A stretch of 64,000 nucleotides of DNA. Source: Myxococcales bacterium. Lineage in GTDB: Bacteria > Lernaellota > Lernaellaia > Lernaellales > Lernaellaceae. The stretch is from the NCBI GenBank assembly GCA_012517325.1, contig JAAYVF010000107.1, positions 3,032 to 67,031 of the forward strand. The letters are read 5' to 3'. Within the stretch, counting starts at the first letter, position 1. Every line of letters starts with the position of its first letter. Under the pieces are notes generated by a model. That model was given only the letters and a program-made list of their open reading frames with translations. It was not told where the DNA came from and ran no database searches. The translations under genes and the position numbers were made by a program. This document shows, in pieces, positions 1-64,000 of the stretch.

Positions 1-142
1 AGCGCCAGCAGGCGGCGGGCCGGCAGGCCGGGCGCGCGATAAACGAACGCGGCCGGCACCCGGCCGGCCGCGTAGATCGGCAACCAAAAAACGACCGCCC
101 AGGCCGCGTATTCCATTACGGTCTTTAACGTGTCGAGCGATC
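1..142 (-). CDS. N-terminal fragment of a putative membrane protein; the gene runs off the window start
   Basis: An ATG (rc of cat at 140-142) opens a minus-strand frame reading MGSGSLDTLKTVMEYAAWAVVFWLPIYAAG..., which looks like a hydrophobic helix. It is truncated by the window edge and has no clear SD. Confidence 0.3.
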
Positions 143-170
143 CGCTGCCCATTTTCACCGCATTGGTTAA

Positions 171-740
171 TTACCCCGCGGTCGATGGTTGATGGACGCG
201 CAATGCCGCCGCTTCTCGGAATCCGATCGCCAGGGCTTTCAGGTTGAGATCCTCGGTGCCCTTGGGAACGCGGGCCAGCACCGCCCGTTCGAGCGCGTTG
301 CGGCTGACGCAATCGGTCAGGCCGGCGATCGCGCCGAGCGAAACGATGTTGGCGACGAACACCTTGCCCGCTTCCTCGCGCGCCAGCTTGGTGAACGCGA
401 TGCGGTTGATCTGGTATTCGCCGGCCGGCGGCTCCGGGCACAAATCCGTATCGATGATCATCACGCCGTTTTTTTTCAGATCGTCGCTGTACTGGCCCAG
501 ACTCTTCTGGTTCAGGCACAGCAAAATGTCGAGTTGCTCGCACTTGGGAAAGTCGATTTCCTCGTCGCTGATGATGACTTCGCTCTTCGAGGCGCCGCCG
601 CGCGCTTCCGGCCCGTAGCTTTGCGTGTTCACGGCGTTCTTGTTGTCGAACAGAATGGCGGCTTCGGCCAGGATGATGCCCGCCAGTACGAGGCCCTGGC
701 CGCCGCTGCCCGCCAGCCGGATTTCCAGTCGCTTGCTCAT
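171..740 (-). CDS. korC: 2-oxoacid:ferredoxin oxidoreductase, gamma subunit
   Basis: The 189-aa ORF (MSKRLEIRLAGSGGQGLVLAG...) shows the GGQG motif typical of Por/Kor/Vor gamma subunits. It is the last gene of a delta-alpha-beta-gamma operon on the minus strand. Confidence 0.8.
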   Translation of the reverse strand: MSKRLEIRLAGSGGQGLVLAGIILAEAAILFDNKNAVNTQSYGPEARGGASKSEVIISDEEIDFPKCEQLDILLCLNQKSLGQYSDDLKKNGVMIIDTDLCPEPPAGEYQINRIAFTKLAREEAGKVFVANIVSLGAIAGLTDCVSRNALERAVLARVPKGTEDLNLKALAIGFREAAALRVHQPSTAG

Positions 741-743
741 CGG

Positions 744-1559
744 TTAGTCCTCCATCGCCAGCCGCGCCGTGCGGTGCAGTTCCTCGACGAACTCGTGGCG
801 CTGGGTGTTCAGGAAAATGCCGAGTGGAATCTTGTCCTTCACGTCGTCCAGGCTGAGGTTGTCGACGGCGTCGATCATCACGCAGTGGTCTTTCCAGAAT
901 TTCATCATTTCGACGGGACCGCGGAATTTGTTGCGCCGGCCGTACGCCGTCGGGCAGTCCTCGAGCACCTCGATGACCGAAAAGCCCTTGTGGCGGATGC
1001 CTTCGGTGATGGCCTTTTCCAGCAGCTTGACGTGGTAGGTCGTCGCCCGCGCGACGAACGTGGCGCCGGCCGCCTCGGCCAGCTTCACGAAGTCGAAGTT
1101 GTGGCTCAGGTTGCCGTAGGGCGCGGTGCTCGCGTTGGCGCCGAAGGGCGTCGTCGGGCTCACCTGGCCGCCGGTCATGCCGTAGATCGAGTTGTTGAAG
1201 ATGATCAGCGTCATGTCGATGTTGCGGCGGCAGGTATGGATGAAGTGGTTGCCGCCGATCGCCACCGCGTCGCCGTCGCCGGCGGTGATGATGACGTTGA
1301 GCTGCGGTTTGACGACCTTCATGCCGATGGCGAAGGGCAGGGCGCGGCCGTGTGTCGTGTGCAGGGTGTTGAAGTCGGCATAACCGGGCAGCCGGCTCGC
1401 GCAACCGATGCCCGACACCAGAGCGACGTCGTCCTTGGGCAGTTTCAGGGTATCGATCGACCGCAACAAGGCTTTGAAAATAATGCCGTGGCCGCAGCCC
1501 GGGCACCAGATATGCGGCAGGTTTTCGACCCGCAGGTACTGTTCGTAATCAAACGCCAT
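744..1559 (-). CDS. korB: 2-oxoacid:ferredoxin oxidoreductase, beta subunit (TPP-binding)
   Basis: The 271-aa ORF carries the CPGCGHG Cys motif and the GDGD...N TPP-binding motif. It overlaps the alpha gene by 11 nt. Confidence 0.85.
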   Translation of the reverse strand: MAFDYEQYLRVENLPHIWCPGCGHGIIFKALLRSIDTLKLPKDDVALVSGIGCASRLPGYADFNTLHTTHGRALPFAIGMKVVKPQLNVIITAGDGDAVAIGGNHFIHTCRRNIDMTLIIFNNSIYGMTGGQVSPTTPFGANASTAPYGNLSHNFDFVKLAEAAGATFVARATTYHVKLLEKAITEGIRHKGFSVIEVLEDCPTAYGRRNKFRGPVEMMKFWKDHCVMIDAVDNLSLDDVKDKIPLGIFLNTQRHEFVEELHRTARLAMED

Positions 1560-2712
1560 TTCCCGTCTCCCGCAGCGCGCGCATGATCTGGCGCGGATTG
1601 ATGATTTCGGTATCGAGCCGCTGCAACCCTTCGACGGCGCAGTGTTTGCCGGCGATGCGCTCCACCTCGAGCACCAACTGGCCCGCGTTCATTTCCGGCA
1701 CCAGAATCCGTTTCATGCCGGGCCGCCTGGCCAGCTTTTCGACCGCCTGGGCCGGAAACGGCCAGATCGTCTTCGGGCGGAACAAGCCGACCTTCCGGTC
1801 GCGCTTGCGCAACCGCTTGACCGCTTCCATCGCGCTACGCGCCACCGCGCCGCAGGCGATGATCACCTCCTCGGCGTCCTCCAGGAAGCGGCCTTCCCAT
1901 TTGACGATGTCGTTGTAATTGCGGTCGATCTTGCGCAGCAGCCGCCGCGTCTCGCTTTCGATCACCGCCGGGTCGTTGGTCGGGAAACCCGTTCGATCGT
2001 GGAACAGGCCGGTGACGTGAAAACGGTAGCCTTCGCCGTAGGGCGCCATGGTCGGCACGTCGGAGCCGCCGCCCTGGTAGGGGTAGTAATCCTTCGGGGC
2101 GCGGCGCGGTTTGCGGCGGTTGTAGACGCTGACCGTGCCGGGATTGGGCAGGAACATGCGTTCGCGCATGTGGCCGACGATTTCGTCGGAAAGCAGAATC
2201 ACCGGGGTGCGGTAACGTTCGGCCAGGTTGAAGGCGCGAATGGTTTCCCAGAAAGATTCCTCGACGCTGTAGGGGTACAACACGACGATCGGGTGGTCGC
2301 CGTGGGTGCCCCACCGCGCCTGCATGATATCGCCCTGCATCGGCCTGGTCGGCATGCCGGTGCTGGGTCCGGCGCGCTGGACGTTGACGACGACGCAGGG
2401 GATCTCGGCGATGCAGCCGTAACCGATGTTTTCCTGTTTCAGGCTGAAACCCGGGCCGGACGTGGCCGTCATCGCCTTGGCGCCGGTCAGGCTGGCGCCG
2501 AGCACCGCCGCCATCGAGGCGATTTCATCTTCCAGTTGCAGGAAAAAGCCGCCGACCTGCGGCAAGCGTTCGGACAGCACCTCCGCGACTTCCGTCGAGG
2601 GAGTGATCGGGTAACCGGCGAAGAAGCTGCAACCGGCGTACAGCGCCGCCTCGGCGATGGCCTCGTTGCCGCTCATCAGGCGCAGACCGCTTTTGAATTT
2701 GGGACCCGGCAT
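1549..2712 (-). CDS. korA: 2-oxoacid:ferredoxin oxidoreductase, alpha subunit
   Basis: The track ORF 1549..2880 has an Arg-rich spurious N-terminus; I chose the internal ATG (rc cat 2710-2712) giving MPGPKFKSGLRLMSGNEAIAEAALYAGC..., a typical alpha-subunit N-terminus. The delta gene stop lies 3 nt upstream. Confidence 0.85.
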   Translation of the reverse strand: MPGPKFKSGLRLMSGNEAIAEAALYAGCSFFAGYPITPSTEVAEVLSERLPQVGGFFLQLEDEIASMAAVLGASLTGAKAMTATSGPGFSLKQENIGYGCIAEIPCVVVNVQRAGPSTGMPTRPMQGDIMQARWGTHGDHPIVVLYPYSVEESFWETIRAFNLAERYRTPVILLSDEIVGHMRERMFLPNPGTVSVYNRRKPRRAPKDYYPYQGGGSDVPTMAPYGEGYRFHVTGLFHDRTGFPTNDPAVIESETRRLLRKIDRNYNDIVKWEGRFLEDAEEVIIACGAVARSAMEAVKRLRKRDRKVGLFRPKTIWPFPAQAVEKLARRPGMKRILVPEMNAGQLVLEVERIAGKHCAVEGLQRLDTEIINPRQIMRALRETGNGV

Positions 2713-2714
2713 GG

Positions 2715-2969
2715 CTAATCCTCCTCCGCCGGGAAGACGGCGATGGCGAAATCGGGGCAACGCAATTCGCAAAAGTAGCAGGTCGTGCATTTTTCCAGGT
2801 GGACCACGACGGCTTTGCCTTCCTTCATGGCCAGCACCTGGGTCGGGCAGAAAGCCACACAAATGCTGCAGCCTTTGCAAAAAGCGTTTTTAATCTCGAT
2901 CCGTGGCGGTTTTCTTTTCTTTTTCGGCTTTTCGGTCTTGTTTTCCACCGGGGGTGTAGTCATCGGCAT
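2715..2969 (-). CDS. korD: 2-oxoacid:ferredoxin oxidoreductase, delta subunit (2x[4Fe-4S] ferredoxin)
   Basis: Two CxxCxxCxxxCP motifs are present (CKGCSICVAFCP, CTTCYFCELRCP). I chose the start MPMTTPPVENK (rc cat 2967-2969) because GAGGA/AAGGA lies upstream; the longer 3053 start would add an Arg-rich extension. Confidence 0.7.
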   Translation of the reverse strand: MPMTTPPVENKTEKPKKKRKPPRIEIKNAFCKGCSICVAFCPTQVLAMKEGKAVVVHLEKCTTCYFCELRCPDFAIAVFPAEED

Positions 2970-3356
2970 TGTCCTTTGTCCTCGATTTCTCGCTTTCCCG
3001 TGACCCCGGTTGGCGGTCAGCCGCTGCGCGCCCTCCGTGGGCCGGAACGGCATCGGCGTAATTCATCGGAGTCGGGAAAGGTTGATTTTGTAGCCAGCTC
3101 GCTTGGTGGCGATCCGGTGCTTATCGTTACGAACACGGGCACCCGCCGTGGCCGGGCCACGGAAGGAATACGGATAACCTTGACGACCTTCACTCTTCAA
3201 ACACACCACAATCGCCGTTTTTTCGAGGCGTCATTCCGGGCGTCATTGTACCCGCCAATCCCCGGTTTGCAACCCCGCGCGGGGACCGGCGGGGTCGTTA
3301 AGTTGACAGCGACTCCGATAAGGTTGTAGTTTGCACGGCACACTCGAGGATGAGCC

Positions 3357-3830
3357 GTGAAACGCGAAACGACGATCTGGTTGCTGTTGACGGTGGCGGC
3401 GATGGCCGGCGGCATCGTGCTGGCCTGCGCCGGCGACACGGGAGGCAAGGAAGGGCCGGTCTATTGCCTGCTGCCCCTGCAAGCCTGGATGGACGAATGC
3501 GGCTTCTCGGTGAAAATGGACGGCGTCAACGAGATGACCCTCGATGAGGCCTACGATTCCTGCAAACACGGCTACGGCAAGGTCTGGCAATACTTCCTGC
3601 ACTGCTACCACGAGGTCTTCCTGAAAGAGGGGCGGGATTGCGAAGCGTTCGCCGAATGCGCCCCCGATCACGGGTTGCCGACCGATGACGACACGGCCGA
3701 CGACGATTCCTCGCCGGTCGACGACGACACCACACCGGTTGACGACGACACCACGCCGGCCGACGACGACACGACGCCGGCCGATGACGACACCACGCCG
3801 GCCGACGACGACACTTCTCCGACCGATTGA
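3357..3830 (+). CDS. small lipoprotein with C-terminal (DDDTTPA)n acidic Thr-Pro repeat tail
   Basis: A GTG start with GAGGA 9 nt upstream opens MKRETTIWLLLTVAAMAGGIVLAC, where LAC fits a lipobox. A Cys-containing ~90-aa domain is followed by DDDSSPVDDDTTPVDDDTTPADDDTTPADDDTTPADDDTSPTD. Confidence 0.6.
   Translation: MKRETTIWLLLTVAAMAGGIVLACAGDTGGKEGPVYCLLPLQAWMDECGFSVKMDGVNEMTLDEAYDSCKHGYGKVWQYFLHCYHEVFLKEGRDCEAFAECAPDHGLPTDDDTADDDSSPVDDDTTPVDDDTTPADDDTTPADDDTTPADDDTSPTD
3692..3827 (+). repeat. tandem ~24-nt coding repeats (gacgacgacaccacgccggccgac, ~4-5 copies) encoding DDDTTPA units
   Basis: Direct reading of 3683-3827: near-identical 24-nt units repeated in frame inside CDS 3357..3830. 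Confidence 0.7.
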
Positions 3831-3900
3831 AGATCAGCCGCCCCGAGCGGTAGACTGCCGGTGATCGTCGAACTGACGGCAACCTCGGCAAGGAGCGGGA

Positions 3901-5571
3901 TTGTTGTACGCGAGCGGGACGGAAACCGACGTTCCACGAAAAGCGATTTACCTCGCGGCGCTGGCGGTTTTCGCCGCCGCGTTCCTGATTTATCTCCCCA
4001 AACTGGCTAATCCGTTCACTTTTGACGATCGCTTGTTCATCCAGACCGATCCGAATCTGCGCGACTGGTCGGCCGCGCTGGGCGAGTTCGGGCGCGATCA
4101 GGCATCGCTGTACCGGCCCCTCCGATCGTTGGTTCTGGCCGGGCTGATTCGTCTGTCCGGCGTGGAAAACCCGGTTCCGTTCCATTTGACCGGCATGCTG
4201 TTGCACGCGGTCGTTTCGGCGTGCGTCGTGTTGATTGTCTGGTTGCTGACCGGGCGGCTCGCGGCCGCGCTGCTGGCCGGTTTGTTGTTCGCCTGGCATC
4301 CCGTTCATTCGGACCGCGTCGCCTTCATCACCGCCGGATTCGATCTGCTGGGCCCGGCCTTCGGCTACGCGGCCTGGGCGCTGGCGTTGGCGTACGACCG
4401 CGGCGGCCGCCGCATTCACCTGTGGGCGACCGGCCTGCTGCTGGCGATCGGCTGTTTCGGCGGCGAGGAAGCGGTGATGACCTGGCCGCTGGTCGGCGGC
4501 AGCCTGTTCTTGTTCCGGGGCGACCGCCGCCGGCGGATCGTCTTGCTCGCGGTGCTTGGCGCGGCCGTGGTTTTTTATCTGGCGGCGCGCACGATGGTGC
4601 TGGGCAGCATCGGCCGGACGCCTGATTATGCCGCAGGTAGTCTTGGCAACTCCGTTTTGTCGATGGCGGTGATTTTCTGGCGGTACATCGGGTTGACGTT
4701 CTGGCCGATCGGTCTCTCGCCGGCTTACGGGCCGACAGTTTATACGCACCTGAATTTGGCTTCGCTGGCGGGTCTGCTCGGCATCGCCGGTTTGCCGGTC
4801 CTGGCGATTGTCGGCCGCAAGCGGTCGCCGGGGCTGGCGCTGGGGATCGGTTGGTTTTTAATCGCGCTGTTTCCGTACAGCAATCTTTTGCCCGCCGATA
4901 CTTTGATGGACGAGCGATACCTCTATTCGGCGCTGGGCGGTTTCGCCGCGGCTGCCGGTCTGGCGCTGGCCTGGATGGGCGGCCAAAGAAAAGGCGCGTG
5001 GCTGGTTGTCGCCTGCCTGCTGGCGGTTTACGGCGCGAATACGGTTGCTCGCTGCCGGGTCTGGGAGCGGCCGTTGACCTTATGGACCCAGGCGGTGACG
5101 CGCGAGCCGAACAGCTTTCTGGCGAACCTCAACGCGGCTTATCATCTGCTGGCGGCGGGGGAAACGGCGGCCGGCGAGCGCTACGCCAGGCGCGCCCATG
5201 AGTTGAACCCGCGCCGCACCGAGCCGCTGTTGCAATTGGCCGATCCGGCGTTTGCCCGCGGCGACGACGCGGCCGGCGTGAATTTGCTGGAACAAGCCGT
5301 CGCCGCCGAGCCGCAATCCGTCGCGGCGCTGAGCGCGCTGGCGCAAGCCTATGTTAAAACCGGACGATTGCCCGAGGCGGCGCGCCTGGCCGAGCAGGCG
5401 CTCGCCGGCGACCGCCGCGATACCCGGGCGCATTACGTGTTGGCCTACCTGGCGGTGACGGCCGGGCGGTGCGACCTGGCGGCCCCGCATTGGCAGGCGG
5501 TTCTTTCCGCCGTTCCGCAAGCGCGGGAATACGAGGCGGCTCGGCAATTGCAGGAGCATTGTTCGCCGTGA
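3901..5571 (+). CDS. TPR-repeat membrane glycosyltransferase, GT-C fold (TMTC/PMT-like, DUF1736 motif)
   Basis: A TTG start with AAGGAG 7 nt upstream opens a multi-TM N-terminal half carrying the PFTFDDRLFIQTD motif (the same FxFDD motif appears in the paralog at 6676..9042) and a C-terminal TPR-like Ala/Leu-rich half. Family assignment is from motif memory. Confidence 0.65.
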   Translation: MLYASGTETDVPRKAIYLAALAVFAAAFLIYLPKLANPFTFDDRLFIQTDPNLRDWSAALGEFGRDQASLYRPLRSLVLAGLIRLSGVENPVPFHLTGMLLHAVVSACVVLIVWLLTGRLAAALLAGLLFAWHPVHSDRVAFITAGFDLLGPAFGYAAWALALAYDRGGRRIHLWATGLLLAIGCFGGEEAVMTWPLVGGSLFLFRGDRRRRIVLLAVLGAAVVFYLAARTMVLGSIGRTPDYAAGSLGNSVLSMAVIFWRYIGLTFWPIGLSPAYGPTVYTHLNLASLAGLLGIAGLPVLAIVGRKRSPGLALGIGWFLIALFPYSNLLPADTLMDERYLYSALGGFAAAAGLALAWMGGQRKGAWLVVACLLAVYGANTVARCRVWERPLTLWTQAVTREPNSFLANLNAAYHLLAAGETAAGERYARRAHELNPRRTEPLLQLADPAFARGDDAAGVNLLEQAVAAEPQSVAALSALAQAYVKTGRLPEAARLAEQALAGDRRDTRAHYVLAYLAVTAGRCDLAAPHWQAVLSAVPQAREYEAARQLQEHCSP

Positions 5572-5723
5572 AGTGACCTGACAGTTCTTGGATCGCTCTC
5601 GAGTAAAACAGAAGGTGATCTCTCCGCACGAATGCGCTCAGCCGCGATAACGGGGTAAAAACCGGTTTGCCGGCGTTGAAGATTTGATCTTCGCGTTTTC
5701 AGAACGGGCTATTTACGCGGGCA

Positions 5724-5757
5724 TTAAAAAGAAAACCCCGTGGTTGCCCACGGGGTT
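5724..5757 (-). terminator. Rho-independent terminator for the minus-strand gene 5781..6380
   Basis: The plus strand shows aaccccgtgg-ttgc-ccacggggtt preceded by ttaaaaagaaaa. On the minus transcript this gives a 10-bp GC stem followed by UUUUCUUUUU. Confidence 0.75.
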
Positions 5758-5780
5758 CTCAGCGTCTTTGCTACACGAAA

Positions 5781-6380
5781 CTAGCAGCCGCAGCCGCCGG
5801 AATCGTTGTCATCATCATCATCATCGCCAACCGTGTCGTCGTCCGGCGGGGTGACGTCGTCGTCAGTACCACCGAAGTACCAGACACCAGACACAAACGT
5901 GGCGCCAGCGTCGTCGCCGGTCAGCAACCAGGCGAAGCCGTCGGTAGCCGCATCGTCAGTCGTCGCCATGAACGAGAAGGTCAGCATGTCGCCTTCCGCG
6001 ATATCGCCGATTTCAGCCGACGACATGGCGCCCGTACCAGACGATTCCCAACTGATCGTGCCGGTGGTCTCGTCGAACTCGACGGTCCATTCCATATCAC
6101 TATGAATGGCATCGGGAGCCGCGTAGGTACCCATCACGTAGTTGGTGTTCGGCAGAGTGATGTCCACCTTTTTAATGGCAACATCGCCACCAGAGGTGTT
6201 GAAAACGTCGAACGCGAATTCATAGTCGGTGCCCGCAACCAGCGCGACCGAAGATTCGCCGTTCGCCGTACCGGTCAGGCCGAAGACTTCCGTAGCGTCA
6301 TCATCTTGGGCCATGACCATCCCCGACATAGCAAAGACAGCAGCCATCATCAAAGCGATCAACAGGAACTTCTTGAACAC
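5781..6380 (-). CDS. secreted protein with C-terminal Asp-rich linker ending in GCGC-COOH
   Basis: I prefer the GTG at 6378-6380 because AGGAGG lies 6 nt upstream; it gives MFKKFLLIALMMAAVFAMSGMVMA|QDDD, a textbook Sec signal peptide. The C-terminus is ...GGTDDDVTPPDDDTVGDDDDDDNDSGGCGC*. GC content is lower than the flanking DNA. Confidence 0.65.
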   Translation of the reverse strand: MFKKFLLIALMMAAVFAMSGMVMAQDDDATEVFGLTGTANGESSVALVAGTDYEFAFDVFNTSGGDVAIKKVDITLPNTNYVMGTYAAPDAIHSDMEWTVEFDETTGTISWESSGTGAMSSAEIGDIAEGDMLTFSFMATTDDAATDGFAWLLTGDDAGATFVSGVWYFGGTDDDVTPPDDDTVGDDDDDDNDSGGCGC

Positions 6381-6675
6381 GTTATCCCTCCTTTCCTCCA
6401 CTTTCCTCGGTTTTATTCTGACTCATTTCATTTCTGACCAAGGTAAGTGCTTGAACTCCGATGACTGTAGTAGTCATCACCTCCTTCTTGTTAAACTTTT
6501 CATAGCCTGCAAACGTTACCGCTCTCGCCGATACAATAATATCGACGTGATACCGCTTGATTTGTTATCTAACACGGTTTCCCCATTAAAATCAACTAAA
6601 AAAATGAGCCGGTAAGTGCTTGAAATGTGTTTTCAATAGTTAACCGTCTCAGTTGATATTATGACCCTACAGTAA

Positions 6676-9042
6676 TTATTCGTCACCCGCCGCCGGTTGG
6701 CCCTTGTCTTCCTCGCTCAACAAACCGAGATTCTTCATCTCATGGAGGGCACCTTGATGGCGAGGGTTGATTTTCAAGGTTTTTTCAAACCATTCGGCCG
6801 CGGCGACGTTGTTCTTTTCAGACAAATAGGTGAGCCCCATGGCGAACGTCGCCTCGACATCTTCCGGCACATCTTGCAGTAAACCCTGCAAAATACGGCG
6901 GGCATTTTGAGGCTGAGTATCAATATTGACCGTGGCCAGAGTCAGGCGCGCCTGGATATGTTTTGGGTCGATGGCCAGGGCGCGGCGGATGTGTGGGCCC
7001 GCTTCGGGCAGCTTGCCGGTCTGGGCCAGGATCAACCCGAGATAAGCATGGGCGTCGGCGTTCTTTTCCTTTTCCGCCAGAATTTCGTTCAGGATGGCGA
7101 TGGCTTCGTCGGTCTTGCCCTGCCGATAACGGATTTGCGACAGGTTGAGCCGGGCCTTGATGTAGCGCGGTTTTTCCCGCAACGCCTGCGTCAGATAGAT
7201 TTCGGCTTTCGCCAGATTGCCGAGCCGCAGGTAGTTGTAGCCGAGGTGATTGAGCAGGCTGGCGGAATGCGGGGTCAGGTTGAGCGCCGCGAAATAGGCT
7301 TTGTTGGCCAGTTCCCAGGCTTGTTCCTGCTGATAGCACAAACCCATTTTCACGAACGCCGCCCGGTTGTCGCGGTAGATGACCAGGCTGCGTTGATAGT
7401 ATTCGAGGGCGGATTTGCAATCGCCCATGGCGCGATAGATTTCGCCGTAATTGTACAGCACGGCGCTGTTGTGCAGGCGGGTCCGGCTGGCGAGCTTCAT
7501 CAATTGCAGGGCTTCGTCGAATCGGCGCTGCTCGGCGTAGATGCCGGCCAGGTCGTTGTAGATCCAGGCCGGTTCCTCGCGGTCGCGCGGGGCGATGTAT
7601 TCCAAGGCTTTGTTGAGGATCTTTTCCGCCTCGGCGTATTTCTTGTTCATGCGATAGATGTTGCCCAGCACCACGTAAAGCAAGGTAGCGTTGGGGGCGT
7701 CGGCGATCATCTGGGTGAAGAGCCGCTCGTTCGAGTACCAATCGACGTTGCGGTCGATCGTCAGCGCGGTGAAGGAGCCGAACATGGCGACGGTCACCAC
7801 TCCGGCCGCTAGGCGGCGCGCCTTGGAAACGGGCCATTCGCAATCCGCCAGCAGTCCGCCCAACCGCCCGATCAACCGCCCCAACACGATCGCGCCGACC
7901 AGGATGAACGGGGCGCTCGGGATATAGAGGAACCGCTCGGCGGTCATGAATCCCATGTCTTTGGGACCGCTGATGCGGATGAAGTTCGAGATCGGCAGCA
8001 GGGACGCCAGGTAGAACAGCAGCGAGAAGCTGATCAGCTTGTCGCGGGTGAAGGTCACGATGATCGTGGCGATCAACAGCGCCAGGAAAACGAAGCCGGC
8101 CAGAAAAGCCGGGTCGAGTACCGATTCGACCAGCGGATTCTGCAGGTAGGCCGACAGGTGAACCGGCACCAGCATTTTCAGCGAGTAGTAGCCGATCGTT
8201 TTGATGAAGCTGAGAATCGCCGTGATCGTGTCGAACGGATCTTTGGCCTGCTTGCTGAACCCGACCTGGAAATAGCGGAACAGGAAATAGCCGACCACCA
8301 TGCCGATCTGAATGGCGAGGATCGGCAGAAAGCGGACGAGCCGCTTCATTTTTTTAATACCGGTCACGTAAACGAACAGGTAGGCCGCGCTCACCACCGG
8401 CAGCGAAACGGCCATTTCTTTCGCCAGCAAGCTGAAGGCGAAAAGCACCAGCGAAACCGCCCCGGGAAGGTAGGGAGACCGCCGGGCGGCGTGCGGCGCC
8501 GCGCCGGGCAACGGATCGAGGTTCTGCCCGGCGGCGAGCCGTTCGGTGTAAACCTGAAACGCTAGGAAGCTGGCGAAATAGAAGAGGGCGCAGAGCGGAT
8601 CGGTCCGGCCGGCGATCCAGGTGACCGATTCGGTATGGATCGGGTGCACCGCGAACAACAAGGCGGCGATGGTCGGCGCCAGCAGGCGGCGATTGGCCAG
8701 GCGATAAAAGATCAGAAAGAGGATCACCGTGCTCAGGTAATGGATCAGCAGGTTGGTCCAATGATACCCGGCGGGGTCGGTTTGCCAGAAACGCCAATCG
8801 AGGGCGTAGGTGATCGTGACCAACGGCCGGTAATAGCCGTATTTGCGGTTGTCGTCGGAAAAACCGAAGAAATCGCGCGCAAAGATGTCTTTTAAGAAAT
8901 TCCAGCTTTTGATCTGGTAATCGAGCACGATCAGATTGATGTCGTCCCAGATGAAATCGCCCTTCGGCGCATTCCAATAGGCGGCATAAACGCAACCGGC
9001 CAGCACGATTGCGATCAGAAGCAAGGCAATTTTCGTTTTCAT
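6676..9042 (-). CDS. TPR-repeat membrane glycosyltransferase, GT-C fold (TMTC/PMT-like, DUF1736 motif), paralog of 3901..5571
   Basis: The start MKTKIALLLIAIVLAG (rc cat 9040-9042) is followed by DFIWDDINLIV, which parallels FTFDDRLFIQ in the paralog. The protein is multi-TM and its C-terminal ~350 aa are clear TPR repeats (YAEAEKILNKALEY..., AYFAALNLTPH...). Confidence 0.7.
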   Translation of the reverse strand: MKTKIALLLIAIVLAGCVYAAYWNAPKGDFIWDDINLIVLDYQIKSWNFLKDIFARDFFGFSDDNRKYGYYRPLVTITYALDWRFWQTDPAGYHWTNLLIHYLSTVILFLIFYRLANRRLLAPTIAALLFAVHPIHTESVTWIAGRTDPLCALFYFASFLAFQVYTERLAAGQNLDPLPGAAPHAARRSPYLPGAVSLVLFAFSLLAKEMAVSLPVVSAAYLFVYVTGIKKMKRLVRFLPILAIQIGMVVGYFLFRYFQVGFSKQAKDPFDTITAILSFIKTIGYYSLKMLVPVHLSAYLQNPLVESVLDPAFLAGFVFLALLIATIIVTFTRDKLISFSLLFYLASLLPISNFIRISGPKDMGFMTAERFLYIPSAPFILVGAIVLGRLIGRLGGLLADCEWPVSKARRLAAGVVTVAMFGSFTALTIDRNVDWYSNERLFTQMIADAPNATLLYVVLGNIYRMNKKYAEAEKILNKALEYIAPRDREEPAWIYNDLAGIYAEQRRFDEALQLMKLASRTRLHNSAVLYNYGEIYRAMGDCKSALEYYQRSLVIYRDNRAAFVKMGLCYQQEQAWELANKAYFAALNLTPHSASLLNHLGYNYLRLGNLAKAEIYLTQALREKPRYIKARLNLSQIRYRQGKTDEAIAILNEILAEKEKNADAHAYLGLILAQTGKLPEAGPHIRRALAIDPKHIQARLTLATVNIDTQPQNARRILQGLLQDVPEDVEATFAMGLTYLSEKNNVAAAEWFEKTLKINPRHQGALHEMKNLGLLSEEDKGQPAAGDE

Positions 9043-9186
9043 GGACTCCTTCCGTCCCGCCGCGACCACAAGTAAGGCATGAAAGTTACCCAAGCGCTCG
9101 GGCAGTGTCAAACACGGATTGAATCGCGCGAACCGGCTGTGGCGGAGCGGCTGGCCCGAGGCGCGCTTCTTGGCTAGACTGAAATC

Positions 9187-9849
9187 ATGAAAAATCACCG
9201 CTACCCAAGGCTGTTTTATTCGGTTTTATTGTTGCTCCTCGCGCTGGCGAGCCCGCAATGCGGCGATCCGGAACAGACGACCGCGGCTGGCGGCACGACG
9301 CAAGCCAGTCTCGACGCCGACGGCGACGGCAAAATCGACGGCGTTCCCGACGGCGTCGCCGATTGGTTCACGGTGCAGGAATTGGTGACGCTCGCCAACG
9401 CCGGCCTGCCGATCTACACCGGCGAAAATCCGCCGGCGATCGACGGCGTCTATCTCGCCGACACCTTGCGGATCGTCTTCGACTCCCTCGGCGCGTCCGG
9501 CGATCTGGCGGTTTATCGGTTCACCTTCGCCGACCAGCAATCCGACGGGTCACTCGTGTTGTCTTACGAAAGCGAGGGCGTGGATTCCTCCGCCGGCAAT
9601 CCCGCCTGGATCGCCGGCGAAGGCGACTGTTTTTCGGTGTTCACCAACATCGAAGGCTATCAGGAAGAGGACGATTGCACCTACCAGCGGCCGACGGTCT
9701 ATTCCGCCTGTCTGAACGGCGAAGGCGACCTGACCGGCTTTTTCTTCGGCTTCATCATGAAAGGGCTGTCGGGCGATTGTTCCGCCACGATGCCGGAGGG
9801 CGGCTACCGGGTCATCGGCGAGAACGACGGTCTCGTCGCCCGGCAGTGA
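9187..9849 (+). CDS. secreted hypothetical protein
   Basis: The 220-aa ORF opens with a signal peptide (MKNHRYPRLFYSVLLLLLALASPQCGD). It has no recognisable domain but contains a DADGDGKIDGVPDG stretch that may bind Ca2+. Confidence 0.5.
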   Translation: MKNHRYPRLFYSVLLLLLALASPQCGDPEQTTAAGGTTQASLDADGDGKIDGVPDGVADWFTVQELVTLANAGLPIYTGENPPAIDGVYLADTLRIVFDSLGASGDLAVYRFTFADQQSDGSLVLSYESEGVDSSAGNPAWIAGEGDCFSVFTNIEGYQEEDDCTYQRPTVYSACLNGEGDLTGFFFGFIMKGLSGDCSATMPEGGYRVIGENDGLVARQ

Positions 9850-9870
9850 TTTTTCCGGGCGGGCCGGCGA

Positions 9871-10626
9871 ATGGATGCATCATTGACGGAATGCGGTTTC
9901 ACCCTGGACGAGCGGTTGGCGGCCGCCTTGCGGGGCAATGACGCGGCGCGCTTCCTGGCGACGCGCGATCGCGACGGCCGGCCTTACCTGGTGCCGGCGC
10001 TTTCGGCGCAAAGCGCGGAAGGCGGCCTCATTCGGTTCGCGGCGATTTTTCCGGCGGCGGTGGAGCGCAATTTGGCGCTCGGCGGCTCGCTGGCCTTGCT
10101 GGTCGTCGATGAAAAGCTGCGCTGGTGGTCGCTGGCGGGGCGGCTGGAGGGATTCGCGGACGGCGCCGCCGGTGAGGCGGTACGGCGGTGGGGCCGGCTG
10201 CGGCCGACGGGGTTGCTGGCCCGCGGCGAGCCTTCGACCTGGGGTCTGGTCGCCGAGTATTCGCTGCTTCGGCTTTTCGGCATTCCCCGCGGCGACGGGT
10301 ATGCCGACACCCTGCCGCGCGAGGTGGCGCTCCGCCTGCAGACGCTGCAAAACGTCAAGGGCATCGCCTTCGTCGACGCGGAGAACCGATTGATCGCGCT
10401 GCCCTGCCAGAGCCTGCGTCCGGCCGGACCCGGGGCGGTGGTCTGCGGTACCTGGCTGGTCCCGGAATTGCGCCGCGTTCCTCCCCTGGCGCGCGTGGCG
10501 ATTTGTGTCTTGACGTTCGAACCGAATGCCTATCAAATTCACGGCTGTTTCGAGGGGATCGGCGGCGGGCTGTTGCGGACCGCCGCGACGATCCGCGTGA
10601 GCGGCTTGCAACCGGCGCTGGCCTGA
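9871..10626 (+). CDS. hypothetical protein (possibly PNPOx-like split-barrel; weak)
   Basis: A 251-aa ORF with coding-like composition in the gap between neighbouring genes. No confident motif. Confidence 0.45.
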   Translation: MDASLTECGFTLDERLAAALRGNDAARFLATRDRDGRPYLVPALSAQSAEGGLIRFAAIFPAAVERNLALGGSLALLVVDEKLRWWSLAGRLEGFADGAAGEAVRRWGRLRPTGLLARGEPSTWGLVAEYSLLRLFGIPRGDGYADTLPREVALRLQTLQNVKGIAFVDAENRLIALPCQSLRPAGPGAVVCGTWLVPELRRVPPLARVAICVLTFEPNAYQIHGCFEGIGGGLLRTAATIRVSGLQPALA

Positions 10627-10650
10627 GGCCCGCGCCGCACGGATCGGAAA

Positions 10651-13035
10651 ATGCCGAGTTACGATATCCAAAAAGCGGCGCGCCTGCTCGAGTGGGATCG
10701 CGTCACCGATCGGCTGGCCGAGTTCGCCGACAGCGAGCCGGGCCGCCGCCGGTGCCGGGAACTGCCGTTCCTCGACGATCCCGACCGCATCGACGAGGCG
10801 CTGGCCGACGTCGGCGAGGCGCGCGGGCTGCTCGAACGGGGCATCGCGGTCAATTTCGGCGCGGTGGTCGACCTGGGCGCGATGGCCAAGCGGGCGCGCG
10901 TCGGCAGCGCGTTGACGGGCAGCGACCTGCTGGTGCTGGCCGAGCTGCTGCGCCTGAGCCGGCGCACCAAAAAGCTGTTCGAAACCGAGGCCATCCGCCT
11001 GCCGCGCCTGTCGCAGCGGGCCAACGTGCTGCTCGAACAGGTCGCGCTCGAGAAGGAAATATTCGCGCGGATCGAACGCGACGGCCGCGTCGCCGACAAC
11101 GCCAGCCCCGAGCTGGCGCAACTGCGCGACCGTTACCGCGCGGTGCACACCCAGATTCACGCGGTGCTGGAAAAAATCATCGCCGCCCCCGAATACGAGG
11201 AGTTGCTGCAGGAAAAGCTGTTTTCGCTGCGCAACGGGCGCTTCGTCGTGCCGGTGCGCGTCGAGCGCCGCCACGCGGTGGACGGCATCGTCCACGACAT
11301 CAGTCAGACCGGTCAGTCGCTGTTCATCGAACCGCGGCCGATCACCGAACTCAACAACCGCCTGCGAACCGCCGAACTGGAAATCGAACGCGAGATTTAC
11401 CGCATTTTGCTAGAGCTGACCTACAAGGTCGGCGCGGTCATCGACGAGATCGAAACGGCGGTCGAAACGCTGACCGGCCTCGATCTGGTTTTCGCCAAGG
11501 CCCGCTATTCCCTGAAAATCGGCGCCCAACCGGTCGAGGTGTCGCGGAGCGGCGAAATCCACCTGCCGCGCCTGCGCCACCCGCTGCTCATCGAACAACT
11601 GGCCACCGTGATTCCCAACGACCTGCGCCTGGGCGTCGCCGGCACGCTGGTGCTGTCCGGGCCCAACACCGGCGGCAAAACGGTGCTGCTCAAGACCATC
11701 GGCCTGGCGGCGCTGATGCTGCGCGCCGGGCTCCATCTGCCCTGCGGTCCCGACGGCCGCCTGCCGGTTTTCAAGCGGTTGTTCGCGGTCATCGGCGACG
11801 AGCAATCGATAGAGCGCAACCTGTCGAGCTTTTCCAGCCACCTGCTCAACCTGAAAAACATCCTCGACGAGCTGGTGCCGCACAGCCTGGTGCTGATCGA
11901 CGAGATCGGCGAGGGCACCGATCCGACGCAGGGCGTGGCGCTGGCGCGGGCGATTCTGGACGAGTTGCACCAGCACGGCGCGCGGACGATCGTCACCACG
12001 CACTTCGCCGAACTGATGGCCGAGGCGCAAGTCCGCGAGGGCTGGACCAACGCCGCCATGGCCTTCGACGAAGTCGCGATGACGCCGACCTACCACCTGC
12101 TCACCGGCATGCCCGGCCGCAGCAGCGCCTTCGCCATCGCCGAGCGCCTGGGCCTGCCGCGGGCGGTCGTCGCGCGCGCCCGGTCGCTCGCCGCCGGCAC
12201 CGACACGCGGCTGGAGCAGGTCATCCGCCAGTTGGAGGAAGACCGGCAAAAATGGCGGACCCTGAGCGAACAGGCGGAAGAGGCCTGGAACAAGGCCGAG
12301 GCCGAGAAGAAGCGCCAGCAGGATTTGCTGGCGGAATTGCGGACCAAGAAAGACAAGCTGCTGGCGATCGAGCGCGAATCGCTCAAGGCGCAACTGGACG
12401 AGGCGCGCGAGGCGGTGCGGCAGGTCATCAAGGATTTGCAGGCCGGGCCGTCGTTCGCCGAGGCGGAAAGAACCCGCGAGCGGCTCAAGGAAATCGAACG
12501 GGAGCAGGAGCGGATTTTCCCCGCCCGGTCCGAGCCGGTGCCCGCCTTCCTGTTGCCGATCGCGGATTGGAGCGCGGTGCCCGCCGGGTCCGAGGTGGTG
12601 GTGCACAGCCTGGGCGAATCGGCGACCGTGTTGGAGCCGCCCGATGCCCACGGGCGCGTCCGCCTGCAGGTGCGCGACAAACGCCTGACGCTGCCTGCCG
12701 AGCAATGTTACATGAAGCGCGACCTCGTGCCCGAGCCGCCGGAACGCGAACCGGGCGGCGTGTCGGTCGTCGGCGCGGAGCCGGACGAATCGTTGATCCG
12801 CCTGGACCTGCGCGGCCAGACCGCCGACGACGCCCTGCTCGAAACCGAATGTTTCCTGGATCAGGCGATGCGGCTGCGGCTGCCGCAGGTCGCCATCATC
12901 CACGGCCACGGCACCGGCGTGCTCAAGCGAACCATCCGGGAGTATCTGCGTCGTTGTCCGTACGCCCGTTCCTGGCGCCCCGGCGAACGCGGCGAGGGCA
13001 GCGACGGCGTGACGATGGTCGAGTTGGATCTTTAA
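10651..13035 (+). CDS. mutS2: endonuclease MutS2 (MutS ATPase core plus C-terminal Smr domain)
   Basis: 794 aa with a Walker A motif (GPNTGGKT) and DEIGEGTDP, a long coiled-coil region, and a C-terminal Smr-like block (LDLRGQTADDAL...IIHGHGTGVLK). Confidence 0.9.
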   Translation: MPSYDIQKAARLLEWDRVTDRLAEFADSEPGRRRCRELPFLDDPDRIDEALADVGEARGLLERGIAVNFGAVVDLGAMAKRARVGSALTGSDLLVLAELLRLSRRTKKLFETEAIRLPRLSQRANVLLEQVALEKEIFARIERDGRVADNASPELAQLRDRYRAVHTQIHAVLEKIIAAPEYEELLQEKLFSLRNGRFVVPVRVERRHAVDGIVHDISQTGQSLFIEPRPITELNNRLRTAELEIEREIYRILLELTYKVGAVIDEIETAVETLTGLDLVFAKARYSLKIGAQPVEVSRSGEIHLPRLRHPLLIEQLATVIPNDLRLGVAGTLVLSGPNTGGKTVLLKTIGLAALMLRAGLHLPCGPDGRLPVFKRLFAVIGDEQSIERNLSSFSSHLLNLKNILDELVPHSLVLIDEIGEGTDPTQGVALARAILDELHQHGARTIVTTHFAELMAEAQVREGWTNAAMAFDEVAMTPTYHLLTGMPGRSSAFAIAERLGLPRAVVARARSLAAGTDTRLEQVIRQLEEDRQKWRTLSEQAEEAWNKAEAEKKRQQDLLAELRTKKDKLLAIERESLKAQLDEAREAVRQVIKDLQAGPSFAEAERTRERLKEIEREQERIFPARSEPVPAFLLPIADWSAVPAGSEVVVHSLGESATVLEPPDAHGRVRLQVRDKRLTLPAEQCYMKRDLVPEPPEREPGGVSVVGAEPDESLIRLDLRGQTADDALLETECFLDQAMRLRLPQVAIIHGHGTGVLKRTIREYLRRCPYARSWRPGERGEGSDGVTMVELDL

Positions 13036-14922
13036 CTACTCGATGTCCGTGGCGACGTAATCGCGGAACCGCCCCGTTTTTTCCAACAACATTTCAGTAA
13101 TGCGCCGCAGGCCCTCGTACATCGAGGCCGTGTGTTGCATGTTCCGGCGCAGGGATTCCACCACCGAAAGGCCCTGGTAATCGAAGGCGGTATTCACGAC
13201 GAGCAGTTCCTTGCCGCCGACCGCGGTCAGCAGATCGTCGTGGCGGGCCGCCAGCGTTTTCAGGCGCGCCTCGTCCTTTTCCAGCCGGGCGAGCAACTGG
13301 TCGATTTGCGCCGCCGGCCGGTTCGGGCGGTTGAGCAGGCGGAAGATTTCCGCGGTGCGGGCCAGGCCGTTTTTCGCGCAATGCTGCAATTCGCGCAGGT
13401 CGGCGGCGGTGCCGTCGAGCCGCTCCCGCAACGCCGCGCGATCGATCGGGGCGGGCCGATAGCAGACGTCCAGCCGCTCCTGGACCGGGAATTCCGCGCC
13501 CAGGAATTTTTCCGTGGCGACGGCGAAGGGCAGCGGTTCGGCGTCGCGGATGCGGGCGCCGCCCTCGGTGGCGTTGATGACCCGGACCCCGCGGGCGACG
13601 ATCGCCGGCAGGTGTTTCTCGTACCACAGCAGGTAGTTGTACAGGTTGATTTTGGTGAGCACCCGGCCGCCGTAGTAGCCTTCGACCTGCAGGTATTCGT
13701 CGGCGTCGGGCCCCTGGCCGGCGGCGAGGTTTTGCATGGCGCCGGAATCCAGGCTGAAGTCGCCGATCCGCGAGACGCCGGCGGCGTGGCTCTGGCCCGC
13801 TTCGCCGAACGCCAGATCCTGGCCGACGATGACGATCGGGTTGCAGCCCAGGCGCACGGCGAGCGAAAACGCGGCGATCGACACCGAGCCGCTGAAATCG
13901 AGCACCGCGTCAGGCTGGCCGATGAGGCCGAGCAGCCAGTTCGCGTCGGGCATGTCGTTGCCGAAATAAAAAATCCCCTTGGCCGGAAGATCCCACAGGC
14001 GGCGGTGGCATTTGACGAGCAAAGCCAGATAGGCCCGGGCGGTCTCCGGCGCGTCCGCGAACTGCGGGGTGATGTCGTTGGACTCGACGGCCAGGGTGAG
14101 GTCGGGGATCGCGCCGGCCGCCGTGCATTTGCGCAGCGCCGTGCCGACGCTCAGGATGACGCCGCGGTTTTGCCAGCGCGCCAGGCAGGCGGAATTTTTA
14201 TCGAGGCTCGGCCCGGCCGAGACGACGACCGCCGGCCGGCCCGCCAGGGCGCCGTCGAGCCGGGCGAGCGGCGCGTGCCGCGAATAGGCCGGGAAGTTGT
14301 CGATCAGGTTGTCGAACCACTCGATCTGCCGTTTCAGGTTTGTGGCGGTAATGATTTTTTGGTCCTGCTTCATCGTTTCGATGCGGCGCCGCAAGGGTTC
14401 CAATTGATCGGCGTAGAGTTGCCGGATGGGCGGCAGCAGGTACAGGCCCAGGTTGGGCTGCAGCTTCACGCCGTATTCGAATTGAAAAAACAGCTTGTCC
14501 ACCGCGTCGACCACGGTCAGCCGGTGGTCGGCCAGCGCCGCGGCGCAGTCGACGGCGCCCAGGGCGGCGCGCAGCACCGCCGGTCGCGGTTCGATCACGA
14601 ACACCTTGCCGTTGATTTTTCGCCACAGGCCGAGCGCCAGATAGCCCAGTTCAAAACCCAGCACCAGCACCACGCGGCGGGGCGAGCCGCCGGCCGGCTC
14701 CTGTTCCAGCAAAGCCGCGACGTCGCGCGCCGGCTCGTAACGCGAGAGGATCGAGCGGCCGTCGATCGAGAGCGTCGGTTCGCCGTTGCGGGCGAGGGTG
14801 ACGCTGACCGCCGCGTCGGCGGCCGTCTCGCGCAGGATTTGGGTCAGGCGGCGATCCCGCGTCTCCAAAGCCGCCAGATTTTTTTCCAGCAAGGCCGGGT
14901 CGAACCGTTCGGCGGTCGTCAC
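13036..14922 (-). CDS. DUF115 (Maf / motility-accessory-factor-like, MptE-like fold) glycan-modification protein
   Basis: It carries PAVVVSAGPSLDKN...IPDLTLAVESNDITPQ and ...IVIVGQDLAFG, characteristic of DUF115. I chose the GTG start at 14922, which overlaps the upstream stop as GTGA; the track's longer N-terminus is Arg-rich and overlaps the upstream gene. Confidence 0.6.
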   Translation of the reverse strand: MTTAERFDPALLEKNLAALETRDRRLTQILRETAADAAVSVTLARNGEPTLSIDGRSILSRYEPARDVAALLEQEPAGGSPRRVVLVLGFELGYLALGLWRKINGKVFVIEPRPAVLRAALGAVDCAAALADHRLTVVDAVDKLFFQFEYGVKLQPNLGLYLLPPIRQLYADQLEPLRRRIETMKQDQKIITATNLKRQIEWFDNLIDNFPAYSRHAPLARLDGALAGRPAVVVSAGPSLDKNSACLARWQNRGVILSVGTALRKCTAAGAIPDLTLAVESNDITPQFADAPETARAYLALLVKCHRRLWDLPAKGIFYFGNDMPDANWLLGLIGQPDAVLDFSGSVSIAAFSLAVRLGCNPIVIVGQDLAFGEAGQSHAAGVSRIGDFSLDSGAMQNLAAGQGPDADEYLQVEGYYGGRVLTKINLYNYLLWYEKHLPAIVARGVRVINATEGGARIRDAEPLPFAVATEKFLGAEFPVQERLDVCYRPAPIDRAALRERLDGTAADLRELQHCAKNGLARTAEIFRLLNRPNRPAAQIDQLLARLEKDEARLKTLAARHDDLLTAVGGKELLVVNTAFDYQGLSVVESLRRNMQHTASMYEGLRRITEMLLEKTGRFRDYVATDIE

Positions 14923-16196
14923 GAAAAGCGAACTCCGTTGCGCAGGACGCCCATGACCCACAGGTGATAGGCGCTGGTTTCTTCCTCGCCTTCCCATTGC
15001 ACCTGGTGCAGGCCGAGCAGCACGCCGTCGCCGCCGCGCACCAGGACGGAGCTTTCCTCGAAATCGCCCAGCGCGGGCAACGTTTCGACGATCTCCCCCG
15101 GTTCGCCGGGCCGCGGCGGCAGGTCGTCGCGCAGGTCGGCTTTCCAGATGGTGAGGCGGCGGTCGCGCCAGAAGGTGTAGGCGCCGGAATAGGGCGCGGT
15201 CAAGCCGCGGATCGAATTGTAAATGACCTCGGCCGGCTGCCGCCAATCGAGGCGGTCGTCGGCGTCCTGGCGCAGCGGCCAGCAGGTGGCGCGCGATTCA
15301 TCCTGCGGCCGGCGCGGCAGCGACCGGTTGATCATCCGGGGCAGGGCTTCCTCCATCTGCTCGATTTCCAATTTGAGGATGCGGTTGTAGAGCGAAGCGG
15401 CGTCGTCTTCCCGCGAGACGAAGAAGGACCGCTGGTCGGCCAGGTCGCCGGCATTGGCCTGTTCGGTCAGCCATTGCAGGCTGATGGCGCTTTCGGTCAA
15501 TCCTTTGATCAGCGTCCAGCGCAACGGCGAATGGCCGCGCCCTTCCGGCAGGCGGGTCGGGTACAGGCCGAGCGCGCCGCTTTTCGGCACGGCCAGCAAT
15601 TCCGGGCCGAATTCCTGGTTCCAACCCAGGACGCACAGGTAGTCGGGAGCGGCCGCCCGGATCGCTTCGACGACCTTGGCGTCGTTGATGTCGGCGGTGT
15701 GCAGGAAAGGGATGTCGTTGGCCAGGCAGAGCTTTTTCAGAGGGTCGGCCTCGCGCGATTTCATCCCGGCGGCTTTCCGGCCGATGACCAGCACCGGCGG
15801 CGCCTCGCGTTCGAGCAACTCCGCCAGGAGGCGGCGGGTGTGCTCGAAACCGCCGATGAACACGATGCGCAGGCCGCGCTTGGGCAGTTGCAGGGCGAAG
15901 GGCAGTTCGAGCCCGTCGGCGGCGGCGAAAAAGCCGGCCATTTGCAGGGCGGGCATGGTTTCGGGTCTCGGCCGGCGGGCGACGATCCGCTCGAGTTCCC
16001 AGTGATGCAGCGCCTGGCGGGCGCCGTGCGCGGCCAGCAAGGCGCCGAGTTCCGGGTTCTTGCCGCTGAGCCGGGCGACGCCGCGCTGGTCGACGACGAA
16101 GGCGCCTTCGTCCTCGTTCCACTTGCCGCGCACCGTCAGTCGGTCGTCTTGCCATTCGGTGCAGAGGGTAATATCTGTAAGCAATAAGGGTTTCAT
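14919..16196 (-). CDS. formyltransferase-family protein (Fmt/PurN-like domain with N-terminal extension)
   Basis: It shows the formyl_trans_N-like block LCVLGWNQEFGPELLAVPKSGALGLYPTRLPEGRGHSPLRWTLIKG. It is coupled to the DUF115 gene by a GTGA overlap. Confidence 0.6.
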   Translation of the reverse strand: MKPLLLTDITLCTEWQDDRLTVRGKWNEDEGAFVVDQRGVARLSGKNPELGALLAAHGARQALHHWELERIVARRPRPETMPALQMAGFFAAADGLELPFALQLPKRGLRIVFIGGFEHTRRLLAELLEREAPPVLVIGRKAAGMKSREADPLKKLCLANDIPFLHTADINDAKVVEAIRAAAPDYLCVLGWNQEFGPELLAVPKSGALGLYPTRLPEGRGHSPLRWTLIKGLTESAISLQWLTEQANAGDLADQRSFFVSREDDAASLYNRILKLEIEQMEEALPRMINRSLPRRPQDESRATCWPLRQDADDRLDWRQPAEVIYNSIRGLTAPYSGAYTFWRDRRLTIWKADLRDDLPPRPGEPGEIVETLPALGDFEESSVLVRGGDGVLLGLHQVQWEGEEETSAYHLWVMGVLRNGVRFS

Positions 16197-16318
16197 CGGA
16201 TCGCCGTTCCGCGCCCCGCGGCGCTGAATAATAATGCCGTTGTGACCCTGCGTCGCCGGCTCACGGGCGCCGGCCGGAATGCCACGGATTTTAACGGAAA
16301 TTTGCCTCGGGTGAAACC

Positions 16319-17452
16319 ATGACCAAACCCAAAAAGAAACCGGTGGTGGGCGCGGTGATCCAGGCCCGCCTGGGTTCTTCGCGGCTGCCGGGAAAAGTGC
16401 TGCTGCCGCTGGCCGGCAAGCCGGTCCTGGCGCACGTGGTCGAGCGCTTGCGCCGGTGCCGCCGGCTGGATCGCATCGTCGTGGCGACCAGCACCGCGCC
16501 GGAAGACGCGCGCTTGTTGAAATTGGCCGACGAGCTGGGCGTCGATTCGTTCGCCGGCAGCGAAAACGACGTGCTGGCGCGCTTTCTCGGCGCCGCCGAC
16601 CGCTTCGGCCTGGACATCGTCGTGCGCATCTGCAGCGATTCCCCGCTGCTCGACTGGGTGTTCATCGACGAGATGATCGAGCGCCTCGCGGCGGGCCGCG
16701 CGGATTACTCGATCTGCGACGAGAGTCTGCGCCACGGTTGCGAGGGCTTCGAGACGGTCACGGCGGCCGCCTTGCGCCGGGTCGCCGCGCTCACCGACGA
16801 CGCCGTCAACCACGAGCACGTCACCTGGTACATCCGCCGACATCCGGACGAGTTCCGGATCTGGCATCACCCGGTGCCGCGGGAAATGCGGGGCCCGTAC
16901 CGGATGAGCATGGACGTCGCCGCCGATTACGAATTCATGCGCCGCATCTACGAGGCGCTGTACCGCCCCGGCAACCCCATCGACCTGCGCGCCGCCCTGC
17001 GCTGGCTCAAGCGGCATCCGGAGGTGATGGCCCACAACGCCCACGTTCGGCAAAAACCGGCCGAGGACGCGACCCGGCGGATGTTGTTCATTCTCGGCGG
17101 CGGCATCGCGACCGGCCGGCGCAAAGCGCGCCTCGCCGCCGTGACCGCGCAGTTGGCCGAAAACCACCACGTCGTGCTGACCCTCGCCGCGCCGGCGCCG
17201 CTCGCCGCCCTGGCGGATTTCGGCGCGCGCGGCTACCGGCTGCTGGAACTGCCGGCGAAGTTCCGGCTGACGCGGGCCGTGGTGAGCGAACTGGCGGAGC
17301 GCTGCCGGGCGCGCCTGCTGGTGTACGACGAAGCCCTCCCGGTCGGCGAAAATCTGGTCGCCTGGCTGGCCGGCCAGGGGATCACCGCGCTGCCGCTCGC
17401 GACGCGGATCGACCGGTTGGCGAAACTGGCACGCGCGGCGGCTCAAAAGTGA
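16319..17452 (+). CDS. acylneuraminate/SpsF-type cytidylyltransferase (CMP-sugar synthetase family)
   Basis: The N-terminus VVGAVIQARLGSSRLPGKVLLPLAGKPVLAHVVERL matches the CMP-NeuAc/PseF/SpsF cytidylyltransferase signature. It is transcribed divergently from the formyltransferase gene. Confidence 0.7.
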   Translation: MTKPKKKPVVGAVIQARLGSSRLPGKVLLPLAGKPVLAHVVERLRRCRRLDRIVVATSTAPEDARLLKLADELGVDSFAGSENDVLARFLGAADRFGLDIVVRICSDSPLLDWVFIDEMIERLAAGRADYSICDESLRHGCEGFETVTAAALRRVAALTDDAVNHEHVTWYIRRHPDEFRIWHHPVPREMRGPYRMSMDVAADYEFMRRIYEALYRPGNPIDLRAALRWLKRHPEVMAHNAHVRQKPAEDATRRMLFILGGGIATGRRKARLAAVTAQLAENHHVVLTLAAPAPLAALADFGARGYRLLELPAKFRLTRAVVSELAERCRARLLVYDEALPVGENLVAWLAGQGITALPLATRIDRLAKLARAAAQK

Positions 17453-18201
17453 AATCCGGCGCTGGAATAATAGTGAACGGTCAGCGCCGTCAGTAACGGC
17501 ACCGCCCAGCGGTCGTAGGGTTGCGGCGTGTAGAGTTGGGTGACCGTGGCCACGGCGGTCGCCAGGAGGGCGCCGAAGAAGGACCAGGGCCCGAACCAGA
17601 CGCCGGGTATTTGCGCGAAACCGTAAATCACGGCGAACAGCAGGAGCAGGCTGGCGACGGCCATCCCGGCGATGCCTTCGAAGGTCCGGTTCCGCAACTC
17701 GCGGTCGCGAAACCGCTGGTGGCCCCAATAGCGGCCGACGATCGCCGCCGTCCCCCGCGCCGTCGTCTGGACCAGAACCCCCGAAATCAGAATGAATTGG
17801 TAGCCCGGCCACCAGAACAGCAGTGCCAGGACCAGGGCGGGCCACAGGGTGCCCAGCGGCGGTTCCTCGTTTTCGCCGTCCGCGAGCAGCGGTTTCATCC
17901 AGGGGTGCCGGCGGGCGCGATAATTCACGTACATCAGCAAGAGCGGCGCGAACCACATCGCGGGCCAGAGGGCGATCCAGTAAAAGGCGATGATCACCCA
18001 GCCGCCCGCGACCACCTGCAGGATGCGCCGGGCCAGCCAGGGGGAAATTCGCGACGAACGGCGTAGGAGGCGCGCGCCGGCAAGGGCCGCCAGGCCGTAG
18101 AAAACGCAGAGCATCACGCCGACGGCGTTCCGGGCCGTTCCCGTGGTGGCGAAGAGAATCGCGGTTTTGAGCAAACCGAGCCAACCGGCGTCGGGCGACA
18201 C
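17443..18201 (-). CDS. CTP-transferase-1 family membrane protein (polyprenol/dolichol-kinase-like or CdsA-like)
   Basis: A multi-TM protein with ...GTAAIVGRYWGHQRF... followed by NRTFEGIAGM, which fits the K(T/S)xEG polyprenol-kinase motif. I chose the GTG at 18201 because GGGAGG lies 10 nt upstream; the longer track ORF overlaps the radical SAM gene. Confidence 0.5.
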   Translation of the reverse strand: MSPDAGWLGLLKTAILFATTGTARNAVGVMLCVFYGLAALAGARLLRRSSRISPWLARRILQVVAGGWVIIAFYWIALWPAMWFAPLLLMYVNYRARRHPWMKPLLADGENEEPPLGTLWPALVLALLFWWPGYQFILISGVLVQTTARGTAAIVGRYWGHQRFRDRELRNRTFEGIAGMAVASLLLLFAVIYGFAQIPGVWFGPWSFFGALLATAVATVTQLYTPQPYDRWAVPLLTALTVHYYSSAGFHF

Positions 18202-18248
18202 GAGTCTATTACCTCCCGGCTGCGAATCGATTCTTGGTATACCAGAAA

Positions 18249-19298
18249 TTAAAGAAAATTGCCGTGCGGTTTTTCCGGGTTGGCCAGGTAGGCGAACAGG
18301 TCGTTGTAATGGTCGTAGCGCATGTACGAAGTGTGCCCGACGCAAATCCGTTTGCAGTGGCCGGCCGTGATCTTGCGCAGGATTTGCCGTCGCTCCTTGC
18401 CGTGCCAGAGCTCCGGCAGGCTTTTTTCGTAGATGCTGCCGAAACAATACTGCTTGTTGCCGCGCGTCGAGCAGCAGGCGTACAAGCCGCCGTCCGCGCC
18501 GAGGATCCCCACCAGGTGGTGGCCCAAGCACAGCTCGTAGGGCTTGGCGTGGATGCCCTTCGAGAAATTGTAGATGCGGAAGCCCATCACGGTGAAATTC
18601 TCATCCTCGTATTGCCGCCGGGCGAACAGGTAGTTGGCGTCGATGCTCATGTAGAGTTCGGTGTCGAACATCTCCTCGGTGGCGACGACCCGTTTGAAGG
18701 CGATGTACCGGCAGCCGGCTTCCTTGGCCCGCTTGGCCGCGATGGCCATTTCGTGGAAGGTGGACGGGTGGATGATGTAGATGATGCCGGTGTACAGATC
18801 CTTGGCGACCGCGTTGATCCCTTCCTGGATTTTGGCGAAGGCGTTCGGATTGACCGGCCGGTGGGTCATGCGGTGCGTCTCGGCGCTGCCGGCGTCGAGC
18901 GAAATCCGCAACCACGAACAGGTTTCCAGGATCACGTCGCGAAAATCGATCACCCGCTCGCCGTTGGTGATGATGCCGACGTCCAGGCCGATTTTTTTCG
19001 CGTGGCGCAGCAAATCGGCGATGTACGGATAGACCAGCGGTTCGCCGCCGCCCTTGATCACCAGGCTCCGGACGCCCATCTCCTTGGCGTCGGAGATGAT
19101 CTTTAACGCGACGTCCCGGGGCAGAAAAACGCCGCGATTTTCCTCGCGGTGGTGGTAGTCGATGCACCAGACGCAATTGTGGTTGCACGAATTGGTCGGG
19201 TCCATTTCCAGCGTGACCGGCGGCGGCAGTTCGCCGCGCAGCACCGCCTGGATGCGATCGATGTGATTGATGATCTTGAATTCGGAGAATTCCCGCAC
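18249..19298 (-). CDS. radical SAM protein with SPASM-like C-terminal Cys cluster
   Basis: 349 aa with CNHNCVWC (CxxxCxxC) near the N-terminus and additional C-terminal cysteines (CCSTRGNKQYC...CKRIC). Confidence 0.75.
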   Translation of the reverse strand: MREFSEFKIINHIDRIQAVLRGELPPPVTLEMDPTNSCNHNCVWCIDYHHREENRGVFLPRDVALKIISDAKEMGVRSLVIKGGGEPLVYPYIADLLRHAKKIGLDVGIITNGERVIDFRDVILETCSWLRISLDAGSAETHRMTHRPVNPNAFAKIQEGINAVAKDLYTGIIYIIHPSTFHEMAIAAKRAKEAGCRYIAFKRVVATEEMFDTELYMSIDANYLFARRQYEDENFTVMGFRIYNFSKGIHAKPYELCLGHHLVGILGADGGLYACCSTRGNKQYCFGSIYEKSLPELWHGKERRQILRKITAGHCKRICVGHTSYMRYDHYNDLFAYLANPEKPHGNFL

Positions 19299-19474
19299 CG
19301 GTCACTCCTCTTGTTCCGATTGTTTCGGTCGAAAAGGTCCCGGAACATTAGCTCTTTCGATAAGATAGGGTAGAAAAGGCCGCCGATCAATGGGCGGGCG
19401 CCGGTTGTTGCGAACCGGTCGGGATAATTGGCTCAGGCAGCGGCCGGCGGATGGCCGCTGAATCGTCGCCGCGG

Positions 19475-20068
19475 CTACTTCAATTTGTTGAAAATCCGCT
19501 GATTTTCCTCGGCGTCGCGGCGCAGTTCCTCGTGCCAGTCGCGCTTGAAGCGGGGAGCGGCGCGAAAATCCTCGTAAAGTTGCCGGCCCAGTTCCGATTT
19601 GCTGACGCCCTCGGGCGCGACGCGGATGTCGATCTGCGCCATCGCCAGGTCGAAGTCGGTGGACATCACGGTTTCGGCGTCCAGTTCGTAGGCCTTGAGG
19701 GCTTCGTTGATCCGGTCCGGCGAACTGCGGAACCGCCGCGCCAAGTCGTGGATGTTTTGCGGCCGGAACTGGTTGTCGGCGGTGATGCCCAGGTGATAGG
19801 CCATGAACAATTGGCACGGGTCGATGCCGTCGATCAGCTTGTAATCGCGGCGCGGCGGATAGTACAGTTCGCGCGGTTTGGCCGGCGCGGCCGATCTGCC
19901 GTCCGAAAGGCTCATCGCTTCCTTGTCGTAATACTCGTCGGGCAGTTTGCGACCCGACGGCGTGGGGGCCTGCGGTTGCGGTTCCCGGCGATCGAACGGA
20001 TCGGCGGCTTTGGGTTCCTGTTTCTTGCGGCGCAGGATGACGTCGGGCTGTTTGTAGGATTTCATCAT
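19475..20068 (-). CDS. hypothetical protein
   Basis: 197-aa ORF (MMKSYKQPDVILRRKKQEPK...). It has a basic low-complexity N-terminus and a plausible ordered C-terminal half. It sits in an operon with the radical SAM gene. Confidence 0.45.
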   Translation of the reverse strand: MMKSYKQPDVILRRKKQEPKAADPFDRREPQPQAPTPSGRKLPDEYYDKEAMSLSDGRSAAPAKPRELYYPPRRDYKLIDGIDPCQLFMAYHLGITADNQFRPQNIHDLARRFRSSPDRINEALKAYELDAETVMSTDFDLAMAQIDIRVAPEGVSKSELGRQLYEDFRAAPRFKRDWHEELRRDAEENQRIFNKLK

Positions 20069-20105
20069 CGGTTCTCTTTTTTTTCGGGCGATTGGCCGGC
20101 CGGGG

Positions 20106-21269
20106 TCATTCGCCGAGGGTGCGGCGGATCGCGCGCATCGTTTTCTCCCAATCCTCGCCCATTCGCGCAGTGATAAAAACGGCCAACAGACTGTCGAATA
20201 ATTGAATGCCGGTTTCCAGCAGGTGCAGGCGCTCGAAAAAGACCGCGTCGCGCTCGGCGGCCGGATCGGTGGTTTCGTCCTTTTCGATCCGCACGCCGGG
20301 GCACTTGTACGAGGCGAAGGCGAACGACTCGGCCTTGAGGGTCAGTTTCCAGGCCAGCTCGCCCTTTTCGAAGTGCAGCGTGGCCTCGGTCGGCTGCTTG
20401 CCGACCTGCGCCGCCTTGCGCGCCTCGGCGAAGTCCTTCAGGTGGCCGGTGAAGGCGCTTTTACGCACGCCGTGCTCGTCCTCGTCCTGAAACACCAGCC
20501 GATCGTTCACGTAGGCGATGAACGCGTCGCCGGCCGCGGCCGGGCCGGGCTGGCCGACCTCGTACGCCGAGTCGGAATGGCGGGTGCGGTGCATCAGCCA
20601 GAGGAGCAGGTCGTTGCCGATCCAGCGATTGGCTTTGAGCTGGGTGGCCACGTCCTGATCGAACGCCGGATTGGCCTCGTCGAGGGCGCGGTGCAGTTTC
20701 TTGTCGGCGACCCGCTTGGCGCGGGCGGCCGGATGCAGCGCGGTCAGCGTCAGGCCGGGAAAGGTCTTGGCGAATTCGTCCTGAATCAGATCCATCGACT
20801 TGGCCGCGGTCGTCGTCGCCGTGACGAGGCCGCGCTCCAGATTCCACACCAGGTCGATCGTCGTCGGGGTGGGCAGGGTGCGCGCCCGCAGTTCGAAGGT
20901 CACCCGGTCGCGGATTTCCAGGCGCGCCTGTGTCGGCACGCGCTGCTGGCCGGGGTGCGCCTGCAGCCATTGTTCGCATTCGCGGGCGAACAGGCGGCGC
21001 AATAAAAAGGCCGGCGGCTTGCGGCGGTCGCGGCGGAGGGTCGCCACGAGGTAGTGGTCGCGCAGAAACGAGTAGTGATTGCCGAAGTCGGCGCTCAGGT
21101 TGTCGTCGAGGGTCACCCAGCCCTGCGATTCCTCGTCGGTGGTCTCGTCGATGGCGCGGAAGCAGAACCGCGACAGGCCGTGCTCGGCCCAGACGGCGAA
21201 ATCCTTTTGCGGCGGTTTGCCGTTGACCGCGAATTGCGCGACGCTGACGGTGTTGGCTAGCAGACCCAT
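20106..21269 (-). CDS. rdgC: RdgC-like recombination-associated protein
   Basis: The internal ATG (rc cat 21267-21269, GGAG upstream) gives a 388-aa protein MGLLANTVSVAQF... whose C-terminal ...LHLLETGIQLFDSLLAVF block resembles the RdgC C-terminus. Assignment is from memory and weak. Confidence 0.45.
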   Translation of the reverse strand: MGLLANTVSVAQFAVNGKPPQKDFAVWAEHGLSRFCFRAIDETTDEESQGWVTLDDNLSADFGNHYSFLRDHYLVATLRRDRRKPPAFLLRRLFARECEQWLQAHPGQQRVPTQARLEIRDRVTFELRARTLPTPTTIDLVWNLERGLVTATTTAAKSMDLIQDEFAKTFPGLTLTALHPAARAKRVADKKLHRALDEANPAFDQDVATQLKANRWIGNDLLLWLMHRTRHSDSAYEVGQPGPAAAGDAFIAYVNDRLVFQDEDEHGVRKSAFTGHLKDFAEARKAAQVGKQPTEATLHFEKGELAWKLTLKAESFAFASYKCPGVRIEKDETTDPAAERDAVFFERLHLLETGIQLFDSLLAVFITARMGEDWEKTMRAIRRTLGE

Positions 21270-21331
21270 GTTTTTCGGCTCCTTCGAACGGGCTTGTTTA
21301 GTACACCAATCGCTTTTCGGCGGCAACCAGG

Positions 21332-21371
21332 TTGACACGAATCCGCTTTTTGAATATTGTGCATATGCACA
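21332..21371 (+). promoter_or_regulatory. sigma70-like promoter (TTGACA-17-TATTGT) overlapping a perfect 14-bp palindrome TGTGCATATGCACA (candidate operator)
   Basis: Read directly: TTGACA at 21332-21337, a 17-nt spacer, TATTGT at 21355-21360, and the palindrome at 21358-21371. It lies 16 nt upstream of the DUF134 start codon. Confidence 0.5.
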
Positions 21372-21386
21372 TAATAAGGTGGCGCC

Positions 21387-21692
21387 ATGACCGGCCGCCC
21401 GAAAAAACCGCGCTTCTGTCGCTGTCCCTACGGCGGGCGCGCGTTCAAACCGACGCGTATCCCCATGTTCGAACTGGAAAAAATCCGGTTGAGCCGGGAC
21501 GAGCTGGAGGTTTTGCGGCTTTGCGACCTGCAAGGGATGACGCAGGAGCAGGCCGGGCGGGAGATGGGCGTTTCGCGCGGGACGGTACAGCGGCTGGCGG
21601 CCGCCGCCCGGTCCAAGGTGGCGCGGGCGCTGGTCGAGGGATGCGCGCTGCTGCTGGGGGACGAGATCCCCGCAACCGAGGAGCAACCATGA
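21387..21692 (+). CDS. DUF134 (UPF0251) family putative DNA-binding protein
   Basis: 101 aa; the N-terminus MTGRPKKPRFCRCPYGGRAFKP plus an HTH-like C-terminus (LQGMTQEQAGREMGVSRGTVQRL) is typical of DUF134. AAGGTGG lies upstream. Confidence 0.7.
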   Translation: MTGRPKKPRFCRCPYGGRAFKPTRIPMFELEKIRLSRDELEVLRLCDLQGMTQEQAGREMGVSRGTVQRLAAAARSKVARALVEGCALLLGDEIPATEEQP

Positions 21693-22069
21693 ACATCTGC
21701 ATTCCGATCGAAAACGATCAAGGTCTCGACAGTCACGTCTACGGTCACTTCGGCTCGGCGCCGTTGTTTCTGGTGATCGATACCGAAACGGGCGCTTGCC
21801 GGACCATCGCCAACGCCAACCGCGTTCACGGGCACGGCATGTGCCAGCCGGTCGCGGCCCTGGGCGGCGAAAAAGTAGACGGCATCGTCGTGGGCGGCAT
21901 CGGCCTGGGCGCGCTGACCAAGCTCAACGCGGCCGGCTACCGGGTTTTTCAAGCCAACCATGCCACGGCCAAGGAAACCATTGAGGCGTTTCGCGGCGGC
22001 AAGTTGGCGGTCGTTTCCGCCGACCATGCCTGTCAGGGCGGGCATCACGGTCAGGGCGGTTGCCACTGA
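21689..22069 (+). CDS. NifX/NifB-C-terminal-like dinitrogenase FeMo-cofactor-biosynthesis-domain protein
   Basis: MNICIPIENDQGLDSHVYGHFGSAPLFLVIDTETG...VVGGIG matches the PF02579-type fold. The start overlaps the DUF134 stop as ATGA. Confidence 0.7.
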   Translation: MNICIPIENDQGLDSHVYGHFGSAPLFLVIDTETGACRTIANANRVHGHGMCQPVAALGGEKVDGIVVGGIGLGALTKLNAAGYRVFQANHATAKETIEAFRGGKLAVVSADHACQGGHHGQGGCH

Positions 22070-22115
22070 AACCACGCCGTTCGCCCGCGGGGCGGACAAG
22101 CGGAAAGATAAAAAC

Positions 22116-22346
22116 ATGCCGTTATACGAATATCATTGCGTAGCCTGCGGCCGGCGGTTCGAGCAGCTGCAACCGGCCGCCGCGAGTCCAGCGCCGGCTT
22201 GTCCCGACTGCGGCCGGCCGACCGAAAAACTCCTGTCGGCGCCCGGCGCTCTTCAAATCAAGGAAGGCGGGCATCCCGCCGGCGGGCAACCCTGTTGCGG
22301 CGCCGCCGGGCCGTGCGATCACCCGAAGCGCTGTTGCGAGCAATGA
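22116..22346 (+). CDS. FmdB-family zinc-ribbon protein
   Basis: MPLYEYHCVACGRRFEQL...CPDCG contains CxxC...CPxCG, which is the FmdB signature. The track ORF starts earlier in an Arg-rich region. Confidence 0.65.
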   Translation: MPLYEYHCVACGRRFEQLQPAAASPAPACPDCGRPTEKLLSAPGALQIKEGGHPAGGQPCCGAAGPCDHPKRCCEQ

Positions 22347-22606
22347 AGCAGCGAACCGACAAGCCGCGGCCGGTGATCGACGCGGGCCGTTGCGACAACT
22401 GCGGGATCTGTGTCGAGGGCTGCCCCAGCCGGGCGATCCAGGAAACCTTCAACACCACCTGCGCCAAGTGCGTGAAGTATTGCCTGACCTACCAGGTGCC
22501 CTGCACGCCGCGGGCGTTGATCGTCAGGCCGGAGTTATGCACCGGCTGCGGGCGGTGCGTCGAGATTTGCCCCCGCGGAGCCATCGCCTGGGAAGAAGAA
22601 GGTTGA
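22343..22606 (+). CDS. 4Fe-4S dicluster ferredoxin
   Basis: MKQRTDKPRPVIDAGRCDNCGICVEGCP...CTGCGRCVEICP carries two Cys clusters. The start overlaps the FmdB stop as ATGA. Confidence 0.7.
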   Translation: MKQRTDKPRPVIDAGRCDNCGICVEGCPSRAIQETFNTTCAKCVKYCLTYQVPCTPRALIVRPELCTGCGRCVEICPRGAIAWEEEG

Positions 22607-22619
22607 AGCCGGCCGCGGC

Positions 22620-23609
22620 CTACAGCGTGTAGGTGACGCCGGCGGTCAGCACCTCGACTTGCGCCTTGACCTCGGCGGCGATGCGCTGCAGGGAATGGTC
22701 GCAGGTGTCGTGCGCCGACAGCAAAATCCGTTCAGCGCCGGATTCGTTCAGCGACCGGATCGTGCGGTCCAGGTCGCGGTCGTCGATCCGTTCCCACCAC
22801 CCCTTGCCGGTGCCGATGATCTGCTGAAATTCGATGCCCAGTTTCGCGCCGCGCGACTGGGTGATCGGGAAATGCAGCCCGCCGATGATCGCGTGAATCG
22901 GCTCGGCCGACAAGCGGCGCACCATTTGGATGATGACTTCGATGGTCGGATGGCCGCACCCGGTGACGATGACCAGGCCTTTCCCGGCAAGCCGGGCGAT
23001 CACCGCCTGTTCCTCGGTGATGCCGGTGAAGCACAGCATCCGGGCCAGCGGGCCGGTCGAGGCGAAGCCCGTGGGGAGCGCGCGCGGCGCGTCGATCACC
23101 TCGGCCGTCAGGCCCGGCGTCGCGCAGGGAGCGGGCAGATAGCAGGGGAGATCCTGGGGCGGCGCGAATCCCGGCGGAATGAGCACCGACTTGCGCCGCA
23201 CGGCCGTCAGTCCGCCCATGTGGTCTGGGTGCAGGTGGGAAATGAAAAGCGCTTGCCAGGCGGCGGGGTCGATCCCCAGGTTGGCGGCATTGTGGGCGAA
23301 CGCCGGGCGCTCGGGACCGAAACCGACGTCCATGAGCATCACGCCCCGCTCGTGGCGCAACTGGTAGACGACCGCGGCGTCGCCGATAAAGCCGTCGGCG
23401 TGGCGATGGTCCACGATGACGGTCAACTCGAAGCGTTGCCGGGCGGGCAGCTCGAGCGGCGCGGCCTTTTCGAGCCGCGCGGCGTTCCTCGCCTCGGCCT
23501 CTTTCACCCCGGCGGTGAACTTCCGCGCTTGAATCGCCAGATAAGGAACCAAGGCGGGAGAAGTCGCCGCCAACAACGGCCACCAATAGGGAGCGATGCG
23601 GTATTTCAT
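22620..23609 (-). CDS. MBL-fold metallo-hydrolase (membrane-anchored N-terminus)
   Basis: The HLHPDHMGG motif and TGCGHPT are present. I chose the start MKYRIAPYWWPLLAA (rc cat 23607-23609). Confidence 0.7.
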   Translation of the reverse strand: MKYRIAPYWWPLLAATSPALVPYLAIQARKFTAGVKEAEARNAARLEKAAPLELPARQRFELTVIVDHRHADGFIGDAAVVYQLRHERGVMLMDVGFGPERPAFAHNAANLGIDPAAWQALFISHLHPDHMGGLTAVRRKSVLIPPGFAPPQDLPCYLPAPCATPGLTAEVIDAPRALPTGFASTGPLARMLCFTGITEEQAVIARLAGKGLVIVTGCGHPTIEVIIQMVRRLSAEPIHAIIGGLHFPITQSRGAKLGIEFQQIIGTGKGWWERIDDRDLDRTIRSLNESGAERILLSAHDTCDHSLQRIAAEVKAQVEVLTAGVTYTL

Positions 23610-24055
23610 GGCGGCGATCGTAGCGTCCGGCGAGGGCTTTGAACAGGCCGCGGCCTCGCCCTCCTTCAAGTGTAAGAGCGGCTTAGCAGCCGCGATACAA
23701 ACCCATGCCGTCTTTTCGTGCGCAAGCCGGAATCCACACCGCCGCTCACCAACCCATCACTACCAATGAGCTTTGAAAATTCTCTGATTTACAAGCCTTG
23801 ACTTTGACAACGCATTGTAGTGTTATTTATCCATGTGCTGAGGAATGATCGAATCCTCGGTTGTGAGAAATTCCGACGGTAGTCGAAGGATGGAGTTAAA
23901 TAATGCTCCTGAAACTCCAATTTCTATATACTGTCCCCGAAAATCCGGAAATCCATCGGAAATCCGGAAAGCAAAAAGCGGAGGGAGATAAGTAATGTGT
24001 CCCCGGAATTCGGAATTCCCAATATTTTATTGCCGAAATTGTTATTAATGTTATC

Positions 24056-25366
24056 TTGCTATTTGTAATTCGCGAAGGTCAGGCAAAAGTATTTCTCACT
24101 AAACTTAACCAGACCGGTTCGGTTGCTTGGGAGTATTTTGAAGAGGCGGAATTCAGTTCCGAGGATTTGTTGTTATGTGGTGATGGCCTATATTTCGTTC
24201 GTGAACAAAGTCTATCGCGTCTGACGAAAAATGGCGAATTATCCTGGCAGGACGAATATCCCTATCAATATGGAAACATGCTTTGCGATGAAAATGATCA
24301 GGTTTTGTTGTTGGTCACTACAGCGGGCGCACCTGCGACCGCGATACTTTATCGTTATTCGATCGATGGTGAAAGAGAAACCATCGGCGAATATTATCTT
24401 GGAGAATTTGAGGCGAATCCGGCCATCCTTTATCCACTATCCGAGGCAAATTATTCAATCCATGTCGAAAGTGAATATGAGATGTATGAACAAATATTGA
24501 TAATTAATAAAATAAATGGGGAAGAAACGGGACGAATTGAAATCGAAACATCGTTGGGCGAAATGCTACCTTTTAAAATTGTGCGCTCCATGAATGACGA
24601 TTCGATTATTGTCCTATTACAAGCGGGCTGGGGAAATACCTACCTACAAAGATATAAAACGGACGGAACGCTTCTCTGGGAAGAAAAGCTGGAAAATATT
24701 GCATTTCCGACCTTGAACGTAAGTGAAAACAATGAAATCGTTTTAGTGGCGGCGGAATCAAACGACGAGGAATATTTACAAGGCCTTTATGTTATTAGAA
24801 AAATATTAGTAATTAAAAATGATGAAAACGGAAAAGATATGTCCCAGAATGTAATTATTCCACTTTTTGGTGGCGACCAGTCCGCAATCGGTGAAGCGGA
24901 TTTTATTATATTAGCTGGTGATAAGGTTGCTTTTATTGCTTCTTATTGTGCTGAACCATATTACCAAATATATCGTTCTATTATCTCTCAACGATTCACC
25001 ATGGACGGCAAACAAGAAATGTATGGGATAATGGACACAAAATATTCCTATTTAAGCATGGAAGAAACCTATGTCGACGCCGCGAATAATCAATATGTGT
25101 TGAGCCAAGGGGGACCAACCGGAGGGGAAATCGGTAACGAGGATATTGTCTGCGGTAAGATCAATGAAATCGGCCAGATTCAATGGATATATCATTACGA
25201 CTGTGGCGGTGGTCTGTTGGATCGTCCTTGGGGAATGGAAGTGGACGCTGAAGGCAGCGTCTACCTAGTGGGCGATGTGTGCCATGAGCAACCGGATATT
25301 TTCGACGATGATACAACCGTCGAGACCGACGAAGATAATGGCGACGAACCAGGCTGCGGCTGCTGA
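24056..25366 (+). CDS. AT-rich (foreign-composition) hypothetical protein ending in acidic linker plus GCGC-COOH; start uncertain
   Basis: A 436-aa ORF in a region of roughly 38% GC. The C-terminus is ...DIFDDDTTVETDEDNGDEPGCGC*. The track start is TTG with no SD and no obvious signal peptide, so the N-terminus may be mis-called or the gene degraded. Confidence 0.5.
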   Translation: MLFVIREGQAKVFLTKLNQTGSVAWEYFEEAEFSSEDLLLCGDGLYFVREQSLSRLTKNGELSWQDEYPYQYGNMLCDENDQVLLLVTTAGAPATAILYRYSIDGERETIGEYYLGEFEANPAILYPLSEANYSIHVESEYEMYEQILIINKINGEETGRIEIETSLGEMLPFKIVRSMNDDSIIVLLQAGWGNTYLQRYKTDGTLLWEEKLENIAFPTLNVSENNEIVLVAAESNDEEYLQGLYVIRKILVIKNDENGKDMSQNVIIPLFGGDQSAIGEADFIILAGDKVAFIASYCAEPYYQIYRSIISQRFTMDGKQEMYGIMDTKYSYLSMEETYVDAANNQYVLSQGGPTGGEIGNEDIVCGKINEIGQIQWIYHYDCGGGLLDRPWGMEVDAEGSVYLVGDVCHEQPDIFDDDTTVETDEDNGDEPGCGC

Positions 25367-25707
25367 TTCGTCCGCCTGCCGCCGTTTTCACATTCCACTT
25401 CCGCTCGGCATGGCCATCGATCCTAGCGGATCGAAGACCATGGCACCCCGAAAAGGATCGCACCCTTCGAGACGGACAAGGACCTCCTCAGACGGCGGTG
25501 AAAACCGGACACTTGTCAAATTTACGAAAACCTTTTCTTTTCCATTGGAAAACAAATGTCATTCAGCCTGCGGCAAGATCCACCCGACCGACTGGCGATG
25601 ATGCGTCTACCTATAGCCCCGACTGGCGAGAAGCGAAATTCGTGCTATTAAGGGGCAAACTTCGCGGTCGGCCGCGGCGCGGCCGGTCGCCGGACGAGGG
25701 AGCATCA

Positions 25708-27141
25708 ATGTTCGCCACCTACGATGAACTGCTGAATTACTGCACCACGAACCGCCTGGAAATGATCGACCTGAAGTACATCGATTTGTTCGGCCGCTGG
25801 CAGCACCTCACCATTCCGATCAAGCGCCTGTCGCCGGCGCTGTTCACGGACGGCGAGCCGTTCGACGGGTCGTCGGCGCCCGGTTACAAGAAGGTCGAGT
25901 CGGGCGACATGGTTATCGTGCCGGATATCCGGACGGCCGAGATCGACCCCTTCTGGAACTATCCGACCCTGAGCCTGATCTGCAACATCTGCGAGGCCGA
26001 CACCAAGCAGTTGTTCGGCCGCGATCCGCGCGGCGTGGCCGACCGGGCCGAGCAATACCTGCGCGCGACGGGCATCGCCGATTGCAGCCTGTGGGGGCCG
26101 GAATTCGAGTTTTACATTTTCGATTCGGTCAACGTTCGCGAGGACATCAACACCAGCTTTTACATGATCGATTCGGTCGAGGCCGACTGGAACAGCGGCA
26201 TGGAAGGGCAGAACCTCGGCCACAAAATCCCGCGCAAGGGCGGCTACCACGCGGTGCCGCCGCTCGACGCCATGTTCCAACTGCGCGCCGAAATGTCGAT
26301 GACCCTCGAAAAGATGGGCATCCCGGTGCGCTACCACCACCACGAGGTCGGCGGCCCGGGCCAGTCGGAAATCGAAACGCTGCTCGACACCCTGACCCGC
26401 ATGGGCGACAACGCCATGCGCACCAAGTACATCATCAAGAACATCGCCCAGCGCCACGGCAAGACGGTCACCTTCATGCCCAAGCCGCTGTTCAACGAAG
26501 CCGGCAGCGGCATGCACTTTCACCAGTACCTGGTCGACGCGGCGGGCCGCAACCTGTTCTACGACGAAAAGGGCTACGCGGGACTTTCGGAACTGGCGCG
26601 GCATTACATCGCCGGCCTGCTGCTTCACGGCCGGGCCCTGGTGGCGCTGACCAACGCCAGCACCAACAGCTACAAGCGGCTGGTGCCGGGTTTCGAAGCC
26701 CCGACGAAGCTCTTCTTCGGCCAGGCGAACCGTTCGGCGGCGGTGCGGATTCCCAAGTATGCCGCGAAGCCGGAGGACAAGCGGATCGAGTTTCGGCCGC
26801 CCGACGCGACGGGCAACCTGTATTTCGCGATGGCGGCGCAGCTCATGGCCGGCATCGACGGCATCCGCCGGCGCCTCGATCCGACCGAATTGGGCATGGG
26901 GCCTTACGACGTCAACGTGCGCGACATCCCCGCGGCCGAGCTGGCGAAGATCCAATCGGTGCCCGCGTCCTTGCAGGAAGCCTGCCTGGCCCTCGCGGCC
27001 GATCACGAGTTTTTGCTGGAAGGCGGGGTGTTCAATCGCGGGATCATCGACACGTGGATCGACCATAAGATCAATCACGAATACTACGCCGTGCGGAACC
27101 GCCCGCACCCCTACGAAATCAAGTTGTACTTCGACCTGTAG
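25708..27141 (+). CDS. glnA: glutamine synthetase (type I)
   Basis: 477 aa from the ATG at 25708 (GAGGGAG upstream). Typical GS blocks are present: ...KPLFNEAGSGMHFHQYL..., NSYKRLVPGFEAP, RIEFRPPDA. Confidence 0.9.
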   Translation: MFATYDELLNYCTTNRLEMIDLKYIDLFGRWQHLTIPIKRLSPALFTDGEPFDGSSAPGYKKVESGDMVIVPDIRTAEIDPFWNYPTLSLICNICEADTKQLFGRDPRGVADRAEQYLRATGIADCSLWGPEFEFYIFDSVNVREDINTSFYMIDSVEADWNSGMEGQNLGHKIPRKGGYHAVPPLDAMFQLRAEMSMTLEKMGIPVRYHHHEVGGPGQSEIETLLDTLTRMGDNAMRTKYIIKNIAQRHGKTVTFMPKPLFNEAGSGMHFHQYLVDAAGRNLFYDEKGYAGLSELARHYIAGLLLHGRALVALTNASTNSYKRLVPGFEAPTKLFFGQANRSAAVRIPKYAAKPEDKRIEFRPPDATGNLYFAMAAQLMAGIDGIRRRLDPTELGMGPYDVNVRDIPAAELAKIQSVPASLQEACLALAADHEFLLEGGVFNRGIIDTWIDHKINHEYYAVRNRPHPYEIKLYFDL

Positions 27142-27147
27142 CGGTTT

Positions 27148-28713
27148 TTAGCAGCCGCACCCGCCGTCGTCGTTGTCGTCGTCACCGCTCGTCGAGCCGG
27201 CGTCGTCGTCATTGTCGTCATTGTCGTCATTGTCGTCATTGTCATCGTTGTCGTCGTTGTCGTCGTCATCGTCGGCGGTATCGTCGTCCGGTGGGGTCGC
27301 GTCGTCGTTGTCGTCGTCATCGGCGGGCGTGGTGTCGTCGTCGGTCGGCTCGGTCAACTCGTCGTCGCCGTAGGGGCCGTCGCCGGGCAGGATGCCGTAG
27401 TAAACTCCCAGCCAGTACCCGATGAGGTAATCCACCCCGTGCGCCGTGTGCGCGGGATCCTCGGGCGTGCTGCAGGATACGTGATACGGGCTGCGTTCCC
27501 ACAGCACCGAATCCCAGCAGCGGTCGTCCACCTCGTGGGCGTCGAGGGTCTGCGGATCGATGTCGAAGCCGGTCAGTTCCTCGATCCAGGGGTATTGCTC
27601 CAGCAGATCGCTGGCCCAGACCGAAAACGGGTCGAGCGGCATTTCGCTGCAGGTGACTTCGCGCTGGTAATTCGGCGCTTCCCACATCACTTCCAGGCTG
27701 TGGCGGATGTCTTCAACCATGGCTTCCAGCTCGCCCGCGTCGCAGGTGCCCAGGCGCAGGCAGGCGGCGTAATAAACCGAGTCGAAAAACGGGTTGTGCC
27801 CGTCGTTCGACCACGTGCGGACGTTGACCTTCCAGATCTGAAACAGGTGCTCCATCCGCTCGCGATCGGGCCACAGCCGGAACATGTTCGGCACGTTGGA
27901 GTAGTTGTTGATGAAGGCGTAGTAATCGCTGTACCGGTTGAAAAAGGCGATGCTCGTCACCCACAGGAGGGTCTTGTTCTTTTCGTATTCCGAGTCGAGC
28001 AGATCCCAGAAATAGGGTTCGTCGATGACGTGCGCCGCCTGGATGAGAATCGAGAGCCGGATGTCGGGCAGGATTTCGGCCGCCGAGTAGACGCCGCCCC
28101 AGGGGTCGACGATTTTCCAGTTGTTGCTTTCCAGGGTGAGGATGACGTCGCGGAAATCCTCGCGGATCGTGTCGCGCATCGTCGCGTCGTCGACGCTGTC
28201 GTAGGCCCAGGTCAGGCCCCAGAACCAGGTGATGTACTTGTCGCGGACGTTCTTGCCGAGCCAGAAATCGCCGGCGTAATCGCCCGTGCCGAGATAGCGG
28301 GCGTCGCTGTCGAGCGATTCGACGTTCCACGGCGCCTCGTCGGGCGCGGCGTAGCGGGCCAGGTAGCCCGGATCGCCGGTGATGTCCTTCAGAATATGCA
28401 TGTAATGGGCGATGCGCAGCACCTCGTCGCGCGCCTCGGTCTCGCCGGTGACCTGGTAGCGGATCGCCTGCGTGACCAGGTAGGTGCCGGTCCAGTCGCC
28501 GCTGTCGCCGCTGCCCCAGGTGCGCAGGATTTCGGTGCGGGTTTCGTCGGTGAACAGCACGTCCGAAACGCCGCCCAGGCCGGTCGAATGCCATTCGCGC
28601 AGGAAGGCGGTGTAATCGGCGGCTTTCTGGTGCAGGTACGGGTCGAAATCGCGGGCCGCCGCCGGAACGGCGAGCAGGGCCAGCAAGAGCAGCAAACAAG
28701 TCGCGAGGCGCAT
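27148..28713 (-). CDS. secreted hypothetical protein with C-terminal poly-Asp/Asn linker ending in GCGC-COOH
   Basis: The start MRLATCLLLLLALLAVPAAA|RDF (rc cat 28711-28713) gives a signal peptide. A ~450-aa Trp-rich domain is followed by ...DDDTTPADDDDNDDATPPDDDTADDDDDNDDNDDNDDNDDNDDNDDDAGSTSGDDDNDDGGCGC*. Confidence 0.65.
   Translation of the reverse strand: MRLATCLLLLLALLAVPAAARDFDPYLHQKAADYTAFLREWHSTGLGGVSDVLFTDETRTEILRTWGSGDSGDWTGTYLVTQAIRYQVTGETEARDEVLRIAHYMHILKDITGDPGYLARYAAPDEAPWNVESLDSDARYLGTGDYAGDFWLGKNVRDKYITWFWGLTWAYDSVDDATMRDTIREDFRDVILTLESNNWKIVDPWGGVYSAAEILPDIRLSILIQAAHVIDEPYFWDLLDSEYEKNKTLLWVTSIAFFNRYSDYYAFINNYSNVPNMFRLWPDRERMEHLFQIWKVNVRTWSNDGHNPFFDSVYYAACLRLGTCDAGELEAMVEDIRHSLEVMWEAPNYQREVTCSEMPLDPFSVWASDLLEQYPWIEELTGFDIDPQTLDAHEVDDRCWDSVLWERSPYHVSCSTPEDPAHTAHGVDYLIGYWLGVYYGILPGDGPYGDDELTEPTDDDTTPADDDDNDDATPPDDDTADDDDDNDDNDDNDDNDDNDDNDDDAGSTSGDDDNDDGGCGC
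27203..27273 (-). repeat. 9-nt tandem coding repeats (gtcattgtc / gtcgttgtc on the plus strand) encoding (DDN)n
   Basis: Direct reading: gtcgtcgtcattgtcgtcattgtcgtcattgtcgtcattgtcatcgttgtcgtcgttgtc... Confidence 0.7.
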
Positions 28714-28744
28714 GCGGGTTTCCTTGTTGGTGGTTGGCCGGGAC

Positions 28745-30571
28745 TCAATGCACCCAGCGAGCATACCAGTAGGCGTAACGGAAATCGACGCCGGGCAACA
28801 ACGCGTTGCCGCTGCCGCCGCCGTTCGGGCAATACGGATTCGAGCGCCAGTGGTAATTGCTCACCGGCCGCACCTCCTGCGGGATCGGCTCCTTGCAGAT
28901 CAGGTCGTCGTTGCGGCCTTTGTAGCCCAGCACCGTGACGACGTCGCCGTTTTCCAGCGTGCAGGTGCCGGCGGCGATTTCGTCCTCGTCGCAGTTGATG
29001 ATGCTGGTATCCCAGTAGGGCGGTTCGTGGAAGGCGTAGAGGGTTGCCACGCCACGGTCGACGGCGTCGAGGTCGGGCGCCTGGATCATGGAACCGTACG
29101 CCGAGGCGCCGGATTCGGCGGTCGCGTAAACGAAATCGAACAGCGAATAGGAATATTCCTCCGGCTGGCGTTGGAGCAGAAACGGCCCGTTGAAATACAG
29201 ATGATTGCGCGTGGTATAGCGGATCTTGTCGCGCACGTGCGGATTGTCGAGGTACCGTTGCGCCAGCAAAGCGCCTTCCAGCGCCATGTTCACGGCGCTG
29301 AAATTGGTGATCAGGCCCAGGTTGACGCCGAGCTGCTGGTTCATCGCGATGCGGTCGAGTTCCCGTTCATCGATCAGCGTGTTGTAGAGGTAGTCCTCCA
29401 GCACGGGGTCTTCCGAGCAGTAGGTCAGCGCGGCGACGATGCCCAGGGACATCAGCGAATACATGCCGTCTTTGATCGGCAGCCAGGCGAAGTAATAGCG
29501 GTCGAAGGCGTTTTCATTGAGGTAGCCGTGGTAGGTGGTCCGGCCGTCGGCGTCGAAAATTTCCAGGTCGAAGGCGCCGCCGAGGCTGCCCGGGCCGCCG
29601 GTCCGCTCGACCATCAGTTGCCGGCCGATGTCGCTGGCGTGCTGCTGCAATCGGGTCTTGTCCGCCGCGGCGAAATTCTCGTCGTCGCGGATGACTTCCC
29701 AGAGCGCGCCGAACGCGGCGGCCCAGCCGATGAACTGGTCGCGGCTGCACGAATCCTCCCAGATGTAATTCGGGAAGGCGTGGTCGGCCGAGTTGTCCTC
29801 GCGCCAGGTGCCGTTGTTTTTCTCGGGCGGCAGCGGGTTGCCTTCCTCGTCGAACAGCGGCGTCGTTGCCTGGGTCTGATAAGGGCCGGGGATGTCGGTT
29901 CGGCAGAATCCGCGAGCGATGATGCCCGGCTCGCCGGTGATTTCCACCGCGACGAAAAGCTGCTCGAGGTCGCGCTGGAGAAACTCGCGCGCCCGTTCGA
30001 TATCCTCGGGCGGATAATCCTGATCGCGCAGAACGCCGTACCGGAAGGCGTCGGCCGCGATGCCCACGCCGGCATACAGCCCGGCCACTTTTTGCGTGGC
30101 GGTGATGGCGTCCAGCGGATCCTTGCCGCTGAAGGCCGCGTAGTCCCAGGAATCGGAGTTCTGCAGGAAGTCGGCGATCTGCGCGCGGTCTTCTTCCTGG
30201 ATCAGATCGACGTTGACGTCGGCGTTGACGCCGTTGCCGGCGCAGTTGAACAGCAAGTGCTGGCGGTCGAAGCGGTCGGCCTTGGCTTCGAGTTCGGCGT
30301 CGTAGCCTTCCTCGGCCGGTCCGGGCAATAGCGACGTGCCTTCATAGGGTGGCGTGTTGTCGTCGTTGTCGTTGTCGTCGTTATCATCGTCGTCGTTGTC
30401 ATCATCATCGTCGTCATCATCATCGAGCGGCGAGGAGTCGTCGTCGTCATCGGCAATCCCGGCGTCGTCGTTGTCATCATCATCGCCGTTGTCGCAGGCA
30501 AGAAACGCGCTTACGCCGATGAGCAGAAGGATGAGTAAATAAAAGTAACCACGCCAGTCGGACCGGATCAT
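28745..30571 (-). CDS. lipoprotein with N-terminal poly-Asp/Asn linker; function unknown
   Basis: The start MIRSDWRGYFYLLILLLIGVSAFLAC|DNGDDDDNDD... (rc cat 30569-30571) has a lipobox FLAC. A ~70-aa acidic linker, including DDDDDSSPLDDDDDDDDDNDD...NTPP, is followed by a ~500-aa Trp/Tyr-rich domain. Confidence 0.65.
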   Translation of the reverse strand: MIRSDWRGYFYLLILLLIGVSAFLACDNGDDDDNDDAGIADDDDDSSPLDDDDDDDDDNDDDDNDDNDNDDNTPPYEGTSLLPGPAEEGYDAELEAKADRFDRQHLLFNCAGNGVNADVNVDLIQEEDRAQIADFLQNSDSWDYAAFSGKDPLDAITATQKVAGLYAGVGIAADAFRYGVLRDQDYPPEDIERAREFLQRDLEQLFVAVEITGEPGIIARGFCRTDIPGPYQTQATTPLFDEEGNPLPPEKNNGTWREDNSADHAFPNYIWEDSCSRDQFIGWAAAFGALWEVIRDDENFAAADKTRLQQHASDIGRQLMVERTGGPGSLGGAFDLEIFDADGRTTYHGYLNENAFDRYYFAWLPIKDGMYSLMSLGIVAALTYCSEDPVLEDYLYNTLIDERELDRIAMNQQLGVNLGLITNFSAVNMALEGALLAQRYLDNPHVRDKIRYTTRNHLYFNGPFLLQRQPEEYSYSLFDFVYATAESGASAYGSMIQAPDLDAVDRGVATLYAFHEPPYWDTSIINCDEDEIAAGTCTLENGDVVTVLGYKGRNDDLICKEPIPQEVRPVSNYHWRSNPYCPNGGGSGNALLPGVDFRYAYWYARWVH

Positions 30572-30747
30572 GGCCTGCCTCCGGAGACAATTTTTAAGGA
30601 ACGGCATCGAGCCGCGGTTTTGAACGCGCGTTCATTATGCGGGATCGATTCAGGGAGTCAACCGAAACGAGGCGACCCGATCGACTCGGTCGGATGAAAA
30701 AGTCGCGCGGATGGGTCGGATTCACTATCCGGAAAAGGGCGGCTAAG

Positions 30748-31245
30748 ATGGATTCGGACCAGCGGGGGGAAATCGTGGATCCCACTCAACTGTTGCAGCG
30801 TTCGGTCGATCTGGCGCGCGAGAAGATGCTCGCCGGCGAGGGCGGCCCGTTTGGCGCGGTCATCGCCCGGCAGGGCGAAATCATCGCCGAGGGTTGGAAC
30901 CGGGTCACTTCCGCGAACGACCCGACCGCGCACGCGGAAATCATGGCGATTCGGCTGGCCTGTGAAAAGCTGGGTTCCTTCTCCCTGGCCGGTTGCGAGA
31001 TTTATGCTTCCTGCGAGCCGTGTCCGATGTGTCTGGCCGCCATTTACTGGGCGCGGCTCGAGCGGGTCACCTTCGCCGCGACTCGCGAACAAGCGGCCCG
31101 GGTGGGTTTCGACGACGCGCGGCTTTACCGCGAATTGCGTCTGCCGCTGGAATTGCGGGAGGTAGCCATGGCACACCTGTCATTGCCCGCGGCCGACGCC
31201 GTTTTCGAACTATGGGAAAACAAAACGGATAAAATTCCCTATTGA
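30748..31245 (+). CDS. CDA-fold nucleoside deaminase (TadA/GuaD-like)
   Basis: HAEIMAI...CEPCPMC, the zinc-binding H(A)E / PCxxC signature. About 165 aa from the ATG at 30748. Confidence 0.75.
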   Translation: MDSDQRGEIVDPTQLLQRSVDLAREKMLAGEGGPFGAVIARQGEIIAEGWNRVTSANDPTAHAEIMAIRLACEKLGSFSLAGCEIYASCEPCPMCLAAIYWARLERVTFAATREQAARVGFDDARLYRELRLPLELREVAMAHLSLPAADAVFELWENKTDKIPY

Positions 31246-31659
31246 TCGACCGCATCGCCGGAAAAGGCGGCCGGTTTCAACGGTTATTCGGGTAAAAGCG
31301 CCGGTCCCGCGATGTCATCCCTGATTTTTTGCGGCCGGCGGAAGGCTGGTTTGCTGGATAGATACCGGTGGCACGAGCCGTTGATCGGGTCGAATCCGCT
31401 AGGATTGTCTTCTGAGGCCGAAATGAAATAAACGGTTCGCGTCCCTCGCTTCTGGATTCGAAAAGAACGGAAATCTGACCCTCTTTCAAAAATTCCTCGA
31501 CTTTTCGCCGTGGCGACGGTTTCCCTTCATTTGAGAATCAATTGTATTTACGACGTATTGTCGATGCAGATAACCATGGCACGAATCTTGCCATTAGAAA
31601 AACCATCCTTTGCTTCCTTGAGGTGTTTTCGGATCTGCCGCGGCTGAAGGGAGGTAACT

Positions 31660-33264
31660 ATGGCCATGAAAGATCGTTTTTTCGGATTCCGTTTAATTTG
31701 GGTTCTGAGTGTCGCCGTCTTGCTGCTATTTCCGTTCGGCGGTTGCGAGGATAGCGCAGGCGGCTCCGGCAGTTCGGCCGGCGGCCGATACGATGACGAT
31801 GACGCCGCGGACATGGATGACGACACCTGGGCCGGCGACGACACGGCCGACGACGATGCCGGCAGCGCGGATGACGACGGCGCCGCGGACGACGATACTC
31901 CCGTACCACCGGAAGAAGACATGGAACCCGGGACGTATCCGCAGGTCTGCCAGGGAGCGGTCTATGTGCTGGCCTCCGATTACGATTTCGTCAGCCGGAT
32001 TGACGCCGAGACCTTGGAAATCAAGACCATCACCGTGGGGCGCGAGCCGAAAATTCTGACCGCCACGCCGGATTGTTCCCAGCTTTTAACCCTGAATGCC
32101 AAGGACGACTCGGTCAGCATCATTTCGTTGCCGGGCAACGAGGTGCAAACCCTGGACATTCGCCCCGGCTTGAATTCGCTCGCGGTATCCCCGTCCGGGA
32201 ATTACGCCTTGGCCTATTATTCGTTCACCGATGACGGCCAGGATTATCAGGGATACGGCGAAATTTCGATCGTCGATTTGCGGGACCGGACGGTTCGGTC
32301 GCTGGCCGTGGGATTTCCGCCGGATAGCGTGCTTTACACCAACGACGAACGCGCCCTGCTGGTTTCGACCACCATTCTGGGCCTGGTTCGCCTGACCGAC
32401 GGCCATTTCGAAACCCTGCCGACCGGCCTGGACATCGACGCCGGCCAGCGGATTCGCAAGGCGGCGGTGTCTGCCGATTCGAGCTACGCCTTCATCCTGG
32501 CCGAGGCCGCCACGGACTTGCTGAGCATCGATTTGTCCTCGCTGGAAATCGAGGAATTGGAACTCGGCTGTTATCCGACCGACATGGACGTGGCGGCGGA
32601 GGGCGACATCACCCTGTTGCTCTGCCGCGGCACGGGACAGATTCTGGTGCTCGACAACGGCGACCTGTCGCTGGACGCCTACGAAACCGACGAAGTCGTC
32701 GGCTCGGGGGAATTGACCGCCGACGGCCGACAGGCGGTGCTTTTCACCAATTCCGAGTCGATTGAACGGGTGCATTTGTTTTCGCCGGCGGACGGCAAGT
32801 TGACCACCTACTACACGGTCAAACCGTTGGTCGGCGCGGCGATCGCGCCGGACGACCGCACGGCGGTGCTCTTTCACGAGGGCGGTGACGGCCAGCCGCT
32901 CGACGATTTCGACCAGTATTTCGACGGCCAGGAAGCCATCTCGATCTTCAATCTGAAAAACGGCCTGATCAATCCGGTGGAAACGGCGGTCCGCGCGACG
33001 ACGGTCTCGTTCGGCAGCGACGGCCATTACGCGGTAGTGCCGCAGCCGAATCGGCAAAAATTGCTGTTGCTCGATTTGCAACGGGGATTGGTTGACGTGC
33101 TGGCCACGCCGAGTCTGCCGCTCGACGCGGGCCTGATCGATGATCTGGCCCTGGTCTATGTGCTGCAGGATCACCCGCTGGGCCGGATCAGCTTTTTCGA
33201 CACCCAAACCCTGGCGGTACGGACGGTGACCGGTTTTCTGCTCAACGGCCAGATCGGCGAATAA
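31660..33264 (+). CDS. lipoprotein with acidic linker and repeated beta-propeller-like units
   Basis: GAAGGGAGG lies upstream of the ATG. The protein opens MAMKDRFFGFRLIWVLSVAVLLLFPFGGC|EDS and has a DDDDAADMDDD...DDDTPVPPEE linker. Repeated V(L/I)xxS(P/A)DG / LxVS-like strand units suggest a propeller. Confidence 0.55.
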   Translation: MAMKDRFFGFRLIWVLSVAVLLLFPFGGCEDSAGGSGSSAGGRYDDDDAADMDDDTWAGDDTADDDAGSADDDGAADDDTPVPPEEDMEPGTYPQVCQGAVYVLASDYDFVSRIDAETLEIKTITVGREPKILTATPDCSQLLTLNAKDDSVSIISLPGNEVQTLDIRPGLNSLAVSPSGNYALAYYSFTDDGQDYQGYGEISIVDLRDRTVRSLAVGFPPDSVLYTNDERALLVSTTILGLVRLTDGHFETLPTGLDIDAGQRIRKAAVSADSSYAFILAEAATDLLSIDLSSLEIEELELGCYPTDMDVAAEGDITLLLCRGTGQILVLDNGDLSLDAYETDEVVGSGELTADGRQAVLFTNSESIERVHLFSPADGKLTTYYTVKPLVGAAIAPDDRTAVLFHEGGDGQPLDDFDQYFDGQEAISIFNLKNGLINPVETAVRATTVSFGSDGHYAVVPQPNRQKLLLLDLQRGLVDVLATPSLPLDAGLIDDLALVYVLQDHPLGRISFFDTQTLAVRTVTGFLLNGQIGE

Positions 33265-33275
33265 AGGAGGTTGCC

Positions 33276-34736
33276 ATGAAAAGCGCTAGGATCTACGGCT
33301 GGCTGCTGGCCCTGGCAGCCCTGTTTTTCATCACCGGTTGCGATCAACTTGCCGATTGGTTCGGCGACGATGACGACGACAACGACGACGACAAGGCGCC
33401 GTTCCGCTATCTGTCGGATTTCGACCTCGGCGCGCGGTTGGGCGCGGTCGATCCCTATGATGGTTCGTTGGACCTCATCGATCCGCTGACGCTCGACCGA
33501 TATTCCATACCGACCTCGCCGGGTTTCAGCGCGCTGGCGTTGACTCCCGCCGGCGACCTGGTGGCGATGCTCGACGGCGAGGCGAACCTGGTGCGGATCG
33601 TCGATCCCGTCGCCGGCCGGGTGGAGGGTGAAATCGCCATCGGCGAGGGCGTGAACGCGCTGCGCGTTTCGCCGGCCGGCGATTACCTGCTCGGTTTTTA
33701 CGATCCGAGCGCGGGCGAGGTCGATTTCGGCGACAGCGGGGTGATCAACTACTACGAATTGGACGTGATCGATCTGGTGGCGTTGACCGCTCGGCCGATC
33801 CTCATCGATTTTTCCCCGTCGCAAGTCGTGTTCGCGCCGAGCGGCCGGCAGTGCCTGTTGGGTTCGGACCATCGCCTGGTCTGGCTCGATCTGGAATCCG
33901 GGGCGAAGGTCACGTATCCGCTTACCCTCGATCCGACCGAGTCGCGCGAACCGCGCGATATCGCCATCAGCCCCGACGGTTCCACGGCGCTGGTCCTGGT
34001 AAACGGCACCGACGATATTTTCGTCCTCGATCTCGTCAATCCGACCATCAACATTTTGAATCTGTCCGGGCAAGCCGAGTCCGTCACCTTCTTGCCCGAT
34101 AGCCGCGTGGCGCTGTTGCCGGTGCCCGACACCGGCCGGCTCGGCATCATCGACCTGGACGCCGCGATGCCCGCCGAAATCAGTCTGGGCGAAACGGCCT
34201 CGCGGTTGCGGCTCAACCCGGATGGAACTCAGGTCGTCCTCTATCGCGAGGGCGGCGATCAACTGATTTTTTACGATCCCGCGATGGAAGAAGTGTCGGC
34301 TTTGCCCCTGAACGTGCTCATCGAATCCGAGGAAGGCCGCCCGTCGGTCGCTTATTCACCGGATGGCCGGCGGATTCTGGTCGTCGGTCAATACGGTTCG
34401 GGACCGTCGGGCAAGCTGGACATGGATCTGGTTGATCTGAAAAAGAGCATCGCTTTTCCGATCGGTTTGGATGCGAGCTGGATCGACTATGCCTTTACGC
34501 CCGACAGCGCCCGCGTTGGTGTGCTGCTCGGCGAACGAAATAAATTCATCCGCTTGGATCTGAACTCGCTTCAGCCCGTCTGGTGGGAAATCGCCGCCGC
34601 CGCTCGCGAATTGCACTACCTGTCCGAATTGGGGATTTTTGCCGTTCAGCACCACGATCGACACGGCAAAATCACCTTCATCGGCGACCAGGGAAGCGAT
34701 TTGTATAAAATAAAACGGGGATTTTTCGACGACTGA
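33276..34736 (+). CDS. lipoprotein, tandem paralog of 31660..33264 (beta-propeller-like)
   Basis: AAGGAGG lies upstream. It opens MKSARIYGWLLALAALFFITGC|DQLADWFGDDDDDNDDDK, followed by repeats such as ISPDGSTALVLVNGTDDIFVLDL. Confidence 0.55.
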   Translation: MKSARIYGWLLALAALFFITGCDQLADWFGDDDDDNDDDKAPFRYLSDFDLGARLGAVDPYDGSLDLIDPLTLDRYSIPTSPGFSALALTPAGDLVAMLDGEANLVRIVDPVAGRVEGEIAIGEGVNALRVSPAGDYLLGFYDPSAGEVDFGDSGVINYYELDVIDLVALTARPILIDFSPSQVVFAPSGRQCLLGSDHRLVWLDLESGAKVTYPLTLDPTESREPRDIAISPDGSTALVLVNGTDDIFVLDLVNPTINILNLSGQAESVTFLPDSRVALLPVPDTGRLGIIDLDAAMPAEISLGETASRLRLNPDGTQVVLYREGGDQLIFYDPAMEEVSALPLNVLIESEEGRPSVAYSPDGRRILVVGQYGSGPSGKLDMDLVDLKKSIAFPIGLDASWIDYAFTPDSARVGVLLGERNKFIRLDLNSLQPVWWEIAAAARELHYLSELGIFAVQHHDRHGKITFIGDQGSDLYKIKRGFFDD

Positions 34737-34861
34737 CCGGCAACGGACCGAATCGCGGGGGGATGATGAGAATCATTCCCCCGTTTTTCCCCTGTAACGG
34801 CCTTTCGCAAACGGATACAATCGGTTAAACATTCCTTCGATTTTGACCGGAGGAGCCGACC

Positions 34862-36496
34862 ATGCGCCGTTTGTTGTTCATCCTGTTGCCGATTTTGTTG
34901 CTCGTCCTTTCGCTCGCCGCCTGCGACAACGATGATGATGATAATGACGATTCCACCGTCGTGGCAGATGACGATACCGGCGTCGACGATGATGACGACG
35001 ATGACGATGATGACGACGATGATGACGACGATGACGACGATGACGACAACGACGATAATGACGACAACGACGACAACGACGATAACGATGACAACGATGA
35101 CAACGACGACGTTTCGCCCGAGTGTCCCGACGCGGACGAGGACGGATATACCGACGAAAATTGCGGCGGGCTCGACTGCAACGACGCCGATCCGGCGATC
35201 AATCCTGACGCCTACGACATCTGCGGCGACAACATCGACAACAACTGCGACGACATCGTCGACAACCCGGACGATCCCGTCGTCGAATTGCCGGAGTTCA
35301 TCCTCGGCATCAGTTCGGGCGGCAGCTTCACCACGTACCTGCCCGGCTTGGGAATGACCTGGGTGCGCATCACCATTTCCTGGAAGTGGGTCCAGGCGGA
35401 AGTCACCGATCCCGACCTGACCATGGCCGACATCGAGGCGAATCCCGGCCTCATCGACGATTTCATCGCCGCGATCGACTGGACCTCGATCGACAACTAT
35501 GTGCGTGGCCTGCAAGCCGCCGGGCTCGACCCGATCCCGCTGGTCGGCCACGGCTACAGCAATACGCTGCCGGCTATCGAAGGCGAACTGGCGACGCCCG
35601 ACCGCCTGGGCACCGAGCATTATCTGGCGCTGCAATACCGCTGGGTGCGCGCCCTGGTCGAGCGCTACGACGGCGACGGTTACCTCGACGCCGACAACAT
35701 CGTCGTCAAGATCTGGCAGACCGAAAACGAGCTCAACCAGGCCATGCTGACCGCAGTCTGGGGCTGGCGCGATCCGCAGTGGCTCGACGCGCTGACCTCG
35801 GCCTGGGCCGATTGGGATTTCTGCACGACGCTCCTGTCCACGCTGTACGACGCGGTGCACGACGCCGACCCGGAGGCGATCACCGTCCAGAATCTGCACA
35901 CCGACGTGCCGCCCGAAATTTCGCACTTGTTGTTCCAGCCGTCGTGGACCGAGGCGGCCACGCAATGGCGCGATTACATGGATCTCGTCGGCTTCGACGC
36001 TTATCCGAATTATTACCTGGCCGAGCCGGTGATGGGCGATCAGATCGGCGCGCGCGTCACGCAGCTCGACGAGGCCGCGTGCGGCAAGCCGGTCATCGCG
36101 ATGGAAATCGGCTACCCATCCGGCCCGGAGGAACTGGGCTTCACCTGGGACAACCAGGCGCAGTTCATCGACGACGCGTTCCATTCGGCTTACGAAGCCG
36201 GGGCCGTGGGCTATCTGCATTTCGGGTTGAACAGCGACGACACCCACAGCGTGGAAATCACGCCCGAGGACATCGCCAACCTGGAACTGGTCAGCGGGCT
36301 TTATCTGAATGAATCGTGGCTGCAGCTCATGCTCTGGGCGGCCGGCAACCTCGATTACATCAACAATCACTTCATCGACGTGTTGCAGTCGGTCGAGGAA
36401 TATTGGGGCGTGATCTACAACGTCGGCCCGGTCTACAAGCCGGGTTATACGACGCTGCAGAATATCGCGACCGAGGTTTACGGACCGAAGGAATGA
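34862..36496 (+). CDS. lipoprotein: poly-Asp/Asn linker, Cys-rich MopE-like putative metal-binding motif, and TIM-barrel glycoside hydrolase-like domain (GH5-like)
   Basis: It opens MRRLLFILLPILLLVLSLAAC|DNDDDDND..., then CPDADEDGYTDENCGGLDCNDADPAINPDAYDICGDNIDNNCD, then a domain with TENELNQ (NEx acid/base-like) and AMEIGYP (nucleophile-like Glu). Confidence 0.55.
   Translation: MRRLLFILLPILLLVLSLAACDNDDDDNDDSTVVADDDTGVDDDDDDDDDDDDDDDDDDDDDNDDNDDNDDNDDNDDNDDNDDVSPECPDADEDGYTDENCGGLDCNDADPAINPDAYDICGDNIDNNCDDIVDNPDDPVVELPEFILGISSGGSFTTYLPGLGMTWVRITISWKWVQAEVTDPDLTMADIEANPGLIDDFIAAIDWTSIDNYVRGLQAAGLDPIPLVGHGYSNTLPAIEGELATPDRLGTEHYLALQYRWVRALVERYDGDGYLDADNIVVKIWQTENELNQAMLTAVWGWRDPQWLDALTSAWADWDFCTTLLSTLYDAVHDADPEAITVQNLHTDVPPEISHLLFQPSWTEAATQWRDYMDLVGFDAYPNYYLAEPVMGDQIGARVTQLDEAACGKPVIAMEIGYPSGPEELGFTWDNQAQFIDDAFHSAYEAGAVGYLHFGLNSDDTHSVEITPEDIANLELVSGLYLNESWLQLMLWAAGNLDYINNHFIDVLQSVEEYWGVIYNVGPVYKPGYTTLQNIATEVYGPKE
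34984..35110 (+). repeat. poly-GAY tract followed by 9-nt (gacgacaac) tandem coding repeats encoding poly-D then (DDN)n
   Basis: Direct reading of 34981-35110. Confidence 0.7.
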
Positions 36497-36651
36497 ATCA
36501 TCCAGGGGCTCCCGCCCCCGGCTACGACCATCGCCTAAATGGGCGATGCTGTGCCACCCGCATCGCGGGTTCCGGAAAAGCCTGTCACTGACAGGCGGCC
36601 GATCGCCTTCGCGATCCTAGCCAAGGGCGGAAGCCCCTGGATCTCTTTCGA

Positions 36652-38223
36652 CTACTTCGCGACCCCAAACCGCAAATACTGCACCCAGCCGGTAATCGTC
36701 ACGTCCACCGCGCCGTCGGCGGTGTCGCCGCTCGCCAGCGGGTCGCCGTTCTGGTCGTACAGTCCCCAATCGCCGGTCGCGCCGGAAGGCAGGGGCACGC
36801 TGACCGGAAATTCGTGTTCGAGCATCGTCTGGTCGTGCCAGAGGCCGAGTGTCCACGTGCCGTCGTCGGCGGCGAAGGCAAGGGCGTGCAAATCGCCGTC
36901 CCACGCCAGCGCCGCGCCCAGGTCGCCGGCGAAGCGCGACTCGCCCAGCATCTGGTCTGCGCCGACCAGCGCGTTGTAGGCCGGTTTGGCGGCGATGGTG
37001 CCGCCCGGCCACGAATACAAACCGAAGGTGTCCTCGGTCGGCGGCGTCGCGCCGCCTTCGCCGTCCCAGAAGGTGTACCAGTAGAAATATTCGACCTCGG
37101 CCTGCAGGGCGAGCAGCAGGCCGCGCGCCGCGAAGGCGCCCTGCCGTTCCTCGCCGATGAAGTAATCCGGCCAGCCCATCTCGGTGAGGTAGATCGGTTT
37201 GTCGCCGCAGCCGATATCCGCCAGCCGTTCCCGCGCCGCCGCGATCATCCCCGGCATATTGGGGTAGACGAAAAAGCCGAGGTCGAAGGTGAATTCCGGC
37301 CCCGGCTGCTGGAAGAGCGTGTAGGGGTGGATCGCCATCGCGTCGATGAAGTCGCAAAGATCGGGATGCGCCTCGGCGACCTGCGACAGGAAATTCCAGA
37401 CGCCGTTCTGAATCAGGTCCGGGATGTTGTCGAAATCCACGGTGGACAGGCCGCCGAAAAGGACGGTCGCGCTCGGATCGTTTTCATGGATCGCGGTATA
37501 GGCCGCCTTGAGCAAGGTGCCGTAGTGGTCCGGATTGGGCGCCGGCGACCAGAACCGCGTCGTGTTTTCCTCGTTCCAGATTTCGTACACGTCGATGCGA
37601 TCGGCGAAGTGCGCCGCGACCGAGCCGTTGAAATCCGCGTAGATTTCCGGATCGATGTCGTCCGGCGATCCGTTGGGCATGGCCCAGCCGACTCCGTAGG
37701 CCATCATCGCGTCCACCTGGATGCCGGCATCCAGGTTCAGATCGACCATCGTGTCGTAGCCGTCGAAGTACCATTCGTCGTCGTTGGGTTCCAGCGTGCT
37801 CCAATGAAAATCGGTGCGCATCATGCCGACGCCGGCGTTGCCGAGTTGCCCGATTTCGAACTCGCGCAATTCATCGTAGCCGGCGCCGTTGCTCATGTGG
37901 CTGGAAATGGCGAGGATTTCGCCGAGTGTTTTGCCGGACGGAGCAAATCCCGCGTATGGATCGGTCGGCGTGGTGTCGTTGTCGTCGTTATCGTCATTGT
38001 CGTCGTTGTCGTCGTTGTCGTCATTGTCATCGTTGTCGTCATTGTCATCGTTATCGTCGTTGTCGTCGTCGTCGACTGGCGAAGAGTCATCATTATTGTC
38101 ATCGTCGAGCGGCGAGGAATCGTTGTCATCGTCATCGCCGTTGTCGCAAGCGGAGAAACCGAAAAGCGCCGCCAGGCAGAGAAAAAGAAGAACCGCGTGA
38201 GGAATGGAAATCAACCGCTTCAT
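36652..38223 (-). CDS. lipoprotein with poly-Asp/Asn linker and GH5-like TIM-barrel glycoside hydrolase domain
   Basis: It opens MKRLISIPHAVLLFLCLAALFGFSAC|DNGDDDDND..., with a (DDN)n linker, EIWNEEN (NEP-like acid/base) and YLTEMGWP (nucleophile Glu). Confidence 0.6.
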   Translation of the reverse strand: MKRLISIPHAVLLFLCLAALFGFSACDNGDDDDNDSSPLDDDNNDDSSPVDDDDNDDNDDNDDNDDNDDNDDNDDNDDNDDNDTTPTDPYAGFAPSGKTLGEILAISSHMSNGAGYDELREFEIGQLGNAGVGMMRTDFHWSTLEPNDDEWYFDGYDTMVDLNLDAGIQVDAMMAYGVGWAMPNGSPDDIDPEIYADFNGSVAAHFADRIDVYEIWNEENTTRFWSPAPNPDHYGTLLKAAYTAIHENDPSATVLFGGLSTVDFDNIPDLIQNGVWNFLSQVAEAHPDLCDFIDAMAIHPYTLFQQPGPEFTFDLGFFVYPNMPGMIAAARERLADIGCGDKPIYLTEMGWPDYFIGEERQGAFAARGLLLALQAEVEYFYWYTFWDGEGGATPPTEDTFGLYSWPGGTIAAKPAYNALVGADQMLGESRFAGDLGAALAWDGDLHALAFAADDGTWTLGLWHDQTMLEHEFPVSVPLPSGATGDWGLYDQNGDPLASGDTADGAVDVTITGWVQYLRFGVAK

Positions 38224-38613
38224 GTCTGCTCCTGAAGATGTTACCTCCCGACTTTCGGAGGCGGGGCAGGGAGTGTCAAGTCCCGATACAATATAAAGAA
38301 TTTGTCATTTCAAGATCGACATCTCTTATCTGGCGGGTTGAATTTAACAAATCGATTAATGGTCTTTTTGCGCCGCGCGATTCGAAGAAGTGGATCCTTT
38401 CGTTCCTCGTCCCGAAACGCGCAACGGAGCCTTATTGCAAAAAATTTGCAACAATCGCTGGCTTTTTACCGGGTGGGACTTATTTTCAGGGTGAAAAGTG
38501 AAAGAAAAGTAGCGCGAATTGCAAATGCAGGCTGGTGGGTTCGCTGGCTGCCGAAGAAAAACGGTTGATTGCCGAATGATTATGATAATTCGCGTCGCCC
38601 CGCTTGGTCGGAC

Positions 38614-38762
38614 TAGCCGGGTGTTGAAAAACACCCGGCGTGCGATCCATGGATGGATCGCCATTTTCGGTAACTTCCGAAGTTGCCGAAAATGAAGCGA
38701 AAGAAAAACCACGCTTTTTGTTGAGCGCGGTTGAAAAAGGACAGGACGGCCTTTTTCAACAG
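38614..38762. repeat. ~145-nt structured intergenic element, copy 1 of 2 (three hairpins); candidate sRNA or MITE/REP-like element
   Basis: It is near-identical to 50418..50564. The hairpins are CCGGGTG-ttgaaaaa-CACCCGG, CGGTAACTTC-c-GAAGTTGCCG, and GTTGAAAAAGG-acaggacgg-CCTTTTTCAAC. Confidence 0.6.
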
Positions 38763-38779
38763 ACTGCTGGGAGCCATCC

Positions 38780-40333
38780 ATGAAATACGATCCTCGCATG
38801 AACACCGCGCCGGATGGATTCGACCCGCGGCGCGATTTGCCGGCCGGTTTTTGGGATTTTTATCTGCCTTTGCATCGCAAATACACCGCCTGGCAACAGG
38901 AACTCGTCGCCAAACGGCAGGCGCAGCTCCGGGCCGCGCACGAGGGCAAGCTGCCCGATTACCTGCCCCCTTCCGAAATTTCACGCGGCGACTGGAAAGT
39001 CACCTTGCCGGAATGGGTGCTCGACCAGCGCAACCAGATGACCGGCCCCGTCGACGACGCCGAACTGTCGGTCAAGATGCTCAACTCCGGCGCGCCGGGC
39101 GTCATGCTCGACCTCGAGGACTCGATGGCCAACACGTGGGAAAACCTGATGACGGGCCACGACAACGCCATCCGGGCGCTTTACGGCGAGTTGGAATATT
39201 GCTGCAAAGGCGAGGAACCCGTCGCGGTCAAGCCGAGCAAAACCGTGGTTTACCTGCGCGCGCGCGGCCTGCACCTGTCGCAAGCCGGCCTGCTGCCGGA
39301 GCGGGAATTGACCTCGGCTTCGCTGTTCGACGTGGCGTTGATCGCCTATCGCGTCGACCGCGCGAAGCTGAAGCACAACCTGTCTTTTTACATCCCGAAG
39401 ACCGAGGCGGCCGAGGAAGGCCGCTGGTGGGCCGGGGTATTCAAAGACCTCGCCGCGGCCAAGGGCTGGGAGCCCGATTACATTAAAGCGATGGCGCTGG
39501 TGGAGTCGTTTCCGATGGCCTACCAGTTCGAGGAATTCGCCTATTACCTGCGCGATCACCTGCTCGGTCTGAATCTCGGCCGGTGGGATTACATGGCGAG
39601 CCTGATCCACTTCAATCTGAACGATCCGAACTGGATTTTGCCCAACCGCAACACCATTCCGCACGACGTGCCGTTTTTCCAGAACGTTCGCGTGCGGATT
39701 CCGCAAATCTGCCACCGGCGCGGCCTGCTGGCGATCGGCGGCATGACGGCGCTGTACCCGAGTCGTGTCGACGCCGCGCTCAATAAACGCGCCCTCGAGG
39801 TGCTGGCCGTCGACAAAAAAAACGAGGCGAACTGCGGCATGGACGGCGCCTGGACCGGCCACCCCGACCAGAATCGGATCGCCCTGGAGCAGTTCCCCGT
39901 GCCCAATCAGTTGAGCCGCTGGGATCCCGTCTACGACAAGTACCCCGACCTTCGCGTGGCGCCGCTGGGCGTCGGCGCGACGACGCTGGAAGGCACGCGC
40001 ATCGCGGCGCGGACCACGATCCTTTACCGGTTCGGCTACCTGTCGGGCAAGGGGGCGAGCCTGATCAACGGCTACATGGAAGATCTGGCCACCGATCGCA
40101 TCTACCGCCTGATGATCGCCCAGCGGGTGCGGCACGGCCTCACGGCGCCCGACGAGAACGGCCGGCCGGTGAACCATACACCGGAATTGGCGACCCGGAT
40201 TTACGACGAGGAACTCGACAAGCTGCTGGCCGCCCTGCCGCCGGATACCGACGAGGCCGTGAAGGCGCGCTATCGCGAGGCGCGGCGCCAGAGCGAGGAA
40301 ATGATTGCGCAAGGCCGGTTCGATCCCGTTTGA
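38780..40333 (+). CDS. aceB: malate synthase A
   Basis: 517 aa. The VMLDLEDSMANTWENL block (malate synthase D-x-E-D-S...TW signature), the overall length and the adjacent isocitrate lyase support the call. Confidence 0.85.
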   Translation: MKYDPRMNTAPDGFDPRRDLPAGFWDFYLPLHRKYTAWQQELVAKRQAQLRAAHEGKLPDYLPPSEISRGDWKVTLPEWVLDQRNQMTGPVDDAELSVKMLNSGAPGVMLDLEDSMANTWENLMTGHDNAIRALYGELEYCCKGEEPVAVKPSKTVVYLRARGLHLSQAGLLPERELTSASLFDVALIAYRVDRAKLKHNLSFYIPKTEAAEEGRWWAGVFKDLAAAKGWEPDYIKAMALVESFPMAYQFEEFAYYLRDHLLGLNLGRWDYMASLIHFNLNDPNWILPNRNTIPHDVPFFQNVRVRIPQICHRRGLLAIGGMTALYPSRVDAALNKRALEVLAVDKKNEANCGMDGAWTGHPDQNRIALEQFPVPNQLSRWDPVYDKYPDLRVAPLGVGATTLEGTRIAARTTILYRFGYLSGKGASLINGYMEDLATDRIYRLMIAQRVRHGLTAPDENGRPVNHTPELATRIYDEELDKLLAALPPDTDEAVKARYREARRQSEEMIAQGRFDPV

Positions 40334-40378
40334 GGCCGGCCTTTTTCCAATGGGTGCGGGAAAACCACAAGGAGTCGG

Positions 40379-41521
40379 ATGATGAGCGAGAAAATGAATC
40401 TGGTCGATACCCCGCTGCTGCCGCCGGGTTTCCAAGTGCCGGCGTCGCGCTTCGTGCATCCCAGCAAGCGGTTGCGCGAGCTGTTGAAAACCGAGCCCTA
40501 CGTCTTCGGGCCGGGCGTCTACGATCCGATGACCGCGCAACTGGTGATGTATTACGGCTTCAAGGCCGTTTACTTCAGCGGTTACAGCTTCGCCATGGGT
40601 CACGTCGGCACCACCGACATGGATCTGTACACCGGCACCGAAATCGCCGACGCCGCGCGCCGCACGGTCAGCGCGTTGCGTAAGTTTCAATTGACCATGG
40701 CGATCGGCGAGCCCGAAAAGAACATCGCCCCGAAGCACCTGGACATTCCGCCGGTGATCATCGACATGGACGGCGGCTACGGTAACCTGTTCAACGTCGC
40801 GCGCACCGCCGAAAACTACGTCACCGCCGGCGTCGCCGCGGCGCACCTCGAGGACCAGGTGCTGCCCAAGCGCTGCGGGCACATCGGCGGCAAGGCGCTG
40901 ATCCCCGCCGGCGAGATGATCGGCAAGCTCAAGATCATGCGCGCCGTCGCCGACGACCTGGGCAACCGGGATTTCGTCATCATCGCCCGCACCGACGGCC
41001 TCTCGGCGGTCGACGCGCCGGAAAAAGCGCGGGGCATGGACCTGGCGGTGGGCCGGGCGTTGCAATACCTCGAAACCGGCATCCCCGATCTGATCTGGTG
41101 CGAGTTCCCGACCGCGGACCGCGGACCGCTCGAGGAGTTCACCGGTCGCGTTCATCAAGAATTCCCGGATGCGAAGTTCGCCTTCAACTACAGCTCGTCG
41201 TTCAAATGGTACAAGGACCAGAACCCCATCACCTTCGACCAACTGGGCGAATTGGGCGTCAAATTCCTGTTCATCACCCTCGGCGGTCAGCACGCGACGG
41301 CGCACGGCTTCAGCGTTCTGTTGCAGGATATGCTCCAGGCCAAGCAGCAAGGTTACATGGAGCTACAAAAGAAGGAATTCGCGCCCGGCACCGACTTCCC
41401 GTCCAAGAGCCATCACTTTTTCTCGGGCGTGCCGTACCACCACCTGATGGGCGATCTGTACGAGGCGGCCCGTCTGGGAACCCGGTTCGTCGAGGAGTTG
41501 CCGGAGGATAAGGTCGTCTGA
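40379..41521 (+). CDS. aceA: isocitrate lyase
   Basis: The KRCGHIGGK active-site signature is present in a PEP-mutase/ICL-fold protein of 380 aa. AAGGAG lies upstream. Confidence 0.8.
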   Translation: MMSEKMNLVDTPLLPPGFQVPASRFVHPSKRLRELLKTEPYVFGPGVYDPMTAQLVMYYGFKAVYFSGYSFAMGHVGTTDMDLYTGTEIADAARRTVSALRKFQLTMAIGEPEKNIAPKHLDIPPVIIDMDGGYGNLFNVARTAENYVTAGVAAAHLEDQVLPKRCGHIGGKALIPAGEMIGKLKIMRAVADDLGNRDFVIIARTDGLSAVDAPEKARGMDLAVGRALQYLETGIPDLIWCEFPTADRGPLEEFTGRVHQEFPDAKFAFNYSSSFKWYKDQNPITFDQLGELGVKFLFITLGGQHATAHGFSVLLQDMLQAKQQGYMELQKKEFAPGTDFPSKSHHFFSGVPYHHLMGDLYEAARLGTRFVEELPEDKVV

Positions 41522-41587
41522 CATACTGACCGGCCGAAGCGGGGCGGCGATCCGGGCCGCCCCCCGAACCAGCAGACGGAAACGGCG

Positions 41588-42538
41588 ATGAAAAAACGAA
41601 AACTCGGGACGACCGAGATTTACGTGACCGAAATCGGCTTGGGCACCAATGCCGTCGGCGGTCACAACCTCTACGACAATCTTTCGGAAGAGCGGGGCGT
41701 CGCCCTGGTGCGGCGCGCGGTCGAGCTGGGCGTCAATTTCATCGACACCGCCGATATCTACGGCCTGGGCCGCTCGGAGGAACTGGTCGGCCAGGCGCTG
41801 CAAGGGCGGCGAGGCGAGGTCGTGCTCGCCACCAAGGGCGCCAGCGAATGGGATGCGGCCGGCCGGCGCGTCGGCGTGAACAATCGGCCGGAGTATCTGC
41901 GCCGCGCGCTCGAAGCCAGCTTGCGCCGGCTCGGCACCGATTACGTCGATCTATATTACCTTCACCGCATCGACGGCGCCGTGCCGCTGTGCGACAGCTT
42001 CGGCGAACTGCAAAAGCTCAAGGCGGAGGGTAAAATCCGCGCCGTCGGCCTGTCGAACGTCACCGTGCCGCAGTTGCAGGCGGCGATGTGCGCCGGGACG
42101 ATCGACGCGGTTCAGAACGAATACAGTCTGTTTCAACGCGAAGCCGAGGAAGACGTGCTGCCGTTCTGCGAGGACAATGACATTTCGTTCATTCCTTACG
42201 GCCCGCTGGCCTATGGACTGCTCGCCGGTCGCTACGACCGCGGTTTTCGGTTGACCCCGAACGACTGGCGCCATCGCGTGCCGTTCTTCGACGCGAAAAA
42301 CTTCGGCAAGTTGCTGGACCGGGTCGACGATCTCAAGGAGATCGCCGCGACCCTGCATCATTCGCTGCCGCACCTCGCGATCCGCTGGGCCTTGCGCCAC
42401 CGCATGGTCTCGTCGGTCATCGCCGGCGCGAAAAATCCCGACCAGGTCGACGACAACGCCGCCGCCGTCGACTGGGATCTCACCGACGCCGAAATCGACG
42501 CCGTCGACGAAGTGACGGCCGATCTGCATTATTCGTGA
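41588..42538 (+). CDS. aldo/keto reductase
   Basis: GLGTNAVGG...DTADIYG...LATKG...LYYLHRID... are typical AKR blocks. Confidence 0.8.
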   Translation: MKKRKLGTTEIYVTEIGLGTNAVGGHNLYDNLSEERGVALVRRAVELGVNFIDTADIYGLGRSEELVGQALQGRRGEVVLATKGASEWDAAGRRVGVNNRPEYLRRALEASLRRLGTDYVDLYYLHRIDGAVPLCDSFGELQKLKAEGKIRAVGLSNVTVPQLQAAMCAGTIDAVQNEYSLFQREAEEDVLPFCEDNDISFIPYGPLAYGLLAGRYDRGFRLTPNDWRHRVPFFDAKNFGKLLDRVDDLKEIAATLHHSLPHLAIRWALRHRMVSSVIAGAKNPDQVDDNAAAVDWDLTDAEIDAVDEVTADLHYS

Positions 42539-42841
42539 CCGGTGTTGATTAACGAAAAAGTGATGAGTTTTAGAGTGGTGTATTACCCATCTAATCCAGC
42601 CATTCTGTAGATGATTTTGCAATTTGTGGAACCGCTCGCCTCACGAACAACCTACTGATTAACAGAAAAGTAAAAACGATTTTCGAAATTTTTTTTCCGA
42701 ATTTCGGATGTTGTCTTCCGCTCCCAAAGCCTAAGTACTTGAAATCACAATATCGCGCATTTGGCATGTCCAATGCTTCATGTCTCATTATCGCGCATTA
42801 ATTATTGTGATGACAATAATCGTCAGCGAAAAGGATGGTCA

Positions 42842-44215
42842 ATGAAAATCAATAAGCACCTCCTGGCTAATATCAGGATATTCAAGTGGGCACGCACAAA
42901 GGGCTTTCTTCTGTCATTTCTTGGCATCGTGATCATTGCCGTTTTCTATACATTCGGGACGGCAAAATGGGCTTGGAAAAGTGTATTCATCGGTCGACCG
43001 GCCTTTATCCCGGTGCAAATTTCCAACCAGGTAAACAGGCTGGAATTGAATGCCACGATTGGCGGCATTCCGTTTTTTCTGGCTCGTTCGCCTGCCGCGG
43101 CAGCTTATTGGTGGAAATATCATTCAATCGGCAATGGCAAGGACATTGCGGACTGCGATGTGAACGGCGGTTCGGCACTTGAATTGATCGATACGGAATA
43201 TCCCGATTCGGATAACGCGAATGGCGTTTGCCGGAGACATATTCAAGTTCGTTGTTCGACCGATAAAAACGGGGCTGACCAAACTTTAATTATCGAAAAC
43301 AAAGACATCTCTTTTAGTTATATTCCCAAGGGAGTCAAACCGGAAGACATCTCATCGGCGTCGAATATCCCCGAGGAATGCCAAACGGTTGCGTGGCCTC
43401 AATACCGGAACCTGTTTTTATTGACCAATGTTGAAGCGAAGCCGGATAAACAGGGTTCGATCGTAGTAGTCCCACAAGCAATTTATTGGCGTAAAGTCGC
43501 ATGGTCCAGTTATCAGGAAGAGCCGATTAAGCAGAGCGCCGCCGTCAGTCAGACGACAACAGTCGAAGCGAAACAGTGCGTTCCTCACTTCTTTTTCAAT
43601 GCGACGAATTCTCCCGAGTGCCAATTTGTCCGCGAGATACTGGTCAAACCATCCGTAGTGAATGAAAGAGACCCACAGTATTCCCTAACAGAGAAAGTGA
43701 AAAAGGGTGCCACTTATCTGGTCCCCATCATTTTGTATTGTGTTCTCTGGTTGGATACATTTTTATTTTGCTTTGTTCTTGGCGCCGGATTGATGTATCT
43801 GATTGTCAATAAGAAACCCAACAATCCGACAGTGAACAATGGCGATGCTGAATTGGGGCATGTCAACGAAGAACGAAGGGAATTGCGTCAATTCCTGGAG
43901 TGGCTGGAAGTTATCGGCCCGGCAATCGGTTTTTGGTTGACCGTCGGCTCGTTATTGTTGGCTTTCGAACCGGGGACTTTCGCCGATCAAGACAAAATCG
44001 CTTTTGCCTCGGGAATTTCCATGGCCATGACGGCAACCTTTGCCGGTCTGCTCATGCGCATCCTGGCCTTCACTGGCGATCGTCTGGTGTTACAAATCCT
44101 TTATCTTTACCACGGCGCCGACAAGGAAGGTTTTTTCCCGAAACCGAAAAAATTGGTGATGGAACCCAGTGGTGACACGCCCAAGGCCGGAGAGGAAAAA
44201 GGAACCGGACAATGA
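42842..44215 (+). CDS. ExbB/TolQ/MotA-family-like proton-channel protein with a ~300-aa N-terminal extra-cytoplasmic extension
   Basis: AAGGA lies upstream. The N-terminus is basic with TM1 at ~22-42. A ~300-aa Cys-containing hydrophilic domain follows. Three C-terminal TMs then match the TolQ/ExbB core: the last two, ...IGPAIGFWLTVGSLLLAF...ISMAMTATFAGLLMRILAF, resemble it. The gene lies in a low-GC island. Confidence 0.5.
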   Translation: MKINKHLLANIRIFKWARTKGFLLSFLGIVIIAVFYTFGTAKWAWKSVFIGRPAFIPVQISNQVNRLELNATIGGIPFFLARSPAAAAYWWKYHSIGNGKDIADCDVNGGSALELIDTEYPDSDNANGVCRRHIQVRCSTDKNGADQTLIIENKDISFSYIPKGVKPEDISSASNIPEECQTVAWPQYRNLFLLTNVEAKPDKQGSIVVVPQAIYWRKVAWSSYQEEPIKQSAAVSQTTTVEAKQCVPHFFFNATNSPECQFVREILVKPSVVNERDPQYSLTEKVKKGATYLVPIILYCVLWLDTFLFCFVLGAGLMYLIVNKKPNNPTVNNGDAELGHVNEERRELRQFLEWLEVIGPAIGFWLTVGSLLLAFEPGTFADQDKIAFASGISMAMTATFAGLLMRILAFTGDRLVLQILYLYHGADKEGFFPKPKKLVMEPSGDTPKAGEEKGTGQ

Positions 44216-44715
44216 TGCAAAGGGTTAATTCGCGAGATGATTTGTTTTTATCGGCTCTGGATCTCTACACTCTTTTATCATTGATGTTCATCGGTGTGGC
44301 TTACCTGACGACGTATGGTGGCATGGCGGGAAGGGATCTCGAACTGCCTACCGCAGCCGGCGATTCCACGCAACCGTCGCCGATGGATATGCCGGTTGTG
44401 CGATGGGTGACTACCGGTTTGGAAAATGGCAAATGCACCGTGAAATTCAATCCGCTTGGCAAGTTGGCCGGATTGATCCCAGCCGCGACTATAGAAGTAC
44501 CTTGTCGGCCTGCTGCTTTTCTGGGAGGGGAACGAGGCCCCGATCCGACGCTTGCTTTAGCGGCGCAAAGATGGCGCGAACTCAACGCGGGTAACGACCG
44601 CGTGCCGCGAGTGGCTATCGCTTGTGAACGGGTGGATATCGAATCCTGCGCGCGATTGCAATGGGTATTCGGCGAGGCTGGTTTCTTAACCTTTGCTGCG
44701 GTCGCCGGCAATTAG
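44212..44715 (+). CDS. ExbD/TolR-like protein
   Basis: 167 aa with a single TM (LDLYTLLSLMFIGVAYLTTYGG) followed by a periplasmic domain with ExbD-like spacing (DLELPTAAG...; VPRVAIACERVDIESCARLQWVFGEAGF). The start overlaps the upstream stop as ATGA. Confidence 0.45.
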   Translation: MMQRVNSRDDLFLSALDLYTLLSLMFIGVAYLTTYGGMAGRDLELPTAAGDSTQPSPMDMPVVRWVTTGLENGKCTVKFNPLGKLAGLIPAATIEVPCRPAAFLGGERGPDPTLALAAQRWRELNAGNDRVPRVAIACERVDIESCARLQWVFGEAGFLTFAAVAGN

Positions 44716-44731
44716 TGATGGAGTGTCGATA

Positions 44732-46384
44732 ATGAATGTCCTGACCCAACCGAATCGTTTTCGCGCGCTCTTGCGCCTCTGGCGGCGCGATCCCGCAAAC
44801 CCCGTTGCGCAAAAATTTTTTCGGGAATTCACGGCATTCTGGCAACCGCTAGCCATTAGAGTTCTTACCGGATTTTCGCAGTGTCTCACCGAGCCTATTC
44901 CTCCGCTAAAGCAACCATTGGTCAGCAATGGAGCGATGCATTGGCTGATCGGTTGTGTTTTACGAGAATTGGCGAACCGGACGATTCTGAATAGTGCCTT
45001 CGATCCGGCATCGGAGATGATCCGCGTTCAAAGCAAGATCGTTGAAGAACTGATTGCCAAACTTCACGATGATAATGTTTCGAATGTAAAAATAAAATTG
45101 CGGAATGAGTGTTTGAAACATTATCTTCGTGAAATCGTCAAATATTCGGCCGGGCAAGGGATCCCAGTTTTTAACTGGATATTGCGAGATCCCAAGTTTC
45201 TTAACGAAAAATGCCCCTGGGGTGATTGTCAACGACAAAAAGATTTACCCGGCGATCATTTGCGTCTTGGCCTTGACGATCTGGCAACTCATTTCCGGCA
45301 GGGTTGGCGATGGGCCAAAGAGATTCCCTATGATCCCATAGCCGAGGTGTATTTGCCCAAACGACCGAGCCTGACGATAGCCACGATTCCCATGTTGACC
45401 AATTTACCAGCCAGTAGCGGAGCTGTTGCGATGATTGTTGTGGTTGCAGCGAACCTCATGATTCCTTCTATTCAAGAAGAGATGTATTCCGGCGGGCAAA
45501 GCGGTGCGAACTATTTCGACGCCGAACGACATGAGCAAGTTATACCCTTACCGATCGATCCGGACGGATTGACCATGGCAATTCCGAAAGAATCAGAGAA
45601 TGAGGATGTTTTTATTATGAAAGAAAATGCGGCGGAAAAGGTGGAGCAAGCCGCAAAAAGGTGGTCGGCGGAAAATGCCTCTGGTTCCCATCCTGATTCA
45701 TTGCTCACGCAAGGGCCGAAAGACAACATGTCCAATTCATCTGGAGGGATGCATATGGATTCGCAAAGGCCTTCTTTTGGCAACCCCACCACCGTCGGTG
45801 CCGGTAGCGGAGGCGGCGGTTTGGATGGATCGCCGAACGGGGCGGCCCATGCGGTATCCACGATTGGCGTGGGTGGGGGCGGCGGTGGCAGCCTGAAAAC
45901 CGGCGGCGGTGGTAGTGGAAAGACCACGACCACCATCGGCGCAATGGGCGGAACAGGTGGCGGTATGGGAGGGTCGATTTCTTCCGGCGCTGGGGGAAAC
46001 GGCGGCGGGAAGAAACCGACAACGACGGTTGGCGCGGCGGGAACCGGAACGGGAACGGGTCAGGCCGGTTACTATACCCCGGTGACGACCAACAGGCGGG
46101 AGATCGAAGCGATACCGGGGGTGGCGCGATTGGCGCGAACGATCGCCCACTACCGAAATCAGATCCTCGCCCGGAGTTCCGAAGTGCCGGATAAATGCCA
46201 AGGCTTGGGAGTCAAAATCGAAAATGGCGTGCTGATCGCCAAGGGATACACGGTCAACGCCGGCGGAGATCACGCCACGCTCTCGTTTGGTATGCGGGCG
46301 GGGCAAGATCGTTCCGCGGTTGTCCGTCAGGCTTACAACAACGTTTCCGCCGTGCTCGAAGATTGTTTGAGCAAGTTGAAATGA
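44732..46384 (+). CDS. TonB/TolA-like-architecture protein: cytoplasmic N-domain, central TM, long Gly/Thr/Ser-rich linker, C-terminal globular domain
   Basis: The start is MNVLTQPNRF. A hydrophobic segment AVAMIVVVAANLMIPSI lies at ~aa 245-262. A ~150-aa low-complexity stretch (GGGGSLKTGGGGSGKTTTTIGAMGGTGGG...) is followed by a ~100-aa C-terminal domain. No sequence-level family match. Confidence 0.4.
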   Translation: MNVLTQPNRFRALLRLWRRDPANPVAQKFFREFTAFWQPLAIRVLTGFSQCLTEPIPPLKQPLVSNGAMHWLIGCVLRELANRTILNSAFDPASEMIRVQSKIVEELIAKLHDDNVSNVKIKLRNECLKHYLREIVKYSAGQGIPVFNWILRDPKFLNEKCPWGDCQRQKDLPGDHLRLGLDDLATHFRQGWRWAKEIPYDPIAEVYLPKRPSLTIATIPMLTNLPASSGAVAMIVVVAANLMIPSIQEEMYSGGQSGANYFDAERHEQVIPLPIDPDGLTMAIPKESENEDVFIMKENAAEKVEQAAKRWSAENASGSHPDSLLTQGPKDNMSNSSGGMHMDSQRPSFGNPTTVGAGSGGGGLDGSPNGAAHAVSTIGVGGGGGGSLKTGGGGSGKTTTTIGAMGGTGGGMGGSISSGAGGNGGGKKPTTTVGAAGTGTGTGQAGYYTPVTTNRREIEAIPGVARLARTIAHYRNQILARSSEVPDKCQGLGVKIENGVLIAKGYTVNAGGDHATLSFGMRAGQDRSAVVRQAYNNVSAVLEDCLSKLK

Positions 46385-48174
46385 TTGCAACGAAAGGGGT
46401 GTCGTTCATGGGTGCGCGATTGCCAGCGGCGATTATCCTGATGGTCTCTGTTTTTTTGCTTACCGGCGGAGCGGCGCTTTTACAAGCGCAACCCGCCCCG
46501 GCGGAGCCGCCCTCGCTGGAAAGTCCGCCCCCCGAGGGTGGGGCGACTCCCGCCGATACCCCTACCGGCGGCGAGGAGCGCATCGCTTTTCCGAGCCTGT
46601 TGCCCTCGGACCCGAACGAAGCCATCCGCCGAATCGAGGAAAACTTGCTGACCGATCAGGTGGATCACGCTTTTATCTACCTGACGGCCATTCAGGATTT
46701 TTATCAAAACTCGCAACTCTATGCCGATGGCAAGGACAAGGACGCCTATCTCAGTTTTCTGGCGAGTAATGAGACGCGTTTCACCCTGTTGCTGGCTGAC
46801 GCCTATTATCAGCTTCTCGACAACGGCGGGTTGGTCGGTAATGTAAATCGGTTGCAATTGGCCACCGCGGCGTTCGACGAGGCGATCAATTCCAATTCCG
46901 GAACGATCAAATATTATCTCGGTCGCGTGGACGCGCTGTTTCAGCTCAACGAAACCCGGGATGAAGGTGGGCTGAATGACGACAATCTGGCGCGGCTGGC
47001 CGACGCCTTGATGGCGGAGGCCGACGCCTCTCCCGGCTTTTGTAATTATCAAAACGTCAAGGATGAGAATCTCCAATATCACTTCATCGTTTATAAAATG
47101 TCGGTTACCGCCGGAGAAACGGCGGGCGCCAGCTGTCCCTGCGATGTTTATCAATATGAGTGGCGGCGGATTAGCAGCATCGTCAGCCGCACGGCGATCC
47201 TGGCTTTGCAAACGCGCTCGCCCGAACAATCAATGATTCTGGCGCCATCATTCATCCGCTTAGCCACCTGGGGTCGGACGTTCCATCCGGCAATTGGATT
47301 GATTTTCCCGTTCCCCGGAGCCGACGGCCAACCGGCGGGTTTCCGCTTTGACGAAATCATCGACAACGCCGGTTTCGACGGCGGTAATTTGAAGGCCGCC
47401 ATCGAACTGGCCCTGGCTGGTTACTACCATGACGCTCGCTTGGCTGATCGCTGTCTGGCTTTCGGGCGCCTGGGGTTGCGGGACGTGCGTTCACCGATCC
47501 TACGGGCCAAAGCCGCGTTGAAGATGTCGATGGTGTTCTATGATCCCGTGTGGGGCGATTTTTTCATACCGGGCGAAGAATTGAAATTCCGGCGCGATTT
47601 GAAATCATCGGCATTTTTCGCCGCTTCCCAATGCATCACCTCGCTCGACGGCCAGGAAACCGAGGCCACCGGGACCAAGGATCTGCGGGCGGCCTGCGTC
47701 GACCAACTCGGCTTGATGGGCGCGGCCTTATTGGCCGATTACTCTGACGCGGAAATACCGTCGGCCGATCTGGCTTCGGTGCTGCGCAATCCTGCTTTGA
47801 CAACGCTGAGCGATCAAGACCTTAGCAGTGATTTCCACCTCGAGTTGGCACGGTATTACCGCTTGCGCAAAGACAATGATCAAGCGGCTCTGCATTATCA
47901 ACTGGGAATTCGCCGCATGGCCCAGGATATCGCCTTCGTGATGCGACAAAAATTTCAAACGATTCCGGCCGGAACATCGGCGACTGAAATTGATGTCGCG
48001 TTGGTCGAATGCTGTCAGGGTGAAATCCGCGATTTCAAACGGCAGATCGAACTGGCTAAGACAGTGGTCAAGGATTTTTCTCCCCATTCGACGCTCCGGC
48101 AGCAAATCGAAAATTATTCGCAATTCGCCATGAAACTGGATGCGCCTTTCACCAACGGGGGGCTCGGATTATGA
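46381..48174 (+). CDS. secreted hypothetical protein (signal peptide), part of the Ton/Tol-like module
   Basis: The ATG at 46381 overlaps the upstream TGA as ATGA; an alternative ATG is at 46411. The signal peptide is ...MGARLPAAIILMVSVFLLTGGAALLQA|QPA, followed by a ~560-aa mature protein with no recognised domain. Confidence 0.5.
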   Translation: MIATKGVSFMGARLPAAIILMVSVFLLTGGAALLQAQPAPAEPPSLESPPPEGGATPADTPTGGEERIAFPSLLPSDPNEAIRRIEENLLTDQVDHAFIYLTAIQDFYQNSQLYADGKDKDAYLSFLASNETRFTLLLADAYYQLLDNGGLVGNVNRLQLATAAFDEAINSNSGTIKYYLGRVDALFQLNETRDEGGLNDDNLARLADALMAEADASPGFCNYQNVKDENLQYHFIVYKMSVTAGETAGASCPCDVYQYEWRRISSIVSRTAILALQTRSPEQSMILAPSFIRLATWGRTFHPAIGLIFPFPGADGQPAGFRFDEIIDNAGFDGGNLKAAIELALAGYYHDARLADRCLAFGRLGLRDVRSPILRAKAALKMSMVFYDPVWGDFFIPGEELKFRRDLKSSAFFAASQCITSLDGQETEATGTKDLRAACVDQLGLMGAALLADYSDAEIPSADLASVLRNPALTTLSDQDLSSDFHLELARYYRLRKDNDQAALHYQLGIRRMAQDIAFVMRQKFQTIPAGTSATEIDVALVECCQGEIRDFKRQIELAKTVVKDFSPHSTLRQQIENYSQFAMKLDAPFTNGGLGL

Positions 48175-48983
48175 ACGCCGCGCTGAAATGCCTGCTCCGC
48201 CTGGTGTTATTGTTCTGGCTGACACCCCTGCTCATGGGAATGGGTAGCGATCCTCTTGGCGAACCAGAGGCGACTGCGGCGATAACCGAGCCGCGAGGAG
48301 TTGAAGGAGTCGCCAAGAAACCGGTCGAGGAATGGATCGAGATCAAATCGGCAGGCGAAACGCGATGGGTGAAATTCGTTCCGGGCAATGAAGCGACCCG
48401 TCCCAATCGGGCGACGCGCCGTTTGAATCTGTTATCGGCTCGGCGAATGAATTGGCCGGAAGCCGTGGCGACTCCGACGGTTTCCCCCGCGGCGAGAATG
48501 CGCTACTTCTTCGAGGAAGACTGCCGGGCTTGGCTCGCCTCACTGACCGTGACCGATCCTACGCGCCTGCACGGCTTGTATGTGTTGATCCTCTTCCAGA
48601 CCCAGCGCATCAATGATATGTACGATTCCGTTTATGCCGATTATCGCCGAACCATGATGCCGGTCGGATTGCCGACTCCCGAGGCGGTCTATCCGGCCGA
48701 GACCTTGGCCACGCTGGTCGGCGCGTATCTGATGGCCGCGGATATTTCGGTGCGCGCCGGCTGGAAATTGGATCCGTTGCGCAAACTCGAAAAGAAGATT
48801 GCCGCTAGCGGGCTCAGCGATCCGATGGTATTGCGGCTGCCCTTTGGCGCTTACAATCCGCCTTATGCCGAATTGTTTCAGCCGTTTTCAATGACGATCG
48901 AAAAACGCTTGGATCCTCCGCCAGCGCCGGAAAACAGGACGGCAAAACAAGTTGTGGGAACGACAGACAAGGCGCCTGAATAA
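48171..48983 (+). CDS. secreted hypothetical protein (signal peptide), last gene of the module
   Basis: The start overlaps the upstream stop as ATGA. The signal peptide is MNAALKCLLRLVLLFWLTPLLMGMGS. 270 aa. Confidence 0.5.
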   Translation: MNAALKCLLRLVLLFWLTPLLMGMGSDPLGEPEATAAITEPRGVEGVAKKPVEEWIEIKSAGETRWVKFVPGNEATRPNRATRRLNLLSARRMNWPEAVATPTVSPAARMRYFFEEDCRAWLASLTVTDPTRLHGLYVLILFQTQRINDMYDSVYADYRRTMMPVGLPTPEAVYPAETLATLVGAYLMAADISVRAGWKLDPLRKLEKKIAASGLSDPMVLRLPFGAYNPPYAELFQPFSMTIEKRLDPPPAPENRTAKQVVGTTDKAPE

Positions 48984-49109
48984 TCCGGGATATTTCGGCC
49001 ACAACCGGCATTGATCGCCACGGTTGCGCCTCCATCCGAATCCATTTGAATCCGCACATCCGGGCATGGTAACTTCAATCTCAAGCCGTGACGGGAAGGG
49101 GTTTGTCCG

Positions 49110-50420
49110 ATGCAACCTGGCTACCTAATCGCTTGCGGTTTGTTGATCCTGCTGCTGATCTCCTTCAGCACAGGCTGCGGTACCGAAGGCTCTTCAACCG
49201 ACTCCGGACAATCTCGACCGACTGCCGATGATGACAATGATGATGACAACGACAATGACGACAACGACAACGATAACAACAACGATAACGACAACGACGA
49301 CAACGACAATGACGACAACGATGACAACGACGATACCACGCCCGCGGTTTCCATTCCCATCCTGGGCGTCGAGGTCGAGGACGCCACGAGCTATCGCCTG
49401 ATGAACCGGCTGCTGCCGATGAACACGGGCGATCTGTGGCCCGCCGCCTGGGCCGAGGACGACCGGCTCTATACCGCTTGCGGCGACGGGCTTGGTTTCG
49501 GATTGATTCCCGGCGATTTGGTGGTGTGCGTGGTCGACGGCAAACCGCCGGCGATGGCTGGGCACAACATTCCCGGGGCGCGCAGCGCGGCCGTCGCCGG
49601 CCTCTGGGGCCCGGAAATCCTGAAGCTGAACCGCAAGCCCACGGGGATGACCTGCGTCGACGGCGATTTGTACCTGTTTTCGCAAAACCTGGCCAACCGC
49701 TGGTCGGACGATCCGTTCGGGTATGCCGAAAACGGATCGGTTTCCGTCAGTCACGACCACGGTGCGACCTGGGATTACGATCACACCGCGCCGCTGTTCA
49801 CCGACCGCGTATTCACCACCGGCTTTTTTCTCGATTTCGGTCGCTGCGGCGAGCACGCGATCGACGACTTCGTCTACGTCTACGGCCTCGACGGCAACTG
49901 GCGGTGGTCCGAGACGGTTGCGCCCACCGAGCTCTTCCTCGCCCGCGTCCCGCGCGACCGAATCATGGAGCGATCGGCCTGGGAGTTCTACACCGGCGAG
50001 TCCCAGGGCGAACCGATCTGGTCGGCCGCGATCGCGGACAAGGCGCCGGTGCTGACCGACGAAACGCGCTACAGCGACGACTGGACCGGCGTGGCGCAAG
50101 GGAGCGTCGTCTTTTTACCGGCGTTGAACCGCTACCTGTACAGCACCCGGGCCAAAAACGAATGGATTTTTCACGAGGCGGAAAAGCCGTGGGGCCCCTG
50201 GACGAAAGTGACGGTGCGCGAATGGACCGGCGGCTGGACGGAAGAGTACCACGCCGGTTATCCGGTCACGATTCCCGCCAAGTTTCTGGACGCGGACAGC
50301 CGTGGCGGCTGGCTTTTAAGCAGCCTCTCCTCCAGCACCTTCGACGGCCTCTACTACAACATGAATTTCCGCCGGTTCGAGCTCGAGGTCGCCGCGGAAA
50401 CGAAAACGACGAATCATTAG
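49110..50420 (+). CDS. lipoprotein with poly-Asp/Asn linker and C-terminal domain of unknown function (possibly DUF4185/sialidase-like propeller)
   Basis: GGAAGGGG lies upstream. It opens MQPGYLIACGLLILLLISFSTGC|GTEG, with a ~40-aa (D/N)n linker and then a ~330-aa Trp-rich domain. Confidence 0.55.
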   Translation: MQPGYLIACGLLILLLISFSTGCGTEGSSTDSGQSRPTADDDNDDDNDNDDNDNDNNNDNDNDDNDNDDNDDNDDTTPAVSIPILGVEVEDATSYRLMNRLLPMNTGDLWPAAWAEDDRLYTACGDGLGFGLIPGDLVVCVVDGKPPAMAGHNIPGARSAAVAGLWGPEILKLNRKPTGMTCVDGDLYLFSQNLANRWSDDPFGYAENGSVSVSHDHGATWDYDHTAPLFTDRVFTTGFFLDFGRCGEHAIDDFVYVYGLDGNWRWSETVAPTELFLARVPRDRIMERSAWEFYTGESQGEPIWSAAIADKAPVLTDETRYSDDWTGVAQGSVVFLPALNRYLYSTRAKNEWIFHEAEKPWGPWTKVTVREWTGGWTEEYHAGYPVTIPAKFLDADSRGGWLLSSLSSSTFDGLYYNMNFRRFELEVAAETKTTNH

Positions 50421-50564
50421 CCGGGTGTTGAAAAATACCCGGCGTGCGATCCATGGATGGATCGCCATTTTCGGTAACTTCCGAAGTTGCCGAAAATGAA
50501 GCGAAAAAAACCACGCTTTTTGTTGAGCGCGGTTGAAAAGGCCAGGACGGCCTTTTTCAACAGC
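50418..50564. repeat. ~145-nt structured intergenic element, copy 2 of 2
   Basis: It is ~95% identical to 38614..38762, with a few substitutions and a 2-nt indel in the A-run. It begins at the stop codon of the upstream gene and lies between convergent genes. Confidence 0.6.
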
Positions 50565-50567
50565 TTG

Positions 50568-51572
50568 TTAGTGATACGGGTTGGGCGAACCCTCGGGCTG
50601 GCGTTTGTAGCGCCGGTGAATCCAGTGATAGAAGTGCGGTTGGTCGCGGATGATTTTTTCGTACTGAACCAGCAGGTTGCGGGTGTTGACGCGCAGTTCC
50701 TCTTCCGGATCGTCGGGTAGCGATTTCCAAACGATTTCCTCCAGGACTTCCGTTTTGAATTTTCCCGGGCCGGTGGGATAGCTCCAGGACGCGAACACCG
50801 GAGCGCCGGTCGTTTTCGCCACCCAGGCCACCGAGCGCACCGTGGAGGCTTGCTTTCCCAGCCACTCGACGAATACGCCCTGCTTCTTTTTCATGTTCTG
50901 GTCGACGGTCATGCCGACGGCCGCGCCACTGGCGAGGGTGTCGAGCACGGCTTGCATCGATTCCTTGTGGGCGATGGTGCCGAAATTCATACCGGACCGC
51001 GCATCGACGATCAGGCGATCCATGACCGGATTGGAGATCCGTTTGGCGATGATCGAAATCGGGTATCCCGAGGTTCCCAGGCGGCCCGCCGAAAAATCCC
51101 AGGCGCCGATGTGCGCGCCCAGAAAAATGACGCCCTTGCCGCGCGAATAAGCCTCGTGGATCCGCTCCTCGTCGACCAACTCGAAATTGTCGCGCCAGAA
51201 GGCCTCGTCCATCAGCGGCACGCGCAGGTAATTGAGCACCTGGCGGCACAGGTTGATCAGCGATTGCTTGTAGATCTCATCCTTCTCGGCGGCGGTTTTG
51301 GTGTCGCCGAAAGCGATGTCGAGATTCACGCGGGCGACGGGGCGCCGGATTTTCAGCCAATAGAGCAAGAGGCCGACCCGCCGGCCGAACGCATAAGAGC
51401 CTTCCCAGGAAAGCCGCAGGACGATCGCCGTGATCAACCAGACGAAAAACCGGCTGAGGTAGTTGCCTTTGACGGCCGTGGTCTCGCGATAAGGCGCCAT
51501 GTATTCGCGCATCTTTTCGGCGGACCAGGGAAAGGTTTCGCGCCGCATGTTTTTTTCCGTTGCCATCGCCAT
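50568..51572 (-). CDS. lysophospholipid/lipid A biosynthesis acyltransferase (LpxL/HtrB/MsbB-like)
   Basis: YLSRFFVWLITAIVLRL is an N-terminal anchor, followed by GKGVIFLGAHIGAWD... (the HX4D-like acyltransferase block) and a conserved C-terminal region. The start is at M31 or M33 of the track ORF. Confidence 0.65.
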   Translation of the reverse strand: MAMATEKNMRRETFPWSAEKMREYMAPYRETTAVKGNYLSRFFVWLITAIVLRLSWEGSYAFGRRVGLLLYWLKIRRPVARVNLDIAFGDTKTAAEKDEIYKQSLINLCRQVLNYLRVPLMDEAFWRDNFELVDEERIHEAYSRGKGVIFLGAHIGAWDFSAGRLGTSGYPISIIAKRISNPVMDRLIVDARSGMNFGTIAHKESMQAVLDTLASGAAVGMTVDQNMKKKQGVFVEWLGKQASTVRSVAWVAKTTGAPVFASWSYPTGPGKFKTEVLEEIVWKSLPDDPEEELRVNTRNLLVQYEKIIRDQPHFYHWIHRRYKRQPEGSPNPYH

Positions 51573-51691
51573 GAAAAAAGCCCCCAAGGGAATTTTCGAA
51601 TCAGTTCGCTCACCCCCGCGCAAAAGCGGTTGATAATAAGGCCATGCATGGGGAAACACCATCGCGGGAATTTGCGTTACAATCCCCGGCC

Positions 51692-53047
51692 ATGAACGAG
51701 CGTTCCGCCGATCATCGCCCGCGCGTCCTGCTCGTGAATCCGTGGATTCACGACTTCGCGGCGTACGATTTCTGGGCCAAGCCCCTGGGCTTGCTGACGC
51801 TGGGCGGCTATTTGCGCGCGGCGGGAGCGGCGGTATCGCTGTTGGATCTGACCGATCCGTGTTCGCCCCATTTACCCGACCGGCAACGCCCGCGCCGCCG
51901 GGAAGGCGGCACCGGCAAATTCCCCGCGCAACGCCTGCGCCGGCCGGTCGTTTTGCCGTACATCAACCGTTTCTACCGGCGGTACGGGATTCCGCCCGAG
52001 GCGGCCGCGGCGGCGCTGCGTGAAATGCCGGCGCCCGACGCGGTGCTCGTCACCTCGATGATGACCTATTGGTACACCGGCGTGATCGAAACCGTCGCCC
52101 TGCTGCGCGCCCGCTGGCCGCGTACGCCGATCCGGCTCGGGGGCGTTTACGCGACGCTTTGTCCCGCTCACGCCCGCCGCGTTTCCGGGGCCGACGAGGT
52201 TTTCACCGGCGAGGCGACGCGGGTCGGGCCGCTTTTGGCCGAACGCCTGGGTCTGGCGTGGCCGGAATTCGATCCGCTGGCGCCGCCGCTGCCGGTTCAC
52301 GATCTGTATCCGCGCGCCGATGCGGCCGCGCTGCTCACCTCGCGGGGTTGTCCGAACGCCTGCCCCTATTGCGGCATCCGCCTGCTGGCGCCGGAATTCG
52401 TGCGCTATTCACCGGCGCGGGTCGAGCGGGAACTGCGCTGGTTGACGCGCGACCTGGGTATTCGCGACCTGGCGATTTACGACGACGCGTTTTTGCTGGA
52501 TCGGCCGCGCGCCCTGGGATTACTCGATATATTTGCCGGGCTCGGTGAGCCGGTGCGGTTGCATGCCGCCGCGGGTTTGTCGTGCCGCGGCGTCGATGCC
52601 GAGACGTCGCGGGCGATGAAGCGCGCGGGTTTCGCCACGATTCGCCTCGGGCTTGAAACCGCCGATCCCGACCGCCAGCGGGAGTTGGGTGGCAAGGTGA
52701 CGACCGCCGAATTCGAACAGGCGGTCGCGCATCTTTTGACGGCTGGTTTCCGGCGCGAACAGATCGGTGTTTACGTTCTCGCCGGGTTGCCGGGGCAGCG
52801 GCGGGCCGAGGTCGAGGATGCGGTGGATCGCGTTTTGGCGCTGGGCCTGCAACCGCACCTGGCGGAATATTCGCCGGTGCCGGGCAGCGCGCTGTTCGCC
52901 GCGGCCCAGGCGGTTTCGAAATACGATCTGAGCGATCCCTTGTTTCACAACCCGACGCTGTTGCCCGCCGCGGCCGGCGACCTGACACCGGCGGCGCTGG
53001 CGGAAATCAAGGTCCGCATCGCGGCTCATCCCGGAATCGTCCGCTGA
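51692..53047 (+). CDS. B12-binding-domain radical SAM protein (class B)
   Basis: An N-terminal Rossmann-like cobalamin-binding region (RVLLVNPW...VLVTSMMTYWY) is followed by CPNACPYC, a CxxxCxxC radical SAM motif. Confidence 0.7.
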   Translation: MNERSADHRPRVLLVNPWIHDFAAYDFWAKPLGLLTLGGYLRAAGAAVSLLDLTDPCSPHLPDRQRPRRREGGTGKFPAQRLRRPVVLPYINRFYRRYGIPPEAAAAALREMPAPDAVLVTSMMTYWYTGVIETVALLRARWPRTPIRLGGVYATLCPAHARRVSGADEVFTGEATRVGPLLAERLGLAWPEFDPLAPPLPVHDLYPRADAAALLTSRGCPNACPYCGIRLLAPEFVRYSPARVERELRWLTRDLGIRDLAIYDDAFLLDRPRALGLLDIFAGLGEPVRLHAAAGLSCRGVDAETSRAMKRAGFATIRLGLETADPDRQRELGGKVTTAEFEQAVAHLLTAGFRREQIGVYVLAGLPGQRRAEVEDAVDRVLALGLQPHLAEYSPVPGSALFAAAQAVSKYDLSDPLFHNPTLLPAAAGDLTPAALAEIKVRIAAHPGIVR

Positions 53048-53155
53048 TTGAGACCGGCCACCGCTTTTATCCCCGCGCCGCGAAAGATTTTTTTCGCCGA
53101 GTTGCCACTCGCGCCCGCTCATGATTAAATTTTGTCGAAATTCAAGGGGTTATCG

Positions 53156-54415
53156 ATGACTCAGACGCCAGCCGGAAATCAGTTGCCGCGCGTGGTGATC
53201 ATCGGCGGCGGTTTCGCCGGGATTCATGCGGCCAAAGCCTTGCGACGTGCGCCGGTCGAGGTGGTGGTGATCGACAAGAACAACCACCACGTCTTTCAGC
53301 CGCTGCTTTATCAGGTGGCGACGGCGGGCCTCGCGGCGGTCGATATCGCCACGCCGATCCGGGCGATTTTGCGCAAGCAGAAAAACGCGCGGGTGATCAT
53401 GTCCGAAGTGCGGGACATCGACCGGTCCCGGCGTGCGGTGCTGCTCGAACACGAAGAAATCACTTACGATTATCTGATCCTGGCCGCCGGCATGGTGACC
53501 AATTTTTTCGGCCATGACGAATGGCGCGACGTCGCTCCCAGCCTCAAGGATTTGCACGATGCGCTGGCCATGCGGCGGCGGATTCTGTCGGCTTTCGAGG
53601 CGGCGGAGTTGGCGAGCGATCCGGAGGAGGTCAAGGCGCTGCTGACCTTCGTGATCGTCGGCGCGGGGCCGACCGGCGTCGAGTTGGCCGGGGCGATCCG
53701 TGAAATCGCCGGGCAGGTGATGGTGCACGATTTCCGGCGCATCGACCCGAAGCTCACGCGGGTCATCATGGTCGAGGCTGCGCCGCGCGTCTTGCCGCCG
53801 TTCCCTGAAATATTGTCGGCCAAGGCGCAACAGGCCTTGGAAAAACTGGGGGTGGAAATCCGGCTGCAGACGATCGTGAAGAACATCACCCCCGAAGGCG
53901 TGCAAGTGGGCGACGAATTCGTGCCGTCCCGCACGGTTTTATGGACGGCGGGCGTCGCCGCGTCGCCGCTCACCAAGAGCCTGGGGTTGCCGCTCGACCG
54001 GGCGGGCCGGGTGTTGGTCAACGAGGACCTGACGGCGCCGGACGATCCGCGCGTTTTCGTGGCCGGCGATCTGGCTCATTTCGAAATCGGCGGCCAACCG
54101 CCGTTGCCGGGTCTGGCGGCGGTGGCCATGCAGGAAGGCGACCACGCGGCGCTCAACATCCGGCTGGACGTGGCCGGCAAGGCGCGCCGGCCGTTTCACT
54201 ATCTCGACCGCGGCAAGATGGCGACCATCGGCCGCTACCGGGCGGTCGCCGAGGTGTTCGGCGTGCGGTTCGCGGGCTGGCCGGCCTGGCTGGCGTGGCT
54301 GTTCGTCCACGTCCTGTTTTTGATCGGATTCCGCAACCGGTTTTCGGTGCTGGTGCAATGGGCCTATTCGTACCTGGCCGTCCGGCGCTGCGCGCGGCTG
54401 ATTCTCAAGCCTTAA
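53156..54415 (+). CDS. ndh: type II NADH dehydrogenase (NDH-2)
   Basis: RVVIIGGGFAGIHAAK is the first FAD/NAD dinucleotide-binding motif and FVIVGAGPTGVELAG the second. The C-terminus is hydrophobic. Confidence 0.8.
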   Translation: MTQTPAGNQLPRVVIIGGGFAGIHAAKALRRAPVEVVVIDKNNHHVFQPLLYQVATAGLAAVDIATPIRAILRKQKNARVIMSEVRDIDRSRRAVLLEHEEITYDYLILAAGMVTNFFGHDEWRDVAPSLKDLHDALAMRRRILSAFEAAELASDPEEVKALLTFVIVGAGPTGVELAGAIREIAGQVMVHDFRRIDPKLTRVIMVEAAPRVLPPFPEILSAKAQQALEKLGVEIRLQTIVKNITPEGVQVGDEFVPSRTVLWTAGVAASPLTKSLGLPLDRAGRVLVNEDLTAPDDPRVFVAGDLAHFEIGGQPPLPGLAAVAMQEGDHAALNIRLDVAGKARRPFHYLDRGKMATIGRYRAVAEVFGVRFAGWPAWLAWLFVHVLFLIGFRNRFSVLVQWAYSYLAVRRCARLILKP

Positions 54416-54584
54416 TCGGCCTCGGAGCAGCCGAAAAACCCGTTTCGCGAACCAGTTGATCCAATAATTGGACTTTCTTCTCGACCTTGCATTCCGCCCG
54501 CGGCTTACCTTAATCTGCCGGCATGATCCACGATCGTTTGTCGTTCCGACGCCGTCCGTCCACCCACTCCCCGAGGAGCTATTC

Positions 54585-56705
54585 ATGAGACTCATCCGTC
54601 TTCTTCTCTGCGTGTCGTTGTTGCTGGTCCTGGCGGCCTGCGACGACGATTACGAGCCGCAAGACCAGTACCAGGATTCGCTCACCCGCGTCCACGTCCA
54701 GCAGACGTTCTTCAAGGACCAGCAGGGGCGCTACCTCTACCTCAACGGCATCAACCTGGCCGATCCGAAGAGCGGGCCGGTGGTTTGGGATCCCATTTCC
54801 TACGTCGGCAAGCCGTTCCCGGTGGACGAACTGGACAAGAATTTCCGGATCATCCAGCAGTTGGGCTTCAATTCGGTGCGGTTTCTCATTCAGTGGGAAG
54901 CGATCGAGCCCGATGAAAAGGGCGTCTACGACGAGGAATACCTCGATTACCTGGAAACCGCGGTGGCCAAGGCGGGCGAGTACGGCATCTACTGCCTGAT
55001 CGACATGCACCAGGACATGTTTTCGCGGCACCTGCTGAAGTACTTCAACGACGGCTCGGGCGTGATGGGCCTGGTGAACCCGGCGGAAATCGAGCTGGCC
55101 GAGCGGTACGGTTACAACAACAAGGTCAACGGCGACGGCGCGCCGCGCTGGGTGGTGCAGGCCGCGTTGCCCGAAAAGAACGTCGGCGGCCCGAAGTGGG
55201 GCCTGCCCTACGCGCTGGTCGACAACCCGAACGAGACTTCCGACGTGCTGCCCTGGACGAGCTGGTTCCTGAACGTCGGCACCTCGCTGGACGAGAACCG
55301 CTGCTACGCGGCGCTGTTCGCCGGCGACGTGGTCTGGCCCGACTATTTCATCGACGGCCAGAACCTGAAGGACTACCTGCAGGAGGCCTACGCCAATTCG
55401 TTCGCCCAAGTGGCGAAACGGCTGGCCGGTTATGACAACGTGCTCGGCTACGACATCATCAACGAGCCGGGCGGTGTGTTCATCATGCTGACCCTCTACG
55501 CGCTGCTTTACCGCGAGGCCGCGGCCAGCCCGAGCGGCGAACTGACGCCGTCGCAGGTCGAGGCGGCGCTCAACGCCTACCTGAAGGAAATGCGCGGCCA
55601 GGGCTTCCCCGAGGAGCAGAGCCAATTGCTGCGCGCGGTCCTGCTGGATTACGACCTGTTGCCGCACAGCAAAAGCGAGATCGAATCGTCGGGCTTCATT
55701 CCGGCGGCGGGCTCGCCCTATCGGCCCAACCTGTTCGCGGCCATCGCGCTCAACGCCAACTTCAACAAGACCTACCTGCAACCCTTCTACGAACGGATTG
55801 GCGCGGCCATCCAGCACGAGGATCCGAACGCGATCATCTTCTTCGAAACGATCACCGGCTTGCCCGACAAGGGCATTTCCGGCCAATGGGCGGCGCCGAT
55901 GACCCCGTTGCAGGGCATCGAGCAGCAGGTGTACGCGCCGCACAAATACGTCGATATCTACCCGAATATCGGCTTCAACCAGCCGCCGCGCGATTTCGAG
56001 GTCGGCGAAATCCGCTTCCGCGATTACGAGGGGCCGATCGACGAGGCGATCGATTACGCCACCTACAGCCTGGGCAATCCGCCGGTGGTGCTGGGCGAAT
56101 TCGGCGCGTACTTCAATTTCGGCGGCATCGACCAGGCGCGGGCGACCGGCTACGAGCTGTCGCAGTACATCATCGATCCGTATTACGAGGTCTACGAAAA
56201 GAAGCTGATGCACCGGATGATCTGGGCCTATTCGCACCTGAACAATTACGACAACGGCGACGGTTGGAACAAGGAGGACTTCTCGGTGGTGGACCCGGAC
56301 CTGAAGCCGCGCGGCTGGCAAGCGTATTCGCGCGCCGTGCCGCGCTTCACCAGCGGCCGGCTGCTGTCGATGCACTTCTATTCGCCGCTGCATTATTTCG
56401 AGCCGCGGCCGAACGAGCCGACGCCGTACCTCGAATTCGCCATGGAAATGGCGTCGAAGGAAACCACGGCGCCCACCGAAATTTACGTGCCGCCCCTGCA
56501 GTACACCGACGGCTTCTACGTGCGGATTTCCGACGGCCGCTGCTACTATGACCCGCACACCTACGTCCTCTACTGGTTCCCCGCCGCCGACGATCCCGCG
56601 ACGGTGCACGACATCCGGATTCGGCCGCCCTACGCGGACTACGGCGACGAGGATTGGGACTACTTCTTCAACGGCGACCAGGTGATCGAGGGGGTGCGCT
56701 CATGA
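54585..56705 (+). CDS. GH5 glycoside hydrolase lipoprotein, endoglycoceramidase-like
   Basis: It opens MRLIRLLLCVSLLLVLAAC|DDDYEP. It carries LIDMHQDMFS, DIINEPGG (NEP acid/base), VVLGEFGAY (nucleophile Glu) and APTEIYVPP, the last resembling the EGCase C-terminal motif. Confidence 0.65.
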   Translation: MRLIRLLLCVSLLLVLAACDDDYEPQDQYQDSLTRVHVQQTFFKDQQGRYLYLNGINLADPKSGPVVWDPISYVGKPFPVDELDKNFRIIQQLGFNSVRFLIQWEAIEPDEKGVYDEEYLDYLETAVAKAGEYGIYCLIDMHQDMFSRHLLKYFNDGSGVMGLVNPAEIELAERYGYNNKVNGDGAPRWVVQAALPEKNVGGPKWGLPYALVDNPNETSDVLPWTSWFLNVGTSLDENRCYAALFAGDVVWPDYFIDGQNLKDYLQEAYANSFAQVAKRLAGYDNVLGYDIINEPGGVFIMLTLYALLYREAAASPSGELTPSQVEAALNAYLKEMRGQGFPEEQSQLLRAVLLDYDLLPHSKSEIESSGFIPAAGSPYRPNLFAAIALNANFNKTYLQPFYERIGAAIQHEDPNAIIFFETITGLPDKGISGQWAAPMTPLQGIEQQVYAPHKYVDIYPNIGFNQPPRDFEVGEIRFRDYEGPIDEAIDYATYSLGNPPVVLGEFGAYFNFGGIDQARATGYELSQYIIDPYYEVYEKKLMHRMIWAYSHLNNYDNGDGWNKEDFSVVDPDLKPRGWQAYSRAVPRFTSGRLLSMHFYSPLHYFEPRPNEPTPYLEFAMEMASKETTAPTEIYVPPLQYTDGFYVRISDGRCYYDPHTYVLYWFPAADDPATVHDIRIRPPYADYGDEDWDYFFNGDQVIEGVRS

Positions 56706-58057
56706 AACGGATGCACGCGATTGCGGCCGGGATCTTGTTGCTCGGGATGCTCCTGACGCCGGCGTTCGGCGCGACGGCGGGCGAGCCGGCGGCGGCGACC
56801 GAGAACCTGCTGCCGGCGTTCGACATCTTCTTTCAAACCTACTTTTACGCGGCCAACGACCGCGATTTCGACCGGACCGAGCCCTTGTACGAGGCCAACG
56901 GCCAGAGCGTCGGCTACGTGCTGACCACGATGCGGCCGGGCCTGACCTGGCGGCCGGCGGAAATCCTGACCCTGCGCTATCAGCTCGAGGTCGGCGACAA
57001 CCTGTGGAGCCGCAACGATCCCTACGGCGACGATCCGTACTCTGAAGAAACGGCCGTCTTCCGGCACAAGGAAATCTGGGCCGAGGCCACGACGCCGAAC
57101 GGCAGACTGGGAACGCGGCTGGGCTTCCAGTATTTCTACGACCCCACCCATCTGGTGATCGACCGGCACATCGGCCTGGCCACGGCGTTTTACCAGGTCG
57201 GCGGCCAGCAGGTGACCGTCGGCGCGGGCCAGATTCCCGATCAGGTCTACGAGGGATTCGGCGAGGAAACCGACGGCCTGCGCCTGTCGGCGAACAATTT
57301 CGAACAGGACAATTTTCTGTTCGGCGCCTGGTCGCGCCATCCGCTGGGCGCGGGCGTGCTGTCGCCGGGCGTGTTTTTCAATTGGGATAAAACCGAAGTC
57401 GACCGGCCCAAGGGCGTGCTCAGCGTGGCGGCCAATTACCACGCGCCGCTGGGCCCGATCGTGAAACTGGACGTCGATCTGGTCGGCCAATACGGCCAGT
57501 ATTTGCGCGCCGGGCTCGACAACCGCGACGTCACCATGCTGGCCGGCGCGGCGCAGGCGAACGTGGACGCCGAATGGCGCCTGATCGGCCTGCGCTACAA
57601 CCTGCTGGCCTTCACCGCCGACGACGGCGACAAGCTCGATCAGTTCGACACCGGCTTCCGGTATTCGGGCTGGTCGAAGAGCGCCACGTTGATCCTGTCG
57701 CTCAACGAGCTGCACGACCAGTACGACAACGTCGACGAACGGGTCGCGGCGCAGGACGCCGGCCTGTTTCTGGCCGACCAGGAATTCGCGGTCAAGCCGA
57801 CCGAGGACGTGCGCCTGTTCCTGACGCTCGGCGCGGGTTTCGTGTTGGACGACACCAACACCGACGGCGAATCGTATCTCGGCACGGAAGGGCAGTTCGG
57901 CGTCGCCTGGTCGCCGATCCAGAAACACCTGACCTTCTCGCTGATCGGCGGCGGCCTGCTGCCGGGCGAGGCGGCGGGGCAGTTGCAGAACGCCATCGAC
58001 AAGACCGCCCACGACCCGCTCTATCAGGGCCAGGCGGCGATGACCGTAACGTATTAG
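56702..58057 (+). CDS. outer-membrane beta-barrel protein (putative porin/channel) coupled to the GH5 gene
   Basis: The start overlaps the upstream stop as ATGA. The signal peptide is MKRMHAIAAGILLLGMLLTPAFGA. Alternating hydrophobic strands are followed by a C-terminal ...AMTVTY aromatic terminus. Confidence 0.6.
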   Translation: MKRMHAIAAGILLLGMLLTPAFGATAGEPAAATENLLPAFDIFFQTYFYAANDRDFDRTEPLYEANGQSVGYVLTTMRPGLTWRPAEILTLRYQLEVGDNLWSRNDPYGDDPYSEETAVFRHKEIWAEATTPNGRLGTRLGFQYFYDPTHLVIDRHIGLATAFYQVGGQQVTVGAGQIPDQVYEGFGEETDGLRLSANNFEQDNFLFGAWSRHPLGAGVLSPGVFFNWDKTEVDRPKGVLSVAANYHAPLGPIVKLDVDLVGQYGQYLRAGLDNRDVTMLAGAAQANVDAEWRLIGLRYNLLAFTADDGDKLDQFDTGFRYSGWSKSATLILSLNELHDQYDNVDERVAAQDAGLFLADQEFAVKPTEDVRLFLTLGAGFVLDDTNTDGESYLGTEGQFGVAWSPIQKHLTFSLIGGGLLPGEAAGQLQNAIDKTAHDPLYQGQAAMTVTY

Positions 58058-58204
58058 CCGCGGGGCGTGTAACTTGCGGTCCCCGGTCGCCGGGGTATAA
58101 TTCGGCCAACCGCGAGTTGAACGGATTTCGATGTGTCACCGCGCCGGGCGGCGTGGCGAATGATAGGCGAAAGGTCCAACAATCCAAAAGGCGGTCAAGT
58201 TCCC

Positions 58205-60037
58205 ATGACAGAGACCATGACACATTTGACCTGGATCGATTATTCGATCATGGCGATCTACCTCGCGTTCGTGCTGGGCATCGGGTTTGCGCTCAAGCGC
58301 TACACCAAGTCCAGCAACGATTTCTTCTTGTCGGGCCGGTCCATTCCGGCCTGGATCACGGGATTGGCGTTCATTTCGGCCAACCTCGGGGCGCAGGAAG
58401 TCATCGGCATGGGCGCGATGGGCGCGAAGTACGGCATTGCCACGAGCCACTTTTATTGGATCGGCGCGATTCCGGCGATGGTGTTCGTCGGCATTTTCAT
58501 GATGCCGTTTTATTACGGCTCGCGCGCCCGGTCGGTGCCGGAATACCTCAAGCTGCGCTTCGATGAAAAAACGCGCGGCCTGAACGCCATTTCCTTCGCG
58601 GCGATGACCATCTTCTCCTCCGGCGTGTCGATGTACGCGATGGGCAAGCTCTTCGAGCTGCTGCTGGGCTGGGACTTCAACATGGCAATCCTGGTCGCGG
58701 GCGCGATCGTGCTCGTCTACATCTTCCTGGGCGGCTTGACCAGCGCCATCTACAACGAGGTCTTGCAGTTCTTCCTGATCGTCTTCGGCTTCCTGCCGCT
58801 GGTCTACATCGGCCTGAAAAAAGTCGGCGGCTGGTCGGGCATCAAGGAAAAGTTGATGGTCGCGGCGACGGCGAACGGCCTGCCGGCGACCGCCTACACC
58901 TCCTCCTGGTCGCACATGGGCAGCGCGGCGACCAACCCGATCGGCGTCGAGTGGTTCGGCCTGGTGATGGGCCTGGGCTTCGTGCTGTCGTTCGGCTACT
59001 GGTGCACCGACTTCCTCGTCGTGCAACGCGCCATGGCCGCCAATTCGATGTCGGCCGCGCGCCGTACCCCGCTGATCGCGGCGATTCCCAAGATGCTGTT
59101 CCCCTTCCTGGTGATCGTGCCCGGCATGATCGCCATGGCCGGCACCGCGCATTACGTCGCCAACTGGAGGCCGGCCTCCGATCCGGCCGCCGCCGTCGCC
59201 ACCGTGGACGGCCAGCCGGTGGTCGCCGCCGCACCGGTCGAGGAAGGCCTGATTCCGCCGAAGAAGGACGCCGACGGCAAGCCGATGGTCGACAAGCGCG
59301 GCCGGGTGCTGCTCGATTACGATCTGGCGACCCCGAAAATGCTGATGACCCTCATGCCGGCCGGTTTGCTTGGTTTGGGCCTGACGGCGCTGCTGGCCTC
59401 GTTCATGTCGGGCATGGCGGGCAACGTCACGGCGTTCAATACGGTGTGGACCTACGACATCTACCAGAGCTACATCAACAAAAAAGCCGGCGACGAACAC
59501 CTGCTCTGGATGGGGAGGTTCACGACCGTCTTCGGCATTGTCCTGAGTATCGGGGCGGCCTACGTCGCCAAGTCCTACAACAACATCATGGACCTCTTGC
59601 AGCTCGTGTTCGCCTTCGTGAACGCGCCGCTCTTCGCGACTTTCGCGCTGGGCATGTTCTGGAAGCGGACGAGCGGCCACGGCGCGTTCTTCGGCCTGCT
59701 TTCGGGCACGCTGGCGGCGGCCGCGCACCACGGCCTGACCCTGCCGGCCGGCGCGGCGGTCGGCTTCAAGGGCGGCTACCTGGGCCTCCTGGAGACGTAC
59801 CCGAGCGAGATGTCGCAGAACTTCTGGACGGCGATCTGGGCGTTCACGGTTTGCATCGTCGTTTCGATCATCATCAGCTTGTTCACCAAGCCGCGGACCG
59901 ATGCGGATATGAAGGGCCTGGTTTACTCCCTGACGCCGAAACCCGAGGACGATTCGAAATACTGGTACCAACGGCCGGCCGTGCTGGCGATCGTGGTGCT
60001 GGTGTTGACGGCCGTTCTCAATCTCATCTTCTGGTAG
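58205..60037 (+). CDS. sodium:solute symporter family (SSS) transporter
   Basis: 610 aa with about 13-14 TMs and SSS-like blocks (FFLSGRSIPAWITGLAFISANLGAQEVIGMGAMG...). Confidence 0.8.
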   Translation: MTETMTHLTWIDYSIMAIYLAFVLGIGFALKRYTKSSNDFFLSGRSIPAWITGLAFISANLGAQEVIGMGAMGAKYGIATSHFYWIGAIPAMVFVGIFMMPFYYGSRARSVPEYLKLRFDEKTRGLNAISFAAMTIFSSGVSMYAMGKLFELLLGWDFNMAILVAGAIVLVYIFLGGLTSAIYNEVLQFFLIVFGFLPLVYIGLKKVGGWSGIKEKLMVAATANGLPATAYTSSWSHMGSAATNPIGVEWFGLVMGLGFVLSFGYWCTDFLVVQRAMAANSMSAARRTPLIAAIPKMLFPFLVIVPGMIAMAGTAHYVANWRPASDPAAAVATVDGQPVVAAAPVEEGLIPPKKDADGKPMVDKRGRVLLDYDLATPKMLMTLMPAGLLGLGLTALLASFMSGMAGNVTAFNTVWTYDIYQSYINKKAGDEHLLWMGRFTTVFGIVLSIGAAYVAKSYNNIMDLLQLVFAFVNAPLFATFALGMFWKRTSGHGAFFGLLSGTLAAAAHHGLTLPAGAAVGFKGGYLGLLETYPSEMSQNFWTAIWAFTVCIVVSIIISLFTKPRTDADMKGLVYSLTPKPEDDSKYWYQRPAVLAIVVLVLTAVLNLIFW

Positions 60038-60055
60038 AAAGCGGAGGTAACGACA

Positions 60056-60265
60056 ATGAAACTCGATATCCGCGTGCCGATCGGCGGCATGTTCACGATT
60101 CTGGGTGTGATCCTGACGATCTTCGGGCTGGTGACCGCGGGCAACGCCGAAATGTATGCCCGCTCGGCCAATATGAACGTCAACCTGGACTGGGGTGTCA
60201 TCCTGCTGATCTTCGGCGTCCTGATGCTCATCCCCGGGTTGCGGGCGAACAAAAAGACTCAGTGA
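60056..60265 (+). CDS. small two-TM membrane protein downstream of the SSS transporter
   Basis: 69 aa, with two hydrophobic helices (MFTILGVILTIFGLV / GVILLIFGVLMLIPGL). Confidence 0.5.
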   Translation: MKLDIRVPIGGMFTILGVILTIFGLVTAGNAEMYARSANMNVNLDWGVILLIFGVLMLIPGLRANKKTQ

Positions 60266-60290
60266 CAAAGCGTAACCGTTAAAACAAACG

Positions 60291-60327
60291 GCCCTCGCTC
60301 CGGTGGGAGCGAGGGCCGTTTTCGTTA
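60291..60327. terminator. bidirectional Rho-independent terminator between convergent transcription units
   Basis: GGCCCTCGCTCC-ggtg-GGAGCGAGGGCC is a 12-bp perfect stem, followed by GTTTTCGTT on the plus strand and by GTTTGTTTT on the minus strand. Confidence 0.8.
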
Positions 60328-60335
60328 AGCGAAAA

Positions 60336-61682
60336 TCAGAACTTGATGTCCATCAGCGCCTGGCCGCCGTAGATTGGATCCTTGGCGGCGAGGTCGATTT
60401 CGTTGCGGACCGCGGCGCCGGATTCGCCCGGCCAGAGGCCCGCGCCCAGCACCGTGAACGAGACATACGGCGCGTAAGGCGTCCAGGTCAGGCCCAGGTC
60501 GCCTTCGACGCCCACCGTGGCGTCATCGGCCAATTCGTCGGTTTGGATCGCCCGGCCGTAACCGACGACGCCGAACAGCTCCAGGCTTTCGATCGGCAGG
60601 TAACCGGCTCGGACGTCGGCCAGCAGCATGCCCGCGTGCTGGCGCGCGACGCGCTCGTCGAGGTTGTCGTACTGGTCCTGCAGCTCGTTTTCCGACAAGA
60701 GCAGCGTCGCGCTCTTCGACCAGCCGGAATAGGTGTAGCCGGTGTCCAGCAGGTCCGCGCGGTCGCCGTTGTCGCCCGAGAAGAAGAGGGCGTTGCCGCG
60801 CAGATTCGCCTTCGTCCACTCGGCCAGCACGCCGATCTGCGCCGCGTAGCCGAACAGGTCGACATCCTTGTTGTCGATGCCGCCGTTGCGGAACAGGCCC
60901 CATTGCAGGGCCAGATCGGCGTCGAGGGCGACGTGCCGGCCGAGCGGGCCGTCGGCGTGCACGCAGGGGTTGACCAGGTTCTTTTCGCGGCCGACCTCGG
61001 TCTTGTCGTTCCAGCCGTAAATCGCCGGAACAATCGCCCAATCGCCGGCGCGCATTTCGGCCTGGAACGCGTAGATGAACGAGTCGTGCTCGAAGTTGTT
61101 CTGTTCCAGTTCGGTGGCGGGCGGTTCGGCGGTGGTGCCTTCGTAAACCGAATCGGGCATCATCGCGCCCAGCAGCACCAGGCGGAGGTTGTCGAGGTCG
61201 TAATAGAGTTGCAGCGCGCCCAGGTGCCGGTCGAGGAACAGGTGGGTCGGGTCGTACAGGTATTGGTAGCCGGTGCGGACGCCGACCTGACCGGGCAGCA
61301 GCACGTCGGCCCAGATTTCGCGGGTCTGGAAGACGGGCACGTCGGCGGCGCTCGGGTCGCGTTCCTCGGCGTTGTTGCGGCTCCAGAGGTTTTCGCCGAT
61401 CTGCAGTTGATAGCGCACGAGCACCTGCTCGATGGGGTTCCAGGTCATGCCCGGCCGCAGGATCGTCGCGAAATAGCCGACCGTCTGGCCGTTCTCGTCA
61501 TAGAGCGGATCGGTGCGGTCGAAGTCGCGGTCGTTCTGGATCAGGAAGAAATTCCGGAATTCCACGTCGAACGCCGGCAGGTTCAACTCGGTGGAACCCT
61601 CGTTCTGCGCCCGGGCCGAACCGACGGTTCCGACCAACAGCAGCGCGCCGGCGAGCAAAAGCAGCAAGGTCGATTTGTTCAT
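60336..61682 (-). CDS. outer-membrane beta-barrel protein, paralog of 56702..58057
   Basis: The start MNKSTLLLLLAGALLLVGTVGSARA|QNEG (rc cat 61680-61682) overlaps the upstream GH5 stop. The protein ends ...LMDIKF. It is collinear with its paralog. Confidence 0.6.
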   Translation of the reverse strand: MNKSTLLLLLAGALLLVGTVGSARAQNEGSTELNLPAFDVEFRNFFLIQNDRDFDRTDPLYDENGQTVGYFATILRPGMTWNPIEQVLVRYQLQIGENLWSRNNAEERDPSAADVPVFQTREIWADVLLPGQVGVRTGYQYLYDPTHLFLDRHLGALQLYYDLDNLRLVLLGAMMPDSVYEGTTAEPPATELEQNNFEHDSFIYAFQAEMRAGDWAIVPAIYGWNDKTEVGREKNLVNPCVHADGPLGRHVALDADLALQWGLFRNGGIDNKDVDLFGYAAQIGVLAEWTKANLRGNALFFSGDNGDRADLLDTGYTYSGWSKSATLLLSENELQDQYDNLDERVARQHAGMLLADVRAGYLPIESLELFGVVGYGRAIQTDELADDATVGVEGDLGLTWTPYAPYVSFTVLGAGLWPGESGAAVRNEIDLAAKDPIYGGQALMDIKF

Positions 61683-63802
61683 TGGCGTCCCTCCAACATC
61701 TTTTCGCCGTCGAAGTAGTAGTTCCAACTCGAATCGCCGTAATCGTCGTACGGCGGCCGGATGCGGATCGTGTGGCTGACGTTCGGGTCGTCGTCATAAG
61801 GATACCAATATAGGATTCCCCGCTCGGGATCGTAGAGGCAGCGGCCGTCGGAAACGTAGACGTAGAAGCCCTGGGCGAATTTCGCCTTCGGAATGGTGAT
61901 TTCGGTCGGCGCCGACGATTCCAGGCCGAGCATCTCCAGATTGAATTCCTGGTAGGGGGTCGGTACGCCGGGCCGCGGGTCGTAGTAGGCCAGCGGCGAG
62001 TTGTATTTGTAGGAAACCAGCCGGCCCGAGGTGAAGCGCGGCGTGATGCGGCTGTAGGCGTCGCTGGCGCGCGGCTGCTGGTTGGTGTCGAGGATCGAGA
62101 AGTCCTCGCGGTTCCAGCCTTCGCCCCACAGCGCGGTGTTTTCGCTGGAGTAGCACCAGATCGAGCGGTTGATCAGGTTCGCCTCGAGGGTGTCGTAATA
62201 GTTGTCGATGATGTGGGCCGGCACGATGAAATCGGATTCGGTCGCTTTCTCGATGCCGCCCAGGTTGAAGTAGGTGCCGAACTCGCCGAGGATCACCGGC
62301 ACGTTGCCCAGCGAGAAGGACGCCTGCTTGATCGCGCCGAGAATTCCCTCGCTGTAGTCGCGGAAACTGATTTCGTCGACGGTGAAGTCGCGCGGAGTCG
62401 GGTTGTAGCTGAGCACGAACGGATAGACGTCGGCGTAGTAGTGCGGTCCGAAAGCCAGTTGGTTGATGCCCTCGGGCGCGAGCATCGGCGTGATGTAAAA
62501 GCCGAACAACCCGGCCGTGTCGTCCAGCCCGATCGTCGACTCGATCACGATGATCGCGTCCGGATCTTCCGCCTGCACGGCCTGGCCGACCCGGCTGAAG
62601 AACGGCTGCAGGAAGTTCCGGTTGAAATTCGAGTTCAGCCCGAACGCCGCCGTCAGGTCGGGCTTGTAGGGGCTTTCGCCGAGCGGGAAGCCCGACGCCT
62701 CGAACTCGTCGGGAGTGCGCGGCAGTTCGACCCAATTCAGATACAGGTCGCGCATGATCACCAGGTCGCTTTCAGGCATGCCGCTGCGGCGCAATTGTTC
62801 CAGGACGATGTCGACCTGGTCTTCCACCTGCTGCTGGCTCAGAACGTTGTCCGTCGTGTCCTTGGCTTCCTGGTAGAGCAGGGCGTAGAGCGTATAGACG
62901 ACGTACAGGCCGAGCGGTTCGTTGATCAGGTCGTAGCCCAGCACGTTCGGATACGACTTGACGCGTTTGACGATCTGGAGCCACGCGTTGGCGAAGGAAT
63001 CCTGTAGGTAGTCCTGAACGTTCTTGCCGTCCACGAGGTAATTGGGATAAAGCGTTTTGCCCGCGAAGAAGGTGGCGGAACAGCGGGCGACGTCGAGCGA
63101 CAGGAAATTGTCGACTCCCCAATGCAGGGGCAGCATGTCGCTGGTTTCGCGCTGGTCGCCGACCAGCGAGCGCGGCAGGCCCCACTGCGGGCCGCCGACG
63201 TTCTTTTCGGGCAAGCCCAGTTGCACCACCCAGCGCGGCGCGCCGTCGCCCTGGATCACGTCGTTGAACGGCGGCGAGGCGAAGTCCTCGAGGCCGGGCA
63301 GGGTCTCCAGTGCGTTGCCGCCGGAGTCGTCGACGTAATATTTGCGCAGCCAGCGCGAAAACAGATCCTGGTGCATGTCGAGCATCACGTAAATGCCGTA
63401 ATCATTGGCCTTGGCGACGATCTGCTCGATGTAATCGAGATATTCCTCGTCGTACTCGCCGCTGACCTCGGGCTCCACGCCTTCCCAGATCACCAGCAGC
63501 CGGATGAAGTTGAAGCCCAGGTCGCGTAGCTTGGCGAAGTTGGCGTCGGCCTCGTCCAACGGAAACGGCTTGCCGGTGTAGGAGACCGGGTCGACCGTCG
63601 CGGGCAGTTTGGTGCTGCCGCTGACGTTGGCGCCGTGGAGAAAGAGGTAGCGGCCGTATTCGTCTTTGAAATAATTGTTTTGGGTGTGGATGCGGGTGAT
63701 GCTGTGGGTGGCCTGATCGTCGAGGGTGTAATCGTCCTCGGCGCAGGCGATGCACCACAACAGGCATCCGAGAGCAAGGAATAGGGTGAGGCTTCGACGC
63801 AT
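61679..63802 (-). CDS. GH5 glycoside hydrolase lipoprotein, endoglycoceramidase-like, paralog of 54585..56705
   Basis: It opens MRRSLTLFLALGCLLWCIAC|AEDDY and shows the same LDMHQDLFS, LINEPLG, VILGEFG and APTEITIP blocks. Confidence 0.65.
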   Translation of the reverse strand: MRRSLTLFLALGCLLWCIACAEDDYTLDDQATHSITRIHTQNNYFKDEYGRYLFLHGANVSGSTKLPATVDPVSYTGKPFPLDEADANFAKLRDLGFNFIRLLVIWEGVEPEVSGEYDEEYLDYIEQIVAKANDYGIYVMLDMHQDLFSRWLRKYYVDDSGGNALETLPGLEDFASPPFNDVIQGDGAPRWVVQLGLPEKNVGGPQWGLPRSLVGDQRETSDMLPLHWGVDNFLSLDVARCSATFFAGKTLYPNYLVDGKNVQDYLQDSFANAWLQIVKRVKSYPNVLGYDLINEPLGLYVVYTLYALLYQEAKDTTDNVLSQQQVEDQVDIVLEQLRRSGMPESDLVIMRDLYLNWVELPRTPDEFEASGFPLGESPYKPDLTAAFGLNSNFNRNFLQPFFSRVGQAVQAEDPDAIIVIESTIGLDDTAGLFGFYITPMLAPEGINQLAFGPHYYADVYPFVLSYNPTPRDFTVDEISFRDYSEGILGAIKQASFSLGNVPVILGEFGTYFNLGGIEKATESDFIVPAHIIDNYYDTLEANLINRSIWCYSSENTALWGEGWNREDFSILDTNQQPRASDAYSRITPRFTSGRLVSYKYNSPLAYYDPRPGVPTPYQEFNLEMLGLESSAPTEITIPKAKFAQGFYVYVSDGRCLYDPERGILYWYPYDDDPNVSHTIRIRPPYDDYGDSSWNYYFDGEKMLEGRQ

Positions 63803-63937
63803 GGCGAGATCTCCTTTGTCGCGCCGGGGAGTCGCCCGCCCGGAAAAAGGTCGGGGCCCCCCGTAGAAAGTGGGCCTTTTGAGTCGAGTGCGTCTTGGTG
63901 TAACATAGGGCCGCTTTTTTGTGAAGGAGGCCGATGA

Positions 63938-64000
63938 ATGCGTCGTTTGCATTGGTTGATGCTCGTGTTTCTGCTGGTGCTGTTTGCGGCTGCCTGCGAC
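63938..64000 (+). CDS. N-terminus of another lipoprotein (truncated by the window end)
   Basis: GGAGG lies upstream. It reads MRRLHWLMLVFLLVLFAAAC|D... with lipobox AAAC and Asp at +2. Confidence 0.5.
   Translation, partial: MRRLHWLMLVFLLVLFAAACD

Follow-up and report, generated by a model that had tools for sequence, protein, structure and literature searches.

The lipobox Cys is the established anchor of lipoproteins. Size-variable lipoproteins and SSR contingency loci (e.g. Mycoplasma Vlp) are built on long near-perfect DNA repeats and vary within strains. Long Asp-dominated disordered tracts are known from aspein, Asprich and the calsequestrin tail, which are eukaryotic, reside in the matrix or the ER, and bind cations or minerals. 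Gram-negative lipoproteins such as RcsF, Pal and NlpD carry a disordered linker of more than 22 residues; what counts in it is length and disorder rather than sequence (El Rayes et al., bioRxiv 10.1101/2021.01.05.425367). The lipoprotein export signal (LES) of Bacteroidota is an acidic cluster past the +1 Cys (SDDDD, K-(D/E)2) of surface, often glycan-degrading lipoproteins (Lauber et al. 2016, PMC5080379; Valguarnera et al. 2018, PMC6222051). It comprises 4-5 residues at +2 to +6, the first of which is polar or basic, and is defined in Bacteroidota (PMC5080379; PMC6222051).

At the other end of the protein, MYXO-CTERM places a GCGC with an essential Cys, predicted to be lipidated, near the C-terminus of Sec-exported surface proteins, after a disordered region; the signal has three parts (motif, TM helix, Arg cluster), and MrtX cleaves it (Haft 2023, bioRxiv 10.1101/2023.06.07.544157; PMC11980579). 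Our literature search found no description of poly-Asp lipoprotein linkers or of TM-less GCGC tails, and the Lernaellota genome paper makes no mention of such linkers or tails. Disordered lipoprotein linkers are known, but their near-pure-Asp construction at the level of a phylum is absent from the literature searched.

Here we describe Asp/Asn spacers of 20-75 residues, almost purely Asp/Asn, that adjoin a terminal cysteine motif in exported proteins encoded by a 64-kb stretch of DNA (the window). The host is a metagenome-assembled genome (MAG) of the Lernaellota (FEN-1099), labelled Myxococcales in error; this placement rests on MutS2, which shares 65% identity with the Ca. Lernaella stagnicola protein. 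We report the position, disorder, composition and lineage distribution of the tracts, the fast turnover of their length and sequence, and a near-exclusive choice between the two terminal modules. The runs are probably one local dialect of a lineage-wide poly-Asp linker, a disordered, strongly anionic spacer that separates the globular domain of an exported protein, in most cases glycoside-hydrolase-like, from a terminal Cys motif. An earlier reading of the window from its letters (the sequence-only reading) had picked out the runs. It did not recognise the D/N form as a local variant of a more general poly-Asp (DDDxx) linker, nor the coupling of the C-terminal version to a GCGC at the very end.

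A six-frame scan confirmed the D/N runs, with the reading frame intact; all lie within long ORFs with high GC3 (Table 1; proteins are named by their first coordinate). Runs occur in 9 of the 16 exported proteins of the window and in none of the 28 others (Fisher p = 1.6e-5). Asp and Asn make up about 50-80% of the tracts, and the net charge per linker is -23 to -46. The linkers of 28745, 34862, 36652 and 49110 measure 46-66 residues. The source is a short-read metagenome assembly (contig k127_68437), and exact repeat copy numbers are therefore no better than the assembly itself. Proteins identical to 28745 and 49110 are recorded under the NCBI MAG and in ENA; three of the longest-run proteins of the window have no exact match in the protein collection. 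Pfam and NCBIfam searches of the linkers and tails returned nothing beyond weak EbpS-type matches, which were rejected as low-complexity noise.

Table 1. Coordinates of acidic runs, linkers and associated features in the window
Feature	Position	Strand	Details
D/N runs	27202-27273, 27301-27321, 30356-30424, 30464-30484, 38086-38106	-	six-frame scan
D/N run	37975-38073	-	33 aa; six-frame scan
D/N runs	33366-33392, 34925-34951	+	six-frame scan
D/N run	34985-35110	+	42 aa, D21 then (NDD)7; six-frame scan
D/N run	49227-49334	+	36 aa; six-frame scan
Signal peptide and lipobox LAAC of lipoprotein 34862-36496	34862-34924	+	Cys21 codon 34922-34924; PS51257-like rule
Acidic linker of 34862, residues 22-83	34925-35110	+	DNDDDDNDD, STVVADDDTGV, D21(NDD)7
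Cys-rich MopE-like (PF11617-type) segment of 34862	35111-35287	+	precomputed PF11617 matches of homologues; low model confidence
(beta/alpha)8 clan GH-A-like glycoside hydrolase domain of 34862	35288-36496	+	pLDDT 93-99
Signal peptide, lipobox FSAC (Cys26) and 66-residue linker of 36652-38223	37948-38223	-	(NDD)n at 37975-38073
Signal peptide, lipobox FLAC (Cys26) and 46-residue D/N-rich linker of 28745-30571	30356-30571	-	
Signal peptide, lipobox STGC (Cys23) and linker of DUF4185 lipoprotein 49110-50420	49110-49358	+	
Signal peptide (FGGC) and Asp-rich DDDxx-like linker of beta-propeller-like protein 31660-33264	31660-31929	+	
Signal peptide, lipobox ITGC and short linker of 33276-34736	33276-33404	+	D5ND3 (33366-33392)
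C-terminal module of Sec-exported 27148-28713	27148-27372	-	69-residue Asp/Asn linker 27166-27372, GGCGC 27151-27165, TAA
C-terminal module of Sec-exported 5781-6401	5781-5870	-	Asp-rich linker, GGCGC, TAG, then terminator-like hairpin
C-terminus of ORF 24056-25366	25280-25366	+	acidic stretch, EPGCGC, stop codon
21-nt repeat of lipoprotein 3357-3830	3694-3814	+	5.8 copies, 87% matches, (xDDDTTP)n

The lipoprotein status assigned to the run-bearing proteins held for most of them. A PROSITE-PS51257-like lipobox rule is passed by 28745, 33276, 34862, 36652 and 49110, and also by 54585 and 3357; it is failed in its strict form by 31660 and 61679. The sequence of 31660, listed as one of the D/N proteins, is Asp-rich and DDDxx-like rather than D/N. 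The n-region of the 49110 signal peptide has no K/R. Genes for Lgt, LspA and Lnt were absent from the 64-kb window; Lnt (LNT_N + CN_hydrolase) is found on the contig of a relative (P0117). The runs had been placed directly after the lipidated Cys. This is accurate for a D/N block of 9-10 residues in 28745, 34862 and 36652, but the long runs are set apart by S/T/P/A/G/V stretches and that of 49110 begins 17 residues past the Cys. Two GH5 lipoproteins of the window have only short acidic N-termini.

Protein 34862 illustrates the architecture. Its signal peptide and lipobox translate as MRRLLFILLPILLLVLSLAAC, residues 2-19 are modelled as a helix, and its linker has a net charge of about -46. AlphaFold2 gives residues ~21-135 a pLDDT of 41-51 (41-47 in the linker) against more than 93 in the barrel; the stretch predicted to be disordered between the Cys and the folded domain exceeds 22 residues. 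The best Foldseek matches of the catalytic domain are PslG, GH53 galactanases, GH1 and GH42, and an ENELN motif is invariant in this GH-A-like domain. The domain of 36652-38223 has a weak GH42 Pfam match. The proposal that the segments lie between the membrane-anchor signal and folded, enzyme-like domains is borne out, and AlphaFold2 models them as disordered.

Acidic runs at the C-terminus end in GCGC, CCG or GCG, followed by the stop codon. The run reported at the C-terminus of 27148 is present, but it is not at the very end, since GGCGC and the stop codon come after it. The domain of 27148 is an (alpha/alpha)6-like toroid (pLDDT >93) and its tail is predicted with low confidence (pLDDT 43-56, AF2). 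ORF 24056-25366 has no signal peptide at the called start and is therefore an uncertain member of the tail group. The small lipoprotein 3357-3830 carries (xDDDTTP)n at a free C-terminus with no terminal Cys, and is a counter-example to a strict rule that places the linker beside the anchor. We rejected readthrough or selenocysteine incorporation past GCGC: TAA, TAG and TGA each end one of the three ORFs, there is no in-frame continuation, and in two of the three cases the downstream sequence leaves no room for a helix-coding extension. The 27148 tail is followed by the convergent end of glnA and the 5781 tail by a terminator-like hairpin.

A tail ending in CGC, CCG or GCG is present in about 53 of the 90 members of the 27148 family. 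These 53 tails span 40-107 aa (median 64) and consist of 52% D, 5% N, 2.5% E and 0.7% K+R, a preference for Asp over Glu of ~20:1. Lipobox and Cys tail are near-mutually exclusive in this family (two-by-two count 2/24/51/13, Fisher p = 1.7e-10); lipobox members such as P0195-P0199 and P0207 have an Asp linker immediately past the Cys instead. Only P0161 has a Cys motif, a TM helix and an RGRRR tag at the tail position. In the unrelated 5781 family tails were found in 46 of 61 representatives, all four lipobox members are without a tail, and in many members the mature chain opens with poly-D right past the signal-peptidase I site.

The linkers are not confined to this strain. Asp-rich linkers, usually of DDDxx units, occupy the same positions in relatives, and unrelated exported neighbours in four of them, including Ca. 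Lernaella stagnicola, carry the same modules. The design is repeated in the window and lineage-wide in relatives; absence of the linkers from orthologues of close relatives, which would have marked a functionless strain-specific expansion, was not observed. In the close clade of the 34862 family (at least 53% identity) Asp-rich linkers follow the Cys. Distant orthologues (35-51% identity) mostly have non-acidic linkers of 8-15 residues; the few with source names are labelled Myxococcales, Myxococcaceae or Ca. Schekmanbacteria. The 27148-family tracts keep their architectural position across orthologues down to ~41% identity.

Length is far less stable than position. Within one family the tract ranges over 40-107 residues. 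Between pairs with 80-95% identical domains the linkers differ by 3-20 residues and the dialect can switch (P0121/P0122, P0005/P0117), and linkers therefore evolve fast between species. P0005/P0117 is the sole cluster pair that differs in the linker; the cluster members P0115/P0116 and P0002/P0118 differ in start-codon calls only. A 97.3%-identical strain contig leaves both short runs unchanged in length, including 33366-33392 of 33276. It diverges inside the 34862 linker 27 nt before its end, and terminates in the linker. Metagenome contigs were scanned twice with exact patterns of the 34862 linker flanks in order to find strain variants, and neither scan gave a match. Two further contigs are uninformative: L084 from JGI, 99% identical, breaks off ~130 nt before it reaches the 28745 run, and L086 from Logan is a rearranged 92% relative. 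The best of the matches listed in a genome-contig search with the trimmed family alignment was only 48% identical, and no close relatives were among them.

The arrays had been described as near-perfect 9-nt tandem repeats. They are considerably less regular. TRF reports 75-81% matches at period 9 (79% for the 34862 array), period-9 DNA identity is 0.70-0.89, and perfect 9-nt periodicity extends over 39 nt at most, with maxima of 17-27 nt in the remaining long arrays. Recoding each peptide with the codon usage of the background yields period-9 identities just as high (P = 0.11-0.91), and codon usage in the runs is that of the background (GAT 32% vs 31%). The D21 tract contains no run of more than two identical codons (P about 0.004-0.015). 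Significant codon scrambling is found in this tract only; when all runs of D>=4 were pooled, neighbouring Asp codons showed no avoidance of identity (0.545 vs 0.50 expected). DNA alignment of five linkers for gene conversion revealed a similarity fully explained by shared amino acids and codon bias. Of the suggestion that the arrays are slipped-strand substrates, the visible tandem periodicity stands, but the repeats are impure. Their synonymous sites are scrambled and of background composition, and the arrays are therefore poor slipped-strand substrates compared with true contingency loci. The repeat units are multiples of 3, which excludes on/off switching.

These data bear directly on the possibility that the runs are hypermutable size-variation loci, kept for strain- or population-level variation in linker length, e.g. 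in the evasion of phage or predators or the tuning of reach. The periodicity, the wide length differences among orthologues (even those with 80-95% identical domains) and the divergence of the 97.3%-identical contig within the 34862 linker are in keeping with such loci. We nevertheless consider this improbable, given imperfect repeats without excess periodicity over random synonymous recoding, a D21 tract that is the opposite of a pure microsatellite, two short runs of constant length between strains, and units that exclude phase switching. A functionless by-product, in which GAC-rich tracts expand by slippage at insertion-tolerant domain boundaries of exported proteins, would also accord with tracts that turn over rapidly, are not conserved in sequence and have the codon usage of the background. 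This is very unlikely, as the tracts are always in the Asp frame, confined to exported proteins, stable in architectural position across orthologues to ~41% identity, tightly constrained in composition (K+R 0.7%), and, in the 27148 family, coupled to a conserved terminal Cys motif that is exclusive with the lipobox. That low-complexity runs were mis-assembled or are chimeric is conceivable for a short-read assembly, the more so as a related Logan contig ends where a long run starts. Such an artefact is extremely unlikely: no run on either strand breaks its reading frame, the architecture recurs in dozens of independent assemblies including contigs of 1-1.5 Mb, and the 28745 and 49110 proteins are identical in NCBI and ENA.

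Two functional alternatives share more ground with the tether. The acidic residues past the Cys (C-D-N-[G/D]-D-D-D-D) could be primarily a sorting signal, for LES-like surface export or for inner-membrane retention as with Asp+2 in E. coli, with the long tract secondary. Three unrelated lipoproteins start CDNGDDDDND or CDNDDDDNDD, D or E is at +2 in most lipoproteins of the window, and Lol sorting needs disordered linkers. LES is likewise a short acidic cluster past the Cys (PMC5080379), and Asp+2 is the Lol-avoidance signal of E. coli. However, tracts of 40-100 residues and identical C-terminal tracts before GCGC are left unexplained, the host is not a member of the Bacteroidota, the polar or basic residue that precedes the acidic cluster of LES is missing, and the two precedents predict opposite locations. 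We regard sorting as the primary role as rather doubtful. It is unlikely, too, that the tract was selected over spacing as a cation- or mineral-binding element, which would chelate Ca2+, Mg2+ or Fe2+, bridge to LPS, capsule or mineral, or act as a buffer. Its composition (Asp 52%, almost no Glu, Lys or Arg), its charge of -23 to -46, the Ca2+ binding of biomineralisation poly-Asp proteins and the putative MopE-like metal-binding motif after the 34862 linker agree with this; the unconserved sequence, the tolerated dilution by Asn, and a disordered model with no structured EF-hand-, RTX- or TSP3-like pattern do not.

We favour the polyanionic tether. The Cys motif would be the anchoring point, either an N-terminal lipobox Cys or a bare GCGC/CCG at the C-terminus. 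The linker would act as an extended polyelectrolyte, with a contour length of up to ~20-25 nm for ~60-70 residues, and would keep the enzyme off the membrane surface. Selection may act on length class and charge and not on sequence, leaving the tract free to grow, shrink and change dialect. The shift from DDDxx to NDD could proceed via small duplications and deletions, with Asp to Asn being one G-to-A change, and synonymous sites would then drift toward background codon usage. A sorting role of the first acidic residues past the Cys could be a compatible addition, and cation binding by the tract, plausible from its composition, would be another. Some Asp tracts are not beside an anchor (the 3357-3830 tail and the poly-D mature starts of the 5781 family), which speaks against a general tether rule. 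The ~20:1 Asp:Glu bias is unexplained by a generic spacer and hints at a more specific chemistry.

For the tails we tentatively propose that poly-Asp plus GCGC/CCG-COOH is a previously undescribed C-terminal anchoring signal of Lernaellota without a TM helix, a "pre-cleaved" counterpart of MYXO-CTERM. The terminal Cys would be modified after Sec export, with a lipid or by covalent attachment to an envelope polymer, and the tail would be functionally interchangeable with the lipobox; poly-Asp would be the common tether and possibly a recognition element for the modifying enzyme. The C-terminal version may matter more than the N-terminal linkers. Members of two unrelated families carry an N-terminal lipobox in some cases and, in others, an Asp tail at the C-terminus with GCGC and no membrane helix. 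If the tail is an anchor, Cys-based C-terminal attachment is possible without the tripartite tag and its intramembrane protease, which bears on the enzyme that modifies the MYXO-CTERM cysteine. The linkers also offer a natural experiment on what a tether needs, namely charge, length and disorder, and not sequence. For an uncultured saccharolytic phylum, the Asp tract is a simple marker from which exported and anchored proteins can be predicted. It is of concern for annotation as well, as low-complexity Asp tracts disrupt short-read assemblies.

Compared with the known systems, the window resembles the surface lipoproteins of the Mycoplasma Vlp type in having in-frame tandem repeats whose copy number sets protein length. 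It differs from SSR contingency loci in that synonymous sites are scrambled, the repeats fall short of near-perfect, and variation is seen between species. Asp-dominated disorder is shared with aspein, Asprich and calsequestrin, but those bind cations or minerals and are not tethers. The acidic cluster of LES has a possible parallel in CDNGDDDD, CDNDDDD and CDDDYE; here, +2 is Asp and not S/Q/K, tracts reach 60 or more residues, and the host belongs to Lernaellota, outside the Bacteroidota in which LES is defined. Asp+2 is present in five lipoproteins of the window, with N (three genes), Q (33276) or D (54585) at +3. In E. coli, Lol avoidance is set by Asp at +2 with D/E/Q at +3, and by that rule Asp+2 would point to inner-membrane retention; the rule may not apply outside Enterobacteria.

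The MYXO-CTERM signature is shared, with GGCGC, GGCGC and PGCGC ending three ORFs of the window, and by analogy GCGC may be an anchoring point here, although the Cys of MYXO-CTERM is itself only predicted to be lipidated. In the window the stop codon lies right at the motif, with no TM helix and no Arg cluster, and the MYXO-CTERM model TIGR03901 gave no NCBIfam match at E <= 1. Lernaellota is also outside the two orders that hold MYXO-CTERM in the data set of Haft (bioRxiv 10.1101/2023.06.07.544157). The linkers of El Rayes et al. are alike in placing a disordered segment between the Cys and a globular domain, which fits the fast sequence turnover and conserved position described here. Those of E. 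coli are not polyanionic, whereas the linkers described here reach a net charge of -46, are lineage-wide and are mirrored at C-termini.

Runs of Asp and Asn, 7-42 residues each, lie at ten sites in the window (G+C = 61%), and a six-frame scan recovers them in the places where a sequence-only reading had noted them. Every run is hosted by a long ORF in the Asp/Asn frame, and third-position G+C in these ORFs is as high as genuine genes show in this DNA. On our own gene list for the window, with gene calls and signal-peptide classes assigned by simple in-house rules, 9 of 16 exported proteins contain such a tract, against 0 of 28 others (p = 1.6e-5). The window belongs to an ENA metagenome contig of 102.7 kb and rests on a single short-read assembly; run copy numbers are as assembled.

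A PROSITE-type lipobox rule is passed by 28745, 33276, 34862, 36652 and 49110 (proteins are named by their first window coordinate). The strict rule is not passed by 31660 (FGGC), whose linker, noted as carrying a D/N run, is instead rich in Asp. The runs had been placed directly after the lipidated Cys. Lipobox and runs are indeed present, but the long runs are offset by short S/T/P/A/G/V stretches (17 residues from the Cys in 49110). The run described as C-terminal in 27148 is near that end, but GGCGC and the stop codon come after it. Tract lengths in the window are similar, with 46-66 residues for N-terminal tracts and 69 for the C-terminal one.

Coordinates of acidic tracts, tails and associated features in the window and in relatives
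Feature	Location	Strand	Description
D/N run	27202-27273		
D/N run	27301-27321		
D/N run	30356-30424		
D/N run	30464-30484		
D/N run	33366-33392		
D/N run	34925-34951		
D/N run	34985-35110		run flagged by the sequence-only reading; D21, then seven NDD units
D/N run	37975-38073		
D/N run	38086-38106		
D/N run	49227-49334		
Cys-rich MopE-like segment	35111-35287	+	PF11617 in homologues; between acidic linker and GH domain of 34862
21-nt repeat	3694-3814	+	5.8 copies, 87% matches; best DNA-level repeat of the window
Tail end, 27148-28713	27148-27165	-	...DDDNDDGGCGC, stop TAA
Tail end, 5781-6401	5781-5798	-	...DDDDDDNDSGGCGC, stop TAG, then terminator-like hairpin
Tail end, 24056-25366	25352-25366	+	...DEDNGDEPGCGC
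Kelch-like protein of a relative			...DDDDDDDDNGCGCG, stop TGA
Asp-rich GCGC tail, Sec-exported protein	L082:16267-16284		
GH31 lipoprotein of relatives			start LAC-DDDDDDSSVDDDVVDDDIADDD...
Lipoprotein of relatives			start SGC-GDDDDDNDTAPSDDDVDDDADDD...
Lipoprotein of relatives			start SSC-GDDDDDSSSS...DDDDADDDADDD...; weak AhpC-TSA match, adjacent gene call

An NCBI MAG under the label 'Myxococcales bacterium' has the same genes. The encoded MutS2 (10651-13035, + strand) shares 65% identity with its counterpart in Candidatus Lernaella stagnicola and 59-66% with a set of metagenome sequences. Further matches reach at most about 51%, with 41% for Candidatus Alcyoniella australis and near 38% for Firmicutes, and these identities therefore place the organism in Lernaellota (FEN-1099). 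Lernaellota are described as saccharolytic, with a glyoxylate bypass in Ca. Lernaella stagnicola; malate synthase and isocitrate lyase are encoded in the window.

The tethered domains resemble carbohydrate-active enzymes. In the model of 34862, a signal helix is followed by disordered residues (about 21-135, pLDDT 41-51) and then by a (beta/alpha)8 barrel (pLDDT 93-99), to which PslG and GH53, GH1 and GH42 enzymes are nearest. Its MopE-like segment (CPDADEDGYTDENCGGLDCNDADP...CGDNIDNNCD) is restricted to the closer orthologues, and model confidence for it is low. There is a weak GH42 match in 36652, 49110 is a DUF4185 protein, and 27148 is modelled as an (alpha/alpha)-toroid that is like GH9, GH76 and epimerase folds and carries a disordered tail.

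In two paralogous GH5 lipoproteins, 54585-56705(+) and 61679-63802(-), no more than a short acidic N-terminus is present (CDDDYEPQD, CAEDDYTLDD). Two similar signal-peptide proteins with an LPAFD motif in common, 56654-58057(+) and 60336-61727(-), lie either side of the membrane-protein gene 58133-60037. A five-gene cluster at 42761-48983(+) begins with a weak MotA/ExbB-like membrane protein. Another of its proteins has long low-complexity segments rich in Gly (44693-46384), and three have no Pfam match.

The arrays had been called near-perfect at a period of 9 nt, a description that TRF does not bear out (75-81% matches at that period). Period-9 self-identity is 0.70-0.89; perfect 9-periodicity extends over at most 39 nt (27202-27273), and over 17-27 nt in the remaining long arrays. 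Codons inside the runs follow the window-gene background (GAT 32% vs 31%, AAT 29% vs 24%). In simulations that held the peptide fixed and drew synonymous codons at background frequencies, the distribution of period-9 identity included the real value of every array (P = 0.11-0.91); therefore there is no DNA-level repeat signal beyond that of the peptide itself. In the D21 tract identical codons never occur more than twice in a row (P about 0.004-0.015), and a pooled test of all D>=4 runs found no general avoidance of identical adjacent codons. All repeat units are multiples of three, and copies of the 21-nt unit differ from one another by 1-3 nt. The arrays are old or codon-scrambled amino-acid repeats and not fresh microsatellites.

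This bears on the proposal that the arrays are slipped-strand substrates of hypervariable length between strains, which finds only partial support: turnover between species is fast, yet the arrays are scrambled at the DNA level. The sole near-strain comparison is a Logan contig (L085, ERR14964779; 97.3% identical), in which both short runs are unchanged. It departs from the window at 34949, inside the 34862 linker, and stops 27 nt further on; the linker reads CDNDDDDND and then PGSSPGQAQ where the window has DSTVVADDD. The divergent 27-mer has no other copy within the window; the divergence may reflect true replacement of the linker or an artefact at the end of the contig. Another Logan contig (L086, ERR12510685), roughly 92% identical, was compared over 50005-51865. 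There the acyltransferase-like gene 50568-51662 is absent between its flanking genes, and an IS110-family transposase adjoins a C-terminal fragment of the DUF4185 lipoprotein gene.

Among 92 relatives of 34862, the close clade (53-68% identity) has, downstream of the lipobox Cys, Asp-rich linkers built mainly from DDDxx pentads, where x is T, S, A, P, V, I or L. Only the window protein and one relative (P0003) use D/N units. Distant orthologues (35-51% identity), the few with source labels being Myxococcales, Myxococcaceae and Ca. Schekmanbacteria, mostly have linkers of 8-15 residues, e.g. CTPTCPPDFRPVE. Two relatives with domains 94.5% identical (P0005, P0117) have linkers 7 residues apart with several rearrangements; equally close pairs with non-acidic linkers keep linker length. 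The same design is present in unrelated neighbour proteins on the contigs of four relatives. The idea of a tether and of a proteome-wide design is supported, and its reach widens to the phylum.

An acidic stretch with GCGC also closes three window ORFs. One of these, ending EPGCGC, has no recognisable signal peptide and may be 5'-truncated or foreign. An AT-rich stretch with CCGGAAAT and CGGAATT repeats (23937-24018) lies upstream of this lower-GC3 ORF within 23700-25366(+). In the 27148 family, 53 of 90 members show YGDDD, then an Asp-rich tail, then a terminal Cys motif (CGC 22, CCG 11, GCG 5, or a close variant). These tails have 40-107 residues (median 64; D 52%, N 5%, E 2.5%, K+R 0.7%). 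Tail and N-terminal lipobox are nearly exclusive in this family (both 2, lipobox only 24, tail only 51, neither 13; Fisher p = 1.7e-10), and several lipobox members (P0195-P0199, P0202, P0205, P0207) instead have an Asp linker immediately after the Cys. One orthologue (P0161) has a full tag of Cys motif, TM helix and RGRRR where the tail sits. Pairs with domains 80-86% identical have tails 3-20 residues apart, and the building unit can switch (DDDTV type in P0121 vs D/N type in P0122). The Cys tail is conserved in a second, unrelated family: of 61 representatives collected by exhaustive phmmer searching with the 5781 domain, 46 have a signal-peptidase-I signal, the domain, an Asp tail and terminal GCGC/CGC/CCG. 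The tail is absent in 4/4 lipobox members.

The simplest account that covers both ends is that the poly-Asp tract would be a disordered, highly charged tether adjoining a terminal Cys motif. Fully extended at ~0.35 nm per residue, the window tracts would span roughly 20-25 nm. Selection would act on composition and approximate length rather than sequence, and the tract would therefore be free to grow, shrink or change its unit. The lipobox Cys is a well-established anchor. The GCGC tail may be one as well, because it is exclusive with the lipobox, gives way in one orthologue to a tripartite tag, and resembles MYXO-CTERM, the C-terminal sorting tag of Myxococcota cleaved by myxosortase. Lipidation of the MYXO-CTERM Cys is itself still a prediction (myxosortase paper). 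Some observations fit the tether account poorly. The lipoprotein 3357-3830 (157 aa) has a free Asp-rich (xDDDTTP)n C-terminus, encoded by the 3694-3814 repeat, with no terminal Cys. Many members of the 5781 family (for example P0347, P0350, P0356 and P0366) open the mature chain with poly-Asp where signal peptidase I cuts (AFAQDDDDDD...), which puts Asp tracts at free N-termini too. The 20:1 bias of Asp over Glu suggests chemistry beyond spacing, e.g. cation binding or helix avoidance.

No published description of poly-Asp lipoprotein linkers or of a TM-less GCGC tail was found in a search outside which most subscription journals lie, so that absence is no proof; the Lernaellota description paper is silent on both. 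We rate the flagged feature as a variant of the disordered lipoprotein linker, new in being poly-Asp. The C-terminal tail module may depart further from known systems. Known sorting rules would predict opposite locations for Asp-rich N-termini, with inner-membrane retention under the E. coli rule and surface export under that of Bacteroidota. The tails have no match in NCBIfam. They share GCGC, the signature motif of MYXO-CTERM (Haft; myxosortase paper), but that tag is complete only with a TM helix plus an Arg cluster, whereas the window tails consist of the acidic stretch and Cys motif without either.

Follow-up and report, generated by a model that had tools for sequence, protein, structure and literature searches.

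A very divergent MotA/ExbB/TolQ-superfamily protein with a predicted large periplasmic domain, encoded in an accessory gene cassette

To our knowledge, the ion-driven motors of the 5:2 type comprise just the flagellar, Ton, Tol, gliding/T9SS and Zorya classes, and in all the classes known to us the A subunit works either via its cytoplasmic domain or via the TM helix of a partner. A gene found in a stretch of 64,000 nucleotides of a Myxococcales bacterium (contig JAAYVF010000107.1; the whole stretch is hereafter called the window) raises the question of whether a protein of this kind can instead carry its working mass on the periplasmic side, and what such a protein would do. The gene, here named gene A, lies at 42842..44215 on the + strand and encodes a protein of 457 aa which, on the basis of the ORF, the Pfam family PF01618 and family alignments, is considered a MotA/ExbB/TolQ-superfamily subunit with a predicted periplasmic domain.

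Reading frame and transmembrane layout of the gene A product

In the ORF list the frame of gene A is open from 42761 to 44215 (+), with an ATG at 42842, and a Shine-Dalgarno-like AAGGA can be read off the sequence at 42831..42835 (+), at a spacing of 6 nt from this codon. The first 20 residues contain six K/R and no D/E, and this basic tail is followed by four segments that are hydrophobic by hydropathy (residues ~21-41, ~294-325, ~356-376 and ~392-415). TM1 (42902..42964, +, residues ~21-41) is indicated by hydropathy, by the charge count and by an AF2 helix spanning residues 12-39; judging from the sequence, it might be a signal anchor or else a cleavable signal peptide, with a putative site between GTA and K. 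TM2 (43721..43816, +, residues ~294-325), found by hydropathy and covered by an AF2 helix at 278-324, is the topological counterpart of TM1 of ExbB/TolQ; C300 and C310 are located within it and do not enter the Cys count of the hydrophilic domain. The cytoplasmic loop between TM2 and TM3 measures merely ~30 aa (residues 326-355) and the C-terminal tail ~40 aa. The AF2 model of the full-length protein is only moderate, with a pLDDT of 63.6.

A trivial explanation of this layout would be an annotation artefact, in which translation of A begins further downstream and leaves out the first 300 aa, or in which the hydrophilic region is the usual cytoplasmic loop. We hold this to be extremely improbable, the sole point in its favour being that the region is low in GC. 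The ATG at 42842 is provided with the ribosome binding site described above, TM1 and the following domain are conserved at the amino-acid level in 27 relatives, with W45 and C246 invariant, and the model of the domain alone is confident; furthermore, a cytoplasmic domain would need the MotA/ExbB hairpin of A to be inverted with respect to every known member of the family. Because TM1 and the domain are conserved as protein in the homologues, the N-terminal part of A is real, and the downstream start codon, which the preliminary description of the locus had pointed to as a possible source of error, is ruled out.

TM3 and TM4 correspond to a MotA/ExbB/TolQ-type core (43862..44086, +), recognised by Pfam, alignments and hhalign and bearing the conserved pattern LEWLEV-GPAxGF-LTV...MAMTATFAGLLMRILAF. 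The Pfam family MotA_ExbB (PF01618) matches residues 341-410 of A at E = 7.4e-5 and 22.9 bits, which is exactly the gathering cut-off. The same family matches all seven close homologues examined at E <= 1 (best 7.4e-5) and nine of 10 distant homologues at E <= 0.1 (1.2e-5 to 0.04). In Pfam scans of 14 relatives, of which 13 were run at E <= 0.1 or 0.01 and one at E <= 1, MotA_ExbB was retrieved for 12 with 14.1-29.5 bits (cut-off 22.9), one had no match and one matched Calx-beta only. By hhalign, a profile of 126 A sequences aligned with three E. coli proteins, namely MotA (P = 2.8e-4), TolQ (P = 1.6e-3) and ExbB (P = 2.7e-3), with probabilities of <= 41%, and all three alignments fall in the homologous TM-hairpin register; a profile of seven A sequences against the single E. 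coli ExbB, TolQ and MotA sequences gave no significant alignment. At the level of residues, the invariant P360 aligns with P141 of ExbB and P173 of MotA, T367 (T/S in the family) with T148 of ExbB, and the invariant T399 with T181 of ExbB. The Glu at position E176 of ExbB and E173 of TolQ is essential in these proteins, and its position is occupied by Met395 in A; the second Pro of MotA (P222) is missing, and TM4 contains an invariant Arg (R406).

A Foldseek search of the PDB with the full-length model gave TolQ and ExbB among the top matches and ZorA among the weak ones, with a best E of 0.078 and TM-scores of 0.14-0.39, and a sequence search of the PDB with the A profile returned nothing meaningful. 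NCBIfam leaves gene A without an assignment, the exbB2 model reaching 13.1 bits where 135.35 are required. Taken at the sequence level, A would thus be a very divergent member of the MotA/ExbB/TolQ superfamily, all of its homology statistics to known motors being weak. The C-terminal TM pair had been described as ExbB-type, and this agrees with a match to MotA/ExbB/TolQ that is weak but consistent between Pfam and hhalign. The label ExbB/TolQ-like given to the protein as a whole does not extend to orthologue status, which fails on the exbB2 score (13 vs 135 bits), on the missing PDB sequence match and on the missing ExbD or TonB_C partner. In fact, A shares with TolQ and ExbB a homologous hairpin, the conserved residues P360, T367 and T399 and a preceding out-to-in TM, but differs from them in its threshold-level similarity, in a cytoplasmic domain of ~30 aa, in an additional N-terminal TM or signal peptide followed by a periplasmic fold of ~250 aa, and in having Met in place of Glu176/173 and an invariant Arg in TM4. 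The assignment of A as a Ton-system ExbB (TIGR02805/TIGR02797) was rejected, the exbB2 score, the loop size, Glu176 and the ExbD/TonB partners all failing.

The domain between TM1 and TM2

The hydrophilic region (42965..43720, +, residues ~42-293) is predicted to be a periplasmic beta-rich domain, as delimited by an alignment of 27 sequences (mean column identity 22%) and by a domain-only AF2 model that is beta-rich and reaches a pLDDT of 85.7 and a pTM of 0.84. It carries six Cys, at positions 105, 130, 138, 180, 246 and 260. In the family alignment C246 is invariant, as is W45, and C105, C138 and C260 are retained in at least 90% of the 27 sequences; C130 and C180 are private to the protein of the window. 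These features indicate a folded domain of ~250 aa, probably holding two disulfides. The preliminary description had placed a Cys-bearing hydrophilic domain between TM1 and TM2, as layout and conservation bear out; it had given it ~300 aa and at least six Cys, of which the six Cys are found, the size has to be reduced to ~250 aa, and only four of the six Cys are conserved by the family.

Since the loop preceding the hairpin and the C-terminus are cytoplasmic by homology, TM2 runs from outside to inside, the 250-aa domain is periplasmic and the N-terminal tail lies inside. This location is inferred from the hairpin homology and from charge, and the conserved Cys of A, as well as those that B and D (two partner genes described below) have in their periplasmic parts, agree with it, A and B having four each and D eight. 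The periplasmic rather than cytoplasmic position proposed at the outset therefore accords with hairpin homology, basic N-tail and conserved Cys alike.

No family in Pfam matches the domain, and this includes DUF2341 and DUF3450; the structural search that had been recommended for it, carried out by Foldseek against PDB and BFVD, gave zero matches with the domain model, so that the suggested sensory or ligand-binding function finds no backing in a known fold. A large periplasmic domain on such a protein had been judged unusual, which holds only in part: a survey of non-flagellar A subunits has already noted members with "extraordinarily large periplasmic domains," e.g., DUF2341 and DUF3450 (Puente-Lelievre et al., mBio 2025; PMC12505986). 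The large periplasmic appendage on a non-flagellar MotA homologue is consequently already on record, and A adds another variant. Like the GIT A subunits of that survey (PMC12505986), A combines an Exb/Tol-type scaffold and a condensed cytoplasmic domain with a large lineage-specific periplasmic N-terminal domain; it differs from those with DUF2341 or DUF3450 in that its domain matches neither Pfam nor, by Foldseek, a solved fold, and in that its clade is highly divergent.

N-terminal extensions have also been reported for long ExbB proteins of the Serratia type, with lengths from a few to 150 residues (mean ~50) and an Ala/Pro-rich, unstructured character (PMC9008036). That A is simply one of these, namely an ExbB of the usual Ton-system sort whose N-terminus has been extended into the periplasm behind a signal peptide, would fit the existence of such extensions in the literature (PMC9008036), the position of the additional sequence, which in both cases follows a hydrophobic signal sequence and precedes the equivalent of ExbB TM1, and the possible signal-peptidase site after TM1 of A. 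We nevertheless consider it very improbable, as the domain of A is ~250 aa long, confidently folded, beta-rich and endowed with conserved Cys, the exbB2 equivalog fails with 13 bits against 135, the cytoplasmic loop has ~30 aa vs. ~90, E176 is absent and no ExbD or TonB partner can be recognised. While the Serratia-type proteins possess an orthodox ExbB core, in A a structured four-Cys domain is set on a divergent one. The Serratia-type candidate was rejected on the beta-rich ~250-aa domain, its pLDDT of 85.7 and its four conserved Cys.

Partner genes and a candidate envelope machine

Gene A is followed by four genes on the same strand. Gene B (44212..44715, +) overlaps the stop codon of A with its start (ATGA) and encodes a protein of 167 aa with one N-terminal TM and a predicted periplasmic domain containing four conserved Cys; B is 35-40% identical in every sister locus. 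Its Asp17, located in the TM within the motif DDLFLSALDxYTLLS, is the same in all 10 sequences compared and aligns with D32 of MotB, with a similarity that is marginal (P = 0.049), and the alignment with ExbD was not significant. Having a small partner gene next to A, coding for one TM with an Asp, is a further likeness to the TolQ/ExbB systems. In the window and the sister loci B has no Pfam match, including ExbD (PF02472), OmpA and MotB_plug. The identification of A and B as a flagellar stator of the MotAB/PomAB type was discarded, given the loop of ~30 aa and a B of 167 aa with no match to OmpA or MotB_plug.

Gene C (44732..46384, +) encodes ~550 aa and resembles TonB/TolA in its sequence layout, again with no Pfam match. 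It begins with a cytoplasmic domain of ~200 aa in which F..FW is invariant, followed by one TM, then a linker and lastly a small domain at the C-terminus; the linker is Gly-rich and of low complexity in the window and Pro-rich in the homologues, with a poly-Pro run in locus L009. The resemblance to TonB/TolA, which extends to the TM anchor, the long Pro- or Gly-rich periplasmic spacer, the small C-terminal domain and the vicinity of the A and B genes, is architectural only, as C in the window and in the sister loci contains neither TonB_C nor TolA and has an additional ~200-aa cytoplasmic domain before the TM.

Gene D (46381..48174, +; start overlapping the C stop, ATGA) encodes a 597-aa protein that has a signal peptide and in the window occupies the slot of a conserved Cys-rich D family of large secreted proteins. 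Gene E (48171..48983, +; start overlapping the D stop, ATGA) encodes 270 aa with a hydrophobic N-terminus and is without a counterpart in the sister loci. Neither the D nor the E of the window is significantly related by hhalign to the D family present at the other loci, and a homologue search with the window D recovered only a copy 97% identical; for this lack of detectable relationship, the cassette of the window may work differently or be degenerate. C and D are fast-evolving. Pfam gave zero matches for B, C, D and E in any locus, and sequence searches of the PDB with the B and D profiles returned nothing meaningful.

The reading that we favour, and regard as rather probable, is that A is the channel-forming A-type subunit of an uncharacterised relative of MotAB/ExbBD/TolQR and that the cassette encodes a new proton-driven envelope machine of the 5:2 type, with A facing the periplasm. 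From homology and charge, A would have its N-terminus inside, TM1 running outwards, the periplasmic domain, TM2 running inwards, a very short loop and the TM3-TM4 hairpin. By analogy with the solved 5:2 motors, five copies of A would ring two copies of B, whose invariant Asp17 would take up protons, so that proton flow may drive rotation or conformational cycling. With hardly any mass of A in the cytoplasm, the mechanical output would have to be periplasmic, and might be passed on via the periplasmic domains of A, arranged as a crown, and/or via C. The latter would act as a link through its TM anchor, Pro/Gly-rich rod and TonB/TolA-like C-terminal domain, together with its cytoplasmic N-domain, and D, being large, secreted and rich in Cys, would serve as the partner in the periplasm.

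As for its function, such a machine could energise a Ton/Tol-like envelope process (outer-membrane transport, envelope maintenance, gliding or secretion), C being the force transducer and D the periplasmic or outer-membrane-proximal target. This role is possible, if rather doubtful. The layout of C (TM, Pro/Gly-rich rod and C-terminal domain, as in TonB/TolA), the presence of TolQ and ExbB among the top structural matches of A, and the mostly periplasmic, Cys-rich nature of the components speak for it; moreover, myxobacterial gliding uses TolQR-like motors (Agl), which provides a precedent. Against it, TonB_C, TolA, TonB-dependent receptor and OmpA/Pal-type domains are absent in or beside the cassette, whose partner proteins bear no recognisable relation to ExbD/TolR, TonB/TolA or Pal; D looks helical from its sequence, unlike a beta-barrel, the ~200-aa cytoplasmic domain of C is unmatched in TonB/TolA, and the distribution of the family is too sparse for a core envelope role.

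Distribution of the cassette and its possible role

The relatives of A retrieved by a profile search amount to 170 clusters among 1.84 billion representatives (E <= 0.001), ~30 of them full-length, which is far fewer than a mainstream ExbB, TolQ or MotA would yield. The gene order A, B, C, D is kept in 10 loci, the named sources of which are all Myxococcota, and the family appears to be restricted to this group; its hosts include Sorangium sp. So ce448 and Archangium violaceum Cb vi76. In the window the cassette lies in a low-GC island (GC down to 0.46 vs. 0.62 in the flanks), and the genomic surroundings of the cassette differ among loci. In L001 its neighbours are a SIR2_2+nSTAND1 gene and an IetA-like AAA gene, in L002 two SIR2 proteins (one with Metallophos) and Uma2, and in L009 an EAD1-trypsin-subtilase; in L013 a subtilase gene stops 4 nt upstream of A. 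A short relative of A in L014 resides on a mobilisable element and adjoins genes for a relaxase, AAA_15/21 and DUF4145, and the neighbourhoods in the window, L006, L011 and L015 are housekeeping or regulatory. The cassette behaves as an accessory module that moves horizontally.

These observations bear on another role, that of an anti-phage or conflict system with a Zorya-like logic, in which the crown of A, C and D would sense the perturbation of the envelope upon infection, after which the motor or channel would either signal by way of C and its cytoplasmic domain or cause depolarisation of the membrane. We take this role seriously, while placing it short of probable. The rarity and patchiness of the A family, the low-GC island of the window, the fast evolution of C and D, the defence-type neighbours in L001, L002, L009 and L013 and the mobilisable element in L014 are all in line with it. 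Conversely, PADLOC has no model matching any of the five window proteins at E <= 1, no nuclease, NADase or protease effector domain is recognisable within the cassette, and the surroundings are housekeeping or regulatory in the window and in L006, L011 and L015. STAND, SIR2 and kinase genes are plentiful in myxobacterial genomes, and for this reason adjacency to defence genes is weak evidence. An anti-phage function is a matter of what the cassette does for the cell, and it does not conflict with the motor mechanism.

The comparison with Zorya can be made gene by gene. Like ZorAB, A and B are a MotAB-like pair of accessory character and patchy distribution, accompanied by two more genes of unknown fold and at times situated amid defence genes; unlike ZorA, A is without the long cytoplasmic tail, B is without a recognisable peptidoglycan-binding domain, and the accessory proteins of the cassette are mainly periplasmic, whereas those of Zorya are cytoplasmic nucleases and helicases. 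The cassette was not accepted as a Zorya system, with no PADLOC match and a C-terminal tail of A of only ~40 aa.

Returning to the proton-driven envelope machine, a bolder version may be put forward tentatively: a new class of motor, inverted with respect to all those characterised, in which the working domain would be a beta-rich, disulfide-stabilised crown of A in the periplasm rather than a cytoplasmic part, together with a TonB-like C bearing a cytoplasmic signalling domain, serving myxobacterial envelope surveillance, defence or another envelope function. An A subunit with next to no cytoplasmic mass but a large folded periplasmic domain, accompanied by an Asp-bearing B, a TonB-like C and a secreted Cys-rich partner, would widen the ways in which proton flow is coupled to work in the envelope. 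The family is experimentally tractable, because it is small, well delimited and present in the cultivable Sorangium sp. So ce448 and Archangium violaceum Cb vi76. If its role is in defence, a MotAB-type motor would have been recruited to immunity for a second time, independently of the first.

Gene A and its extracytoplasmic domain

Gene A (42842-44215, plus strand) is a real gene; as read from the sequence, its reading frame is open from 42761 and AAGGA lies 6 nt ahead of the ATG at 42842. The product of 457 aa begins with the basic tail of the preliminary description (residues 1-20, six K/R and no acidic residue) and contains four hydrophobic segments, TM1 to TM4 (about 21-41, 294-325, 356-376 and 392-415). 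The hydrophilic stretch between TM1 and TM2 bears the six Cys previously counted (105, 130, 138, 180, 246 and 260), while its size, put at about 300 aa, is corrected to about 250 aa (residues 42-293).

To our knowledge, the loop before the channel hairpin (TM3-TM4) and the C-terminus are cytoplasmic in all the characterised members of the family, as seen in the MotA, ExbB and TolQ structures. The same topology in A would make the loop 326-355 cytoplasmic, with TM2 running out-to-in, and would place residues 42-293 in the periplasm and the basic N-tail in the cytoplasm, in agreement with the positive-inside rule. The domain would be periplasmic whether TM1 is an anchor or is cleaved (candidate site GTA|K). 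Across 27 aligned A-family sequences (mean column identity 22%), W45 and C246 never vary and each of C105, C138 and C260 is kept in 90% or more; C130 and C180 occur in the window protein alone. This conservation would fit an oxidising compartment in which the Cys form two structural disulfides. A domain-only AF2 model from the 27-sequence alignment reached a pLDDT of 85.7 and a pTM of 0.84 and is mostly beta. The extracytoplasmic domain of A is conserved and modelled with confidence, and four of its Cys are conserved; neither a Pfam family nor a fold match was found for it. Family topology, the positive-inside rule, the conserved Cys and the domain model all support the periplasmic placement originally proposed.

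According to a phylogenetic and structural survey of 2025 (PMC12505986), the cytoplasmic domain of non-flagellar A subunits is often condensed, with appendages at the N-terminus, among them 'extraordinarily large periplasmic domains' (DUF2341 and DUF3450, for example), so that the principle of a large periplasmic domain in an A subunit is already known. The suggestion that such a domain is unusual is partly right. No description of this particular family, of its domain or of its cassette was found in the searchable literature. An extension in the equivalent place occurs in the Serratia 'long ExbB' (PMC9008036), but it is short, Ala/Pro-rich and disordered, whereas that of A is about 250 aa long, confidently modelled and mostly beta. 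The earlier observation is confirmed and its interpretation partly supported.

Relationship to MotA, ExbB and TolQ

A is related to MotA/ExbB/TolQ at the superfamily level, by a homology that is weak but coherent. Pfam MotA_ExbB matches residues 341-410 (E = 7.4e-5, with a score exactly at the gathering cut-off), and PF01618 has been found in seven of seven close homologues (E up to 1, best 7.4e-5) and in nine of ten distant ones (E up to 0.1). A C-terminal profile of A (126 sequences) was aligned with E. coli MotA (P = 2.8e-4), TolQ (1.6e-3) and ExbB (2.7e-3), in all three cases in the register of the channel-forming hairpin; the invariant P360 lies opposite ExbB P141 and MotA P173, T367 opposite ExbB T148 and the invariant T399 opposite ExbB T181. 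A differs in having Met at the position of ExbB E176, in lacking the second MotA Pro and in carrying an invariant Arg (R406) in TM4. The designation ExbB/TolQ-like is upheld by the Pfam match and the hairpin register, but A is not an ExbB/TolQ orthologue; NCBIfam exbB2 is sub-threshold, at 13 bits against a cut-off of 135. Foldseek with the full-length AF2 model (pLDDT 63.6) ranked TolQ and ExbB chains at the top and ZorA and PomA lower, none being significant; a profile search of PDB sequences with A returned nothing, and PADLOC gave no match.

The A family is conserved but very rare. Among 5.8 billion proteins, a word-indexed search yielded seven members, one of them the window protein itself, named by NCBI 'MAG: MotA/TolQ/ExbB proton channel family protein [Myxococcales bacterium]', and another a hypothetical protein from Sorangium. 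When 1.84 billion cluster representatives were searched exhaustively with a profile, 170 relatives were obtained (E up to 1e-3), of which some may be orthodox ExbB/TolQ/MotA; the count is far below the number expected of the mainstream and suggests a clade far from it. About 30 of the 170 align over the full length. Some 140 shorter ones (around 340-360 aa) also consist of TM1, an extracytoplasmic domain and three TMs but match only in TM2-TM4. All the members with a source name are Myxococcota (Sorangium, Archangium, Minicystis, Polyangiaceae, Nannocystaceae and MAGs). A chimeric metagenomic relative, P0078 (625 aa), joins an N-terminal Calx-beta region to the membrane-proximal half of the periplasmic domain of A, TM2 and an unrelated cytoplasmic C-terminal region; the TM3-TM4 hairpin is absent, so the juxtamembrane module can occur apart from the motor.

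A conserved cassette with orphan genes

A is part of a conserved cassette of four genes, known so far from Myxococcota only, and the order A+B+C+D recurs in the homologous loci L001 (Sorangium), L002, L006, L008 (Archangium), L009, L011 (Minicystis), L012, L013 and L015 (Nannocystaceae); in the short relatives the cassette consists of A', B' and a small TM protein. In the window, ATGA stop/start overlaps join A to B, C to D and D to E. B (44212-44715, plus strand; 167 aa, 35-40% identity between loci) is a conserved partner whose single TM carries an invariant Asp, D17, along with the likewise invariant F12, S14, L22 and I27, and its periplasmic part has conserved Cys. By hhalign, D17 lies opposite MotB D32 (P = 0.049), and similarity to ExbD was not significant. 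C (44732-46384, plus strand) starts with about 200 aa of cytoplasmic N-domain (F46 and W50 invariant), followed by one TM, a low-complexity linker and a small C-terminal domain; the linker is rich in Gly in the window and in Pro in homologues, and that of L009 includes a long poly-Pro run. This architecture is shared with TonB/TolA, although homology is not detectable. In the other nine loci, D is one secreted protein family of 380-824 aa, in which an alignment from five loci shows eight Cys to be invariant. The window D (46381-48174, plus strand; 597 aa) has a 97% identical copy as its sole match among 5.8 billion proteins, E (48171-48983, plus strand; 270 aa) lacks a counterpart in every sister locus, and the two share at most one short motif with the D family. 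They are orphans (46381-48983), though translationally coupled to the cassette by the ATGA overlaps.

Genomic setting and candidate roles

At about 42.5 kb the GC content falls from 0.60-0.64 to 0.46-0.50, stays low across A, B and the beginning of C, and recovers gradually to 0.55-0.60 by 46-49 kb (region 42400-49000). The genome has about 62% GC, and within it the five-gene cassette resembles an island gained by horizontal transfer; its homologues reside in high-GC myxobacterial genomes. A second low-GC patch (24000-26000, 0.47 against flanks of about 0.63, ORF 24056-25366) may be another acquired segment. The cassette region is flanked, one per side, by ORFs 36652-38223 (minus strand) and 49110-50420 (plus strand), with N-termini like those of lipoproteins and, after them, long Asp/Asn repeat linkers (DDNDDNDDN...) that yield spurious long opposite-strand ORFs.

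The neighbours vary from locus to locus. A defence or conflict role, Zorya-like, is a candidate in view of defence-type neighbours: SIR2_2+nSTAND1 and an IetA-like AAA ATPase (15981-18389) in L001; two SIR2 proteins (6601-11136), one SIR2-Metallophos, and Uma2 in L002; an EAD1-trypsin-subtilase protein in L009 (1890-5207); and, in L013, a subtilase (4844-6355) ending 4 nt before A. No single one is conserved, and metabolic or regulatory genes flank the cassette in other loci, including the window. The short cassette of L014 (7001-8915; A' 353 aa, B' 156 aa and a 129-aa protein) adjoins relaxase, NikA-like mobilisation, AAA_15/AAA_21, DUF4145 and bPH_2 genes and lies on an element that is mobilisable and carries defence-type cargo. 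Near the cassettes of L001 and L006 (a metagenomic contig) lie a gene with weak similarity to Haem_oxygenas_2 and one for a GerE/LuxR-type regulator (about 360 aa), at 2202-3020 and 8469-9548 in L001 and at 8207-8902 and 14647-15738 in L006. They may be regulators specific to a lineage, and neither turned up in the window.

As a working mechanism, A and B would form an A5B2 assembly cycled by protons, whose output would be directed to the periplasmic side because A is nearly without a cytoplasmic domain, and C could act as a TonB-like transducer. The other candidate is a Ton/Tol-like envelope function; the two roles, neither of them established, rank about equally for this myxobacterial cassette.

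Follow-up and report, generated by a model that had tools for sequence, protein, structure and literature searches.

Two GH5 lipoprotein and outer-membrane barrel cassettes as a possible hexose-harvesting system for monohexosyl lipids in an uncultured digester bacterium

In the window, by which we mean the whole stretch of 64,000 nucleotides that was analysed, we found two transcription units of an uncultured digester bacterium that may share one job. They would cleave the single hexose that forms the head-group of amphiphilic beta-glycosides, of which monohexosyl lipids are the likeliest, and import the sugar. A hexose-harvesting system for monohexosyl lipids is the best reading of the region, and we hold it with modest confidence. 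The candidate substrates are glucosyl- or galactosyl-ceramide, steryl glycosides, and galactosyl-diacylglycerol. The GH5 enzymes, placed at either the cell surface or in the periplasm, would split the substrate into a beta-hexose and its lipid aglycone. The 18-strand barrel, which is co-translated with the GH, would pass the freed hexose or the amphiphilic substrate through the outer membrane, and the symporter would take up the hexose, a role that a glucose/galactose ABC importer would fill in other genomes. The hydrophobic aglycone is suggested by two lines of evidence, namely the fold kinship of the enzymes and a BPI-like neighbour.

The first unit lies on the plus strand and includes the GH5 lipoprotein GH-A (54585..56705, 706 aa, a predicted exo-beta-hexosidase), the outer-membrane beta-barrel OMP-A (56702..58057, 451 aa), an SGLT/vSGLT-like sodium:hexose symporter of the SSS family (58205..60037, 610 aa, with the start taken from the gene call of the public contig), and a small two-helix membrane protein (60056..60265, 69 aa, an ORF also called on the public contig). 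The second unit lies on the minus strand and includes the paralogs GH-B (61679..63802, 707 aa) and OMP-B (60336..61682, 448 aa), together with a divergent BPI/LBP-like lipoprotein of 604 aa on the plus strand. Only the start of the last gene (63938..64000) is in the window, and the full gene (L001 19354-21168) runs beyond the window end. In both cassettes, the GH stop codon and the ATG of the barrel share a 4-nt overlap (ATGA). The first unit ends at a hairpin between the convergent units (60286..60321, assigned to no strand), which resembles a bidirectional terminator: it has a perfect 16-bp stem, an A-run upstream and a U-run downstream, and it folds at -35.4 kcal/mol (z -6.8, more exactly -6.78; 0 of 200 shuffles fold equally well). 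A sequence-only reading of this DNA had described two cassettes with these coordinates and overlaps, bracketing an SSS transporter and a small membrane protein and separated by a bidirectional terminator, and our results agree with it on all these points. The 69-aa protein shares 28% identity (pairwise E 1e-6) with the product of a 76-aa gene at the equivalent position in L013, and small genes are likewise found downstream of the SSS gene in the P0100 and L017 loci. In addition, a gene for a lipid A acyltransferase is found 3 kb upstream, the B cassette adjoins the housekeeping genes tsf-rpsB in two genomes, and no regulator was identified adjoining the cassettes.

Judged from sequence and structural model, each GH5 protein is a lipid-anchored retaining beta-glycosidase with the NEP acid/base (E294 in GH-A) and the GEFG nucleophile (E505) intact. 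Both proteins match Pfam PF00150 and PF18564, the C-terminal GH5 domain that endoglycoceramidase II carries (2.1e-20 and 2.3e-9 for GH-A). Each starts with a signal peptide that runs up to a lipobox Cys, a residue conserved at 90% or more among 107 relatives. The blocks (L/I)DMHQD, (I/L)INEP, LGEFG, and APTEI(Y/T)(V/I)P, which had been quoted before, are all present in both. Across the 107 relatives, H142, N293, E294, E505, W547, W561, and E564 are invariant, and these columns align with H142, N269, E270, E520, W570, W584, and E587 of the steryl-glucosidase Sgl1, whose functional roles have been described (PMC8497620). W584, aligned with W561 of GH-A, is the cap Trp, which keeps a second sugar out of Sgl1 (PMC8497620). 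The catalytic and cap residues of GH-B are as in GH-A. Furthermore, where Sgl1 has its cap, the GH5 proteins carry an insert of 210 residues between acid/base and nucleophile, and the corresponding span in Sgl1 is 250 residues. Thus aligned and modelled, the GH5 proteins retain the hexose-binding residues of Sgl1 and its one-sugar Trp cap.

The closest solved relatives of GH-A and GH-B are glycolipid hydrolases without exception. The GH profile matched SglA (2e-61), Sgl1 (6.5e-54), EGCase II (9e-31), and EGCase I and EGALC (both about 2e-24) in the PDB, and Foldseek with the AF2 model of GH-A (pLDDT 95.4) gave the same order (SglA 8exd 3e-36, Sgl1 1e-35, EGCase II 2e-24). By both sequence and model, the two enzymes belong in the glycolipid-hydrolase branch, nearer to the fungal steryl-beta-glucosidases SglA and Sgl1 than to the Rhodococcus endoglycoceramidases.

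The neighbour of the B cassette also points to lipids. The 604-aa lipoprotein has an N-terminal Ig-like domain, its family profile matches the lipid-binding fold of the BPI/LBP/CETP type (BPI 1ewf 6e-25, LBP 4m4d 3e-24), and 13 of its 66 relatives match Pfam LBP_BPI_CETP_C (best 8e-12). When searched singly, P0146 gave no BPI match; the link was made via the profile of relatives at 19-46% identity. A BPI/LBP-fold lipoprotein was found in all five B-type loci with upstream sequence and in none of five A-type loci, and in L007, L010, L011, and L012 the BPI-like ortholog is divergent from GH-B. In L007 and L012, at a distance of 7-9 kb from the B cassette, a ceramidase-like lipoprotein is encoded beside another BPI-like copy; its matches are under the Pfam threshold (25.4 vs 32.1 bits), and the window itself holds no ceramidase-like gene. 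In unit 2, the BPI-like protein would extract or present the lipid substrate, and in the two sister genomes the neutral-ceramidase-like lipoprotein, paired with the second BPI-like copy, might then process the ceramide.

These neighbours bear on the possibility that the system works by the same sequence of GH, pore, and importer but salvages beta-glycosides with non-lipid aglycones, such as soluble beta-glucosides or galactosides of plant or microbial origin (for example phenolic or flavonoid glycosides, or short galactosides). GH5_12 also includes a yeast flavonoid beta-glucosidase (PMC3526467), no lipid-handling neighbour occurs beside the A cassette or in the distant loci, and the Leloir genes described below are compatible with general galactoside use. 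Nevertheless, we regard this explanation as unlikely: the close structural relatives are all lipid-active, a cap insert of this large kind is characteristic of Sgl1 (PMC8497620), the B cassette is accompanied by a BPI-fold partner and by ceramidase-like neighbours, and soluble glycosides seldom need a dedicated lipoprotein enzyme and a special barrel.

An inner-membrane sugar importer is a recurrent third part of the cassette loci. The window symporter matches PF00474 (4.5e-59) and TIGR00813 (243 bits, cut-off 184), and its best PDB matches are SGLT1 (1.3e-57) and vSGLT (5e-52). A symporter ortholog with 47% identity lies downstream of the GH-OMP pair in L013. More generally, the symporter is present in relatives at about 40% identity, and the barrel was confirmed in L013 and L017 among them. 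A gene for a MalK-type ABC ATPase is found immediately 3' of the barrel in six further loci: three of them have the full set of ATPase, SBP, and two permeases, a fourth is full as far as the contig end, and L005 has the ATPase alone. The L007 binding protein matches the glucose/galactose-binding protein of Thermus (2b3b, 1.6e-98). Galactose-pathway genes also occur nearby in these relatives: galK, UDP-sugar pyrophosphorylase, and epimerase genes in L013, galK-galM-galT near the symporter in the P0100 locus, and galT near the symporter in L017.

Such couplings speak to another explanation, in which the cell uses the enzymes, the barrel, and the BPI-like protein to remodel or recycle its own outer-membrane glycolipids, and the freed sugar is salvaged without any foraging. 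Every part is an envelope protein, BPI-fold proteins are reported to transport lipids, and both the lipid A acyltransferase gene and the tsf-rpsB neighbours would suit this explanation. We consider it improbable, however, because such tight and repeated coupling to sugar importers of high-affinity type and to sugar kinases marks catabolic loci, no glycolipid biosynthesis genes are linked, and the importer type has been exchanged between loci while the GH-barrel pair stays.

The sequence-only reading had compared the GH5 proteins with endoglycoceramidase, which would make the region a system that cuts whole oligosaccharides from complex glycosphingolipids, takes them up via the barrel, and imports them by the symporter. 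The resemblance holds at the level of family: PF18564 is the EGCase II C-terminal domain, the APTEI(Y/F)xP block is common to EGCase II, and both sequence and fold give significant matches to EGCase I, EGCase II, and EGALC. Strict endoglycoceramidase identity was rejected, since the window GH5s score 73 bits against a cut-off of 700 for the NCBIfam EGCase I equivalog, the steryl-glucosidases match better by 10-30 orders of magnitude, the cap Trp is invariant (PMC8497620), and the partner importers are of monosaccharide types. Furthermore, no locus has additional exo-glycosidases for oligosaccharide breakdown. An endoglycoceramidase system is therefore quite improbable. Since the linked importers are monosaccharide systems, they and the aligned residues point to an exo-beta-hexosidase rather than an endo enzyme. 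The sugar removed is ambiguous, glucose or galactose: the conserved residues are the glucose-binding ones in Sgl1, but the neighbourhoods of distant relatives favour galactose.

The barrel is predicted to be a new kind of outer-membrane pore. OMP-A has no Pfam, NCBIfam, or PDB sequence match. The structural prediction and strand count proposed in the earlier reading gave 18 long strands (AF2 pLDDT 80.8), and the best Foldseek match was AlgE 3rbh (2.6e-14, TM about 0.6), followed by MOMP, ChiP, OccK/OccD, and LamB. A segment between strands 13 and 14 (SGWSKS...DQYDNxDER) is conserved and specific to the barrel family. The barrel follows the GH gene in 13 of the 13 cassettes examined; thus, it is not a generic unlinked porin, the case that would have refuted the sequence-only reading. 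Synthase-dependent secretion systems carry a hydrolase or lyase (AlgL, BcsZ, PslG). Although this habit and the top fold match to the alginate exporter AlgE would fit an exopolysaccharide secretion module of the alginate, cellulose, or Psl kind, in which an export pore is paired with a periplasmic glycanase, such a module is very improbable, because there is no synthase, glycosyltransferase, co-polymerase, or TPR scaffold beside the window cassettes or in most other loci, Pfam Alginate_exp matches none of 26 barrel family members, the linked genes are importers and galactose catabolism genes, and the uptake channels OccK, ChiP, and LamB reach similar TM scores. One GT2 gene upstream in L017 is the exception to the absence of secretion-type genes.

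Returning to the hexose-harvesting reading, the presence of two cassettes seems to be of long standing. GH-A and GH-B share 50% identity over 705 residues (724 bits), and OMP-A and OMP-B share 44% over 429 residues (E 4e-134), protein similarities that far exceed chance. The DNA of the two cassettes has nine patches in mirror order with a complementarity of 71-81%. The 4-nt overlap of GH and barrel occurs in the window, L003, L004, L005, L012, and the P0049 locus. Orthologs of GH-B at 59-66% identity were found in L007, L008, L010, L011, and L012, and those of OMP-B at 47-57% in L007, L008, L010, and L012. The proposed inverted duplication is borne out as mirror-ordered paralogous cassettes; the local event that the term implies is not, since the A-type and B-type lineages are old and found apart, at separate loci in other genomes (the OMP tree included). 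On these comparisons the duplication is old, and A and B are ancient paralogs that stand side by side in several lineages. The two cassettes are probably kept for different aglycones or sugars.

Among known systems, the best sequence and fold matches to the window GH5s are Sgl1/EGCrP2 of Cryptococcus (7LPO) and SglA of Aspergillus (8EXD), of the GH5_12-type glucosylceramidase/steryl-glucosidase group. They share with the window GH5s the TIM barrel with a C-terminal beta-sandwich, the large insert between acid/base and nucleophile, the hexose-binding residues, and the one-sugar Trp cap (PMC8497620). However, identity is about 20%, and the window enzymes are bacterial, secreted, and lipid-anchored rather than cytosolic, share an operon with genes for an outer-membrane barrel and for sugar import, and may act on galactose. 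The Rhodococcus endoglycoceramidases EGCase II (2OSW), EGCase I (5CCU), and EGALC (6JYZ) of GH5_28/29 share the GH5_C domain, the APTEIxxP block, glycolipid substrates, and the fold (target-normalised TM 0.69-0.78). They differ in being about 480 aa long and capless, with an open cleft that releases oligosaccharides, whereas the window GH5s have the cap Trp, the long insert, the failed EGCase I equivalog, and the linkage to monosaccharide importers.

In Pseudomonas, the OprB porin gene clusters with the GtsABCD glucose ABC importer, and here too a dedicated outer-membrane channel gene is clustered with a CUT1-type importer. After 2b3b, the next PDB matches of a sister-locus SBP are binding proteins of the OprB/Gts group (5DVF family, about 1e-52). 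However, the window barrel is unrelated to OprB in sequence and is paired first with a glycosidase, and its importer type is variable. The alginate export barrel AlgE and the monomeric channels of the OprD/Occ and ChiP types resemble the barrel in size and in their 18 strands (Foldseek E 1e-14 to 1e-8, TM about 0.55-0.62), but they have no detectable sequence similarity, their genetic context differs, and the barrel has its own conserved segment. Lipid-binding BPI-like proteins are known from bacteria, including TipA of Bdellovibrio (bioRxiv 10.1101/2025.09.09.675085), and human BPI and LBP align over nearly their whole length with the family profile of the 604-aa lipoprotein. Unlike the double-TULIP proteins BPI, LBP, and CETP, this protein is lipid-anchored and has an additional Ig-like domain at its N-terminus, and its gene is paired with a glycolipid-type glycosidase. 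Finally, the PUL-like arrangement proposed in the sequence-only reading stands only as an analogy: as in the PULs of Bacteroidota, genes for a lipoprotein enzyme, for outer-membrane transport, and for inner-membrane import are grouped, but the window cassettes have no SusC/TonB-dependent transporter and no SusD, and their apparent target is a single head-group sugar rather than a polysaccharide.

According to the ORF list and the public gene calls for the contig, the first unit consists of the GH5 lipoprotein gene GH-A (54585..56705), its partner beta-barrel gene OMP-A (56702..58057), a sodium:solute symporter (SSS) gene (58205..60037) and a gene for a two-helix protein of 69 aa (60056..60265), all on the plus strand. 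The second cassette, OMP-B (60336..61682) and GH-B (61679..63802), is on the minus strand. On the opposite strand to GH-B, a gene for a BPI-like lipoprotein of 604 aa starts at 63938, 135 bp upstream of GH-B, and runs past the window end. In both cassettes the GH/OMP junction is an ATGA overlap, and Shine-Dalgarno-like sequences precede both GH genes. Between the convergent units lies a hairpin (60286..60321; 16-bp stem, -35.4 kcal/mol, z -6.8) that is bordered by an A-run and, on its other side, by a U-run; a simple terminator scan overlooked it, and folding then confirmed it. Thus, what the sequence-only reading had observed here, namely the genes with their coordinates, the ATGA coupling, the convergent layout and the hairpin, was borne out in every detail. 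The promoter scan was uninformative (1 site vs 2.0 expected), and tRNA and Rfam searches of the whole window gave no match.

Directly upstream of GH-A (50568-54415) there are genes for a lipid A-type acyltransferase (minus strand), a B12-binding radical SAM enzyme (plus strand) and an NDH-2 type dehydrogenase (plus strand), none of which is kept beside the cassette in other genomes. A DUF4185 lipoprotein (49110-50420, plus strand) carries a long Asp/Asn-rich low-complexity linker after its lipid-anchoring Cys. This family was recently shown to include endo-D-arabinanases cutting mycobacterial arabinan (PMC10115798), and the lipoprotein may be another enzyme directed at the envelopes of other microbes. 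Five successive plus-strand genes (457, 167, 550, 597, and 270 aa) at about 42842-48983 had no Pfam match; the first half of this block has a G+C of 0.50-0.53 vs about 0.62 elsewhere, and the block may be foreign or fast-evolving. The window's G+C dips most sharply (to 0.47) at 24001-26000, a stretch immediately before a glutamine synthetase gene and a 121-aa ORF that also extends into them. In addition, adjacent malate synthase and isocitrate lyase genes (glyoxylate shunt), followed by an aldo-keto reductase gene, are found on the plus strand at about 38780-41521. The glyoxylate shunt pair would be in keeping with growth on acetate or fatty acids.

The barrel, with 18 predicted strands, is strictly linked and translationally coupled to the GH. 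A first scan of the genome collection with OMP-A alone found nothing, and an alignment-based scan then gave nine genome loci; a word-indexed search yielded only 25 barrel clusters, many of them on contigs equal in length to contigs that bear GH homologues. The barrel gene is directly 3′ of the GH gene in 13 of the 13 cassettes with DNA, including those of two loci from other genomes, L013 and L017, at only 34-40% identity. For two further loci, the P0049 and P0100 loci, gene calls without DNA were available. The P0049 locus has an unannotated 445-aa gene after the GH with a 4-nt overlap, and the P0100 locus has an unannotated 474-aa gene before the GH. The homologues include those of Ca. Lernaella stagnicola and an HK-STAS-FEN MAG, names that would point to Lernaellota/FEN-1099, rather than to Myxococcales, as the lineage.

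Over their full length, GH-A and GH-B share 50% identity; OMP-A and OMP-B are 44% identical, and at the DNA level nine mirror-ordered patches, 71-81% complementary, remain between the cassettes. The GH tree and the OMP tree divide into matching A and B clades, named after the two cassettes of the window. GH-A shares 53-62% identity with A-type proteins elsewhere, and GH-B shares 59-66% with the B-type proteins of five loci (L007, L008, L010, L011, and L012, the last from Ca. Lernaella stagnicola). Since these within-type identities exceed the A-to-B identity, the A-B duplication is old. We reject a recent local duplication, because A and B are less similar to each other than either is to its orthologues in other genomes. 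In one MAG, A-type and B-type cassettes are on separate contigs (L006 and L010). Furthermore, GH-GH-barrel tandems were found in two genomes (L004 3859-9466 and L005 5650-11257), in which each of the two junctions is a 4-nt overlap. The GH copies of these tandems both belong to the A clade, and here the enzyme was duplicated a second time, independently and without the barrel. The convergent layout in the window is one arrangement among several. In a small sample, only three fixed differences separated the A and B clades (H149W, N179D, and F598Y), which are too few for a specificity argument.

Both window enzymes belong to GH5, as they score 73.8 and 86.7 bits against PF00150 (cut-off 23.5) and have the catalytic Asn-Glu and Glu pair. 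Pfam also finds PF18564, the C-terminal domain of GH5 enzymes that was originally seen in endoglycoceramidase II, and the model of GH-A is a TIM barrel (pLDDT 95.4). The database label for the enzyme clade is 'cellulase family' only. When a 107-sequence family profile was compared with solved structures, SglA of Aspergillus (2e-61) and Sgl1 of Cryptococcus (6.5e-54) ranked first, followed by endoglycoceramidase (EGCase) II (9e-31) and by EGCase I and EGALC (both about 2e-24). Foldseek on the GH-A model gave the same ranking (SglA 3e-36, Sgl1 1e-35, EGCase II 2e-24, EGALC 5e-19), with ordinary cellulases far down the list. The close structural relatives of GH-A are all glycolipid hydrolases. 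The sequence-only reading had likened the enzymes to bacterial EGCase, and this label cannot be kept. Against the NCBIfam equivalog NF051847 (EGCase I), the two enzymes reach 73.2 and 67.5 bits vs a cut-off of 700, with an alignment limited to the N-terminal 120 residues; steryl-glucosidases rank above EGCases by both profile and Foldseek, and the nearest relatives are exo-acting. By profile and fold, the closest relatives are the GH5_12-type glucosylceramidase/steryl-beta-glucosidase group (EGCrP1/2, Sgl1, and SglA). GH5_12 comprises fungal glucosylceramidases (EGCrP1-type) and a mainly bacterial clade, and EGCases are placed in GH5_27 to GH5_29 (PMC3526467). With about 20% identity to Sgl1 and SglA, the GH family of the window may be a separate, unnumbered GH5 subfamily.

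Both GH5 lipoproteins are intact retaining enzymes with Sgl1-like single-sugar active-site residues. In Sgl1, glucose is bound by K47, H142, N269, E270, W570, and E587, and the nucleophile is E520; the acid/base and nucleophile of EGCase II are E233 and E351 (PMC8497620). In HMMER alignments, the glucose-binding and nucleophile residues of Sgl1 map to DMHQD, INEP, GEFG, IW, and GDGWNKED of GH-A. Seven residues (H142, N293, E294, E505, W547, W561, and E564) are invariant in the 107-sequence family alignment. Among them, N293-E294 (the NEP acid/base) and E505 (the nucleophile) correspond in the alignments to E270/E520 of Sgl1 and to the EGCase II motifs, and the invariant W561 and E564 are the equivalents of the Sgl1 cap residue W584 and of E587. 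When W584 is added to the six glucose-binding residues of Sgl1, six of the seven fall on invariant columns; K63, the counterpart of K47, is at least 90% conserved, and its alignment is uncertain. The span from acid/base to nucleophile is 210 residues in GH-A vs 250 in Sgl1 and 118 in EGCase II, and this length fits an Sgl1-like cap. The stretch of EGCase II after the nucleophile gave no alignment with the window GH family. As judged from the alignments, the invariant cap residues and the longer span argue against an open, uncapped cleft of the EGCase type. In addition, the lipid-anchoring Cys of the GHs precedes acidic residues (CDDDY and CAEDDY). By analogy, these residues could signal export to the surface, as in Bacteroidota, or retention at the inner membrane, as in E. 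coli.

OMP-A and OMP-B have a signal peptide and a C-terminal aromatic residue. The barrel has no annotated sequence family: neither single sequences nor a 26-member profile gave a Pfam, NCBIfam or PDB sequence match. The barrel model (pLDDT 80.8) has 18 long strands. A 50-residue segment between strands 13 and 14 bears SGWSKS...DQYDNxDER, the family's most conserved motif, and is also the best-conserved DNA patch between the cassettes (repeat I1). We infer that this segment folds into the lumen as a constriction. In the Foldseek search with the barrel model, AlgE was the top match (2.6e-14, TM about 0.6), followed by Campylobacter MOMP, ChiP, OccK/OccD, and maltoporin. From the model, the barrel is predicted to be of the 18-strand substrate-channel type, neither OmpA-like nor FadL-like. 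We reject a generic OmpA or porin paralog in view of the predicted 18-strand fold and the strict linkage to the GH. The likeness to the AlgE family is at the fold level only, and none of the 26 barrel members gave an AlgE-family Pfam match at E up to 1. Genes for a polysaccharide synthase or scaffold are absent from the window and the related loci examined.

Hexose importers are the variable third part of these loci. The window symporter (PF00474, 200.8 bits; TIGR00813, 243.1 bits vs cut-off 184) has SGLT1, SGLT2, and Vibrio vSGLT as top PDB matches, down to 1e-57, and these matches place it in the SGLT branch of the SSS family. In six other loci (L003, L004, L005, L007, L008, and L009), MalK-type ABC importer genes, not SSS, follow the barrel. 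The full set of ATPase, binding protein (SBP) and two permeases is present in L004, L007, and L008, and all four are also found in L009; L003 has the ATPase and SBP, then other genes, and L005 has the ATPase only. The L007 binding protein matches the glucose/galactose-binding protein of Thermus (1.6e-98), with Pseudomonas glucose-binding proteins next. In the distant MAG locus L013, the order is GH, barrel, SSS and small membrane protein, the last two being 47% and 28% identical to those of the window. Genes for an epimerase, a UDP-sugar pyrophosphorylase and a galactokinase flank this unit. At the P0100 locus, where GH, SSS and a small protein are encoded, galK-galM-galT are found at a distance of 2.5 kb; the L017 locus has galT, and the P0049 locus has an epimerase. 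The window has no glucose ABC gene, galK, UDP-sugar pyrophosphorylase, epimerase or ceramidase-like gene. The interchange of two unrelated monosaccharide importers and the recurrence of the Leloir pathway argue that the product of the GH is a free hexose, namely galactose, glucose or both. A mutarotase also fits, since a retaining beta-glycosidase releases the beta anomer.

In L003, downstream of GH, barrel and ABC genes (4689-9724), there are genes for a 920-aa transporter of the MMPL/RND type and for a barrel that matches DUF1302 weakly. The two proteins are a possible transport pair for hydrophobic compounds and might handle the lipid aglycone.

The BPI-fold lipoprotein is specific to B cassettes. 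Of the other B-type loci, four have upstream sequence, and in each of them an orthologue of the 604-aa lipoprotein (45-52% identity) is placed divergently in the same way; beside A-type cassettes none was found. As a single sequence, the lipoprotein matched an Ig-like domain only, with no BPI match, and an 11-sequence profile gave none either; weak LBP_BPI_CETP_C matches were seen in 4 of the 11 orthologues. An exhaustive profile search with the family then gave 1416 relatives, giant proteins included. Among 66 full-length relatives, the Pfam BPI C-terminal domain was found in 13 (best 8e-12) and the N-terminal domain in 4. BPI and LBP were reached only by the 66-sequence profile, made after a representative search. 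This profile, which includes the protein of the window locus, matched human BPI (6e-25, residues 54-455) and LBP (3e-24). Because it spans nearly the whole of BPI and LBP, the lipoprotein is a bacterial BPI/LBP-fold (double TULIP) lipid-binding protein. Bacterial members of this class are only now being characterised, as in TipA of Bdellovibrio (bioRxiv 10.1101/2025.09.09.675085).

The bacterial BPI-like family is large and essentially unannotated: the full-length architecture has over a thousand metagenome relatives, and its Ig-like N-terminal domain is repeated 10-30 times in giant proteins of 1,000-5,500 aa. The region after the BPI-like gene (L001 21344-22121, on the window's own contig past the window end; L015 6540-9931) encodes a lipoprotein of 442 aa, which has a very acidic linker and lacks a Pfam match, and then tsf and rpsB. 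In Ca. Lernaella (L012), tsf is a few kb upstream of the BPI-like gene. The position of the B cassette looks syntenic.

In L012 (19687-21060) and L007 (18982-20238), a 457-aa lipoprotein with a consistent, though sub-threshold, likeness to neutral ceramidase adjoins a second BPI-like copy, 7-9 kb from the B cassette. It scores 25.4 bits against PF04734 (gathering score 32.1, E 7e-6), and only its N-terminal 190 residues align with the neutral ceramidases of Pseudomonas (2zws, 3e-4) and human (4wgk, 0.009) in the PDB. If real, these lipoproteins would be a small, divergent bacterial ceramidase family.

We propose that decaying or prey biomass would supply the substrates, namely monohexosyl lipids or hydrophobic beta-hexosides of other kinds. 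The hexose would be freed by the GH enzyme and taken up by the symporter, and the barrel would conduct the sugar if the enzyme is surface-exposed and the amphiphile if it is periplasmic. For GH-B, the lipid would be delivered by the BPI-like protein. Less probable rival readings are a true EGCase activity, salvage of soluble glycosides, remodelling of the cell's own envelope, and export of a polysaccharide. A wider reading, which we put forward only tentatively and consider somewhat doubtful, is an undescribed bacterial glycolipid utilisation system. Here the BPI-fold lipoprotein would extract monohexosyl lipids from foreign membranes, the capped GH5 would clip the head-group, and the physically coupled, new 18-strand barrel would pass either the sugar or the amphiphile through the outer membrane. 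A and B cassettes would differ in the lipid aglycones for which they are specialised, and the system would be common among Lernaellota-like and Myxococcota-type anaerobes living on dead biomass or prey. The lipids in question would be galactosyl- or glucosyl-ceramide, steryl glycosides, and plant or algal galactolipids.

In decaying biomass, a large pool of carbon is present as glycolipids, such as the galactolipids of plants and algae and the cerebrosides and steryl glycosides that plants and fungi contain. If the glycolipid reading is true, the locus would provide a new family of outer-membrane barrels whose genetic partner is defined, and would show a natural setting in which one of the bacterial BPI-like lipid-binding proteins, still poorly understood, is found. 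If it is wrong, the locus would still be a well-conserved sugar-salvage module of an uncultured lineage, of modest interest. In addition, the label 'cellulase family glycosylhydrolase' on more than 100 metagenomic proteins is corrected.

In the literature on GH5_12 in bacteria and on endoglycoceramidase/ceramidase operons, we found no description of such a gene combination, and no dedicated bacterial uptake locus for glycolipids was found in the literature. The arrangement had been described as PUL-like from the sequence. If this is taken as the Bacteroidota type, the comparison fails, because there is no adjacent SusC-like TonB-dependent transporter or SusD-like lipoprotein; none was seen among the called genes with Pfam matches around the locus. 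GH5, SSS, the BPI fold and 18-strand barrels are all known superfamilies. We rate the locus as one of the envelope sugar-harvesting type, aimed at glycolipid-type substrates, and if this is true, its enzymes would be bacterial equivalents of the steryl-glucosidases and glucosylceramidases of fungi.
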